NCBI GenBank assembly: GCA_002269645.1
Contig: NIVC01004035.1
Location: 1 to 63,617 of the forward strand
Origin: Macrostomum lignano
Lineage: Eukaryota
Direction of reading: 5' to 3'
Length of the DNA stretch: 63,617 nt
Below, one piece after another: positions 1 through 63,617 of this stretch. Made by a program: the position numbers and the translations under genes. The notes beneath the pieces are model-generated. The model was not told the origin of the DNA. It searched no databases and was given only the letters and a program-made list of their open reading frames with translations. Each line of letters starts with the position of its first letter. Within the stretch, counting starts at the first letter, position 1.

Positions 1-1690
1 GGTTTGTCGGGTTTGGGAATCATCTTATGGTTCCCTTTTTCCAGGCTTTGGGAAAAGTACCCAACGCAGGCAGCAAGTATTGAACAGCTTAGTAACCCTG
101 ATGGAGTTGGGGCTCAGGCCCTTCTGAGGACGACATTGGGGATCTTATCGGGCCTGGGGCTCCCCCGAGCCGAAGACTGCTTATAGCCATTGTAACATCT
201 ATGTTTATGATCTCAAGAAGGTCAGCCTCAGACACTTCTTGATTGTTGCCCTCAACAGCCTGGTTTTGTCTAAAGTAGGACAAACCTGAAAGATCCCCTC
301 ATGGGGCTTGAAGATTTCTTGCGATCGAGCATTGATGACTTTGTTATAGTACTCAGTCCAGGCTTAGGCTTGGGTTGCATTTGGAGTCAAGAAAATTCTG
401 AAAAGGTTCGCTTTTTCAGCCTCTGTTTCTGCAGTGGCGTCATTATGCTTCAGTGTAGGTAGATTATCCTTTTCTTGGCTTCGCCAGTCATCTTTTTCAC
501 GTCTTCCATAGTTATCGTCGCGACGTGGTTCGTGACGATAACTATTTTTGGCTATCTTTTTGCAGAGATCTTCATACTTTTTGTATCTGTGATTCTTGAT
601 AGCTACTCTGATATCTTTGGCCGCCTGATTGGCAAGAATCCTGAACGTATCGTCCCTAGTCTTCTTGAAGCATTTTCTAAGATGCCTCCTGTGCTTAATT
701 TTTCTAACTATGTCCGGTGGGAGTTGCTCTCTGGGGTCTCTGTCAGGGACCACCTTATTGATGGTGTCAGTGATAGCCGAAGACAGATTGTCCACGACTT
801 GGTCGATCTCTTCAGGGGTAGAGATATCAGATTTTAGAATTCTGATGTTGTCAAGCTTGTAGTAGCGAGAATCTGAAGGACTCCCAATCAGTCTTCCGAA
901 GCTTTTGAGCGGGAGCTTTGCCTTGTGGCAAGCGGGATCAATGGACAGAGATACAACTATGGGAAGATGGTCACTGTCTAGATCTTCACCCACAGAGACC
1001 TCACTGGAGAAGGGAGCTAGCCTGCTAGTGCACATAGCTAGGTCAATCACATTGCCTAGGTTTTTACCAGAGCGGTTATAGATCCGCGTGTAATCCCCGA
1101 ACTTGTTGAGAACGACAGGGGGATCCGCATGCGAATCGAGCCAATCAAAAAGCTGCCTCCCAGGGTAATTTTGAGCACTATCACCACCAAGAAACCCATG
1201 CCTGCAGTTGAGATCTCCTAACAGAAGGGAGTATGGGGAGGATAGACACTGCTCAAGCAGATCCGTCTTAAGACAGTCGGGGAGCCCGGGGCCCTATAGA
1301 ACAGCGTGATATCAAACTTCCTGAAAGAGTTGCCAGGGAGATGCACTGAAAACTTGATATACTCATGAGTTTGACTATCAAAATACTTTTTAACCCGTCA
1401 ATAATAAGATGACTCTTGTAAGCAATGGCAAGCCGCCGCGCCTGCAGTCTGGAACGTCTAGTCTCAGGATGGCGTATCCCTGTATGAAGAAATTATTGTC
1501 CTTGGTCAGACAGGTCTCGGAAAAAAGGCCTATATCAATGTTTTCGTCTCGAACCCACCTATAACCTCATGCAGCTTATTTGAAATCGTGTTACAGTTTA
1601 AATGCCCACTTTCAGCGTAGTAGAGCAGTTGTTTACCCTCGAACCATTCTTGGTAACTGAGCTGTGACTGTTACTGTCACACACTGACAT
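1..1690 (-). pseudogene. ORF2 of LINE copy 1: APE endonuclease plus N-terminal RT, multiple frameshifts
   Basis: Manual translation gives LKVGHLNCN, DIGLFSETC, GEDLDSDHLPI, PDRDPREQLPPDI and YFPKAWKKGTIRMIPKPDK, all aligning to ORF2 of copy 2. ATG at 1690. Confidence 0.85.
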
Positions 1691-1743
1691 GCGCGCTCTT
1701 AAGTTTCAGGTAACAAGTAGTTCGGGGCCTGAAGGTGAACAGC

Positions 1744-2481
1744 TTACCATGCAGCTGCCCCACCATCAGCTCCCTGACCCTGTAGCTCCGAGAGTGAGCC
1801 CAGGACCTCAATGACAACGTGGACTGCGAGTTCCCCCGCAATCTGTGCGTCGCAGAGAAGCCCCGAGCCCATCTCCAGGATGCTACTCAAGGCCCTCATG
1901 GCCAGCCTGAGAATATCTGTTTGTGAGTAAATTTTTGAGCTACTGTTTTTGGTATGGTTATAATTGGTGGCCGCATAATTTGGTTTGGCCCAACTCGCCT
2001 TCGGTCCGTAGGTCACCGGCTCGGTCTGGTTAACAGTCGATGCTGACCCCGCGCCTGAGGCCACCGCTGCAGGGGCTGTCGCCTGAGCCACTGCAGGGGC
2101 CAGAACCGGGACGACCTCCACGGAGGCCATCGCCTGGACCGCCGCGGGGTGGGATGCAGGCTCGGTTGCCGGGTCAACCGCTGCAGAGGCCATCGCCGAG
2201 ACCGCCGCAGGGGGACCAGCCGGGCACGCGTTGTACATTGGAGGCAGTTGGCTTGTCACAGCTGATCGGCTTGCTGCTGCAGAGTAGGAGAACTGTTGCG
2301 GCCTCGGAAAGGCTTCTGGTAAGTTTTGCTGATATCAGTCGTAGTCGTACTGTTGTCGTAGACTGTGCACCCTCTCGCGCTCCCTTTCAGTTGCCAGGCG
2401 ATGTGCCCTAATAGCTACTGGGCATTTGTGAGAATACGACGTGTGCTCACCACTGCAGTTGGCACATTTTAATTTCTACGT
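1744..2481 (-). pseudogene. C-terminal part of ORF1 of LINE copy 1 (third zinc knuckle, Ala-rich linker, terminal helix)
   Basis: In frame after the stop at 2482: T*KLKCANCSGEHTSYSHKC. The terminal ILRLAMRALSSIL...AGELAVHVVIEVL aligns with VLEVVLQALTRLM...AGQLAIQAVTEVL of copy 2. Confidence 0.75.
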
Positions 2482-3807
2482 CTACGTTCTACGTGTTTTT
2501 TCTTTTTCTTCTTGGTTAGCTTTGTTGTTGTTGGTTGCCTGGTCAGCTGTACTGGCTGCCGGTATACTTTTTTCTGTTTGTTGCTGGGTGCTTTGGTTGC
2601 TTGGTTGTTGTTCAACGCCTTGGTTATTGGTTTGCTTAGTAGCTGTGTCTTGAATGCTTGATTGCTGTGTTGCTAGATTTTGATTGCTTGATGCCTTGGT
2701 TTGATTGCTTGATGCTTGAGGATTCGCTTGAGCTGTGACTGCCTGAGAGGCGTCTGCCACTTTGCTGCCTGATTTTGCTTTGGAGTCCTTGATTGTAGAA
2801 TTTAGCTTAATTTTTTCCAAGTTGGCGGCCTCCTCTTCTGCTTTTCGCCTGATGGATTCCTCGTCGTCCAGGTCGCAAGAAATTTGGTCTTGTGTGAACC
2901 GGACGCACGGATTAGGCGTTGGAGTGTCCGCGGCGGAGATTCTGTCGTCTTTAGTTAATCGGAATGTTAGGTTGATTCGCATATCTTTGCATCTGGGATC
3001 TTTAGGTACGGTATGTTGTAGATAAGGCTGAGTGCCACCGCTCATTATTAAGAGGCTGCCGCTGCTTAGCTTTTGCGAAAATACTATGTTAGTTGGAGAA
3101 GATTTTGAGCGAACTTGAAAGTCTCGGGCGGCTCCGAGTGACACTGAGGCGATGATCGGATCCTCTCCAAGTTCCTTTTCATCGTCAGAGTGCCAAGGAA
3201 TACCGATGTTGCCGTCTTTATAAAAATTAACTAGGCAGGAATTGAATAGTGGCAGTTTGTATTCGAGGTGGAGCCACGTGACTAGTCGAACTATTGCAGC
3301 ATGCCAGTTGTCATTGGCCTCGATTTTTGATCCACCGTAGGTGTAGCTGGGCCCAAACCAGGCGATCTGACGGGCCTCCGGTTTTCCGTTTGAGTGGTGG
3401 TGGTAGGCACTTGGAGCGATGTCTTTCATTATTATGTTGAAGAGAGTGGTTTCTGAGCTTTTTACCGCGTTCGGCGCATAAGTGATGATGCAGTTTTGCT
3501 GTAGAGTAACAGTTTTTTCATTAGTCCTGTCTGGCTTGGGAATGCTTAAAATTGCCAAGTTGTTTATGTCGTATTTCAGGCTTGAACACGCTGCCGGAGG
3601 CTGCCTGGAAGCAGAGCCGCCATCAGCTGATCCTGGAGAGGCATCTGGCAGAGATGTCCGTCTGGCCGGTGTTGCTCTGTTGTCGGTAGGTCCAGCTGAG
3701 GCTCGCATGTTAGGCTTTTTAGTAGGAGCAGCAGTAGCTGGTGACGAGGTGTCTCGCGCTGGCCTCTTCCTGTTATCGGTGATGTCAGTTTCTTTGATAG
3801 TGCTCAT
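2482..3807 (-). CDS. ORF1 N-terminal part: AlkB-family (ALKBH2/3-like) 2OG-Fe(II) dioxygenase plus Gln-rich linker
   Basis: FNSCLVNFYKDG, WHSDDE (HxD), IASVSLGAARDF, HTVPK (distal His) and RINLTFR (2OG-binding RxxxxxR); also the WFGP-Y-YGG substrate lid. Confidence 0.92.
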   Translation of the reverse strand: MSTIKETDITDNRKRPARDTSSPATAAPTKKPNMRASAGPTDNRATPARRTSLPDASPGSADGGSASRQPPAACSSLKYDINNLAILSIPKPDRTNEKTVTLQQNCIITYAPNAVKSSETTLFNIIMKDIAPSAYHHHSNGKPEARQIAWFGPSYTYGGSKIEANDNWHAAIVRLVTWLHLEYKLPLFNSCLVNFYKDGNIGIPWHSDDEKELGEDPIIASVSLGAARDFQVRSKSSPTNIVFSQKLSSGSLLIMSGGTQPYLQHTVPKDPRCKDMRINLTFRLTKDDRISAADTPTPNPCVRFTQDQISCDLDDEESIRRKAEEEAANLEKIKLNSTIKDSKAKSGSKVADASQAVTAQANPQASSNQTKASSNQNLATQQSSIQDTATKQTNNQGVEQQPSNQSTQQQTEKSIPAASTADQATNNNKANQEEKEKTRRT

Positions 3808-4702
3808 GACAATGCTAGTTAACTAATTAAAACAGTATTCTAATGGAGGTAGATGAGTGGTCAATATAAAACAGGGAGACCAATTAGCTATAAAACTAGT
3901 AAAACAGGGGCAGTTCTAAATAAATGTAAAGCAATTTAATATAATAAATCAGTTCAAGGTAAATGTCAGCAGTTCAAGCAATTGTCAGAGCGGGTTAATA
4001 TCGTCCGCAAGCCCTACACGCACTGTCTCGTTTAGAATAATGAAGAAGAAAAGGAAAACCGGTGATTTAAATATAAGTAAATTATAGATCGAAATAATTA
4101 ATTTAGATAAAGAAGGCAAAGAATAGCAAAAAAACCCTTACTGACTAATGATCTAGGAAGAAGGCAAAAAGAGAGAAGTTCCTAAATTAGAGGAAATAGA
4201 TTAGAAAAAATTTAGAGAATTTTGATGTGCTAACACAAGAAAAGATAGTAATACCTAATTTAGACTACTAAGGTTCAAAAATAGTGTAAATGCAAATTGC
4301 TAGTAAATTTTGCAAAAATGCACAAAAAGAGACGAATTAAGAAAAAATTTGAGCAGGGGTTCCCCAGGCCGAAGCCAAAGAATTGAGCAAAAAAAGGAAT
4401 TAAATAAAAACGCTAAGCTAACTCAGAGGACAGCGCGTCCTAGACCCAACCCGTGAAGAGGATCCCTAAAGCTTAAGAACCCGAATTAAAATAAATAGAG
4501 AGCAAAAGAGGTTGCTAACTAGAGAAAAAGTCCCTAAGACATACTAAAGGCCCAGGAAAACGAGAAGAAAAATAAATTTATTAATATAGAAGTGAAGACA
4601 GAATTTACAATGAACTTACTTTAGGTAGTTTTGAAGCGAATTTAGAGCAGTAATCAGACCGGCCGGGACGACGGCAGTGCGCGCAAGGCTTGGGAGAGGG
4701 GA

Positions 4703-4717
4703 AGAATAAAGGAAAAC
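4703..4717 (+). repeat. 15-bp direct repeat AGAATAAAGGAAAAC (TSD candidate, 3' side of LINE copy 2)
   Basis: Exact match to 11317-11331. Confidence 0.85.
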
Positions 4718-5551
4718 TATTTTTCATTTGGTAAGTAGGGGCTGTCAAGGGGCCCTGCGCATCAGCCCTGGGGAGGGCTCTTACGCAACTAATTTATTTT
4801 TTTGGTTTCCAGTTTGAGCGATACATTTAGTATTTTGTTCGAGTTGGAGAAATAAAACAAATATTTTCTAATAAATAATACAATAATTACATTTAAAAAC
4901 TTAAAACAAATAAAAGGGTTCAATTAATCAATATAGAGACAATTTAAAGCAGATGGTTGAAGTATTGAGTAAAACAAATAAATATAAATAAATATGATTG
5001 ATAAAACTAAAACAAATATTGGGGTGTAAATATGTACAGTGAATCACAAAGCAATAATGTTTTGAGTGTTTTGGTATAAAAATTGAGGCCAGATTATTTA
5101 CTACTATTGAGAGTAGGTAGACACCGCTATGATATAGGAACCTGCCTATGTTAGTTAACCTTACGAAAACGAAGGATTTCCTGGGAGGACATAGTGAATG
5201 TCGTAAGTATAGAGGTCCCTACCCGCAAGTAAGGGTTTTGCAAACTATTCAACAGCATCCCAACAAAGCAAGCCCAACCGGTAAGTCCAACATTCAGATA
5301 TTCTGTCTTAGTTATAATGATAGTTAGTGGACCTGGCCCCACAATAAACAACATTTTGGGTGTATAATGTAAAACTTGCTAGAGAAAGAGTATAAAAGAT
5401 AATACTGTGAGAGGGTATAAACGTAAAAACAGGGTGTGATTGGTACTGTACTTTGAATGACAAGTGGTTAGCATAGCATTACGAGTATCATTAGTATTCC
5501 CGACCCCGGACAGAGGCGCTCGAGTTTTAGAATGAATCACATTAGCGTTAA

Positions 5552-8014
5552 TCATCTCGTAATTTGTCTGAGTTTAGTAGTAAAGGGGACCCTGAACCCT
5601 GGCCTGGCCCATTCTTTGGTGTCATTTTTGAACCCATGGATTTCACTCTCCAGGGCTTTTTTGTACAATTTTTTAGCAAGATAGAGGAGTCGATCCTGAA
5701 CCATGATGTCAATCTTTGTGACCTGGTGTAAGTATGTGATTTTAGTATAAGGCGGAGCATCTATAGAGAGGCAAAGAGCCTTATTTTGCAGAATTTGTAG
5801 CTTGTTAACCAGGGAAGCCAGTAGATTGATGAGCACCGGAGCGCCGTAAGTCATTGTGCTTTCAATGTAAGATTTATAGATGAGGCGAAGAGCCAGTTGC
5901 GAAATCCTGGAGTTCTTAGCTATCCTAGCTAGGGCAGCCATTTTGGCTGTCGAAGACCCAGCTACCTTGTCGATATGGGCCCTAAAGTTAAGCTGTTTGT
6001 CAAGAACCATCCCTAGGAAGGTGACGGAATCATAGTACTTGATTTTGTCTTGTCCAAGTTTAATTGGAGGATCGTCTGGACCTGTCTTGTTCCCATTAGC
6101 TTTGAAAAAGGAAATGGCTTTGCTTTTGGAGGGATTGATGACAATGCCCAAATTGTCAAGCCACTTTTTGAGGACAATAAAGTAGGAGTTAAGCCTTTTA
6201 GCGGACATCGTAGATTTTGTGGCAGAGGCCCATACTGCTAAGTCGTCAGCGAACTGACTAAAGCGGACTTTGGCTGATGTTAGGCTGATGGGTCTATAGC
6301 TTTCCACGAGATTTTTGGATTTGTTTGGTTTAGGGATCATCCTAATGATGGCCTTTTTCCATTGTTTAGGGAAGTATCCTATGAGAAAACTGTAGTTGTA
6401 AATTTTTGCGAGCGCTCTGATGGAGTCTGGGCCGAGACCATATTTCAAAACCATGTTAGGAATTCTATCCGGACCGTGAGCTCCTCCTGACCTAAGTTTT
6501 CTGCTTTCCCAGAGCACGTCCTGGTCAGTAATGTTAAGGATATCGTTTTCGATATCTTCTTTATCTAGATTATCTGGGTTCGCGTGCTCTTTATGGTATG
6601 AAAGTGCCGCAATTATATTGTTATGGGTTTTGAAGATCTCATGATCTTTGTACTTACTGACCTTTTCATAGATTAGCGAGTCGTGGTTGGGGTGAGATTG
6701 CATTTGATCTTTAAGAAAGTCGCTGAAGAGTGAAGCTTTTTCTGCCTCAGTCTCGGCATGCGAATCTTTGTAGACTAGAAGGGGATAGTTGATCATTTTG
6801 GACCTTTCTCCTGTCATCTTTTTGATGTCAATCCAAAATTTTTTGGGTTCCTTTTTATAACTATTTTCGGCAACTTTGTGGCATAGATCCTCGAATTTCC
6901 TATATCTATGCATGCGTATAGCATTTCGAATTTCTTTAGCTGCTTGATTGGCTTGAACCCTGAAGTCGTCTATTCTAGTTTTTTTGAATAATTTTCTAAG
7001 TTTCCTCCTATGCTTAATTTTGTTAATAATATCTGGGGGAAGCTGTTCCCTAGGGTCCCGGTTGGGTACAACATCCTCAATGGTGTCATGAATGCACTGA
7101 TTTAGCAGATCAACCGCTTTGTCTAGGTCCTCAGGTGTGGAGAATCTGCGACTGAGAAGCTGTTGGTTGCTAAGTTTATCCTGAAGGGTCCCTCTAAAGG
7201 TTTCCCAGTCAGTGTTCCAAAAGCTTTTAGTGGGTTTTTTGCTCAGCTTACAGTTAGGATTTAAATAAATTTTAATGATAATGGGGAGGTGGTCGCTATC
7301 TAGATCTTCTCCCACAATAACGTTGCTGGTATGTTTAATTAGCTCCGGGGAACAAATTCCTAGATCAAGCACGTTCCTAAGGACTGAGCCACTACGGTAG
7401 CTGACTCTGGTACAGTCCCCATAATCGTTAAGAATGGTTGGTGGGTTTGGATGCGAGTCAAGCCTATCAAACAGCTGCTTGCCAGGATAGTTAGTTTGGG
7501 AGTCACCACCGAGGGCTGGGTGGTTGCAGTTAAAGTCCCCGACAACTAAGGTCGAGGGATTAGAGAATAAATGGTCAAGAAGTTGGGTGTTAAGCCGTGT
7601 TGGAGTCGGGTTCCTGTAGAAGAGGACCACGTTAAATTGCTTAAGTTTGTTATTTTTAAGATGAACTTTAAAACTGATAAGCTCGTGGTTGCAGTTGTCA
7701 AAAAATTTTTCAACATTCATAATTTCTAAATGATTTTTATAGACAACTGCAAGTCCTCTTCTACAGTTAGGGACGTCAAACCGGAGCGTGGCGTACCCTG
7801 GTAAGTGAAATTTGTTTTTTTCCTCTAGGCATGTTTCAGAGAAAAGCCCAATGTCTAAGTCTTCTTTGTTGATCCAGGATATTATCTCATAGAATTTGTT
7901 GCTAAGCCCGTTGCAGTTGAGATGTCCAATGTTCAGAGTGTCCCGCACAACAGACTGTTTACCCGGCCCATTATTATCAGGGGAATTATTAGATGAGTTG
8001 AAATTTGATATCAA
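5552..8014 (-). CDS. ORF2: APE endonuclease plus reverse transcriptase with in-frame deletion of the central RT motifs; no RNase H
   Basis: HLNCNGL, FSET, VVGDFNCNH, LDLG, DSDHLP (APE); GPDRIPN, YRPISLTS directly joined to QFADD, YLG-like FLGMVLDKQLNF (RT). The QGSxLSP region is missing. Confidence 0.9.
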   Translation of the reverse strand: MISNFNSSNNSPDNNGPGKQSVVRDTLNIGHLNCNGLSNKFYEIISWINKEDLDIGLFSETCLEEKNKFHLPGYATLRFDVPNCRRGLAVVYKNHLEIMNVEKFFDNCNHELISFKVHLKNNKLKQFNVVLFYRNPTPTRLNTQLLDHLFSNPSTLVVGDFNCNHPALGGDSQTNYPGKQLFDRLDSHPNPPTILNDYGDCTRVSYRSGSVLRNVLDLGICSPELIKHTSNVIVGEDLDSDHLPIIIKIYLNPNCKLSKKPTKSFWNTDWETFRGTLQDKLSNQQLLSRRFSTPEDLDKAVDLLNQCIHDTIEDVVPNRDPREQLPPDIINKIKHRRKLRKLFKKTRIDDFRVQANQAAKEIRNAIRMHRYRKFEDLCHKVAENSYKKEPKKFWIDIKKMTGERSKMINYPLLVYKDSHAETEAEKASLFSDFLKDQMQSHPNHDSLIYEKVSKYKDHEIFKTHNNIIAALSYHKEHANPDNLDKEDIENDILNITDQDVLWESRKLRSGGAHGPDRIPNMVLKYGLGPDSIRALAKIYNYSFLIGYFPKQWKKAIIRMIPKPNKSKNLVESYRPISLTSAKVRFSQFADDLAVWASATKSTMSAKRLNSYFIVLKKWLDNLGIVINPSKSKAISFFKANGNKTGPDDPPIKLGQDKIKYYDSVTFLGMVLDKQLNFRAHIDKVAGSSTAKMAALARIAKNSRISQLALRLIYKSYIESTMTYGAPVLINLLASLVNKLQILQNKALCLSIDAPPYTKITYLHQVTKIDIMVQDRLLYLAKKLYKKALESEIHGFKNDTKEWARPGFRVPFTTKLRQITR

Positions 8015-8045
8015 GTTAACGCTAAACGTAATTTAATTGTCAGGT

Positions 8046-10788
8046 TCAGGTTTCATCTCCGCCCGCTTGCGCGGCTTCGGTGTCCCCTGTCCCTGAATCA
8101 GGTCCCCTTCGATTCCTGAGTGCTGCCAGGACTTCAGTCACTGCCTGGATCGCGAGTTGCCCCGCTTCCCATTCAGTGAGCATCTGCCCCGGATTAGTGC
8201 CCATGAGCCGAGTGAGTGCCTGAAGTACAACCTCGAGCACCCCCATCCGGGAGATTAGGCCCCTCTCACTTGATTTGCGCGTGTCATTGGCGTTTTCAAC
8301 TCCTAGATTGGGCGCGGCCACGGAGTCGGAGGCAACTGCCGGCAGCGTGGGCGGATTGGCGGAGATTTGGATTGCCGCCGGATTGGTCAGAGCAGTTCGA
8401 TTCGCCGGCGCTTCGGCTGGTGGGGCATCGCTAGCGGCAGAGGCAGCGGCGGCGGCGGCAGCGGCGGCGGCACGGTTGGAATACGCGATAGGACCCAGGA
8501 TTGGCTTGATGAGTCCAGTTCGCATTGGTCGCATTGCGTCAGCGTAGGATAGCGGTCCTGGTACCCCAAAGGCCTCCCCTAGGGACCGACTAGGTTTTGC
8601 TTCTTCTCTTTGTGCTCTGATTTTTTCGTGTGCTTTTCTAGTTGCAATTTCGTTTGCTTCCTTGATTTTTTGACATTTGAATGAAAACTGCGGGTGCTCG
8701 CCCCCGCAGTTGGCGCATTCGAACTTGCGGTCCTTGGGGCAGTCGGCTGAGAAGTGCTCCCCTGCGCATTTGTTACATCTGTATACTGACGCAGTGCATT
8801 TATTCTCATGGTGCCCTAATCTTTGGCACTTCATGCACTGGATGGCTTTGACAGGTGGAAGATTAATCGACTCCTCGCACCTGAACCTGCTGAAGCCTAG
8901 ATGGACGCCGTGCTCAATGCATCTCTCCATTGCGCCCTTACTCTTCGTGAAGAGGCGAACATGCGGTGATGGTTCACCTGTTGCCTTGGAGATGATGCGC
9001 ACGGCGCCATCAATCGGAATTTGCTGCTCTGACTCTACCAGGTGTTTGGCTAACTCTTTAGCGTCCACCGCAATGGGGACGTGCTTGACAATGAAACAGT
9101 ACACCTGAGGAGATTTAAGAGGTGCACGCACCTGATCGTCCCCTTGTTTTACTGGCCTCTTGGCTGCCATGCGTCTTGTAATTTCAAATTCATTAATTTT
9201 GTTGGTTTTAAGTGGTGCTGTTAGTAATTTATTGTAATCCTTAGGATGTTCTCGAGTTACAATGTAGCCTGAGCTATGGTACAGATCTTTGACCGATTTA
9301 ATTCTAATTTCAGGAAAGTTGTTTTTTAGAAACCATTCAAATTTGATGGGATCCTTGCCTTCATGCTCAATTTCGAAGATGACTGGAGCTGAGTTTTTAG
9401 GTTTTGAATTGTCATTAGTTCTTAGTTGATAGTTGCTGCTTGCAGTGTTAGGTTGGCTGGTTAGATTAGAGCTAAGTTGGCTAGTTTGGCTTTGAGTTTT
9501 AGATTGATTTAGCTGATTATTTTGGCTAGTTTGGCTAGGTTGGCTATTGCAGGTTGTTTTAGTTTCAGTTTGTTGTTGCTGTTGTGTTGTTGTCGGCGGC
9601 GTCAAGTGGATGAGCGTTTGCTGTGAGTTGTCAGATGGCGGCTGCTGCGGCTGCATTTGCATGCTGGCTTGTTGCTGCAAGTTGTGCTTGCTAATGGTTG
9701 ATTGCTGTTCGTGAGCAATTTGCATGTTTTTTTGTTGAGATATTTGAGTGGTTGGCTGCTGACTGCTAGGTTTGCGCCCCGTGCTACTGTTTGAACGCGA
9801 TCTAATTCGTCTCAAATTTTCCGCTTCCAGCTCTGCCCGTCGGCGAACCGAGTCTTCATCATCAAGATCGCAAGTGATGCTGTTGTCGACTGGTTGGATA
9901 CAAGGATTTGCCTGGTCAGAGACAGGAAGTTCTTCCGGGATCCTAGCATCGTGCGTAAGTCTAAACGTGAGGTTGACTCTGAGCTCTTTGACTTTGGGGT
10001 CTTTGAGGACCGCGTGTTGAAGGTGCGATTGTGTTGCACCGCTCATTACCAGCAGCGAGCCACTGGCGAGTCTTTGAGACCATGCGATGTTAGTTGAGCC
10101 TTGGGGCGCATGTGGAAGTCGCGCGTTGCGCCAATCGAGATGGATGCGATAGTCGGGTTAGGCCCTAACTCTACCTCGTCATCAGAGTGCCAGGGGATGT
10201 TGATCGATCCGTCTTTGTAGAAATTGATCAAACATGAGTTGAAGACGGGAAGCTGGTACTCGACTCTGAGCCAGGTGGCTAGGCTAGTGACAAGGGGATG
10301 CCAGTTGTCATTGGCACTAATTTTAGTACCACCATAGGTGTACTCTGGTCCAAACCAAACGATTTTCCGGGCTTCCGGTCTACCGTTGGTGTGGTGGTGA
10401 AAGGCTTTCGCCTGAATCTCGTCAACGAGAATTTTCAAAATTTGATTGTCGCATTTTTTAGAGCCGATGGATGGTAACTAATGTTGCAATTATTTGGTAG
10501 ATTGTATGATTTGCTGTCTGATTTGTCTGGTTTTGGTAGTCTAATAATTGTTGTTACACCTTCAGCTTTCATGACTTCTAGACTACCCCTTTTAGAAGGA
10601 GGCAGCTCACCTTTTGAGGTACCAGGTGGAGTTTCTGGCAGTGGCGCGTTTGACGGAGACAGCATGGTTCGTTGTTCGGATCTGCGGACAGGGCCGGCAG
10701 AGTCTCGGTTGTTCACCTTCTTGGTCGACACCGTCGGCGGCGAGTCAGTGTCTCGTGAGCACCGTTTGCTATTAATTTCGATTTCCAT
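8046..10788 (-). CDS. ORF1 (about 910 aa after correcting 2 frameshifts): AlkB dioxygenase, Gln-rich linker, RRM-like region, three CCHC knuckles
   Basis: Three consecutive ORFs (10435-10788, 10046-10438, 8046-10046) join by single-base shifts. WHSDDE, HAVLKD, RVNLTFR; knuckles CMKCQRLGHHENKC, CNKCAGEHFSADC, CANCGGEHPQFSFKC. Confidence 0.88.
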
Positions 10789-11316
10789 AGGCCAAGATAC
10801 AAGAAAAGTCCTTAAAACAAATTAAAACTTAAAACTTAAAACTGTATAAATAAAATTAAAACTTAAATAATACTACTTTAAGTAGACCTAGGTCGGCTAA
10901 ATACAAGAGAATGTCCTTATTCTATTACGCTACTGAAAAACCTAAACAGCAGCTTCCTGGCGCCTCGTTGCAGAAGTCGTGCGCCGCCGGCCGGCCGGTT
11001 GCAGACCGCTGGGCGAAGCCTGGCGCCGCCTGAAGCCGCAGCTGAGCCGCCGAGCCGCCGCCGCCGCCGAGCCGCCTGACCGAGCCGTCGAGCCGAGCCG
11101 CCAAAAGTCGCCGAGAGTCGCCGAGAGCCGAGAGCCGCCGAGAAGTGCCTGCTCGAAGAGCGATGCTGCAGCAGAAGCCGGTGCCGGACGCCAGGTAGGT
11201 GGCCACCCCAGATGCCAACTCGCAGTGAAGCAAGAGATACCCGAAGGCCCACACTGTGGATACCTGTAGTATCTCAATACTTTAAAGCTTGTTGGTTACC
11301 AAGGCAACCAGCAACC

Positions 11317-11331
11317 AGAATAAAGGAAAAC
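11317..11331 (+). repeat. 15-bp direct repeat AGAATAAAGGAAAAC (TSD candidate, 5' side of LINE copy 2)
   Basis: Exact match to 4703-4717. Confidence 0.85.
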
Positions 11332-11601
11332 AACAAAGAACTTATCAATAATTATAAGAAAGCCGCAAATTTGCGATCTAACGCTACCATGAATATTTTC
11401 CCTGGCTTTAACTACTGACAGTAGGGCAAAAGCATATCTTCCCTACTACTCTAGTTTAACTTAAAAAGCCTCATTGAACGTTGATGAATACTGGAAATGG
11501 CTGAGCAGAGTGCTCTAGAATCAAATTTTAGGCAATTTGCGCATCAGTAAGTTTGGTTGCAACTCCAGCAGCAACAGCTTGGCTTCGCATATCTGACCTG
11601 A

Positions 11602-12190
11602 TTAAATTAGTTTTTCCCACTGGATCCTCTTCCTCTTTTGCTTCTTTATCGCTGTCGCCTTGTTCTTCTTGATGATCTTCTTGATTTGTTTGTCAAGTTC
11701 GGGTGTATCCAAAAGACCTTCGGTAGGTGATCTGATAGGTTCGGGCTGTGGTCCGTGTACACTTTTCTCACGGTCTTGTGCCTCTGGTCTTTTCTTACCA
11801 GGAAACCGTCCAGTTCGTACCATCTCTTCGTTTTTGGGTGTTTCCAAGTGCCCCCTACTTTTGCTTGAAGAAGGAGCTTGTCCATACCAGGTTCCACTCT
11901 TCCATCCACAGCATTAAATATATTCCTTGTTCGTTAGCCGTTTGCATGTTGCATTTTCCTATGCAGGTGAACGGGGTTCCAGATTTCGGGTTCATTCTTG
12001 TATTGTTGCTTCCTACTGATGCATTGAAGTCGCCCCGATGAAAATGGCCTTCTTTTGTCCTACCCTTGTCATGAGTCTTTCGAGTTCATTCCGTATTTCT
12101 GAGGTTGTCTTGTCGTAGCCTTCGACGCCTTTGACTGGTTGGTATACCGAGATTAGTATGCAGTCACCTAATTCAATTGCCAGGCCAAAA
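11602..12190 (-). pseudogene. Fragment of an RTE-like LINE APE endonuclease
   Basis: Translated pieces ILISVYQP, IFIG-DFNASVG, TWKHPKTKRWYELDGFLVRK and LSDH. Confidence 0.75.
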
Positions 12191-13062
12191 CTTTGGGCCA
12201 GTTTTGATGCCCCAAAACTCCACTCAGACCGGCACTGCTGGTAATCTTCACCTTCTTCCGCCCATGCTTTTGACGTCTGGATTGCATGATGGGACTGTCT
12301 TTGTCGGCAAAATTACCAACGAATCGAAGTTCTTTGAACCGGCGAACAACCTTCGTACGCCAAAAGCTTGAGCTCCCATCCTGAGACCGGTCTTTTAAGC
12401 CAGGATACGAGGTGATGATTGCCGTACAGATGTCCGTTAATTGGCTCGATGATAGGTACGGATTAGTTGGTGACAAATACTTCGAGGTGACGTCGTCGAC
12501 AATAAACTTTAGGAACTTATTAACAAATGCTGAGTTCAGCTTGAAATCCACACCCTTATCAGGGTGCATTCGAAGTTCGCAAAGAGCATCGCTAAGGAAA
12601 TCCATACGAGGAAGCGAGTACACCGCAGGCCAAGCCATCAAAGTATCGGCTGGGGTTTGCTGGACTCGATTGGGTGTCACTAATACTGTCAGATCAGATG
12701 CTGCAGCTATGTTCGCTGCATCCGGTGTCCGATCCACTTTAGACACAGTGGACGGTTCAGGCAGCAATTGACTAGGTGGCACTGGGACCAGTTCACCTTG
12801 AAGGAGAAAAAAATTTCCCTCCTTCTTTAGCTACCTCCGCTATAATTTCGTCATCGTCGATTTCGAACCCGTCGGCTGTAACGATGCGCACGTTTTCAGC
12901 ATCTTCTATGCCTAATTTAGTGCAGCCCTTAGTTCTTAATTCGGCGAGGGAGAGCCCAGATGCTGGTAACAGCTTCTTACTCTCCTCGTTGAAGTTGCAG
13001 ATTCGAAGCTGAAATGAGAGTAGATTGAAACAACTCCAATCAGAATAGATCTGGTAAGACAT
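12168..13062 (-). pseudogene. CIDE-N-like domain followed by a SAMD3-like/transposon-associated domain; frameshifted and 3' truncated
   Basis: RICNFNEESKK...LAELRTKGCTKLGI...IVTADGFEIDDDE fits the CIDE-N pattern; ICTAIITSYPGLKD...FWRTKVVRRFKELR resembles SAMD3-like transposon ORFs. Probable short intron (GTATGT...TTTCAG) at about 13011-13064. Confidence 0.55.
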
Positions 13063-13683
13063 ACTCAGTCAAAAAGTGGGGAGGGAAGTGCAAATAATAA
13101 TTTACCTAGTGCAATTTTTTGTATTTTAATTTTTTTTTTACTTTAAAGGTCTTACATAAACTTAAGAGCAAGATGGATGGATATGAATGGGCTTTAAACC
13201 TTTTTTATTTTGTTTTTTGATCAATTGATAAGTCCAGCATAGACTTAAGTACAATATGATTTACTTGTAGGCTTTAACTTCAACTTCAAATGTCAACATT
13301 TTGACAGTACAGCAGAATGAATACATTTTAGGCAAGGAAATAATTCGAAAACCGGCATCCACTTAATAGGTCTAGCCTAATCAAGAATGGGCAAGCCAAT
13401 CTGTCATAAAAAGGTAATTGTTATACATATAGACCAGAAATCTATTAAAATTGGAGAGCAAATTTCCTAGTGCTTGAGGCAAGGCAATCCTTGTATTTAT
13501 TTGTAAGTTAGCAATAACCTTTATTTTACTATTGTTCTAGGGGAAACTCCTGTCCTAATATTTCACCGTGCCACCAAGTTGTAGACCTAGCTGCCCGTCT
13601 AATATCACTAAATGCCTACTTTAAATATTCTAAACTATGAATTTTTCTAGGAATTCCTAACTCACACGATTTCTTAGAAACCT

Positions 13684-14448
13684 TGTGATAGCGTGTAGTG
13701 CCCAAGCGGTAAGCCACTGTCTAATTCCCTAATTCAGTCCTTAAGTCTGACGTTTTCCGAGGATCAAGGGTGTCCAGTGGTAACTAATCTACTTCCCTAA
13801 TGCCTAATCTCTTTAGCGCCTAATGTCTATTGTAGCCTGTACGGCTTTCTTAGGGTCTGTACGACCTCGAGATTCTCCTTCTGGCCTCTATCCTGGGTCT
13901 TCACGACCTCTGGTGGATTTCCTATTCAGGTCCTAGTTTGGGTCTCCACGACCTCAAGTTTCCCTATTCAGATCCCTAGTTTGGGTCTCCACGACCTCAA
14001 GTTTCTTTACTCAGATCCCTAGTTCTTGGTCTCCACAACCTCAAGTTTCCCTATTCAGATCCCTAGTTTGGGTCTCCACGACCTCGATTTTCCCTATTCT
14101 CAAAGAAATAACGAGATGAGTCTTAGCCAAATTTAATTTGTTCCACTAAGAGCTTCTCACAAACAGCAAGAACTGTTAAGAGCAAAATGCCAAACAAGAA
14201 AAGGTTATTTTATTTTAGAGTTGACCCGGATCCCTTTTATACTAAATATTTTGGGAAGAAGGACTACATTAAAACAAAATTGGTGAGTTAAAACAAATTT
14301 AGCAAGAATTAAAACAAAAAAAGGGATAGCATTTAAACAACTAAAGAAATTATTTGATTGGTTGAGAATTTGGTTCGCGCTTAACTACTGTTAGTATTAA
14401 TTATAGGTTAATTAAATCCTGCCTCACTATACATATAATAGCTACACA
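13684..14448. repeat. LTR-like dispersed repeat, copy A (contains about 40-bp tandem subunits)
   Basis: Starts TGTGATAGC and ends GCTACACA; TATA-like and AATAAA motifs on the minus strand; homologous to 22801-22941 + 27264-27888. No canonical PBS or TSD seen. Confidence 0.5.
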
Positions 14449-15267
14449 TTTACTATTAATTTAATCATCTATAGAAGTCCATATTGGATAATATTTTAGA
14501 GTAGAAAATAGTTTCCCATTGAAAATAAGCAAAGTAACTGGTTGATGATTAAAATGATTTGTGGGTTCAATGAACATTATATTGTCACTTTCAATAGTAC
14601 ACAAGAAGCTATTGTTATGGCAAGAAAATTTTGTCTTTACATTGTTGCAAACAAGAACCCATTTATTTGAAACTTGAATTATATGACATATTAAGGCTAT
14701 AGAAATACCACTTGGTGTTAAAGTAGGCAAGCAAAACCGACTATCTTTTGAAGGAATTTTATAGATAAAACCTTGACATTTCAGCTCTTTAGTTGACAAA
14801 CAAATTGTTCCAATTGAGTTTACATCTAAATTTAGTTTTGTACGTAAGTCACTCTTTAATTTAATTTAATTTAATTTAATGAGCTCATTAAATGTACTCG
14901 TACGTGCAACTATAACGAAGATACCTGATTAAAATTGTAATTTCAATCAGCTCAAGAGCTGCATGTACGCCCGTATATGTAGCAGAACAGCAGTTTCAGC
15001 TTTCTTATCGTCGTCCAGCGAATTTAAGCTTTCATCGTATATCTACATGTGTAATGCATGTAAAATTTTTACAATATGGATCAGGTCAGTTTACCGATTT
15101 ACAGCTTTTTTCAACAAGTTTTCGGCTAATTCATCTATTCTTTTTTCATATATACAAACATGCATGTGACGCTACTAAGAGCAAGTGAGCCGCAAATGTG
15201 CGGTATTTTCTTTCATTAAATGTCCCACATTGTTCCAAAGTTTTTTAACGAACAATACGACTATTCC

Positions 15268-16176
15268 TTTTTGCGGCCTATTTGGTACTGCAAGCTTTCA
15301 TTTTAATCATGGATACGGAAATCAGGCTTGCGAGACTGAAAATTTACTGTCTATGGTCGACACTCATTGGCATAGCGGAGTTCAATTTAATCCTGGGGGC
15401 ATCAATTTGATCATTCTAATCATATAACGTTAGATATCCAGTGCTATAGCACAATTCGTTTACTTATCATTGAGAAAATCTAAAGCAGAACATTACAATA
15501 AACAAATAAAAGCTTTAGCGTTGAATGTCGTCGAGTCAGGCTGAAATAAACCTCCGCATCTGCCGGTACCGCCTCCGCGTTTTGCAACTTTCACCCCACG
15601 GGTTGCGTCCTCTGCAACCCTCTGTAGGACAAGGATTCGCCACTCTCGTAGCGAATGACCATCAGGCGGAGTGTCCAGCTCTTCTTGCAGTTGTGGTTGA
15701 GTCAGCTGGCGTTTGATGGTGCCTTCAGACAGGCGTGCGCGTTTTCCACAGGATTGAGGACTGGAGAGTATGGAGGCAATGTCACCAGGCGCCAATCGGG
15801 CTGAAATTGATCTGGGATTGTCACTCCATGATGAAAACGGGCTCCATCCATGATCACATGATCACACAGAACTCCTCGCTATCAGGTACATCACCACGAC
15901 TCGTCACGCTTTGCACCAGATCATTGATGGACGTCTGGAACCTGAATGCCGTCATAGTCTCTCCGAGGATCATATGATGTAAAAACAAGTTAAAAACAGG
16001 TTTCGCTGACATTAAAAATGTGCATTGAATGCATAGAATGATCAAATTGATCAAAATCAACTCCGCTATGCCAGCGAGTGTCGACCATAGACAAAAAAAT
16101 TGAGTCTCGCAAGCCTGATTTCCGTATCTATGATCAAATTGAAAGCGTGCAGTACCATGCAACTAGGCCGCAAAAA
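15268..16176 (-). mobile_element. Internally deleted IS630/Tc1/mariner-type DNA transposon
   Basis: Diverged inverted repeats of about 150 bp (15268-15416 / 16036-16176) enclose the transposase C-terminus VIMDGARFH...LPPYSPVLNPVE (33 residues between D and E), with frameshifts. Confidence 0.75.
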
Positions 16177-16569
16177 AGAAATATTCACTTAGACTATAAA
16201 TATCCTTTTCGTTGGACGAACGTTTTGGGCAGCCTGGGCATGTCCTAATTACTCGTAGTTAGTTTTTCTCTATGATCTTAAAAGCTTTTCTTTTTATTTT
16301 CGTACTTCTATAATTTACAAACGCAAACAGTAGCAAACTTACGATAATACTACGACTATCTAGGTAATAGGCTTCGAACCGAAGCCCCTTTATAATCCGA
16401 AAACAATGAAAACTAAACTTCAATGCTTTTGTCATTGTCCAATCAAATTTGGCCAATCAGCGAACCGCAAGCAAAAACGTGGACATAAACTCGTAACTAT
16501 ATAAACAGGAGCTGGGACTTGTTGAGAAGGTGTCTTTTTGTTGGAAATTTAATTAACAAAAAATCAATC

Positions 16570-17325
16570 ATGAATACCAATTATCCTCTTATAATGCTGC
16601 TCTGTGTAGCTCTTATTGTTAGAACAGCGACAACTATAGTCATGTTCACCACTGCCAAAATGCGGAGCAACTCGGCTCTGGTTGCCATGGATACTCTGAC
16701 TGGCATCGGCAGGCTGAAATGCGCCGAGCTCTGCACTCTAAGATCTGACTGCTATGGCTTCAGCTGGCTGATGCAGGGTCTGTGCAGATTTTTCAACTTC
16801 AATGCTTTCCACGACGCCTGGATGAGCTCGGATGTCTGCGATGTTTACACCGCCAGGAATGGTGAGTTTGAGAGCACGGTGCACATACATGTATGTAGCT
16901 ATGTATGCATGCAGTTGTGCTATAATTGCATTCTAGATGCAGTGAAGCTGAGCTTCATCAGCTGCAACCAGAGCTCAGTCCAGATGGATGGAGTTTGCGA
17001 GCGAGCATTCGATGGCGATACGAACCAGGACTACTATTATCGATCCTGCACCCACACGGCTGACGGTCAGCTGGGCTGGTGGGAGTCTCAGCTGTCCCGA
17101 CCCGCCTTTGTCTCGCATGCCACAATCTACAACCGTCAGGACTGCTGCAGCTACCGACTGAAAAAGCTGTCCCTGCAGGTGGACGGCTCTGAGTGCTACC
17201 GACTGAACACAGAGAAATTTTCCGTGGCCACCTTCCAGTGCAACGTCTTCGGCACCAAATTCGGAATATTCAGTTTGCTGGACAATTCAATCAACATCTG
17301 TGAAGTGGAGATCTTTGGATTTTGA
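16570..17325 (+). CDS. Secreted PAN/apple + F-type lectin (fucolectin) domain protein; 2 exons (16570-16861, 16937-17325)
   Basis: Signal-like N-terminus; PAN pattern CAELC...C.GF...C; AFDG...CTHT...WW...NRQDCCSYRL gives an exact HX26RXDX4R fucose-binding motif; 75-nt GT-AG intron. Confidence 0.85.
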   Translation: MNTNYPLIMLLCVALIVRTATTIVMFTTAKMRSNSALVAMDTLTGIGRLKCAELCTLRSDCYGFSWLMQGLCRFFNFNAFHDAWMSSDVCDVYTARNGEFESTVHIHVCSYVCMQLCYNCILDAVKLSFISCNQSSVQMDGVCERAFDGDTNQDYYYRSCTHTADGQLGWWESQLSRPAFVSHATIYNRQDCCSYRLKKLSLQVDGSECYRLNTEKFSVATFQCNVFGTKFGIFSLLDNSINICEVEIFGF

Positions 17326-18213
17326 GTGCTTTTTAAAGCAGTAACATTTCAATATCGGTTTAAACAATATTTTACACATAACGACCAAATGGCGTAACTA
17401 AAACTTAAATGTAAAATAAATATTGGGCGGGTTTACTTTTAGTCCGCATATGGTCGAAGTTTCTCTAAAATAGGATATATAATGCAGTAGGAAGCTCTTT
17501 CTATAATCCTCTTTTTGGTTAATTTTACTAATCTTAAAAATTCATTTTATTACATTTTTTCTTAAAATTTATCTATCAAAACCTGTTAATTTAGGAAATA
17601 AGAAATTTTTCGTCTTAAATTTTGAACTCTTAATTCATTTCGCTTTTTTGTCACTGCTTTTATTGTCGTAACACAATTGCCACTCAATTTTTTATTATAT
17701 TTTATTGCCTTTTTTAGTTAGTCCTATAGCTACTTTTACAAAGCTTATCGTGTAGCGTTTGACTGCAATTTTTAGCTTAGTTTCTTAGAATGGTGGCGCG
17801 TTTTCATTGTTAAAATCTTAAACTTTTTTGTAGACAATAAAATATTTTCTTTTGACAGCTTCTCCGCTATCAATTTAAAACATCATAATAACTTTCATAG
17901 CCAGTTCACTGCACCTTAAAGATGAAGAGGAACTGGAATCAAAAAAGCATTTTTGCTTTTGGTTTTCCATCAAGGCATTGCCATATTGCGAGCTTACTCA
18001 CATGTTCTATAAGAGTACATATTGTTTGACTGCAATTCAAACACTACACTTTTAGCTCCGAAATCCGAAATGCAATGACTAAGTGGTAAAATCACGCAGT
18101 TTCGTCAGTACCTTGGGGCTTTAGAGAGCAGGCACGAGCTTGCATAACCATCAGAAGCTCGCGCGCAATTTCATGGAGACTCACAAACATACGAGTAAAC
18201 GAGCAATGGTAGA

Positions 18214-18296
18214 TTGTATAGTATGCAACTGAGTTGAATAATGGCCAAAACTCGAGTGCCTATGGCCATTATTCAACGAAGTTGCATACTATACAA
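18214..18296. repeat. Hairpin with 34-bp stem (2 mismatches) and 15-nt loop, followed by 3 copies of CATTATTCCACACTTTT
   Basis: 18214-18247 is the reverse complement of 18263-18296. Confidence 0.85.
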
Positions 18297-18870
18297 GTAC
18301 ATTGTATTTATACTTTCACTCAGCGCTCAGTCATTATTCCACACTTTTGCGGCCATTATTCCACACTTTTGTCGCTGTCATTATTCCACACTTTTTATCA
18401 TGCTTCAATTGGCTGTGTTAAGAGTTGTTTTACCCATAGACGACTGTGTTGTGTGGTTTAGTTTGACCATAGACAACACTGATGAGTGCTGATTTTGCTT
18501 GCGTCTTACAAGAAATCAGGAAAGCGAGTAGTGCGAAAAAAAGCTATTTGTCTTCAATCAAACAACTATGTCTGGTGCGTCTCGTCAAACAGCCGCGCTT
18601 ATTAATTGAAAAAATCTTCCTGTCGAAGACTGAACGAACCGTGCGGCGCTACCCAGGAAGAAAATGCGACCATGCAGTCTTCAACGCCTCGACGGCTATA
18701 AGCGATGTCTCAAAGCGGCCAATCGATTCAGTCGAGCAGCCGACAGTCCCAAAGAATCCCAGCTTGGATACTGCGGTACCAAAGAAGCTCATCAGTCGCA
18801 AGCCAACTTAACCAAGACATGCATCTTTCAAATTGTAAGTTCGGTAACTATACTTGAGCACCTGTATTTC

Positions 18871-19696
18871 TAGAAAGCTTAATATCAACATTTGAATATG
18901 ATTACAATTTCTAACAACTTCAACGCGTTTCGCACGCCATGGTGCATCGTCAGGATTTTATTAGAACGATTTGAGAAATTGAGATTGAAAGCGATTGATT
19001 AAATATTGGTTTTTGCAACGTACACAGGTAAGGAGGGTAAGATTGAAAACAATTGATTACAACTTGGCTTTAACAACATACATAGGTATAGTAGGTAGGA
19101 GAGAGAATTATAGATTGAGAATGAAAGTTAAACCAAATGTACACAATTCTTGTCCAGTGGTCAAAAGGCAGAATCAGGGGAGGTAGCTAGCTAAGGTAAT
19201 TGAACGTCAAGCTAAGTGTACACAGCGTGCACGACTGTGTCACTCACTGTTCAGAAAACGCGGAGAACGTGACCTGCACCACTATGTTGTAATTGGGTGT
19301 TGAGATTCGGGGTCTGAGCTTTTATGTGCAGGGCCTCGAGAATTCTAAGTTTGGCGTCAGTATGGCTTTGGTCAATGATTTTAAAGTGTTCTTCTGGTTT
19401 GCAGTCATTGCCCGAAATATTTGTTCATGGCAATGACCTCCGGACAATGACCGGCCATTTTCTGGAGGTAAAAAAACAAGACTGGACAACAATACCATAG
19501 GCGAAAAAAGTAACACGAAGCGTGAAATTCTTATATTTATTGAAGTCCAACAAAAAATGTTCCAACAATAACACTGCTTAGTCAATTGAGTGCAAGTCTA
19601 ACCTATGGTCATGTTCTCATCACGACAGCAGGAGAAAGTCCAGAAAATACGACGGTTGAGTCCATTACTCAAATTTGCAACCATTGAATGAACAGT
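18871..19696. repeat. Left arm of 826-bp inverted repeat
   Basis: Reverse complement of 21540-22365; the ORF track shows identical peptides on opposite strands. Confidence 0.95.
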
Positions 19697-21121
19697 CGTG
19701 GAAACTGTACCTGACCGACGGATTGTCATGACTGATGCCGGTGATCTGCACGGAAGACGACACAGGTACTGGCACCGGTGAACTCTCACGCAATGGAGTC
19801 GCAACAGCTTGTGAAGAACCATTCAAATCAAGTGCCATAGAAACAGCCTCACTGGTAGACTGCAGCGAGCGATCACGGCGCTTGGACAGGTAACGGCGAG
19901 TTGTCCTCTCAGAAACCTGACCGGTTATCGACATGATGTCAGTCAGGTTGTACCCAGCAGCCTCTAGATCAGCAATCCTGCTCACTCTACAACAGAAATA
20001 AAGTATTGCATAGAAAATATGCAACTGGTTTAAAGCAATATGAAGAAAAAGGCTTACCGAATGCAATGATTCGTGTACATCTTGGACAAACCGGCCTTCT
20101 CGCTCAAGTTTCGCATGAAACGCAGGAAGTAGTTCTCCCCGCGATTCTGCTTTGTTGAGAACATAGGCTGTCCATTGGAATCCGTGTTGGATAGTGGACG
20201 CGGGAACAGATGGTTGTCCTTGGTTGTTGGAGGTAGCAGTTGTAGATATCTCCTCACTTTGGCCGTGTCGTAGATCCGAGCTTGTTTGTTGTCCGGCCTG
20301 GCCTTCGCCTTCACAGGATCGGCTGACTTATTCTTCGTTGGCAGAGCAGGAAGACAGTAGTACTCCTTGCCGTCAGAATCCGTGTGCAATTCAAGCGAGT
20401 CCCTTTGTCTCAGGAACTTCAGATGCTCCTGGCCACGCTCTCCAAAGGAGTAAAGAACATAGAACAGAAATTTAGCCTGCTCGATTTCAGCCGTAGTCCC
20501 TTCAAAGTAGCACCGCAACTTCTGCATGTCGCCTTCTTCAATTGGTTCATACTGCCTGGTGCAGCCACCATCTCGATGGAAATCACGAACCTTGACACGC
20601 AGCATCTCGTTGCAGGAATTGAATTCCTCACCACCGATTATATCGACAGGCAGCTTCAGAACCATGCGTAGGAAACGCTGAATTCCAGCCCGGATACAGA
20701 TGAGAGAGGCCGGCGAGTAGAACGAGCCATCCTGTTTCTTCAGCTTGAAGTAGAAGTACCGAAGATATTGGTTCAATGTAGGATTGTTGACATGCTGAAT
20801 GTTGCGCAGATTCTCCCCTTCCAGGAAGTCTCGAAAACGTTGGCCATGCTGGTACATCTGCTTCCGAGTATCCTCAGGCAGACTCTCGATCTCGATTCTG
20901 TCCATCTCGGAAACGTCTATCTTTTCATCTCCATCGATCATTGGCAGCCCAGTATCAGCTGGACCATTTTGGACATACTTCAGGAACGCATCGAAATCTT
21001 CGTCGTGCCGATCAACGGCAGAGGATTCCGAGAGGAAGTTCAGTTCATCCTGCGTGATGTTGCCGAGGTCCTCACACGGGAGGTTACCCCAATTAATATA
21101 ATGTATTATCGGGTCGCTCAT
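19665..21121 (-). CDS. Crypton-type (DUF3504-like) tyrosine recombinase; exons 21121-20058 and 19986-19665
   Basis: LRYFYFKLKKQDGSFYSPASLICIRAGIQRFL, GERGQE (R), TKNK (K), YTNHCIR (HxxR), ITGQ and RRY (Y). A 71-nt GTAAGC...TTGTAG intron splits the Arg codon and restores the frame. Confidence 0.9.
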
Positions 21122-21128
21122 GATGGAC

Positions 21129-21534
21129 AGAAAACTCTTGAATCAACAGGTTTGGACAGACTACTTACTGCCTGGGAATCCCTCACACAAACCCCTTCAC
21201 CCCCACTGAAAGTTTTGCCATAGACATTTCAACCCTCCATTCAATCAATAGGATTGTCATTGCCATGAACTCTCCACGCCTTTTGGCTTTCGTGCCATAG
21301 ACGTTTGTGCCTCCTCCTTCTGGGCCACTTCGATTCGTGCCATAGATATTTCCTGCAATGAAGTTAACTGGAAGAGAGAACTCCAGGCAACGGCCAAATT
21401 TCCACTCGCGGCTATTGATTGAATGGAGGGTTGAAATGTCTATGGCAAAACTTTCAGTGGGGGTGAAGGGGTTTGTGTGAGGGATTCCCAGGCAGTAAGT
21501 AGTCTGTCCAAACCTGTTGATTCAAAAGTTTTCT
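21129..21534. repeat. Inner 123-bp inverted repeat (21129-21251 / 21412-21534) with 160-bp spacer
   Basis: Direct reading; one mismatch seen. Confidence 0.9.
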
Positions 21535-21539
21535 TCAAA

Positions 21540-22365
21540 ACTGTTCATTCAATGGTTGCAAATTTGAGTAATGGACTCAACCGTCGTATTTTCTGGACTT
21601 TCTCCTGCTGTCGTGATGAGAACATGACCATAGGTTAGACTTGCACTCAATTGACTAAGCAGTGTTATTGTTGGAACATTTTTTGTTGGACTTCAATAAA
21701 TATAAGAATTTCACGCTTCGTGTTACTTTTTTCGCCTATGGTATTGTTGTCCAGTCTTGTTTTTTTACCTCCAGAAAATGGCCGGTCATTGTCCGGAGGT
21801 CATTGCCATGAACAAATATTTCGGGCAATGACTGCAAACCAGAAGAACACTTTAAAATCATTGACCAAAGCCATACTGACGCCAAACTTAGAATTCTCGA
21901 GGCCCTGCACATAAAAGCTCAGACCCCGAATCTCAACACCCAATTACAACATAGTGGTGCAGGTCACGTTCTCCGCGTTTTCTGAACAGTGAGTGACACA
22001 GTCGTGCACGCTGTGTACACTTAGCTTGACGTTCAATTACCTTAGCTAGCTACCTCCCCTGATTCTGCCTTTTGACCACTGGACAAGAATTGTGTACATT
22101 TGGTTTAACTTTCATTCTCAATCTATAATTCTCTCTCCTACCTACTATACCTATGTATGTTGTTAAAGCCAAGTTGTAATCAATTGTTTTCAATCTTACC
22201 CTCCTTACCTGTGTACGTTGCAAAAACCAATATTTAATCAATCGCTTTCAATCTCAATTTCTCAAATCGTTCTAATAAAATCCTGACGATGCACCATGGC
22301 GTGCGAAACGCGTTGAAGTTGTTAGAAATTGTAATCATATTCAAATGTTGATATTAAGCTTTCTA
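21540..22365. repeat. Right arm of 826-bp inverted repeat
   Basis: Begins with the last codons of the YR gene (CSFNGCKFE*) in plus orientation. Confidence 0.95.
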
Positions 22366-23126
22366 TTTATTCTTCTCGCCAAGCGAGCGACTCTACCAGC
22401 ACCTGTATTTCTCTTTCATAGAAAACATTCAACATAGACCAACTCCTTTTGCAGTGCCAAATCATCAGGCTAAAGTGTCGAGCATCTTTGGAAACTGCGG
22501 CTTTGAGAACTGTGCATGCTTCACTTTGGGTGACAAATTGATTTTTACATTGTCAAGTTTTGACTACAAACTGATAAACTGCACTAGCTGTGACATTTAT
22601 TATGAATAAATAATAAATTTATTCATGCTAGCCCTTATGGTTCCTACTGAAATTATCTCACTAATTTGCTGCAGTTCTTTAGTTCTAATTTCTCTATCCT
22701 ATAAATTGTCACTAATATATCTACTTTGAGTAGCGTTGGCAGCCCTAATCTATTACTCTTTCCTAGAAACTTCTAATTTCACACGGCTTCCTAGAAACCT
22801 TGTGATAGCGTGTAGTGCCCGAGCGGTAAGACACTGTCTAATTCCTTAATTCAGTCCGAAAGCCTAGCGTTTTCCGAGGATCAAGGGTGTCCAGCGGCAA
22901 CTAACCTACGACCCTAATATCTAATCTCCTAGTGCCTAATGGACTGGTTTGTGCGGCGAAAGTGCACAAACCGGCTTTAGTGCCCAGCGCGTTGATTGTA
23001 CATCGCCGCCTGCCCCCCCTTGGGTGGCAGGGGTGTTTTTAAACCCCCGTCGCGCTCTACTGGCGGCTCACTTTGCCTTCTCGCAGTGAATTTTTTTGAC
23101 TTAGAAATAGAAACTTTTGCTGAGTC

Positions 23127-24187
23127 ATGAACCGCACCCGTAGCCAGTCAGCCGATTCCGTCCCCACAACTGTGCCAGCACTGCGAGGGAAACTAAAGGA
23201 GCTTGGTTTGCCAACCTCTGGCAACAAAGCAAAACTAGTCCAAAGGCTTCGCGCCCATATTCAAGACGTGGAGACCTCTGTCGAGAGTGACGAGCTGACG
23301 AACGTTCAGGCCATTCTGCGAGCTACAGGGCAGAACTCGGCGGTAGCGAGCAGCGGGGGCAGCCCCCCAAATCGGCGACAGGTCGAGAACGGTGGGTCTG
23401 GCGCGGCTGGCGGCCTGGACGAACAGCTGCTGGAGGCGGAGAAGCGAATCCGTCTGCTGAAGCTGCGCAAAGAAGAAGCGCAGCTGGAATCCGAGTTCGC
23501 GCAGCTACGGGTCGGCCGTTCTGAGGCACGTGATGTACCGGGTGAGTTGCTAAATTGCCTAACTGGATGTGTGCAGCATGAAGTTGGGCAGCAGCATGAG
23601 AACATGGGAGCCTCAGGGAGAAGTACCAGTAGCGTCTACCGAATCGTTGACTTCGTCAGCAAGCGCAAGCAGTGTCTTCTAGGCCAGAGTAAGTCTAAAG
23701 AAGTGGCGGTCGAGGCGCTGTCGTTAGGCGATTGGGTGACGGGCAATGCGCAGGCGATGCTTCAGATGCTGACTGACGGGCGTCTAGTCAGACTGGATCA
23801 GCATGGTCGATTGGATGTGGCAGAGCTCAGAGACTATTTCAGGTACACCGCACGCATTGGCGAGTTGTTGGACCTGGGCTTCGACAAGAGCCGTGTGATG
23901 AGATTTGATGACGAGTGCCGGCTCAGCCAAACGTCTGATGGCAAGTGGGAGTCGCACAGCTCGGACCTGAGTCTGGTTGCGGCGTACCTCATGGCTCCCC
24001 AGAAGCAGCAATCGGGGGTGGTGCCCAGAAGCGCAATCAACTGGTTTGCTTCGACTACAACAGGATACGCGGGTGCGAACGCAAGAGCTGTCGGTTCCTG
24101 CATCGCTGCCGAAGATGCGGCCTGGCGCACTCTGAGGCAGCCTTCCACCGCGACGAATCGAGCGGTGAGGAGAAACCGCAACACTGA
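23127..24187 (+). CDS. Ngaro ORF1 (gag-like) with N-terminal SAP domain and C-terminal Cys/His zinc finger; one frameshift at about 24015
   Basis: LRGKLKELGLPTSGNKAKLVQRL (SAP); CFDYN...GCERKSCRFLHRCRRCGLAH in the -1 frame after a G-run. Confidence 0.75.
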
Positions 24188-24259
24188 CTCGATCATAGCG
24201 CGAATTTTATTCCTCCTGTTTTATCCTCTGATCTCAATCTGGCCCAGTGGCAGGCGGAG

Positions 24260-25800
24260 TTGTCCAAGCTGGATCTCCCGCCCGGTCGGATGGCTTTTAT
24301 CCTTGATGGCGTTGCTAGTGGCTTTCGCATCACCAATCGTCAGATGCATGGCAACGAGCTGGTTGAAGTGGCAAACTACTCATCGGTTTTTAAGCACCAT
24401 GACAGAGTTGCGCGTCAGATTGCTAATGAGCTTCGTCTCGGTCGTTATCGTCTCTGTGCTGCTGGTGACAAACCTCGCATAGTCAGCGCCCTTGGTGCGC
24501 TGCCGAAGTCCAACGGTGGCGTTCGCTTAATCCATGACTGCAGCCGGCCGCAAGGGAAGTCTGTCAACTCCGCTTACGAGAGCGAGCAGAGACTGCGTTT
24601 CACCTGTGTCCAGAACTTTGCTAAGAGGCTTAAGAAGAATTACTTTATGTGCAAGGTCGATCTAAGCGAAGCCTATCGTTCATGTGGGATCCATCCTGAC
24701 GACCAAAAGTTTACCGGTTTGAAGTTTCGGCTAGGTAGCGATGCTTGCGACACCTACATGGTGGACACGCGCCTGCCATTTGGTGCTGCTGCTTCCGTCA
24801 CGGCTTTCTATCATCTCAGCGAGGCGGTCAAGTTGATGATGGTGCACCGCGGCTTCGTCAATACTGAGGCCTATCTGGACGATTTTGCCTTTTGCGGTTT
24901 GCAAAACGAGTGCGAGGCCTTCTTTAATGTGTTGACGTCGCTGATGACCAGACTGGGCTTCACCGTGAATTGGACGAAGTGTCAGCGGCCTTCGCAAAGG
25001 ATGACGTTTCTCGGTGTGGAGCTCGACACCGTCAAGGGCCTGAAGCGGCTTTCAGACGAGAAAGTGGAGAAACTTTTAGAGCAACTGGACGATGCTGCTG
25101 CCAAGGATCGCATCAGCAAGCAAAGTTTACAGCAGATCATCGGCAGGCTGGTGTGGGCTTCGCAGGTGATCGAATGCGGTCGCCCCTTTCTTCAGGACCT
25201 GATTTCGCGCTCTAACAATTTGGCCGTCGGTCAGCAAGATGAGGTGGATGCGGCCCTGCGTAGTCAGCTGCGCTGGTGGAAGTGTGCTCTGCTAGCTCAA
25301 AGGTGGAAGACTCTCTGGTTCAATGGCGACTTCGATGCCGCGATCGAGTCGGACGCCTGCCTGGTGGGCGGCGCTGCCGTGCTGCGGTTGCCGGGGGCGT
25401 GAGTGACTGGCGCTACGTTAATTGGGATCTCGACGCGGATGCTGTTTTTCGGGATCTGCCTATCAATTACAAGGAGGCTGCGATACCTCTGATGGCGTTG
25501 CTGTCGTGGCGGGACCGCCTGCACAACTGTCGGCTGTGCATCTACTGCGATAATATGGCAGCGTGCTGTATTATCAACAATGGGGTCTCCAAGTGCCCTC
25601 TGGTGTTGAGGCTGTTGCAGACGGTGGCGCTGCTTTGCATTCGTCAGAACATTCAGCTGCGTGCTTACCATGTGCCAGGGCCGTTTCAAATTTTTGCTGA
25701 CGCCGCGTCTCGGCTGCACGAGGGCAGTCAGTTGTTGAATTTTTTGCTGCGCTTTTATGGCTCATTGATGCGTCTCACCAATTGCTCGCTTTCCCGGCAC
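24260..25800 (+). CDS. Ngaro reverse transcriptase plus RNase H; one frameshift at the G-run at about 25395
   Basis: RLIHDCS, KVDLSEAYR, LPFG, YLDDF, FLGVELDT; RNase H IESDAC, INYKE, YCDN, ADAASR. Confidence 0.9.
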
Positions 25801-26828
25801 ACGCTTTCTGCTGCCACATCCGCTTTTCTCCGTTTTCAGGTCGCCAGACTGCGCCAGACCACCTCAGCCACCGAGCCCGTGAACTACTCGGTTCCTCCTA
25901 CGCGGCCCGCTCGAAAAGCGCCATCAGCTCACACGTGCGGTCCTGGCGCGCGTACTGCTCAGCCAAGGGACTCGACCCCGCCGGGTGTACTGTGTCCACG
26001 CTGCTAAACTACCTGGCTGGCCTCACGGGCACGCGCCTGCGAGCCTACAGTAGCATTCGCGGTCACGTCAGCTCGCTTTCACTGTGGTTTCGGCTGAACG
26101 GCGCTCAGGACCTGACAAAGCATACCCTCACCCAGCATCTGCTGCGGGGCTGCAAGCGAGCGCTGGGGCTTCAGGTCAACCAGAAGCTACCAATGTCTCC
26201 GTCGGTGCTGCAAAAGCTTTGGTCTCTGGTTGACAAGGGCGACAATCGGCAACTGGCCTGCTGGGCGGTCACCATCACTGCCTGGTGGGGAATGCTGCGA
26301 AAATCATCACTCCTTCTATCGTCGCCTCAGTTGGGTAGTGGGATGAAGGTGCAGAATCTGACACCTCACCGTTGCGGCCTCCTCTTAAGCGTGGACTTTG
26401 GCAAGACTATTCAGTTCCGTGATCGAGTCCACCACGTCCTGCTTCCGAAGTTCCCCGCCTGCCCCGCGCTCTGCCCGGTAGTGGCGATTCGCCGACATCT
26501 GTGTGTCAACAAGCTGGCGATGGCCGAGGCGCCACTCTGGTCCTTCATCGATCGCAATGGACAGCGGCGCCATCTAGCTGCTCGGGACTTGGACCGGTTT
26601 CTTGAATCTAAGCTGCAGAGGGCTGGGTGTGGCGGCAAGCTCTACTCGGCTCACAGCCTGCGTCGAGGTGGAGCCACCTGGGCAGCTCGCATGGGCCTGC
26701 CGGTGGCGGAGATCCAGCGGATCGGCGACTGGAAGAGTTCGGCGGTGGAGCGCTACTTGCCCCGCTCGGGTGTTGCCACTGCTGCGGCCTCTCTGCATTT
26801 TTCTTCCGCCCTTAGTGCTCATTTTTGA
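25782..26828 (+). CDS. Ngaro tyrosine recombinase
   Basis: GMLRKS (R), FGKT (K), HSLRRGGATW (HxxR), GDWKS (W) and ERYL (Y). Confidence 0.92.
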   Translation: MLAFPAHAFCCHIRFSPFSGRQTAPDHLSHRARELLGSSYAARSKSAISSHVRSWRAYCSAKGLDPAGCTVSTLLNYLAGLTGTRLRAYSSIRGHVSSLSLWFRLNGAQDLTKHTLTQHLLRGCKRALGLQVNQKLPMSPSVLQKLWSLVDKGDNRQLACWAVTITAWWGMLRKSSLLLSSPQLGSGMKVQNLTPHRCGLLLSVDFGKTIQFRDRVHHVLLPKFPACPALCPVVAIRRHLCVNKLAMAEAPLWSFIDRNGQRRHLAARDLDRFLESKLQRAGCGGKLYSAHSLRRGGATWAARMGLPVAEIQRIGDWKSSAVERYLPRSGVATAAASLHFSSALSAHF

Positions 26829-29800
26829 CGGTGGTCTTCCCGCTGATTTGTTTTTTGCTCAATGCCTAGCTGCTGCTCTTATCCCCCGTTGTGTTTGGCT
26901 TTGGAGGCCTGCTTCGTTTCTGTGCCAAGTTCGTGTTTTAATTGCCTTTGTTGCTGGAAGCACTAATGGACTGGTTTGTGCGGCGAAAGTGCACAAACCG
27001 GCTTTAGTGCCCAGCGCGTTGATTGTACATCGCCGCCTGCCCCCCCTTGGGTGGCAGGGGTGTTTTTAAACCCCCGTCGCGCTCTACTGGCGGCTCACTT
27101 TGCCTTCTCGCAGTGAATTTTTTTTTCTTTTTCGTGTTAAGTTTGCTTTAAGCCAAATATACTCGTAGATTGAAGTTCGAAACACTTTTTTATTGACGGA
27201 GGCCTGCTTCGTTTCTGTGCCAAGTTCGTGTTTTAATTGCCTTTGTTGCTGGAAGCACTAATGTCTATTGTTAGCCTGTACGGCTTTCTTAGGGTCTGTA
27301 CGACCTCGAGATCCCCACCTTTAACCTCTATTCTGGGTCTTTACGACCTCAAATTCCCCTATTCCAGATACCTAGTTCCGGGTCTCCTCGACCTCTGACT
27401 GCCCTATCTAGAATCCTGGTCTTGGGTCTCCACGACCTCTGGTTTTCCTATCTAGAATCCTGGTCTAGGGTCTCCACGACCTCTGGTTTTCCTATCTAGA
27501 ATCCTGGTCTAGGGTCTCCACGACCTCTGGTTTTCCTATCTAGAATCCTGGTCTAGGGTCTCCACGACATCTGGTTTTCCTTTTTATGAAAGAAATAGCG
27601 AGATAAGTCTTAGTCAAAAACTTCAAGTTTGCTTACTAAGAGTTCTCGATAGTTAATCAGGTAACACCAGATCAATTTTTATTTTGGCCAACTCGCCTCC
27701 TTTTATACTAAATTTTGGGAAAAATGGGGGACGCATTCAAACAAAAAGGCAAGATTCAAACAAACAAAAATTCAAACAAAATTAGATATTTAAACAAATT
27801 TGAACAGGGAATTCTATGATTGGTTTGGAAATTAAACGCTAAGTTAGCTACTACGAGTACAACGGCTCGTATAGTCAAAATATACACACCCTACCTCATT
27901 AACAAAAATACTGAGTGATGGATTTTTTCAATTCAAATGTCTATGGTACACGTCAAAACTGTGGAATAATGGCTAAAATATTTTGTTATTGCGTCTGGGT
28001 AAAAGTATAATTACAATGACGAAAGTACATAGCGATTAAATACATGCATACATAAAATGTAATTCTATTTAGCACAGCAAAGTTAACTCAGTAAAGTAAT
28101 GCTTCAGGGTCAGGAACTCCACTGGTTGAATCTGTCATATATTTTACCAGTAATCTAATAGCATAAATGATATGCTTCTCGTACCCTGACAATCATTCAG
28201 TATCAACCTAACTGTACAGTTATGTTTAAGGCTACTTGTGTAATCAATTTCGAACTTGTAACTTGTAACTGTCAGCTCGGCTTCTTTAAACTTTACGACA
28301 TGCCAATGATCGCGCCAGTGTAAGGCGTTCCTATGAAACTGCGTGCTTTGGAAGGCGCCAGCGAAGGGACAGCGAGACCAGACGACAGCGGGAATAGCGA
28401 AGACAAAAAAATACTGGCCTGTGCCCGCTGCCCTTCAACCTAATTTTTCTATTTTTAACTTATTTTGTTTAGCCGCCATATAGAGAATTAAATCTATTAA
28501 TCTATAAATCTATTAAAACTATCTAAATTGAGTTAACTTGAATAATAATAAGAGAGACGAGAGTCTGGCGCAGGGCCCAAACCGATTCATTTAGGGCATT
28601 TATTTTGGGCTTTGAGTGCAATTGGATTTAGACGAAGAGGGGTGAAGTGCACGACTGAGGAAAGAGGCAAGAATGGAGAGCCAATCAGAAGCCAGGGGAG
28701 AGAGATAGGAATTACAAAATTGAACCAGAGACAGAGAGAAAACAGAGTAAACAGAGACGAGTGAAGGTGAAATAGGAAATGCTTAAAAAACTCACGACAC
28801 GCTTTAAACTCAACAAGGGACCGAACCGGAATTTAGCGACTTATAGGTTAAGCAAAAAGAAAGTAAAATGAAGGGAAACCACAACCGCGATGAAACAATG
28901 ACCTGAATTTTTTCATTGGTTTGTTTAACTCAAAGCTGGAGCGTCGTGTAATCTCTTTATGTGTCTTTCAGAGCTGCATAGAGAACGACTAATTGTACCT
29001 GGAATCGGCGTCTTAGAAGGTTATAATGAGTGGCTAGACAATATTCAGGGGCAGTCTAAACCACCTTCTTCATAGACAAGTCGACTCTTTTTGTCGACTT
29101 TAGTGGTCATACTGTGTTAAAAAAAGAAATCAAGTATTCCTTTTGACGGGGGACATGTCAAAAGCTACGGGAGACATGCCATTTCCTTGTCCCCCCACAC
29201 CACCTTGTGACCCGTTGTGGAAATCAATAATTTTGCTTCCGGGTGCCAAAATATAAAGCATTTTACTGGCCTCTAAAAGAAGTGTAAATGTTTATCACCA
29301 ACAATTTTTTTTGAATCTTGGCTTGAAGCTATAGCTTTTTTTAAATTAGTTTCAGTTTCTGCTGGATGTGTTCCGAAGCGAATATCCTGACTTTGTAACA
29401 AGAATTGTCTCTAGAATAATGAATGTTTTTTTAGGTTTTGTAGAAAAATACAAAACAATTTTCAGGCTCTTCTTAAGCATTACGGATCCTAGTTAAAATA
29501 TACTGCCGGCATATAATTGGCGCACTCGACAAGCTTGCTTCTTACTTGAAACCCCAGATAAGGGAGGTGTCATTTTGCTAAGACCGAGAAACAGCTGCGC
29601 ACTCATATCTCGTACCCTCGTAGCTACTGCCAAGTATACCAAGTATGCCAAGTATCAAGCACCGGTGCATTTACCATGTGCAATGGAGTCGACAGTACGC
29701 AAACCGGGCAGTGTACACTCTAGCCTCTTTTTCTCTCTCTTATCTTGACTGTTTTTCCGTCGTTGCTTTATGCTCAACTTTTTTCTTTCTTTCTTACCGA

Positions 29801-30554
29801 AAATTTCATCCTCATCTACACATAAAATGAATTGCAGTAGAGACAGAAGCAAAGCGACGCACAGAAAACAACATACGTCTTTCGAAATGAAAACTGTAGC
29901 CAGTATTATTGCTGTGCTGTTGTCGCTGTGTAGTCGACCTGGTAAGAAAAACATTTAGATTGCTGTTTTGCTTGATTAACAAGGAAACATAACAGCTTGT
30001 TAGCTGCGATTAGTCAAATGTAGTATTCCTTGTCTAATCTTTTGTGAGTGTAAAATTCAATAGACGGTTTTGAATCCTTAAATATTTGCTGCACATTTAC
30101 TTATTTGAAGTACATTTTACCTTATGAGAGTTTATCGATGCTTCAATGTGGAAATTTCTCCCTTCTGCCAAAAATCTGGAAGGGGCAAAGTAGCTAAACA
30201 GGGTAACGCGTGTGATTCTCGCGCTGTACGAACTACATCAATTTTTGGACTTGTATTGTACCCAAACACCTAAATTCCCACCATGTAAACTCTGTCAGGG
30301 CTGTTTTACAAGGACCATGCATTATTGTTGGTTGTTGTGTTTAGTTGTCCGAAGAATAAGCATGATGGCAATTGTTTCCTCGTTGGCTGCGGGTCGAGCA
30401 TAGCCTATATGAGCTAATCAGCGCTCAGAGCCCCCTGCACACTTGCGTATCAATCTAATAAACGCCAAAGGGGCTTCGTCAACTCTCAGTCGTATCTCTC
30501 TGCTTTAGTCTACACTTTTACTAACGTAAAGCCGACATTTTGACTTTATTTTAG

Positions 30555-32135
30555 CGTCGAGCAGCGAAGAGCCGAAGCTATTCGGAGTTCTGTCGCCAGC
30601 AGATCCACAGCAGTATATGCTGTTCTTCTCAACCATGAGCGAGTATCAGAAGCTCGGTGCGACTCAGCTTGTGTACTTTCTAAGCATTGGTGGATCCGAA
30701 AAATATCAGCTATTTAATCCATCAGAGGTGATTAATTCTCACAAAATTCAGTAGTGCAGGTCTGTTTTCTAATAAATACACACGTTTTACGTCCTTAATT
30801 TGCACCGATTTTATCCTCAGGCCACCTGCATAGCCAGCTCCAGTTACTGCTACATGACGGGGAAACTGCCGTCAGACATTTCGCCCAAAGTGTGTCACAT
30901 TGGAATCACGGTAAAAATGGACATTTATCGATTTTTTTATTTACACCATCAGTATAATTATAGCTTCAGTATTTTATCTTTTTTATAAATTTTTACAGCT
31001 TCGAATTAATCAGATCGACCACGACAGCTGCTTGGCGGATGTCTGTCCAAATATTCACTCTACTGACGAGTGCCAGCTTCGAGGTGAGACTCGAATTATT
31101 TGTCTTTTCACTGCCAAGTGGGTGGCTTGACCTTGTATTTACCTGTACCTCAGAATCCACATAAACCTCATAAACCCCTAGAACACATTTCATACATGAA
31201 CACATTCAATCCTGCCGCAGATCCCACCCGATTGTTTACAATCCACCTAACAGTCCAACCATCTACTAGTACTTCAAAATCCATCTCATCACTTAGAATC
31301 TGTCCAGATAAAGCACATTATTTCAGAATCCCAGCATGAAGGCGCAGAGTAGCCTAGTGCTAAAAACGTCTGAACCCGTGGTTTGACTGCGATTAAAAGA
31401 CAGCCGCTGTACACCCTGTGTGAGCGTGTGCATGAGTGCGGGCCTGCGTACAGTATTGGTGCACTTGTATGTGCTCAGTTGAAATAGTTGGCGGCTGGTT
31501 TTTTCTAGTGCTCCCTAGAATTTATAATTGAACGTAGAAGAAAGCTGGTTTTTTTCAGCATCCATTTTCACTATTTCCTGCATGATTTGGCCACTTTCCC
31601 GTCTCGTGTTTTAGTAGTCCCTGGGTGCCCAAAGCATTCCTGCAATTCATATTATTATCATCCCAGCATTCCACCCAAATCCGCCCACACCCCTGCAGTG
31701 CACGCAGACACCAGGGAGTGCAGCCAGCAGCCCTGGCCCTTCGAGCCGTGTCCGTATCCCCCATCGGTCTCCGAGTTTCTGCCGAAGAGCCAGCAATACA
31801 ACAAGAGCAGCAGCGAAAATTCAACTGAAACTAGAAAAGAACCGCAAGACTCCAGCAAATCGCTTGTTCTAATAGGCAGTTTCAGCGTGTTCTTTATAGC
31901 AATTGGGGTCACCATCGGACTGCTGATATCGGTTCTGAGACGCCCACACGTGACGGTCTTGTACTTAATTGAGCCTTGCGACAGCGACTGGCAGAGACTG
32001 TTGAAGCCGCCACCCAAAAGACAGCTGGAGCGTATCAAGCGGATGCCAGGACATTCCTTCAGCTCTGTGGCAGCCGGCATTAAAGAGTTAAGCAGACACT
32101 GGAAAACCGCTCCTGCACTGAGAACAGCTGATTAA
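30555..32135 (+). CDS. Multi-exon gene, probable Cys-containing single-pass membrane protein (model incomplete)
   Basis: In-phase GT-AG exons 30555-30727, 30821-30910 and 30999-31083; terminal ORF with TM segment LVLIGSFSVFFIAIGVTIGLLISVL followed by RR. The link between exon 31083 and the terminal exon is unresolved. Confidence 0.45.
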
Positions 32136-33302
32136 GGGATGTCAACTGCTGAGTTTTCCTGTTTGACAGTTTATTGTTTGATAATCAGCTTTCCCTGTTT
32201 TAGACTCATCAGCTGTTTAGTCTGCCAAATGCAGTAGCCACAAAATTTACAGGTAATCTGTAGCAGCTTTCGCAGTTTATTGATATTAGTAGTCAATGAA
32301 AGTGCACATTATTTTTATTGAGTTATTTGTCTCTGTTAGCCACACCGAGTGCTAGAGCGCACCCATAAACAGCGCTGTCCCCTCTCGGTTATCATGACTT
32401 TGATGACCTCTTCTGCGGGGGAAGTAATAAATTTTAGAATCTGCGAATCATCTCAAACGCACTTGTAGCGCCTAAATGGATCTAGACTATCGGGGCTACA
32501 AATCTTTTATTGCTCCCGTGTGAGTTTTTTCTATTTGACTGATCTATTTTTATTGTCTTTGTATGCTGTTGGTGCTGACAAAAAACATAAAAATATGAAA
32601 GCAATAGCTTAAGTAATATTAAAGTTAATTTGTGATTTATTCATTTTTTCGGATTTTTTGTTTTAACTGATCCAGCTAATTTATGGCACCTAAATGAGTA
32701 ATAATTGACATTATCGATACTAGTCAATATATTCAAAATGACAATAAGAATTTCCCCGAAAAAATAACGAAAAGTCACAACTTGATTCGTAAAAAATACT
32801 GTAATATTCAACTTAGTCTTTGAAGTATAATAAATGAAAACTTTATTTTGATATAGAAACTACTCGAAAAAATCGCTTAGTAATATTAAATTTTCAACAA
32901 AATAATTTTAACTTGTTTACACAGCTTTCAATTAACAAACGGAAAGTTTTTATAGCCAACATGGTACTGTACTCGTACTAAGACACATTGTTACGGAAAG
33001 TCATAGCCCTTTGCCTTATTGATAGAATTTTCATTCATCAACTCTTGCTTCCTTTGCTGGTTGAATGTCTACTTTTGCAGCCCAAAGACCACCCACTGGC
33101 AGCGAACTAATATAGTACTTTTATAGTATAGATCACACAATGGATTCGGCAGTTTCAGCAAGTTAAATTTACACGTACATCTGAAGAATATAAAGCACGG
33201 AGTCAACTTTGTTTTAAAATTAATAAAGTTTCACCTCACACAGTAGCGGTTACTTGTGAGTCTTGTCAGGTCAGTAGAAGTCCGCCGTCTTCTGCTATTC
33301 AG

Positions 33303-46882
<13,580 letters not shown>

Positions 46883-48113
46883 TATTCATGAAGGATAAAA
46901 GCGATAACTTAAGTGCTTCTGTGATATGGTCATCAGTTGGGTTGTCAAAAAACTTTTGCTAAGCAAAAACACACGAAAATAAAAAATCCTAGCTTTCTAA
47001 ATCATACAGGATTGCTTATTCTCAAGTTAATTCTTAACTATTGGTTAACCTGTAGTTTATTTGCATATTGTAGACTAAACTGTGTTATTTAGTGACACAA
47101 TTTAATTTAAAGTCTAAATTACTCTTGTTACAGTTGGCAGCTATTTAGTGTCTCAATATTTAAGGTTTAAAAGATAAAAAAATTTTCTTAAAAGAAAGCT
47201 ATGTTTCTGCAAAACTATGACCTGTGGCAATTTAAATGCTCCAGTCTCTATGCAAAATTTAAAAGGTATACTTTTCCAGGGAAAATGCAAGAAATGTACA
47301 ATTATAATAAAAAAGTTAAAAAAGATTTTCTAAAACTGATGTATCCTTACACTGAAATTAAACATTAAATAAAATCTTCGCCCTGCTTTTTCTGAGCCAA
47401 AAAAGTAAAAATTAAACGTGAAAATTGAGTAATATAATATAACATAACATAATGCAGTATTTAAGTTAAAAAAACTTATAACTAATCTTAAGGCTGTCCT
47501 ACTTTTACGATATGCCCTGCTGGAGTCCTGGACAAGACATTCAGTCGGTATAGGTGTTTTTAAAGTGGTAGTTAAAAACGATGTAATTTTAATATTACTG
47601 TGATTTATATCATTCTGGACTCTGTATAGATAATTAATGTGGTTTATTTATTGTTTTTAGTGAAGGAAATCTTTCGTGACGTCAAACTTAATAATTGGTA
47701 ACATATAGACGAAAATAATTAGAATATAGACCATACAATGCATATAATTTCGAAGTAAATGTAAGAGTTAAAAGGGTCTTAGTTTCAGGAGTAACACAAA
47801 TGTTACTACATTATTTTTTGCAGTATTTTTACTGCTCTAACTTTTAGCTTTTTGTAACCTTTCACGCGTTTTTTATTAGGCTGCTTTATCACAAAATTAG
47901 TTTTGGTTTGTTATACTGTGATTGAAACATTTAACGAAAAAAGTTATTATCACGATGCATTAATTCATATTGAATTGGATTCTTTCGATATTCTAGTATT
48001 TTAATAATTTTATATGTGCACCTACTGCATGTACCATGCATATGTACCTGAATATATGATGTACAGGACATACAACGAAGGACAAATGTATATATTTTAT
48101 ATGTATAAGTAAA

Positions 48114-48474
48114 TGTAGTGGTTTATCGTCTAAATAATCAGTTATAGTGGAGCCAGTGACTACTCAAACAAGTAATTTAAGTTGTCCTTGGCATGGTATA
48201 GAGCTACGTGTAATAACTGAAATCATAAATGCAAGCGTGCATTTAACGATATGGGCTGCCAGGTGCAGTATTTTAAGGGTACCCAAATATACTTATTTAC
48301 TCCGCATAGTTACACTTAGGTGTATATGGATTACATTTAGTAGGCACTTGTGGTATCCCCAGACTGACTGTTCATTTTCATTTAACTATGTTTGTACCAT
48401 AGAGTATTTTATTCTTTATATTACACGCGACCGCCAAGAGAAACTTCAGATTGCTTGGCCACACGAACACCACA
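48114..48474 (+). repeat. 5' LTR of a Gypsy-type retrotransposon
   Basis: TGTAGTG...CACCACA termini, immediately followed by a PBS. Confidence 0.65.
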
Positions 48475-48475
48475 T

Positions 48476-48489
48476 TGGTGGCAGCGGTG
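48476..48489 (+). promoter_or_regulatory. Primer binding site TGGTGGCAGCGGTG (complement of the tRNA-Leu AAG/UAG 3' end)
   Basis: Complementary to ...CACCGCUGCCACCA; 1 nt after the LTR-terminal CA. Confidence 0.8.
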
Positions 48490-48519
48490 AAAAGAGAAAA
48501 GCTACATGTACGCTCGCAA

Positions 48520-49115
48520 GTAGAGGATGTACTATTAAGAAAATACTGTACAGGATTGCCTCAGCACAGTTCTACAGCATTGAGCATTTCGATCCAGACG
48601 AAGATCCGCTCAACAATGCAGATAAGTGGAACGACTATGTGCAGGAAGTCGAGCTGTCATGGAAGTGCAAGTATAATAATAGCTGACAAAAAGAAGCAAG
48701 CAACATTATTGCTTCTAGCAGGGCCGAAAATCCGAAAGTTGTTGCAGACTGTAAGCTATGAACAGGCTACGAGGCAACGAAGGAAGCGCTCAGTTCTCTA
48801 TTCCAAGGTGCAACCAACAGCGTCCACGAGACTTACAAGCTGCTGTCCCCTGCAGTTAGCCAGATAGAGAAAGAACCATTTGATTCCTTCTACAGTCGTC
48901 TAAAAAGTGCAGCAAAGTCCTGTGATTTGCACGTCGAGTACAAGCCTGAAGGAAATGAGAGCACAGTGAAGCTCAGCTTCGAGGATCGTCTGCTACGCGA
49001 TCTGATAGTCCTAAAGAGCACGTCAAAGCCGCTAAGGACTCTGCTGCTAAAGGAAAGCTCTGACCTCACCTTAAAGAAGGCAGTAGAAATCAGCAAGAAT
49101 TTCGAAGCAAAGTAG
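48520..49115 (+). pseudogene. Gypsy-type gag fragment, frameshifted and truncated
   Basis: FDPD...KWNDYVQEVEL, ATLLLLAGPKI, EPFDSFYSRLKSAAKSCD, LRDLIVL...LLLKESSDLTLKKAVEI. Confidence 0.75.
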
Positions 49116-49491
49116 AAGGCATGAGGGGGCTTTTGGGACAAAATTTTTCACATCCTCCATAATCCCATTAAATCCATCCATATTATCCCCGACAGAATCA
49201 GAAAAAAGGGGGGTCGCACTCGCTCACAAAACGTCCTCCATAATCCCATTAAATCCATCCATATTATCCCTGACAGAATCAGAGCATAACAGGTGTCCTA
49301 CTGTTATGCTCTGAGGGTTTATGCTCTGAGCATAACAGCTCCAAATCCACCCATAACATTTCTAAAACAATCAGAAAATAATCTGCATTCTTCTCCCCAC
49401 ATTCAATCCGCAACGTGCTACCACATCCCTAAGACTTTAAATCATCAGCGCAGGGTCCTCACCCTTTAAAAAAATTAAATTCTCAATAAAA

Positions 49492-49731
49492 ATGTTTCCA
49501 GTTGTCTCTCCAGGTTCCTATTATACTCAGCCTCATCCATTGTACAAATCCAAGTACCGATGCAAACTAGAATGCAGCGAGTACATGAGAAAATATTGGC
49601 CCGATGTTGATATCAATGTCCCTAATATTAATCTAGCTCTCCAAAGACACTGGTTTCATAAGTATGGAGTAACCTATGTAAAAGATTACGACAGCTACTA
49701 TAACTTTGCAGAAATCATTAGAAAATTGTAA
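49492..49731 (+). CDS. Small hypothetical protein of the Polinton (79 aa)
   Basis: ATG ORF converging on the penton stop; no recognisable motif. Confidence 0.35.
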   Translation: MFPVVSPGSYYTQPHPLYKSKYRCKLECSEYMRKYWPDVDINVPNINLALQRHWFHKYGVTYVKDYDSYYNFAEIIRKL

Positions 49732-49738
49732 TTTTTTC

Positions 49739-50330
49739 TTACATTCTTTCAATGATTAACGTCAATACAAACTCTTCCCCATTAAAATCAACGCCCATCC
49801 CATCTTCAGTCTCAAACTGTAGCACAATCTCGTGAATCTCTTTATTACTCAATACAACTCTTTTCACTGGATTTGGTTTCTCTACCACCATCTGTCCTCC
49901 AGCAACAGAGTTGGAGATGTTGTACAAAATATTCGTTCGCTTTCCCTTAAATACCCAATCAAGACTGAGATTGCTTCTGATTAGAATATTCAAACCCTTT
50001 ACAATGTCTGCAATATTGGGTGCTAAGAACAAACCGCTTACACTTTCCCGGACCATTCTAACAGTCCCCGATGCTTGAGTGGCGGTCTGCGCCGCGGATT
50101 CTGCCTTATAAACTTTCTTCTCGAATCCTAGTTCCCTATACCAAGTGTCATCTTTAAACTCAACCTCCGCATTTTTGTGAACTTGCATGACCACTCTCAT
50201 TACAGTGAGATCATAGGTTAGTTTGACAGGGAACAGTTTCTTCTCTGGCTTACTCGCATCAGGTGTCTCGAAATATAAGCCGAAACATTAAATTCTGCAT
50301 TATCTAATAATAAATCAGCACATGGACAAA
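49739..50330 (-). pseudogene. Minor capsid (penton-like) protein, 5' end damaged
   Basis: WYRELGF, VRESVSGLFLAP, VEKPNPVKRV...IHEIVLQFETEDGMGVDFNGEEFVLTLII fits the Polinton penton C-terminal pattern. Confidence 0.65.
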
Positions 50331-50419
50331 CTCATCTAAATTAAATATCAGCAAAGCTGGTTTGAAGATTGTGTCTGTCACTTTTTATTTAGAAGAATGA
50401 GTAAATAGCATATCATAAT

Positions 50420-50723
50420 TAATGAATTGATAATTGATTACCAATGGGCAGATGTGCAACCGACAGCTCAGCCGCAGCTATTGCGCAGCTCATCTGAAGG
50501 CTGCTACGGCTGTTCAGTCCAAGGACTGGGGGGGGGGGGTCGCCATACACACACCCTCACTTACTCCAGCTAATGCTGGTACCCATTTTACAGCTGGGTG
50601 AACTGAAGAAATGCGGAGTAAAGTTCCTTGCTCAAGGACACAAATTGTTGCAGTGGGATCGGGAATCGAACCCCCGACCTTCAAGTCGTGAGTCCGACGC
50701 CCTAACCACTAGGCTACAACCCC
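50420..50723 (-). mobile_element. tRNA-derived SINE with CORE/Deu(Nin)-like central domain
   Basis: A box TAGCCTAGTGG, B box GGTTCGATTCC, then TGTGTCCTTGAGCAAGGAACTTTAC...CACCCAGCTGTAAAATGGGTACC and an AT-rich tail. Confidence 0.82.
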
Positions 50724-50949
50724 TACAGCAGGTGGGGTTGTAGTATATCATAAATAACATGTCACACACAGCTGGTACCAGAATAGGAAAAATTTCAACG
50801 CGTTAGCCTTTTCTGGCCAATCGAACGCAAGCTAGAGCGTGCGTAAAATACAAAAATATTTATATATAAAATATACAAAATAAACAAAATATACAAAAAT
50901 ATACAAAATATACAGAATATACAAAAATATTTAACAAAAAAAAATAACT

Positions 50950-51555
50950 GCTCTTGCAATAGGAAAAAATGCCAACGCGTTGGCTTTTTCTGACCAATCC
51001 GAAGCAGGCTAGCGCTTTCTATAAAAAATTCTTTCTTTTGCTCTTGCAATAGGAAAAAATGCCAACGCGTTGGTTTTTTCTGACCAATCCGAAGCAGGCT
51101 AGCGCTTTCTATAAAAAAATTCTTTCTTTTGCTCTTGCAATAGGAAAAAATGCCAACGCGTTGGTTTTTTCTGACCAATCCGAAGCAGGCTAGCGCTTTC
51201 TATAAAAAATTCTTTCTTTTGCTTTTGCAATAGGAAAAAATGCCAACGCGTTGGCTTTTTCTGACCAATCCGAAGCAGGCTAGCGCTTTCTATAAAAAAT
51301 TCTTTCTTTTGCTCTTGCAATAGGAAAAAATGCCAACGCGTTGGCTTTTTCTGACCAATCCGAAGCAGGCTAGCGCTTTCTATAAAAAATTCTTTCTTTT
51401 GCTCTTGCAATAGGAAAAAATGCCAACGCGTTGGTTTTTTCTGACCAATCCGAAGCAGGCTAGCGCTTTCTATAAAAAAATTCTTTCTTTTGCTCTTGCA
51501 ATAGGAAAAAATGCCAACGCGTTGGTTTTTTCTGACCAATCCGAAGCAGGCTAGA
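50950..51555. repeat. Tandem array of 90-91 bp, 7 units, plus a diverged partial unit at about 50780-50845
   Basis: Units start at 50950, 51040, 51131, 51221, 51311, 51401 and 51492; each contains the palindrome CCAACGCGTTGG and a CCAAT. Confidence 0.93.
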
Positions 51556-51564
51556 GTGTCTTTT

Positions 51565-52248
51565 TCAAACAAGTTGCTTCCATGACTGATCATCCTCAAG
51601 GATTTCAACTAATATTGACATATTAGCATTCAGATCACGAAGCGGCAGGGAGACTTGCTTAAGACCAGGGTATTCACTTTCCAGCTTGAATAACTTCATA
51701 TAAAGATTGGCCGACGAAACCTTGAGGTTTACTTTATCGAGAAGATAGTCAAAATTCTGTTTTCGGGCCTTTCTATCGTAGTTTTTGTTACCGGTTTTAA
51801 ATGTCAACAAAATTTTTCCACATTGGATCGCATGAAGCAGACCACTCTTCTGCGACCTTTTCAGACGAAGCAGAGCGCACTGCAGACGCTTTACCACATC
51901 ACCGCCTTCATCATCGGAAGGTATCCCAACATCCGCTTGGGGAATTCGTGAGGCGGTGAGCTTCTGTTTGAAGTCTTCTTTGCGCTTAGCTCGCCGCTCT
52001 GCATTAAGCGCCGCCATGCGATCACTCGCCTCCTTCTTCTGCTGCCGCGTTAGAGTTAGCACTTCCATTTGCAGCGAATCTTCCTTGAGCCCGAAAAAGC
52101 TGGCGATCTTTTGTCTTTTCTCCGCAGCTCTAACTGGATCCTTGATTTCTGCTAAAGTCTCAGATAAGACCTCGCATAGTCTCCGTTTCGCTGTTTCGCC
52201 AGACAGGTTTAAACACCAATCGACATCCATAGATGAACTAGAAGCCAT
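51565..52248 (-). CDS. Polinton accessory protein, DUF3102-like helical domain
   Basis: LLHAIQCGKILLTFK...FDYLLDKVNLKVSSANLYMKLF resembles the DUF3102 pattern (recognised by eye). Confidence 0.5.
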   Translation of the reverse strand: MASSSSMDVDWCLNLSGETAKRRLCEVLSETLAEIKDPVRAAEKRQKIASFFGLKEDSLQMEVLTLTRQQKKEASDRMAALNAERRAKRKEDFKQKLTASRIPQADVGIPSDDEGGDVVKRLQCALLRLKRSQKSGLLHAIQCGKILLTFKTGNKNYDRKARKQNFDYLLDKVNLKVSSANLYMKLFKLESEYPGLKQVSLPLRDLNANMSILVEILEDDQSWKQLV

Positions 52249-52636
52249 TACGGTTTCGGTCGAGCAGCAGAAGCGTAAAGTAGTTGCACATAAAAAACTA
52301 TAATCTGTCGCTTCTGTTTCTCAGTGCACAATGCGTGTGAAGATATAGAGAGCTAAAAATCGTTTTCAAATGTACATGCGCTCGTATCTACGCGAAATTT
52401 CTGTTACTAGCTGTTGCGTTCGATCGATTAAGCCACCCACCCGCTGCTCTACACAAGCACCTAACACCAGCAAAGCGAGCTAAGACTCCCAAGCTCACTC
52501 TTTCCTTTCCTAAGATTGTATGGACAAAATTCCTAGCAATACATTCGCAAAAATCGATTTCTCAATTTTTAAAAATGCAGCTGCTGCGCTTGGCCAGGGC
52601 TGAGAATAATACGCTCGTAGTTAAACCCTTCCCGAC

Positions 52637-53137
52637 TCAAACGTCTCTCTCTACCCCCAGCTCTTTCAGCAGTCTTCCTAGTACCTTGTGAGGTGCGCAC
52701 AAAATAAACCCGGCTCCCGTGCGTTCGCCCTCTCTCCCCGTGCACTCGCCCTCTCTCCCCAAACACCCGCCCTCGGCGTACACCCCCAACCCCAGTTTTG
52801 TCTTACTAAAAATAACAGCTTTAACTAGCTTCCGAGCGATCGACTCACGAAATCCGCTTGAAGCCCCTATATTGTCTAGTCTCCTAAGCATTTCTTTGTC
52901 CCAGCGATTCTTCTCCTCAGGAAAATCCCTATATTTAACATCGTGCCACATGCAGACAGAGTCTAGCTCGTTCACAGGCTCGTGCCCAGGATTTGGATTA
53001 TTGTTTTTATCCAACTGAATTTCAAGTGGATTCAAAGGTCCGCAATATTAGTACCCGGGAACTGTCCAGCCTTTGTTTGGATGAGGAAGCTTTTCTATCA
53101 GTCCATGTGAATCTATTTTACCACCAGAGCGCTGCAT
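52637..53137 (-). pseudogene. Parvovirus-type phospholipase A2 protein (PLA2X-like) with one in-frame stop
   Basis: MQRSGGKIDSH...VPGY*YCGPLNPL...PVNELDSVCMWHDVKY...DKEML...KTKLGLG (YxGP Ca loop, HDxxY). Confidence 0.82.
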
Positions 53138-53167
53138 TATTTTATTTAAAATTTTCTTTTTAAATAA

Positions 53168-54205
53168 ATGACAGATCAGAAACTTAAAAAACTCTACTAC
53201 AGCGACAAAGGATTCTTTGTAGGCAAAAATGCCGTTAGTAAACTCATGGAGCTGAGTAAGGAACCAAAAGCTACAGTAGAAAAATGGCTCTCTAAGCAGG
53301 CTGTCTTTCAAGTCTATTTCCCACCAGTAAAATTTGAAAGACCTCATTTTAACATCTATAAACCTAACGAGGCGCACCAAGCAGATCTTTTGTTTCTCCC
53401 CAACGACTCAGGCTACAAGTATGCTCTTACAATTACAGACGTTGCCTCCAGATATAAGGAAGCGAGACCGCTTAAGACGAAAAAGTCAGAGGTTGTTGCC
53501 AGCGCACTTCAAGAGATCTATGAAACCTCTCCTCTAACCTATCCAGAAATCTTTATGACCGACCCGGGTAAGGAATTCATGGGTGCAGTGAAATCCCTTA
53601 TGGAAAAGCACAATACAGAGATTCGCTACGGAAGAACAAACTTGCACAGGGATCAAGCGTACGTTGAGAGATTCAATCTAACTCTAGCCAAGAGACTATT
53701 CACTAAGCAGACAGCTGAAGAGCTGAAACTAAAAAGTGGTCAGTACTATACCAAGTGGACAGAAAGACTCCCCACTGTTATAGAGCAACTGAACAATGAA
53801 GTCACACGCATGACTGGATTGAAACCATCCCATGCAATTAAACAAGACACTGTCGAACTTAAGGCATCTCATAGAACAGACAACAACACGACAACCCCAC
53901 ACAACACGCACAACACAAAACACACCTCGAACTACCCTAAGCTTCCAGGAGTTGAATCACCATACATACTGACAAACTCTGAGTTTCTACGCTTTTTATA
54001 TCTACCTGGAGAGCTAGAGAAAGACACCAAAAGAAGAGCTACAGATCCATACTTCAGCCTTGATGTGCATAAAATAGACAGACATTTTACCTCCGACTCC
54101 GGTGACTATTACTTTTTATCTCAAGCCTTTAACCCTAAATCCCCCACGCGGTCATTCACTAGAGCTGAACTCCTAGTGATACCAGCTGACACAGAAATTA
54201 ATTAA
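53168..54205 (+). CDS. Retroviral-type (rve) integrase of the Polinton
   Basis: HQADLL (D), TITDVASRY, MTDPGKEF (D), YVERFNLTL (E); intact 345-aa ORF. Confidence 0.93.
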   Translation: MTDQKLKKLYYSDKGFFVGKNAVSKLMELSKEPKATVEKWLSKQAVFQVYFPPVKFERPHFNIYKPNEAHQADLLFLPNDSGYKYALTITDVASRYKEARPLKTKKSEVVASALQEIYETSPLTYPEIFMTDPGKEFMGAVKSLMEKHNTEIRYGRTNLHRDQAYVERFNLTLAKRLFTKQTAEELKLKSGQYYTKWTERLPTVIEQLNNEVTRMTGLKPSHAIKQDTVELKASHRTDNNTTTPHNTHNTKHTSNYPKLPGVESPYILTNSEFLRFLYLPGELEKDTKRRATDPYFSLDVHKIDRHFTSDSGDYYFLSQAFNPKSPTRSFTRAELLVIPADTEIN

Positions 54206-54221
54206 AATATTAAAATAAAAA

Positions 54222-54668
54222 ATGACAAAGATTGAAACCAGAACCATCAATAAACTCAATAAAATCATTGAATCAAAGAAACCAGGTCTTATATCAATTA
54301 AAGGTGTCAAAGTAAAAATCGATCCCACGCAGCAAATACTTCAGTGTAATGAGCAAAGACACAGCATCACAGATGAAAAGTCAGGAGGAATCCTACCATT
54401 AGCAGCTCTTATTCCGATCATTGCAGGCGCTGTAAGTGCCGCAGGTGGTGTAGCTGGAGGTGTAGCAACTGCTGTTAAAGCTGGTAATGATAGAGCCCAC
54501 CAGCTTGAATTGCAAAAGATTGCAAGAGACAAAGGTATAACAATTAAGGCAGGAGAGGGCTGCCCCGATCGTGATGATTGTGAGCATGAAAATTCTGTAA
54601 GCAAGTCTGACATTGTCAAAGCTATCATGACACTGCACAATGCTGGGTTTACAATAATGCGGATGTGA
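54222..54668 (+). CDS. Core/membrane-active protein resembling adenovirus pX (pre-mu)
   Basis: KSGG|ILPLAALIPIIAGAVSAAGGVAGGVATAV resembles the pX C-terminal GG|ILPLLIPLIAAAIGAVPG segment. Confidence 0.65.
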   Translation: MTKIETRTINKLNKIIESKKPGLISIKGVKVKIDPTQQILQCNEQRHSITDEKSGGILPLAALIPIIAGAVSAAGGVAGGVATAVKAGNDRAHQLELQKIARDKGITIKAGEGCPDRDDCEHENSVSKSDIVKAIMTLHNAGFTIMRM

Positions 54669-54794
54669 TGAGGTTTAAAACCCCACTTTATCCAGCTTCA
54701 TAAACCTAGCGATACTTATAGGATGTAGAAACAGTTCAACTTTTCTATCAGGGTGGTCACCCTCAAAGTTTTTTTTTTATTTTAGAGAAAAAAA

Positions 54795-57700
54795 ATGCCA
54801 AAAGCTAATCCAGCAAGAGATTTAGTCAACAAATATTTTTCAAAAGGCGTCTCATTTCAAGACAAAAGTAATTCACTAAGAGAAGCATGTAAACAAAAGT
54901 TTAACACCGACCCTGGTCACCTGGGAAGCTATGAAAAACAGTTGGAAATCATCAAACAATTAGAATCCAACCAGTATGCGCCTATAAAAAATTCTGCAAA
55001 GGAACACCAAGAGAGGAGTCGCAACTTAGTTAACAAATACGAAACTCTCACTGGTGAAAAAGCAAAGTACCCACAAAATAAGCAGGAACAAGAGAAATTA
55101 GAGCAATTAATCCATTTAAAAGAGTCGGAGCTTGCCATTGAAGAGATTAATTTTGCACAGAGGAAGTTTACAGAACATTACATAGAGTACACAATCCCAA
55201 TTAACGGCACCAACGGCACCACCGCAAACATCTACGACTATAAAGACAGCATCCAATCAGTTGTTGATCACACACTCAAAACACGCAAGACCTTTAAACT
55301 ACAGATATCATTCAAATTGCGTTTTATATGCCTGCGAAACCCACTGAGCATCTCGAGTATTACATGACAACAAAGGCAAAGCCATTCACCCCAACAGACA
55401 CACTGGATCCTTTCCTTCAAGATGTCAATAAGAAAATTGAAGCGTTTACATCCAGAGGTTCCGGATGGGTCGTGGGAGGGATTCAAAGAGCGACTGTCAT
55501 GGTCATGAAATATGACCCACTTAAAGCCTCTCTTATATAGAGCTCCCGCATAAGCTAGCCGGCAAAAAAGCTTGCATAAATGTTAAAAATAAAGACAATT
55601 GCTGTGCTCTATGGGCAGTTCTTTCTGCACTTTTTAGTGTCCCTCACCACCCCGAAAGAACCTCAAATTATCAAAATTATTTCAACTACTATCTCATCGA
55701 ATGCGAAAAGAAGGGAATCAGGTTTGACAAAGGAGGCTTGGCGATCTCTCAGATCCCAAAGCTGAAGAAGTGTTTAATAACAAAATTAGAATCACAGTCT
55801 TTGAGTGGAGTGAAAAAACGGAGAAAGTTCAACCGGTCAGATGTAGCAAAGACGTTTTAGATCCTGAGGGGAAAAGGCGGACTGAAGTGGATCTTCTAGT
55901 GATTGGTAATTTACTAGAGGAGGCTCACTATGTTTGGATTAAAGATCTTTCAAGACTCATTCACAAGCAGTTGAATAATCATCACGAGGATGTTGCCATC
56001 TGCCGCTTGTGCCTTAAGCATTACAGTGGACCTGAACGCTTTGAAAAACTAGCAGAGCATGAATTATCATGCGAGGATCACCCGACAAACTGCTCTCTTC
56101 CTTCAGCTGAAGAGAAGTATCTCCGGTTTAAGAACTATCACAAGATGGAGAAGCTCCCATTTGTTGTATATGCTGATTTCGAATGCTCAATCGTGCCGGA
56201 AACTCAAAAACAAACTCAAACTCAAAAACATGTCCCCAATTCAGTAGCATATGCCTTTATTAATACAAAAGGACTTGTTGAGTATAATTATTTCTTTGGA
56301 GAGCAGTGTGTGGAGCAGTTTATTGCCAGAATGTTAGAGTTGCAAAAATTGATTAGCACCCTTCAACCTGTTCCAATAAGTATGTCTGAGGAGGATGAAA
56401 GTAATTTCCTATCAGCAACTCATTGCCACATCTGCAGGAAACATTTAACTTGCACTAATATTAAAAACCCCACCGTTAGGGACCACTGCCACTTTACTGG
56501 GAAATTTAGAGGTGCAGCGCATAACACCTGTAATCTAAAGCTAAAATCGAACATTCATGATCTAACGATATTTTGTCACAACGCAAAGAACTATGACATG
56601 CATTTAATAGTTGAAAAAATCGGCATGATTCCAGACATACACCTTGATTGCATCGCAGAGAACAAGGAGAAGTTTAAGTGTGTTGATATTAAACAGGATA
56701 ATTCGGGTAAAGGTAAAATAAGACTGAAGGATTCATATCAATTTCTAGCTGCCAGTCTAGACGAACTAAGCAAGAATCTAAAAGATGAACAATGTACATA
56801 TACAAAGATGTTTGCAAGTAAAATTAACAACACTGATGAATCATTTAAACTCCTGAGAACCAAAGGCTTCTACCCCTATGAAAATATTACTGGGTATCAC
56901 GTATTTGAAGAAGGTTTACCACCACAGGAGAAGTTCTTTTCAAAGCTAACAGACTCTGGAATCTCTGACAAAGACTATGAGCACGCGAAGCATGTCTATA
57001 GTTACTTTAATTGTCAAAACTTCTTCCAGTATCACCTGCTTTACCTCTTCACAGATGTGTTTCTGCTGGCTGATGTGTTTGAAACCTTCAGATATACCTG
57101 GTACACAGCATATGGCCTCGATCCAGCACATTATGTGTCTCTGCCTGCCACTAGCTGGGAATCTTTGCTTAAAATGAAATGGGATCAAGATCCAGATTGG
57201 TACATTGAACTTCTTACAGACATTGACATGTACAATTTTGTCGAATCGTCAAAGCGAGGGGGATCTCAATTTGCGTTAACAGGTATGCAAAAGCAAACAA
57301 TCCCTACATTGAATCTTACAATAAGGAGCAGCCCTCAAACTACATTACTTACTTGGACGCTAATAATCTCTACGGGTGGGCGATGAGTCAAGATCTTCCA
57401 GTTAGAGATTTTCGATGGCTACCCTCATCAGAACTAAAGTGGGACTTTTCATTGGCTGCCATTTATGAGGTTGATGTTTACATTCCACCAGAGCTTCACG
57501 ACTATTTCTCTGACTTTCCACCCTTCCCAGAGAACATCAAGTGCCCGAAAATAATCGAAACTCCCAATGATAATAATGGAACTTGGCACCTGTCAGGAAC
57601 AGAAAAAGAACATACAGAGAAACTAACACAGAATCTAAACAACAAGACACGTTACAAAATCCATTACAAACTGCTTCAGTATTTTATCTCACTTGGTTGC

Positions 57701-58628
57701 AGGGTCACCAAAGTTCACAGGGCTCTTACATTTACAGAGGAAGCGTGGATGAAACCCTACATTGATAAGAACACCCAGTTTAGGACCAAAGCAACCAACG
57801 ACTTTGACAAGAACCTCTTTAAGTTGGCCAACAACTCTGTCTATGGCAAGACTCTTGAGAATGAGCGGAAAAGAACAAACCTGAAACTTGTTACCTCATC
57901 AGAGCCTGCTGTTATTCAGGCAAATATGTCAAAGCCAACATTCAAAGAACTCCATATCTTTAATAGCTACTTAGGTGTGATCATATTTTACAAAACCAAG
58001 GTGACGTTGCGCAAGCCGATCTATACAGGTGTCACTGTTCTCGACGAATCAAAACGTTTGATGTACCAGTTCTTCTATGGCATGAAGCAGCAGTACAAGG
58101 ATAAAATGAAACTCTTGTACACTGACACAGACAGTTTTATTATGGACATTCAAACAGAGGACATTTATCAGGACATGCTGCAGCAAAAAGATTTGTTTGA
58201 CTTGTCTGAGTATGATGAATTTTGTAGGACACAGAATGGCGATCAAATGTTTGACGCCACTAACAAGAAAGTGATTGGGAAAATGAAGGACGAGATTGCT
58301 GGTGACCTAATCACTGAATTCATTGGGTTGAGAGCAAAGTCCTATTTTATAAAATGTGAGTCGTCAGACCCAAAAAAAATCAAAGGGAATTCCGAAACGT
58401 GTGGTTAGGAAGGAAATTAATGAAGCTGAATACAGAGACGCCTTGAATTGCAACAAAAAGACATCACATGAGTTCTCAAAGCTACAATCTAAAAACCATA
58501 TTATTCACACAATTCAGCAAAAGAAGATTGGACTGTCAGGTGCAGATAACAAGAGATTCATTTTTGATGACAATATCAACAGTCTACCGTTCGGGCATTG
58601 GAGATTAGGTTTAGGAGGTTGGGTTTAG
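54795..58628 (+). pseudogene. Protein-primed DNA polymerase B with endonuclease VII-like insert; at least 5 frameshifts
   Basis: SRGSGW, VYADFEC (ExoI), CHIC...VRDHCH...GAAHNTCN (EndoVII), YDMHLI (ExoII), KGFYPYE, DVFLLADVFE (ExoIII), DANNLYGWAM, KLANNSVYGK, YTDTDS. Confidence 0.93.
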
Positions 58629-58680
58629 GAGGTGGAGTTGGGTTTAGGTTTAAGAGAAAGTTTAATAAACCTCATAAAAA

Positions 58681-59086
58681 ATGACAACAAATAACTTTCT
58701 TGAAGATTTGGCTAACGAACTGGAAATCCCAAACTTTAGAGGAATATTTATGAGGGACACTCTGCCTGATTTTCCTCTAAGAAAAGAATGCGGCATCATG
58801 AACTTTGACACACCGATAAGCCAGGATCTCATTGGGTTTGCTGGGTGATTGATCCCGATCGCAAGCACAAGTGTTATTACTTCGATAGCTATGGGACGGC
58901 AGTACCAGAAGAGCTAAGAAATTATATGAAGGGAAAAATAATAAAAAAATTTATCGCTCAGACTTTATTCTCCAAGGTCTTAGCAGTGATATTTGCGGTG
59001 AGCTGTGCATGACTGTTTTGTATGCAATGACCAAAACACGAAAGACCTACAAGGAAATTATTCTTGGCTTTCCCGGTGTTTCATAA
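58681..59086 (+). pseudogene. Adenain-like cysteine protease, frameshifted
   Basis: FRGIFMRDTLP, CGIMNFD...SHWV, YYFDSYG, LQGLSSDICGELC. Confidence 0.85.
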
Positions 59087-59090
59087 GGGT

Positions 59091-59803
59091 TCATTGTGCA
59101 TTCCTCGTTGTACTTCTCGTTGTCCTTCTTTCCACATAATGTTGAAGAACTTTCTCGAGTTCATTTCTCAGCTGACTCATGTCATCAGTACCGACCATGT
59201 TCAAGTTCATTCGAATTGATTGTTCATAAAGATCCTGAATGGTTTTGAACTCATCCTCTGAAATGAACTTATCCTCGATTGCCCTTGAAATGTACCCTAT
59301 GATTGAAGTGTGCACCCCTTTCTCTTTTACTTGCTTCTCCTGTAGCTGCTTTAGTTTTTTTCGCCTGTTTCGCGCTAATGCTCCAGTAATTGCTGAAATA
59401 AGTCCACATGCAGCACCACAGAGCCGAGCGGGATTGCGATTGGGGCTGTGATGACTGGCAACACTGAGACAGCTGCAGCAGATCCAGATAGAACAGACAC
59501 AGATCCTAGAATCATATTGCTGTAGTCGAAAAATTTACAGTGGTTGTCATAGCGCTTAATTTTCTTTGTGTTGTGGAAAATATTTTTTTCAAGATCATCG
59601 CGCATTTTTTGAATCTCCACCAGTCGAAACTGCTGAGAGTTACAAGTAATGACGGGGTAGAGTTTTTGTTGCTCATATTGAGGTGCATTCAGATTCGGTG
59701 CCAGGCTTTGTGTGTTCGAATTCGGTGCCATTGGGTTTGGTGCTGTCGGTATTTTAGGTTCAACGTATTGAGACTGATCGTATAGAGAATTTTGTTGGGC
59801 CAT
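59091..59803 (-). pseudogene. Polinton membrane protein (adintovirus GasderminX-like), one frameshift
   Basis: LYPV...FRLVEIQ, a two-helix hydrophobic hairpin, then IIGYISRAIEDKFISEDEF. Confidence 0.6.
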
Positions 59804-59895
59804 TTTTTTCTCTAGAAAAAATAAAAAAAATTATAAAACTATCCGGTTGAAAGATCTGTTTTCTTTTTGATAATTCCATCTGCACCGCCGGTTGT

Positions 59896-63617: not shown

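What the first reader, a model, noticed from the sequence alone, without database searches (positions are those of the whole stretch)
2482..10788. LINE family whose ORF1 is an AlkB dioxygenase-Gag fusion, catalytically intact in two diverged subfamilies
Seen: both LINE copies have an ALKBH2/3-type domain at the ORF1 N-terminus. HxD...H and RxNLTFR are conserved although linkers and UTRs have diverged beyond alignment, and a post-AlkB helix is also conserved (CDLDDEES/DS.RR.AE.EA.NL). In copy 2 the domain precedes an RRM-like region and three CCHC knuckles. Established: ALKBH2/3 and bacterial AlkB reverse m1A/m3C in ss nucleic acids; plant RNA virus replicases carry AlkB domains that act on RNA; DNMTs create off-target 3mC repaired by ALKB2. 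Inference: the element packages its own demethylase into the RNP to clear RT-blocking m1A/m3C from its RNA or cDNA, or to counter a host methylation defence. Retention in two subfamilies argues for selection rather than a one-off capture. I do not know of a described AlkB-Gag ORF1 in I/Jockey LINEs, but could not search.
Basis: partly seen in the sequence, partly recalled or inferred. Interest (0 to 1): 0.92.

Follow-up and report, generated by a model that had tools for sequence, protein, structure and literature searches.

The report
LINE retrotransposons carrying an AlkB demethylase
A clade of flatworm (Macrostomum lignano) LINE retrotransposons has fused an ALKBH3-like nucleic-acid demethylase domain to the front of its RNA-binding ORF1 protein and kept it under strong selection, probably to clear methyl lesions that block copying of its RNA, and I found no published description of this.

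Summary
Two minus-strand LINE copies (ORF1 starts at 3807 and 10788) begin with a 2OG-Fe(II) AlkB domain (Pfam E 7.5e-28 and 8e-18). Its closest solved relative is human ALKBH3, and all iron and 2-oxoglutarate ligands are present. Both window copies are dead. Copy 2 has two 1-nt deletions inside AlkB and an internal RT deletion. Copy 1 lost about 240 aa (RRM-like region and first two knuckles), has stop codons, and runs off the window.

The trait belongs to the family. Macrostomum lignano proteins and public assemblies yield at least six diverged lineages with the same ORF1 layout: AlkB, linker, RRM-like modules, three CCHC knuckles. Where flanks exist, an endonuclease/RT ORF2 follows. Their ORF2s cluster at 37-56% identity, against 19-29% to LINEs without AlkB.

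AlkB is the best-conserved part of the element (dN 0.25-0.28, synonymous sites saturated). A retrocopy or one-off capture is excluded.

AlkB also occurs in a LINE with a coiled-coil ORF1 and in a Penelope-like element.

The likely function is removal, in cis, of RT-blocking m1A/m3C from the template RNA or single-stranded DNA intermediates. This is inferred, not shown.

The only retroelement precedent found is an orchid Ty3/Gypsy element.

The parts
8046..10788 (-). Copy 2 ORF1: N-terminal low-complexity region, AlkB, Q-rich linker, two RRM-like modules, three CCHC knuckles and C-terminal helices. It reads in three frames because of two 1-nt deletions.
   Evidence: ORF list; tblastn to P0001-P0003; frame analysis; motif coordinates.
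9948..10581 (-). Copy 2 AlkB (ALKBH3-like 2OG/Fe(II) dioxygenase) domain. NSCLINFY 10217-10240, HSDDE 10175-10189, second His 10014-10016, RVNLTFR 9960-9980.
   Evidence: Pfam PF13532 E=8.2e-18 on the middle fragment; alignment; coordinates.
10453..10453 (-). Frameshift 1 in copy 2 AlkB. One T is missing: AAT-TGC reads AATGC, relative to P0001/P0002.
   Evidence: Three-frame translation; tblastn frame change.
10098..10100 (-). Frameshift 2 in copy 2 AlkB. One G is missing from AAG-GGC (…RPK|GSTNIAW…). Both frameshifts lie in homopolymers and could be long-read assembly errors.
   Evidence: P0003 reads through this point without a shift.
9804..9872 (-). Post-AlkB acidic/basic helix of copy 2 (CDLDDEDSVRRRAELEAENLRRI). 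It is shared only with copy 1's subfamily.
   Evidence: The helix was modelled on the copy 1 sequence (residues 247-275 of that model). It is absent from L002 and P0052/53.
8838..9389 (-). Two RRM-like modules of copy 2 ORF1 (start motifs APVIFEIE… and VYCFIVKHVP…).
   Evidence: Conserved with P0004, P0052-55, L002 and the AlkB-less ORF1s P0040-42. The AF2 model has low confidence but shows two beta-alpha-beta-beta-alpha-beta units.
8673..8837 (-). Three CCHC zinc knuckles of copy 2 ORF1 (CMKCQRLGHHENKC, CNKCAGEHFSADC, CANCGGEHPQFSFKC).
   Evidence: Direct reading. The Cys/His columns are invariant or nearly so in the alignment of 11 ORF1s.
8112..8261 (-). Conserved C-terminal helical segment of copy 2 ORF1.
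   Evidence: Aligned across lineages; coordinates.
5552..8014 (-). Copy 2 ORF2: APE-type endonuclease plus reverse transcriptase. Most of the RT core is deleted (junction SYRPISLTS|AKVRFSQFADD at 6242-6301). There is no RNase H domain.
   Evidence: Pfam Exo_endo_phos_2, Exo_endo_phos and a partial RVT_1 match to profile positions 145-203 only; comparison with the 944-948 aa ORF2s of L002, L004 and L006.
10789..11270 (-). Copy 2 5' UTR (approximate upper limit), containing a GC-rich tandem repeat at 11035-11143.
   Evidence: The N-terminus of P0002 is a translation of 10994-11101; tandem repeats; sequence. The true 5' end was not determined.
2482..3807 (-). Copy 1 ORF1, 5' part, open for 441 aa: N-terminal region, intact AlkB, helix and Q/N-rich linker. 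It ends at stop codons 2482-2484 and 2476-2478, at an internal deletion.
   Evidence: P0004 (same subfamily, 89-95% identity) shows that about 240 aa are missing here.
2947..3579 (-). Copy 1 AlkB domain. NSCLVNFY 3220-3243, HSDDE 3178-3192, second His 3013-3015, RINLTFR 2959-2979. The helix follows at 2809-2877.
   Evidence: Pfam E=7.5e-28; PDB ALKBH3 E=4e-26; AF2/Foldseek; coordinates.
1744..2475 (-). Copy 1 ORF1 remnant after the deletion: third knuckle (KLKCANCSGEHTSYSHKC) and C-terminal region, with a further stop at 2335-2337.
1..1607 (-). Copy 1 ORF2 remnant (endonuclease and start of RT). It is frameshifted and cut by the window start.
   Evidence: tblastn with copy 2 ORF2: 46% identity over residues 47-468, then a frame change.

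Best explanation
The region holds two defective copies of two related families of a non-LTR retrotransposon clade of Macrostomum lignano and relatives.

The ancestral ORF1 protein of this clade has, in order:
- a variable N-terminus;
- an ALKBH3-like Fe(II)/2-oxoglutarate dioxygenase domain;
- a low-complexity linker;
- two RRM-like modules;
- three CCHC knuckles;
- C-terminal helices.
ORF2 encodes an APE endonuclease and a reverse transcriptase, with no RNase H.

Shown here: the architecture, its presence in at least six deeply diverged lineages, a single origin within this clade, full conservation of the metal and co-substrate ligands, and purifying selection at least as strong as on ORF2.

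Inferred mechanism:
1. ORF1p coats the RNA that encodes it, so the fusion tethers many copies of a single-strand-specific demethylase to the element's own RNP.
2. There the enzyme oxidatively removes Watson-Crick-face methyl groups (1-methyladenine, 3-methylcytosine).
3. The substrate is the template RNA and/or the single-stranded DNA intermediates of target-primed reverse transcription.
4. Removing these lesions relieves stops of the element's reverse transcriptase and raises the yield of full-length insertions.
For: Domain identity:
- Pfam PF13532.
- ALKBH3 is the best PDB sequence hit.
- The AF2 model (pLDDT 86) has ALKBH3/ALKBH2 as top Foldseek hits, at TM 0.81-0.87.
- The domain has no RKK loop of the kind seen in the fish ALKBH2 sequence P0034; that this loop is the ALKBH2 dsDNA-binding loop is own knowledge. 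It has the HSDDE and VPK…R pattern of the ALKBH3-named spider sequences.

Family trait:
- Intact AlkB-RRM-CCHC ORF1s of 757-962 aa (P0052-P0055).
- An EN/RT ORF2 follows in L002, L004, L006 (two copies) and L009.
- The ORF2s of these elements are 37-56% identical to each other and 19-29% identical to AlkB-less LINEs.

Selection:
- dN is 0.25-0.28 in AlkB. Other segments range from 0.38 to 0.96.
- Third codon positions are only 34-41% identical.
- The AlkB C-terminal half is 41-68% identical between lineages, against 33-50% for the RRM-CCHC region.
- The N, Y, H, D, H, R and R ligands are 100% conserved wherever the region is present.

Single capture: Leu at -2 of the second His occurs in 10/11 of these AlkBs and in 0/154 others. 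The NJ tree recovers a clade.

Mechanistic plausibility:
- AlkB treatment removes m1A/m3C/m1G before cDNA synthesis and increases full-length reads (PMC5066629).
- An orchid Ty3/Gypsy AlkB is an active RNA demethylase in vitro (PMC9289625).
- From my own knowledge: ALKBH3 prefers ssDNA/RNA; AlkB domains of plant RNA virus replicases repair RNA; and LINE ORF1 proteins are generally taken to bind their encoding RNA in cis, which step 1 of the mechanism assumes and which was not tested for this family.
Against: - No biochemical or expression data exist. The substrate (RNA or DNA; m1A/m3C or m6A) is inferred from similarity alone.
- Both window copies are inactive.
- Deep nodes of the AlkB tree have only 17-29% bootstrap support.
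- The N-terminal lid region is shorter than in cellular ALKBH3, so specificity could differ.
- Whether flatworm LINE RNA carries m1A/m3C is unknown.
- Most LINE clades do without such a domain.
Confidence: 0.55

Rival explanations
1. Epitranscriptomic counter-defence. The ORF1-borne AlkB erases a regulatory mark that the host places on transposon RNA (m6A, or deliberately installed m1A) and that would otherwise trigger decay, sequestration or chromatin silencing. It would not be repairing accidental damage.
For: The orchid Ty3/Gypsy AlkB demethylates m6A in vitro, and its authors propose exactly this role (PMC9289625). The same paper's introduction reports that m6A lowers endogenous-retrovirus RNA levels in mouse ES cells. 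AlkB has been acquired repeatedly by unrelated retroelements (L007, L008), which fits an arms race.
Against: The domain resembles ALKBH3/2, not the m6A erasers: ALKBH5 reaches only TM 0.53-0.59 (normalised by target length), against 0.81-0.87 for ALKBH3/2. For human L1, m6A promotes retrotransposition and ALKBH5 suppresses it (PMC7873242 abstract). No host mark on flatworm LINE RNA is known.
Confidence: 0.2
2. DNA-side repair. The domain acts on DNA rather than RNA. It would remove 3-methylcytosine or 1-methyladenine from the nascent single-stranded cDNA or the nicked target, for example lesions made off-target by DNMTs, so that second-strand synthesis and integration can finish.
For: ALKBH3 and ALKBH2 are DNA repair enzymes (PDB titles). 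M. lignano is reported to retain DNMT1/3 and ALKB2, and DNMTs make 3mC off-target (PMC9246332). Target-primed reverse transcription exposes single-stranded DNA.
Against: The domain is fused to the RNA-binding ORF1 protein, not to ORF2, which works on DNA. It has no RKK-type loop. This rival overlaps the best explanation and is not exclusive of it.
Confidence: 0.15
3. Not a functional element feature. The AlkB would be a host ALKBH retrocopy or exon accidentally joined to two LINE copies (or a gene-model artefact), or a catalytically irrelevant nucleic-acid-binding module.
For: Both window copies are degenerate, and copy 2's AlkB is frameshifted. Several database proteins are clearly imperfect gene models of repeats (P0002 translates a 5' UTR).
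Against: The same in-frame position is seen in at least six lineages with open 757-962 aa ORF1s. AlkB divergence co-varies with ORF2 divergence. The domain has the lowest dN in the element. All catalytic residues are invariant. A clade-specific Leu is absent from 154 other AlkBs.
Confidence: 0.03

Closest known systems
Human ALKBH3 (and ALKBH2): AlkB-family Fe(II)/2-oxoglutarate dioxygenases that remove 1-meA and 3-meC
   Same: Same fold (TM 0.81-0.87). Same HxD…H iron triad, the same N/Y residues and the same RxxxxxR 2-oxoglutarate ligands. ALKBH3 is the best sequence match (E 4e-26), at 30-33% identity.
   Different: Here the domain is the N-terminal module of a retrotransposon Gag-like ORF1, not a free-standing host repair enzyme. 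It has a shorter N-terminal lid hairpin, a shorter beta-loop, and Leu instead of the near-universal Trp two residues before the second His. Activity is untested.
Type I LINE ORF1 proteins (RRM plus CCHC knuckles) of the I/Jockey group. The AlkB-less relatives found here are L001/P0040, the fish protein P0041, P0042, and L003 with a PRE_C2HC domain
   Same: The RRM-like modules, three CCHC knuckles, the SYA motif and the C-terminal helices align with P0040-P0042. The bicistronic ORF1/ORF2 layout with APE endonuclease and RT is the same.
   Different: About 210 aa of AlkB domain plus a linker precede the RRM modules. The ORF2s form their own cluster (37-56% identical within it, 24-29% to L001 and L003) and lack RNase H.
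Phalaenopsis (orchid) Ogre/Tat Ty3/Gypsy elements that encode an AlkB-type m6A RNA demethylase (PMC9289625)
   Same: A retrotransposon that has fixed an AlkB-family dioxygenase, interpreted as acting on its own RNA.
   Different: That element is an LTR retrotransposon of plants. [quoted passage not shown] The acquisition is recent and restricted to one genus. Here the element is an animal LINE, the domain is ALKBH3-like and fused to Gag/ORF1, and the acquisition is old enough for ORF2s to have diverged to 37% identity.
AlkB domains inside replicase polyproteins of plant RNA viruses such as Flexiviridae (own knowledge, not tested here)
   Same: An RNA-templated replicator carries its own AlkB to clean its template. 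The reported activity is on m1A/m3C in RNA.
   Different: Those are RNA viruses of plants with the domain embedded in the replicase. Here the domain is in a nucleic-acid chaperone protein of a reverse-transcribing element.
CR1/L2-type LINE ORF1 proteins carrying an esterase (SGNH) domain (own knowledge)
   Same: A precedent for an enzymatic, non-nucleic-acid-binding module in a LINE ORF1.
   Different: A different enzyme class, in a different LINE clade.

Membership tests
AlkB family of Fe(II)/2-oxoglutarate dioxygenases (Pfam PF13532) | Sequence match above the curated family threshold | tested here: met
   98.5 bits against a cutoff of 31.2 for copy 1, and 65.8 bits for the copy 2 fragment. 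Related elements score 73-110 bits.
AlkB family of Fe(II)/2-oxoglutarate dioxygenases (Pfam PF13532) | Double-stranded beta-helix fold with an N-terminal nucleotide-recognition lid | tested here: met
   The AF2 model has pLDDT 86. Foldseek's top 25 hits are all ALKBH3 or ALKBH2, at TM (target-normalised) 0.77-0.87 over about 200 columns. The lid hairpin is shorter than in cellular homologues.
AlkB family of Fe(II)/2-oxoglutarate dioxygenases (Pfam PF13532) | HxD…H iron triad, plus N/Y and RxxxxxR 2-oxoglutarate ligands | tested here: met
   Invariant in both window copies and in all related retroelement AlkBs where the region is present.
AlkB family of Fe(II)/2-oxoglutarate dioxygenases (Pfam PF13532) | Oxidative demethylase activity on nucleic acids | not testable with these tools
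   Needs a recombinant protein assay.
ALKBH3 subtype (single-strand/RNA-preferring) as opposed to ALKBH2 | Closer to ALKBH3 than to ALKBH2, and lacking ALKBH2's RKK duplex-binding loop | tested here: inconclusive
   Sequence E is 4e-26 for ALKBH3 against 2e-14 for ALKBH2. There is no RKK, and the HSDDE and VPK…R patterns match ALKBH3. In the NJ tree the clade sits next to animal ALKBH3-like proteins, but deep nodes have bootstrap below 30%. Structural scores for ALKBH2 and ALKBH3 are equal. I call it ALKBH3-like, not an orthologue.
Non-LTR (LINE) retrotransposon, APE-endonuclease type | ORF2 with an N-terminal APE-type endonuclease followed by reverse transcriptase | tested here: met
   Exo_endo_phos(_2) plus RVT_1 in copy 2 ORF2 (with the RT internally deleted) and in the full ORF2s of L002, L004 and L006. 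L009 has the endonuclease only, because the contig ends.
Non-LTR (LINE) retrotransposon, APE-endonuclease type | Element termini: 3' poly(A) or simple-repeat tail and target-site duplications | tested here: inconclusive
   No second copy of either family is in the window to define the ends. The 3' region (4000-5551) shows no clear tail.
I/Jockey group of LINEs (type I ORF1) | ORF1 with RRM domain(s) followed by CCHC knuckles | tested here: inconclusive
   The three knuckles are unambiguous. The RRM fold is supported only by secondary-structure topology in a model of pLDDT 55, and no Pfam RRM hit was found.
I/Jockey group of LINEs (type I ORF1) | RT phylogeny placing the element within the Jockey or I clade | not tested
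   No named reference RT set was available. Indirect evidence only: there is no RNase H domain, and the nearest AlkB-less ORF2 (L003) has a PRE_C2HC ORF1, a domain I associate with Jockey-type gag proteins (own knowledge). The next-nearest ORF2s carry RNase H, as I-like elements do.
Orchid Ty3/Gypsy AlkB elements (PMC9289625) | LTR retrotransposon with an m6A-eraser-type AlkB in an extra ORF | tested here: not met
   The element has no LTRs and no integrase or protease. It is a LINE with an ALKBH3-like domain fused to ORF1. It is a functional analogue only.

The most novel reading that the evidence does not exclude
ALKBH3-like demethylase modules have been recruited repeatedly, and possibly passed between unrelated classes of RNA-templated replicators. 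The cases are:
- this Jockey/I-like LINE clade;
- a LINE with a coiled-coil ORF1 (L007);
- a Penelope-like element (L008);
- an orchid Gypsy element;
- plant RNA viruses.

This would mean that Watson-Crick-face methylation of RNA (m1A/m3C) is a general barrier to reverse transcription in animals that has not been recognised so far. It could arise as damage or be installed by the host as a defence. On this reading, transposons carry their own eraser as a counter-measure.
Probability: 0.3. Interest if true: 0.88.

Novelty: new variant of a known kind. Interest (0 to 1): 0.72.

Why it matters
LINE ORF1 proteins are usually treated as RNA chaperones or packaging proteins. An enzymatic nucleic-acid repair or demethylation domain that has stayed fused to ORF1 while ORF2 diverged to 37% identity shows that template methylation limits retrotransposition strongly enough to select for a dedicated eraser.

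That links three fields: alkylation repair, the epitranscriptome and transposon control.

It also offers a tractable system. According to a review read here (PMC9246332), M. lignano retains DNMT1/3 and ALKB2. From my own knowledge it is a transgenic flatworm model.

There is a practical consequence too. These abundant TE-borne AlkB genes are annotated as 'Fe2OG dioxygenase domain-containing protein'. They can contaminate presence/absence calls of ALKB2/ALKBH3 in comparative studies of DNA methylation.

AlkB in a Penelope-like element and in a second LINE type suggests convergent or horizontal recruitment.

Tried and rejected
- Genomic copies of the window proteins: exact-sequence look-ups of P0003 and the 441-aa ORF returned nothing. 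A genome-wide census of M. lignano was therefore not possible. Family evidence comes from protein databases and the contigs that could be fetched.
- Formal dN/dS: NG86 and YN00 mostly fail because synonymous sites are saturated. I used relative dN and position-specific identity instead.
- AlkB phylogeny: the NJ tree recovers a retroelement clade, but bootstrap support is only 17-29%. I rely on the Leu synapomorphy and the congruence with ORF2 instead.
- RRM fold: the model from a 6-sequence alignment has pLDDT 55. It was not used for fold search.
- Organism behind the Logan runs: a literature search for the SRR accessions found nothing, and the contigs show no close nucleotide similarity to M. 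lignano sequence (only a 77-78% match of 78 bases and 64-68% matches between L002 and L006).
- One literature query was badly designed and uninformative.
- The small ORFs between ORF1 and ORF2 in L004 and L011 are not similar to each other, so I dismissed them.
- Spider proteins of 581-619 aa (P0019, P0021, P0133, P0182) are host ALKBH3-like genes with long tails, not LINE ORF1s.
- I considered that P0003 might be the same locus as copy 2. It reads through frameshift 2 but lacks segments that the window has, so it is another copy, another assembly version, or a spliced gene model. This is unresolved.
- I did not build any repaired full-length element sequence.

Full report
**1. What is in the window**

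ORF listing and Pfam scans show two non-LTR retrotransposon copies on the minus strand.

Copy 1:
- It opens at 3807 with a 441-aa ORF. Residues 137-283 match PF13532 (2OG-FeII_Oxy_2) at E=7.5e-28.
- The ORF ends at stop codons 2482-2484 and 2476-2478. The same frame then continues (2475-1744) with only the third CCHC knuckle and the C-terminal region, plus a further stop at 2335-2337.
- Protein P0004 belongs to the same subfamily (89-95% identity). It shows that about 240 aa are deleted here: the RRM-like region and the first two knuckles.
- The ORF2 of copy 1 (1607 down to 1) is frameshifted and runs off the window.

Copy 2:
- Its ORF1 spans 10788-8046 but reads in three frames. Two single-base deletions lie inside the AlkB domain. 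One T is missing at about 10453 (AAT-TGC) and one G at about 10098-10100 (AAG-GGC).
- Both deletions are in short homopolymers. They could be long-read assembly errors, and this cannot be decided here.
- Downstream of AlkB come an acidic/basic helix, a Q-rich linker, two RRM-like modules, three CCHC knuckles and C-terminal helices (coordinates).
- Its ORF2 (8014-5552) has an APE-type endonuclease. The RT core is deleted between SYRPISLTS and FADD.

At the nucleotide level only the AlkB segment (66% identity) and one ORF2 piece (71%) align between the two copies. Its phrase 'catalytically intact' applies to the encoded motifs, not to the copy 2 reading frame in this window.

**2. Identity of the domain**

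- The best solved-structure relatives are human ALKBH3 (E 4e-26), then ALKBH2 (2e-14).
- An AlphaFold2 model built on a 39-sequence alignment has mean pLDDT 86.
- Foldseek's first 25 hits are all ALKBH3 or ALKBH2 (TM 0.77-0.87 over about 200 residues). ALKBH6, E. coli AlkB and ALKBH5 are clearly worse.
- The 2-oxoglutarate ligands (N, Y, RxxxxxR) and the iron triad (HxD…H) are all present.
- The domain has no RKK loop of the kind present in the fish ALKBH2 sequence P0034. That this loop is the ALKBH2 duplex-binding loop is my own knowledge. It has the HSDDE and VPK…R patterns of the spider ALKBH3-like sequences.
- I call it ALKBH3-like. Orthology is not established, because deep tree nodes are weak.

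**3. Source organism and family**

- The closest database proteins (P0001-P0004) are UniRef or MetaClust entries of Macrostomum lignano. P0003 is essentially copy 2's ORF1 with an uninterrupted AlkB.
- A full-library HMMER search with P0003 found four intact ORF1 proteins with the complete layout: P0052 (757 aa), P0053 (962), P0054 (892) and P0055 (843). They are 32-37% identical to the query.
- The same search found a third M. lignano lineage: P0057/P0198 (GenBank PAA54533.1 and PAA61448.1).
- Wherever DNA could be fetched, the AlkB-ORF1 is followed by an endonuclease/RT ORF2:
  - L002 (ORF2 946 aa);
  - L004 (948 aa);
  - L006, which is M. lignano contig NIVC01002892.1 with two adjacent copies, one with an open 944-aa ORF2;
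  - L009, where only the endonuclease is seen because the contig ends.
- None of these ORF2s has an RNase H domain.
- Their ORF2s are 37-40% identical to each other (56% for L002 against L006).
- They are only 24-29% identical to the nearest AlkB-less LINEs. These are L001, which has an RRM/CCHC ORF1 and an RNase H, and L003, which has a PRE_C2HC ORF1.
- The AlkB-less ORF1s P0040-P0042 align with the RRM-like, knuckle and SYA regions. AlkB was therefore added to the front of a conventional type I ORF1.

**4. Selection and single origin**

- Between copies 1 and 2, dN by segment is as follows:

| Segment | dN |
|---|---|
| AlkB | 0.25-0.28 |
| post-AlkB segment | 0.38 |
| ORF2 fragment | 0.45 |
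| N-terminus | 0.52 |
| ORF1 tail | 0.77 |
| linker | 0.96 |

- Third codon positions are only 34-41% identical, which is saturation. dN/dS for AlkB is therefore roughly 0.15 or lower.
- Among four lineages with all parts available, the AlkB C-terminal half is always the best-conserved ORF1 segment (41-68%, against 33-50% for RRM-CCHC). Its divergence ranks the pairs as ORF2 does.
- All seven ligand positions are invariant in every retroelement AlkB that covers them.
- A Leu two residues before the second His occurs in 10 of 11 AlkBs of this clade and in none of 154 other AlkBs, of which 124 have Trp.
- The NJ tree recovers the clade, but with low bootstrap support.
- Together these results reject three alternatives: a retrocopy inserted in two copies, neutral decay, and an annotation artefact.

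**5. Beyond the finding**

- L007, from a JGI metagenome, is a LINE whose ORF1 (P0132) joins an AlkB domain to a coiled coil and an 'RNNLLVSGIP' segment. That segment reminds me of L1-type ORF1 (a recollection, not tested).
- Its ORF2 has EN plus RT and is only 19-26% identical to the clade above. Its AlkB keeps the cellular Trp and the long loop. This points to an independent capture.
- L008 is a Penelope-like element (ORF2 with RT plus GIY-YIG). Its upstream 1012-aa ORF contains an AlkB that is closer to the LINE AlkBs (E 7e-40) than to the cellular AlkBs examined (about 1e-25 to 1e-29).
- AlkB recruitment by retroelements is therefore recurrent.

**6. Mechanism**

*Shown:* the architecture, its conservation, and its ALKBH3-like character.

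*Established elsewhere:*
- AlkB enzymes remove m1A, m3C and m1G from the Watson-Crick face, and doing so before cDNA synthesis increases full-length products (PMC5066629).
- An orchid Gypsy AlkB is an active RNA demethylase (PMC9289625).
- From my own knowledge: ALKBH3 prefers single-stranded substrates; viral AlkB domains repair RNA; and LINE ORF1 proteins are generally taken to bind their encoding RNA in cis (not tested for this family).

*Inferred:* the fusion concentrates a single-strand demethylase on the element's own RNP and removes RT-blocking lesions from the template RNA and/or the ssDNA intermediates.

*Rivals:*
- Erasure of a host regulatory mark. This is less likely, because the domain is not of the m6A-eraser type and m6A favours human L1 (PMC7873242).
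- A purely DNA-side role at integration.

**7. Novelty**

- Full-text searches combining AlkB with non-LTR retrotransposon, ORF1, Repbase, LINE, Penelope-like, Macrostomum or reverse transcriptase found no description of an AlkB-bearing LINE or Penelope-like element.
- The only retroelement precedent found is the orchid Ty3/Gypsy case.
- Repbase and Dfam could not be searched, so a prior database entry cannot be excluded.
- I rate this a new variant of a known kind. LINE ORF1 modularity and AlkB capture by RNA replicators are both known. This combination, its age and its recurrence are not.

**8. Limits**

- There is no genome-wide copy census and no formal clade assignment.
- Element termini are undefined.
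- The host organism of the assembly contigs is unknown.
- There are no functional data.

Noticed in passing
L008 (Logan SRR19430222 contig, 7477 nt): ORF 2120-5158 and ORF 5266-7398: A Penelope-like element (RT plus GIY-YIG ORF) whose upstream 1012-aa ORF contains an AlkB domain. That domain is more similar to the LINE AlkBs (E 7e-40) than to the cellular AlkBs examined, which suggests transfer between retroelement classes or capture from the same source.
   Followed up: partly
L007 (JGI metagenome 3300086443 contig, 4609 nt): ORF1 248-2401, ORF2 2456-4609: A different LINE (ORF2 only 19-26% identical). Its ORF1 is AlkB plus a coiled coil plus an L1-like 'RNNLLVSGIP' segment. Its AlkB keeps cellular-type features (Trp, long loop), so it looks like an independent capture.
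   Followed up: partly
M. lignano proteins P0001-3, P0057, P0093, P0198; review PMC9246332: TE-borne AlkB ORFs are annotated as 'Fe2OG dioxygenase domain-containing protein'. A review states that M. lignano retains ALKB2 alongside DNMT1/3. Such calls could be confounded by these retrotransposon copies. I did not check whether a true host ALKB2/3 exists.
   Followed up: no
window 23127-26828 (+): A DIRS-like retroelement: a SAP-domain ORF, a reverse transcriptase ORF (24260-25402) and a tyrosine recombinase ORF (25782-26828, Phage_integrase match), in a GC-rich stretch (Pfam).
   Followed up: partly
window 53168-58408 (+): A Maverick/Polinton-like DNA transposon remnant: an rve integrase (53168-54205) and a protein-primed type B DNA polymerase split over two ORFs (55770-57386 and 57353-58408).
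   Followed up: partly
window 37333-38928, 40976-42046, 43432-45477, 45815-46962: Long arrays of short tandem repeats that create spurious long ORFs in several frames (…SVCLSVCL…, …FPVRLPV…, …YLSIYLSI…). One of them, on the minus strand at 45815-46882, encodes an (AEETAEEK)n repeat ahead of a non-repetitive C-terminus. Strong GC and AT skew over 36-48 kb.
   Followed up: no
window 16519-17325 (+): An ORF with an F5/8 type C (discoidin/galactose-binding) domain. It is possibly an exon of a host gene among the repeats.
   Followed up: no
L004 4346-4717; L011 3269-3643: Small ORFs of 123-124 aa lie between ORF1 and ORF2 in two related lineages. They share no detectable similarity, so they are probably fortuitous.
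   Followed up: yes
P0071 (811 aa, source not looked up): A protein that joins PRP39-type HAT repeats to a C-terminal AlkB domain. It is unrelated to the LINE family and may be a host gene fusion or a gene-model merge.
   Followed up: no

What the first reader, a model, noticed from the sequence alone, without database searches (positions are those of the whole stretch)
18871..22412. 3.5-kb palindromic Crypton recombinase element with 826-bp inverted arms and a 15-bp flanking direct repeat
Seen: DR(15) - arm(826) - YR gene - a'(123) - spacer(160) - a(123) - arm'(826) - 33-bp filler - DR(15). The right half is the same element in opposite orientation with the coding region deleted (5' UTR fused to the last 9 codons), so this is a head-to-head dimer centred on the promoter spacer. 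Arms are identical as far as I can read, so it is recent. Established: described Cryptons lack long TIRs and long TSDs; long-TIR elements with a YR are known in ciliate Tec elements; head-to-head dimers are intermediates of hairpin replicons resolved by YR-family telomere resolvases. Inference: either a new TIR-type YR transposon architecture, or a trapped fold-back recombination/replication intermediate. It would also produce long dsRNA if read through.
Basis: partly seen in the sequence, partly recalled or inferred. Interest (0 to 1): 0.8.

Follow-up and report, generated by a model that had tools for sequence, protein, structure and literature searches.

The report
Crypton transposon with inverted partial self-copy
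The 3.5-kb palindrome is real, but it is most likely an intact tyrosine-recombinase (Crypton) transposon of a flatworm-like genome carrying a gutted copy of itself inserted backwards near its 5' end, not a new kind of transposon with long terminal inverted repeats.

Summary
The outer inverted arms are 826 bp and 100% identical. The inner arms are 123 bp with one mismatch, separated by a 160-bp spacer. A 15-bp direct repeat flanks the whole unit, with 32 bp of filler on the right.

The gene is an intact two-exon, 461-aa CryptonA/DUF3504-type tyrosine recombinase (YR). The catalytic residues R, K, H, R and Y are all present.

The right half (D) is a copy of the same element with two losses: the coding region, replaced by a 5-nt insert, and the distal 5' region.

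The spacer is not host DNA and not a palindrome centre. It is the full copy's own 5' region, conserved in a related element from another species even though synonymous sites are saturated.

D is flanked by a 5-bp repeat (CTATT), and its outer end matches the full copy's 3' end within 2 nt.

The whole unit lies inside an older, decayed Crypton relic.

Best reading (about 0.5): a canonical 2.57-kb Crypton bounded by the 15-bp repeat, with a deletion derivative re-inserted in inverted orientation.

I could not test whether the palindrome recurs elsewhere, because the genome is not in any searchable collection.

By-product: short sequence motifs flank the YR gene in inverted orientation in three related families. 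In two of them the motif differs by two bases in every copy.

The parts
18857..18871 (.). Left copy of the 15-bp direct repeat AGCACCTGTATTTCT; its last base is also the first base of the outer arm
18871..19696 (-). Outer arm L: the 3' part of the full copy F. It holds the last 29 nt of the coding sequence, the stop codon and 794 nt downstream, with AATAAA 124 nt after the stop and a 58-bp tandem repeat at 18982-19097
19404..19451 (-). 3' cluster of the 9-mer motif GTCATTGCC (three copies, two forming a 9-bp stem). Mirrored at 21785-21832 in arm R. Homologous block in L001
19665..21121 (-). Intact YR gene, 461 aa: exon 1 21121-20058, 71-nt GT..AG intron 20057-19987, exon 2 19986-19665 (stop included)
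21129..21251 (-). Inner arm a': proximal 5' leader/promoter of F, starting 7 nt upstream of the ATG; contains one TGTCTATGG motif (21218-21226)
21252..21411 (-). 'Spacer': the distal 5' region of F, absent from D. Homologous to nt 3-72 of L001. Carries GTCATTGCCATGAAC (21256-21270, an inverted copy of 19423-19437) and two more TCTATGG motifs (21295-21303, 21340-21348)
21412..21534 (+). Inner arm a: 5' leader of the deleted copy D. Starts with CTATT and has one mismatch to a'
21535..21539 (+). 5-nt insert TCAAA at the deletion junction of D; 1,432 bp (19697-21128) are missing. The insert resembles GATTCAAAAG about 10 nt upstream
21540..22365 (+). Outer arm R: the 3' part of D, identical to arm L
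22363..22367 (.). Second copy of CTATT; with 21412-21416 it forms a 5-bp direct repeat flanking D
22366..22397 (-). 32-nt 'filler', unique in the window. On the favoured reading it is the 5'-terminal 32 nt of the full element, cut off from the rest by the insertion of D
   Evidence: the assignment is inference
22398..22412 (.). Right copy of the 15-bp direct repeat
18482..18811 (+). Left flank: decayed C-terminal fragment of an older Crypton YR (..SKTERTVRRY..STAIS; the HxxR motif is lost). The palindromic unit is inserted into this relic in the opposite orientation
22475..22522 (+). Right flank: VSSIFGNCGFENCACF, matching the family's C-terminal V..F..C.F..C.F motif; probably the end of the same relic

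Best explanation
The unit is a nested composite of two copies of one CryptonA-like YR transposon.

Step 1 (inferred). A canonical element E1 of about 2.57 kb (18872-21411 plus 22366-22397) integrated into the tail of an older, decayed Crypton relic. This left the 15-bp sequence AGCACCTGTATTTCT on both sides, as expected when a YR joins a circular element to a target that shares its crossover sequence.

Step 2 (inferred). A derivative D of the same or a sister copy, 954 bp in place, re-inserted in inverted orientation 32 bp from E1's 5' end at CTATT. D had lost the coding region through an end-joining deletion with a 5-nt insert. It had also lost the roughly 207 bp spanning the circle junction.

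The 826-bp and 123-bp 'arms' are therefore the sequence the two copies share, not terminal inverted repeats used for transposition. The 160-bp 'spacer' is E1's own constrained 5' control region.

Consequences (inferred):
- The YR gene keeps 290 bp of native upstream sequence and is probably still expressed.
- The composite could still move as a unit through E1's ends.
- The identical arms can flip the central 1.8 kb by homologous recombination.
- Read-through transcription would give an 826-bp hairpin RNA, a possible silencing trigger like maize Mu killer.
For: Shown by tool results:
- The anatomy and the identity of the arms.
- An intact spliced YR with R229, K263, H352, R355 and Y387. The family profile hits the XerA recombinase at E=4.7e-7. 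Nine of 10 aligned relatives hit Phage_integrase, 8 of 10 the QRICH1 domain and 4 of 10 DUF3504.
- Purifying selection against L001 (dN 0.22, synonymous sites saturated), with the same intron position.
- The spacer aligns to L001 nt 3-72: score 60 against a shuffle maximum of 38. It therefore belongs to the element, and D lacks it.
- D is flanked by CTATT at both ends, and its outer end coincides with E1's 3' end within 2 nt.
- The 15-bp direct repeat brackets the whole unit.
- Both flanks carry remnants of another Crypton YR on the opposite strand.

From the literature:
- Cryptons integrate at short direct repeats of 4-6 bp, and internally deleted non-autonomous derivatives are known (PMC3212892).
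Against: - D's 5' end is not E1's 5' end. D lacks 192 bp, including conserved motifs, so D is not a canonical non-autonomous copy, and how it integrated is unexplained.
- A 15-bp direct repeat is longer than any reported for Cryptons (4-6 bp).
- The contig of relative L001 starts within about 6 nt of the F|D junction (21411). This could mean the element's true 5' end is there and the 32 nt are not part of it.
- There is only one locus. No empty site and no second full copy are available.
Confidence: 0.5

Rival explanations
1. In-situ inverted partial duplication. After E1 had inserted, a broken or stalled replication end switched templates three times by microhomology. It copied 21251->21129, then 19696->18871 in reverse, and returned at CTATT.
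For: Junctions show 3-5 nt of microhomology (CTATT, CTA) and a 5-nt insert that looks templated. D lacks sequences a competent transposon copy should keep. Arms are 100% identical.
Against: The copied segment stops within 2 nt of E1's own 3' boundary. Template switching on a chromosomal copy has no reason to do that; my estimate is about 0.4-8% by chance, depending on the microhomology required.
Confidence: 0.12
2. The palindromic composite is itself a propagating form. Either it is a Crypton lineage whose mobile unit carries long inverted repeats, or it is a 2-micron-like flip-flop unit. It arrived here as one piece.
For: The 15-bp direct repeat flanks the whole composite, not F alone. Related families place copies of a binding-type motif in inverted orientation on both sides of the gene. 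An older relic in the same window is bracketed by a roughly 200-bp inverted repeat: score 79 against shuffles of 36.6 +/- 6.7.
Against: The arms include coding bases and equal the full 3' part of the element, as expected from duplication. One side lacks the constrained 5' region. Relatives F, L001 and L007 show no extended 5'/3' inverted repeat beyond the motifs (z of 0.4-1.5). There is no second copy in the window.
Confidence: 0.2
3. Assembly artefact: a chimeric or fold-back long read, or polishing that made the arms uniform.
For: Perfect arm identity. I have no read-level data.
Against: A fold-back read gives S followed by the reverse complement of S. It does not give an arm with a 1,432-bp deletion, a 5-nt insert, an asymmetric 160-bp spacer, a mismatch in the inner arm, and a return to unique flanks with a 15-bp direct repeat.
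Confidence: 0.06
4. A trapped head-to-head dimer of a hairpin-ended replicon awaiting resolution by a telomere-resolvase-like YR.
For: A YR gene lies next to a large palindrome.
Against: The centre is not palindromic: the spacer is asymmetric and homologous to a single-copy upstream region. The protein matches Phage_integrase, XerA and DUF3504-type recombinases, with no resolvase family hit. The unit is chromosomal and has direct repeats at its edges.
Confidence: 0.02
5. The YR is a domesticated host gene, and the palindrome is a local rearrangement of a gene region rather than transposon activity.
For: Strong purifying selection, a conserved intron and a conserved upstream block between species. 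One copy per data set. The second catalytic His is Gln in this subclade.
Against: The catalytic R, K, H, R and Y are retained, unlike known domesticated DUF3504 genes (PMC3212892). The unit is bounded by a direct repeat and nested in another Crypton relic. Several paralogues exist in Macrostomum lignano.
Confidence: 0.05

Closest known systems
CryptonA / DUF3504-type Crypton DNA transposons (Kojima & Jurka 2011, PMC3212892; Glomhopper, PMC13465315)
   Same: A single gene encoding a YR related to DUF3504/QRICH1-domain proteins. No reverse transcriptase. Short direct repeats at an insertion (CTATT around D). Internally deleted derivatives exist.
   Different: Reported animal Cryptons have no terminal repeats of any kind. 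Here a 15-bp direct repeat bounds the unit, and 826-bp and 123-bp inverted repeats arise from a nested inverted copy. Short inverted motifs flank the gene, which has not been described.
Maize Mu killer and Ac/Ds inverted duplications (PMC3440606; bioRxiv 10.1101/2020.01.07.897926)
   Same: A partial inverted duplication of an autonomous transposon. Read-through would give a long hairpin RNA able to silence the family.
   Different: Those are DDE transposons in plants with demonstrated siRNA production. Here transcription and small RNAs are untested.
Maize 'double Ds' (one Ds inserted into another in inverted orientation; from my own knowledge, not checked here)
   Same: Self-nesting of a deletion derivative into a copy of its own family in opposite orientation.
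   Different: Cut-and-paste hAT element with 8-bp target duplications. Its chromosome-breaking behaviour is not implied here.
DIRS1-type retroelements and ciliate Tec3 (YR plus long inverted terminal repeats)
   Same: A YR gene between long inverted repeats.
   Different: DIRS elements need reverse transcriptase, RNase H and an internal complementary region, and none is present in this unit. The neighbouring Ngaro-like element's YR is only 21% identical to the Crypton profile. The Tec3 comparison rests on my own knowledge; the paper was not read.
Yeast 2-micron plasmid (FLP between 599-bp inverted repeats; from my own knowledge)
   Same: A YR gene flanked by long perfect inverted repeats that allow flip-flop inversion.
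   Different: An extrachromosomal circle with partition genes and defined FRT sites. Here the unit is chromosomal, and no recombination site has been defined in the arms.

Membership tests
Crypton (CryptonA/DUF3504-type) YR transposon | Encodes a tyrosine recombinase with the catalytic R-H-R-Y tetrad (plus K) | tested here: met
   R229, K263, H352, R355 and Y387 are invariant or nearly invariant in alignment A1. The second His is Gln in this subclade. The profile hits XerA 5hxy at E=4.7e-7.
Crypton (CryptonA/DUF3504-type) YR transposon | The YR belongs to the DUF3504/QRICH1-related clade rather than to DIRS/Ngaro YRs | tested here: met
   The protein's own hits are weak: QRICH1 E=3e-3 and Phage_integrase E=1e-3. 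Relatives linked at E<=1e-44 carry PF12012 plus PF00589. Identity to the adjacent Ngaro-like YR is only 21%.
Crypton (CryptonA/DUF3504-type) YR transposon | No reverse transcriptase or other transposition protein in the element | tested here: met
   The only long ORF in 18872-22397 is the YR; the other ORFs are short and mirror each other in the arms.
Crypton (CryptonA/DUF3504-type) YR transposon | No terminal inverted repeats; only short (4-6 bp) or no direct repeats at the ends | tested here: inconclusive
   D is flanked by 5-bp CTATT, which fits. The whole unit is flanked by a 15-bp direct repeat and contains 826-bp inverted repeats, which does not fit unless the inverted repeats are secondary.
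Crypton (CryptonA/DUF3504-type) YR transposon | Multiple dispersed copies / evidence of mobility | not testable with these tools
   The source genome is absent from every collection. The only evidence is two copies here plus nesting in an older relic.
TIR-type DNA transposon | Inverted repeats are the element's termini and recur in independent copies with a fixed-length target duplication | not testable with these tools
   No other copy is available. Against membership: the arms reach 29 nt into the coding sequence, and one side lacks the conserved 5' region.
Hairpin-telomere replicon dimer junction | Perfect palindrome through the centre; telomere-resolvase-type enzyme | tested here: not met
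   A 160-bp asymmetric centre homologous to a one-sided upstream region. The enzyme matches integrase/Xer-type families only.
DIRS-like retroelement | RT/RNase H plus YR, inverted terminal repeats plus an internal complementary region | tested here: not met
   No RT or RNase H in the unit. The RT-bearing element at 22745-27590 is separate.
Mu killer-type silencer locus | Inverted partial duplication of an autonomous transposon | tested here: met
Mu killer-type silencer locus | Read-through hairpin transcript and derived small RNAs that silence the family | not testable with these tools
   No expression or small-RNA data are available.

The most novel reading that the evidence does not exclude
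Flatworm CryptonA-like elements, unlike all described animal Cryptons, work through inverted recombinase-binding motifs on both sides of the gene. This palindromic composite would then be a propagating form: mobile as a unit, and able to flip its centre like the 2-micron plasmid. The older relic in the same window, bracketed by a roughly 200-bp inverted repeat, would be a second example.
Probability: 0.15. Interest if true: 0.6.

Novelty: new member of a known kind. Interest (0 to 1): 0.35.

Why it matters
How animal Cryptons find their ends is unknown, because no terminal repeats have been found in them.

This locus, compared with two relatives, offers testable candidates for the cis sites. 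One is a 9-12-nt motif present once, inverted, about 100-140 nt upstream of the ATG and two to three times after the stop. It differs by two bases between this element (GTCATTGCC) and L001 (GTCATTAAC) in every copy. The other is a TGTCTATGG motif upstream of the gene.

The locus also provides defined junctions (a 15-bp and a 5-bp repeat) from which circle junctions can be predicted and tested by PCR.

The inverted self-copy is a natural candidate trigger for small-RNA silencing of an apparently young, intact transposon family in a regenerating-flatworm lineage.

If the palindrome is only a one-off nesting, it is an ordinary transposon rearrangement.

Tried and rejected
1. 'Two independent insertions 160 bp apart in host DNA.' This looked attractive because both copies share the ends CTATTG... 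and ...GCTTTCTA. I rejected it because the spacer is homologous to the upstream region of L001.
2. Host tandem duplication as the source of the 15-bp repeat. There is no similarity beyond the 15 bp in the reconstructed empty site.
3. Filler copied from elsewhere. The 32-mer is unique in the window even with 3 mismatches allowed.
4. Similarity of the left flank to the element's 5' region is at chance level. The flank turned out to be a different, older Crypton relic.
5. An extended degenerate inverted repeat between the 5' and 3' regions of F, L001 and L007 is not significant. Only the short motifs are.
6. Other copies or relatives with context:
   - The window's ORFs are not on record.
   - The metagenome scan gave three short, distant loci.
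   - The profile search gave 17 relatives, all on contigs under 2.6 kb.
   - DNA for one contig was unavailable.
7. A tRNA or other RNA gene as integration target: none found.
8. A dyad-symmetric core site at the predicted circle junctions: nothing convincing. The candidate site CAATGAC-aatccta-TTGATTG next to D's 5' breakpoint remains conjecture.
Full report
OBSERVATION

The repeat finder reproduces the described anatomy exactly.
- Outer inverted arms 18871-19696 and 21540-22365 are 826 nt and 100% complementary.
- Inner arms 21129-21251 and 21412-21534 are 123 nt, separated by 160 nt. They have one mismatch, 21137 against 21526.
- The 15-mer AGCACCTGTATTTCT lies at 18857-18871 and 22398-22412.
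- The 15-mer has no third copy in the 63.6-kb window even with two mismatches allowed.
- The 32-nt stretch between arm R and the right repeat is unique in the window.
- No other copy of any part of the unit occurs in the window.

The only correction is 32 rather than 33 nt of filler.

THE GENE

- On the minus strand, exon 1 (21121-20058) and exon 2 (19986-19665) are joined across a 71-nt GT..AG intron. Together they give a 461-aa protein.
- The protein's own Pfam hits are weak: Phage_integrase E=1e-3 and QRICH1 domain E=3e-3.
- Its relatives include 'Tyr recombinase domain' proteins of the flatworm Macrostomum lignano at about 50% identity. More distant proteins carry DUF3504 plus Phage_integrase.
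- Of ten aligned members, nine hit Phage_integrase, eight QRICH1 and four DUF3504.
- The family profile finds the XerA recombinase structure at E=4.7e-7.
- R229, K263, H352 and Y387 are invariant in alignment A1, and R355 is nearly so (≥90%). The second histidine is glutamine in the closest subclade.
- Against the closest relative (L001, a 1,963-bp Logan contig from another organism), identity is 69% over the spliced proteins. dN is 0.22 while synonymous sites are saturated, and the intron sits at the same codon and phase.
- DUF3504-related YRs are the hallmark of animal Cryptons (PMC3212892).
- The YR of the neighbouring retroelement is only 21% identical to the Crypton profile.

So this is an intact, selected, CryptonA-type recombinase gene.

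HOST

A neighbouring AlkB-like gene (2482-3807) has Macrostomum lignano proteins as its best matches, at 55-58% identity. The window therefore probably comes from a related flatworm (inference). That genome is not in the searchable collections.

WHAT THE RIGHT HALF IS

The right half, D (21412-22365), is the 123-nt proximal 5' leader joined to the last 29 coding bases, the stop codon and 794 nt of 3' sequence. The join carries a 5-nt insert, TCAAA. This is the form of an internally deleted, non-autonomous derivative, which is known for Cryptons (PMC3212892).

WHAT THE SPACER IS

This is the key result.
- Nucleotides 3-72 of L001, upstream of its YR gene, align to 21404-21335. The score is 60, against a shuffle mean of 19 and maximum of 38. 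This holds even though synonymous sites between the two genes are saturated.
- The spacer is therefore a constrained part of the full copy's 5' region. It is neither host DNA nor the centre of a palindrome.
- D lacks it.
- This rejects the 'two independent insertions into host DNA' model. It also rejects the symmetric head-to-head dimer and hairpin-intermediate models.

JUNCTIONS

- D begins with CTATT (21412-21416), and CTATT recurs at its other end (22363-22367). This matches the 4-6-bp direct repeats described for Crypton insertions (PMC3212892).
- D's outer end coincides with the full copy's 3' boundary within 2 nt.
- The 15-bp repeat brackets everything.

The simplest ordering is as follows. 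An element E1 (18872-21411 plus 22366-22397, 2,572 bp) integrated with a 15-bp repeat. D then inserted into E1 in inverted orientation, 32 bp from E1's 5' end. Every step of this history is inference from one locus.

Weak points of this ordering:
- D's 5' end is internal to E1: 192 bp are missing, including conserved motifs.
- A 15-bp repeat is longer than any reported for Cryptons.
- The L001 contig starts within about 6 nt of position 21411.

CONTEXT

- The unit lies inside another, older Crypton.
- The left flank encodes, on the opposite strand..KKSYLSSIKQ..SKTERTVRRYPGRKCDHAVFNASTAIS (18482-18811). tblastn to relative P0003 gives 55% identity over 38 aa at E=1.3e-4, and the family HMM gives E=0.0035.
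- The right flank encodes VSSIFGNCGFENCACF (22475-22522), matching the family's C-terminal motif.
- Nesting of Crypton into Crypton thus occurred at least once here, which makes a second nesting (D into E1) more plausible.
- That relic, the unit and the adjacent Ngaro-like element are bracketed by a roughly 200-bp inverted repeat, 18228-18425 against 28093-27895. The score is 79 against shuffles of 36.6 +/- 6.7. I could not tell whether this repeat belongs to the relic.

CIS MOTIFS (BY-PRODUCT)

- All five exact copies of GTCATTGCC in the window lie in the unit. There is a cluster about 230 nt after the stop codon, mirrored in arm R. There is also one inverted copy at 21256-21264, about 140 nt upstream of the ATG and 5 nt from D's 5' breakpoint.
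- L001 has the same layout but with GTCATTAAC: five copies, and none of that variant in E1.
- A third family, L007 (38% identity), has one inverted AAAGTATCCAGACAATGA upstream and three tandem TCATTGTCTGGACACTTT directly after the stop.
- TGTCTATGG-type motifs recur upstream of the ATG: three in F, two in L001 and one in L003.
- Beyond these motifs there is no significant 5'/3' inverted repeat in F, L001 or L007.
- The native architecture of the clade is therefore short inverted motifs, probably protein-binding sites (inference). It is not long terminal inverted repeats.

RIVALS

- In-situ template switching would explain the microhomologies. It would not explain why copying stopped at the element's own end.
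- A propagating palindromic family cannot be excluded, because the 15-bp repeat encloses the composite and recurrence could not be tested.
- An assembly artefact is unlikely given the deletion, the asymmetric spacer, the mismatch and the unique flanks.
- A domesticated gene is unlikely given the retained catalytic residues, the bounding repeat and the nesting.

COMPARISON AND VERDICT

The element is a new, apparently young member of the CryptonA kind in a flatworm-like genome. The palindrome most resembles self-nested or inverted-duplicated transposons such as double Ds (from my own knowledge, not checked) and Mu killer (PMC3440606). It shares their predicted consequences: hairpin RNA on read-through, and flip-flop inversion. 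None of these consequences could be tested here.

Interest is moderate. The structure itself is probably an ordinary rearrangement. However, the locus offers the first concrete candidates for cis sites and crossover sequences of an animal Crypton.

Noticed in passing
window 18482-18811 (+) and 22475-22522 (+): Decayed C-terminal remnant of a second, older Crypton YR, closest to relative P0003 and with the HxxR motif lost. The palindromic unit splits it, and the 15-bp repeat lies within or just after its C-terminal tail.
   Followed up: partly
window 18228-18425 vs 28093-27895: Diverged inverted repeat of about 200 bp (score 79 vs shuffles 36.6 +/- 6.7). It carries three tandem CATTATTCCACAC units, CCATAGAC motifs and a 34-bp-arm hairpin (18214-18296). 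It brackets the relic, the unit and the Ngaro-like element. It may be the ends of the old element, or two copies of a small repeat.
   Followed up: partly
window 22745-27590; also 13630-14099: Ngaro/DIRS-like YR retroelement. ORFs: SAP-domain 23127-24482, RT 24260-25402, YR 25782-26828. Split direct repeats: 22936-23102 = 26963-27129 and 26903-26968 = 27198-27263. A 44-bp tandem array lies at 27380-27581. A solo-like remnant sits at 13630-14099.
   Followed up: partly
window 22406-22424 vs 22751-22769: The right edge of the insertion site (TATTTCTCTTTCATAGAAA) matches the 5' terminus of the Ngaro-like element at 17 of 19 positions. The window-wide E-value is about 0.5, so it may be chance.
   Followed up: no
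L001 (Logan SRR28338156) 1-1963; L007-L010 (SRR228243xx): Related Crypton genes carry family-specific inverted motifs on both sides of the ORF. The L001 contig starts and ends within a few nt of these motif clusters. Those ends could be element ends or assembly breaks.
   Followed up: partly
window 15283-16157: Internally deleted Tc1/mariner-like relic with terminal inverted repeats of about 110 bp (15283-15392 / 16049-16157). The DDE-type remnant is judged by eye only.
   Followed up: no
window 5552-10046 (-): Non-LTR retrotransposon: an endonuclease plus reverse transcriptase ORF (5552-8014) and an upstream 666-aa ORF with no family hit.
   Followed up: no
window 53168-57386 (+): Polinton/Maverick-like genes: rve integrase (53168-54205) and protein-primed family-B DNA polymerase (55770-57386).
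   Followed up: no
window 37353-38863, 39448-40615, 44265-45485; 36507-37014, 41102-41942, 43498-44049, 50949-51554: Kilobase-scale tetranucleotide arrays ((TCTG)n, (TAAC)n, (ATCT)n) and several 21-90-bp minisatellites. These imply a long-read assembly.
   Followed up: no
window 2482-3807 (-): Single-exon AlkB-like 2OG-Fe(II) oxygenase gene. Its best matches are Macrostomum lignano proteins (55-58% identity), and it was used to guess the host lineage.
   Followed up: partly
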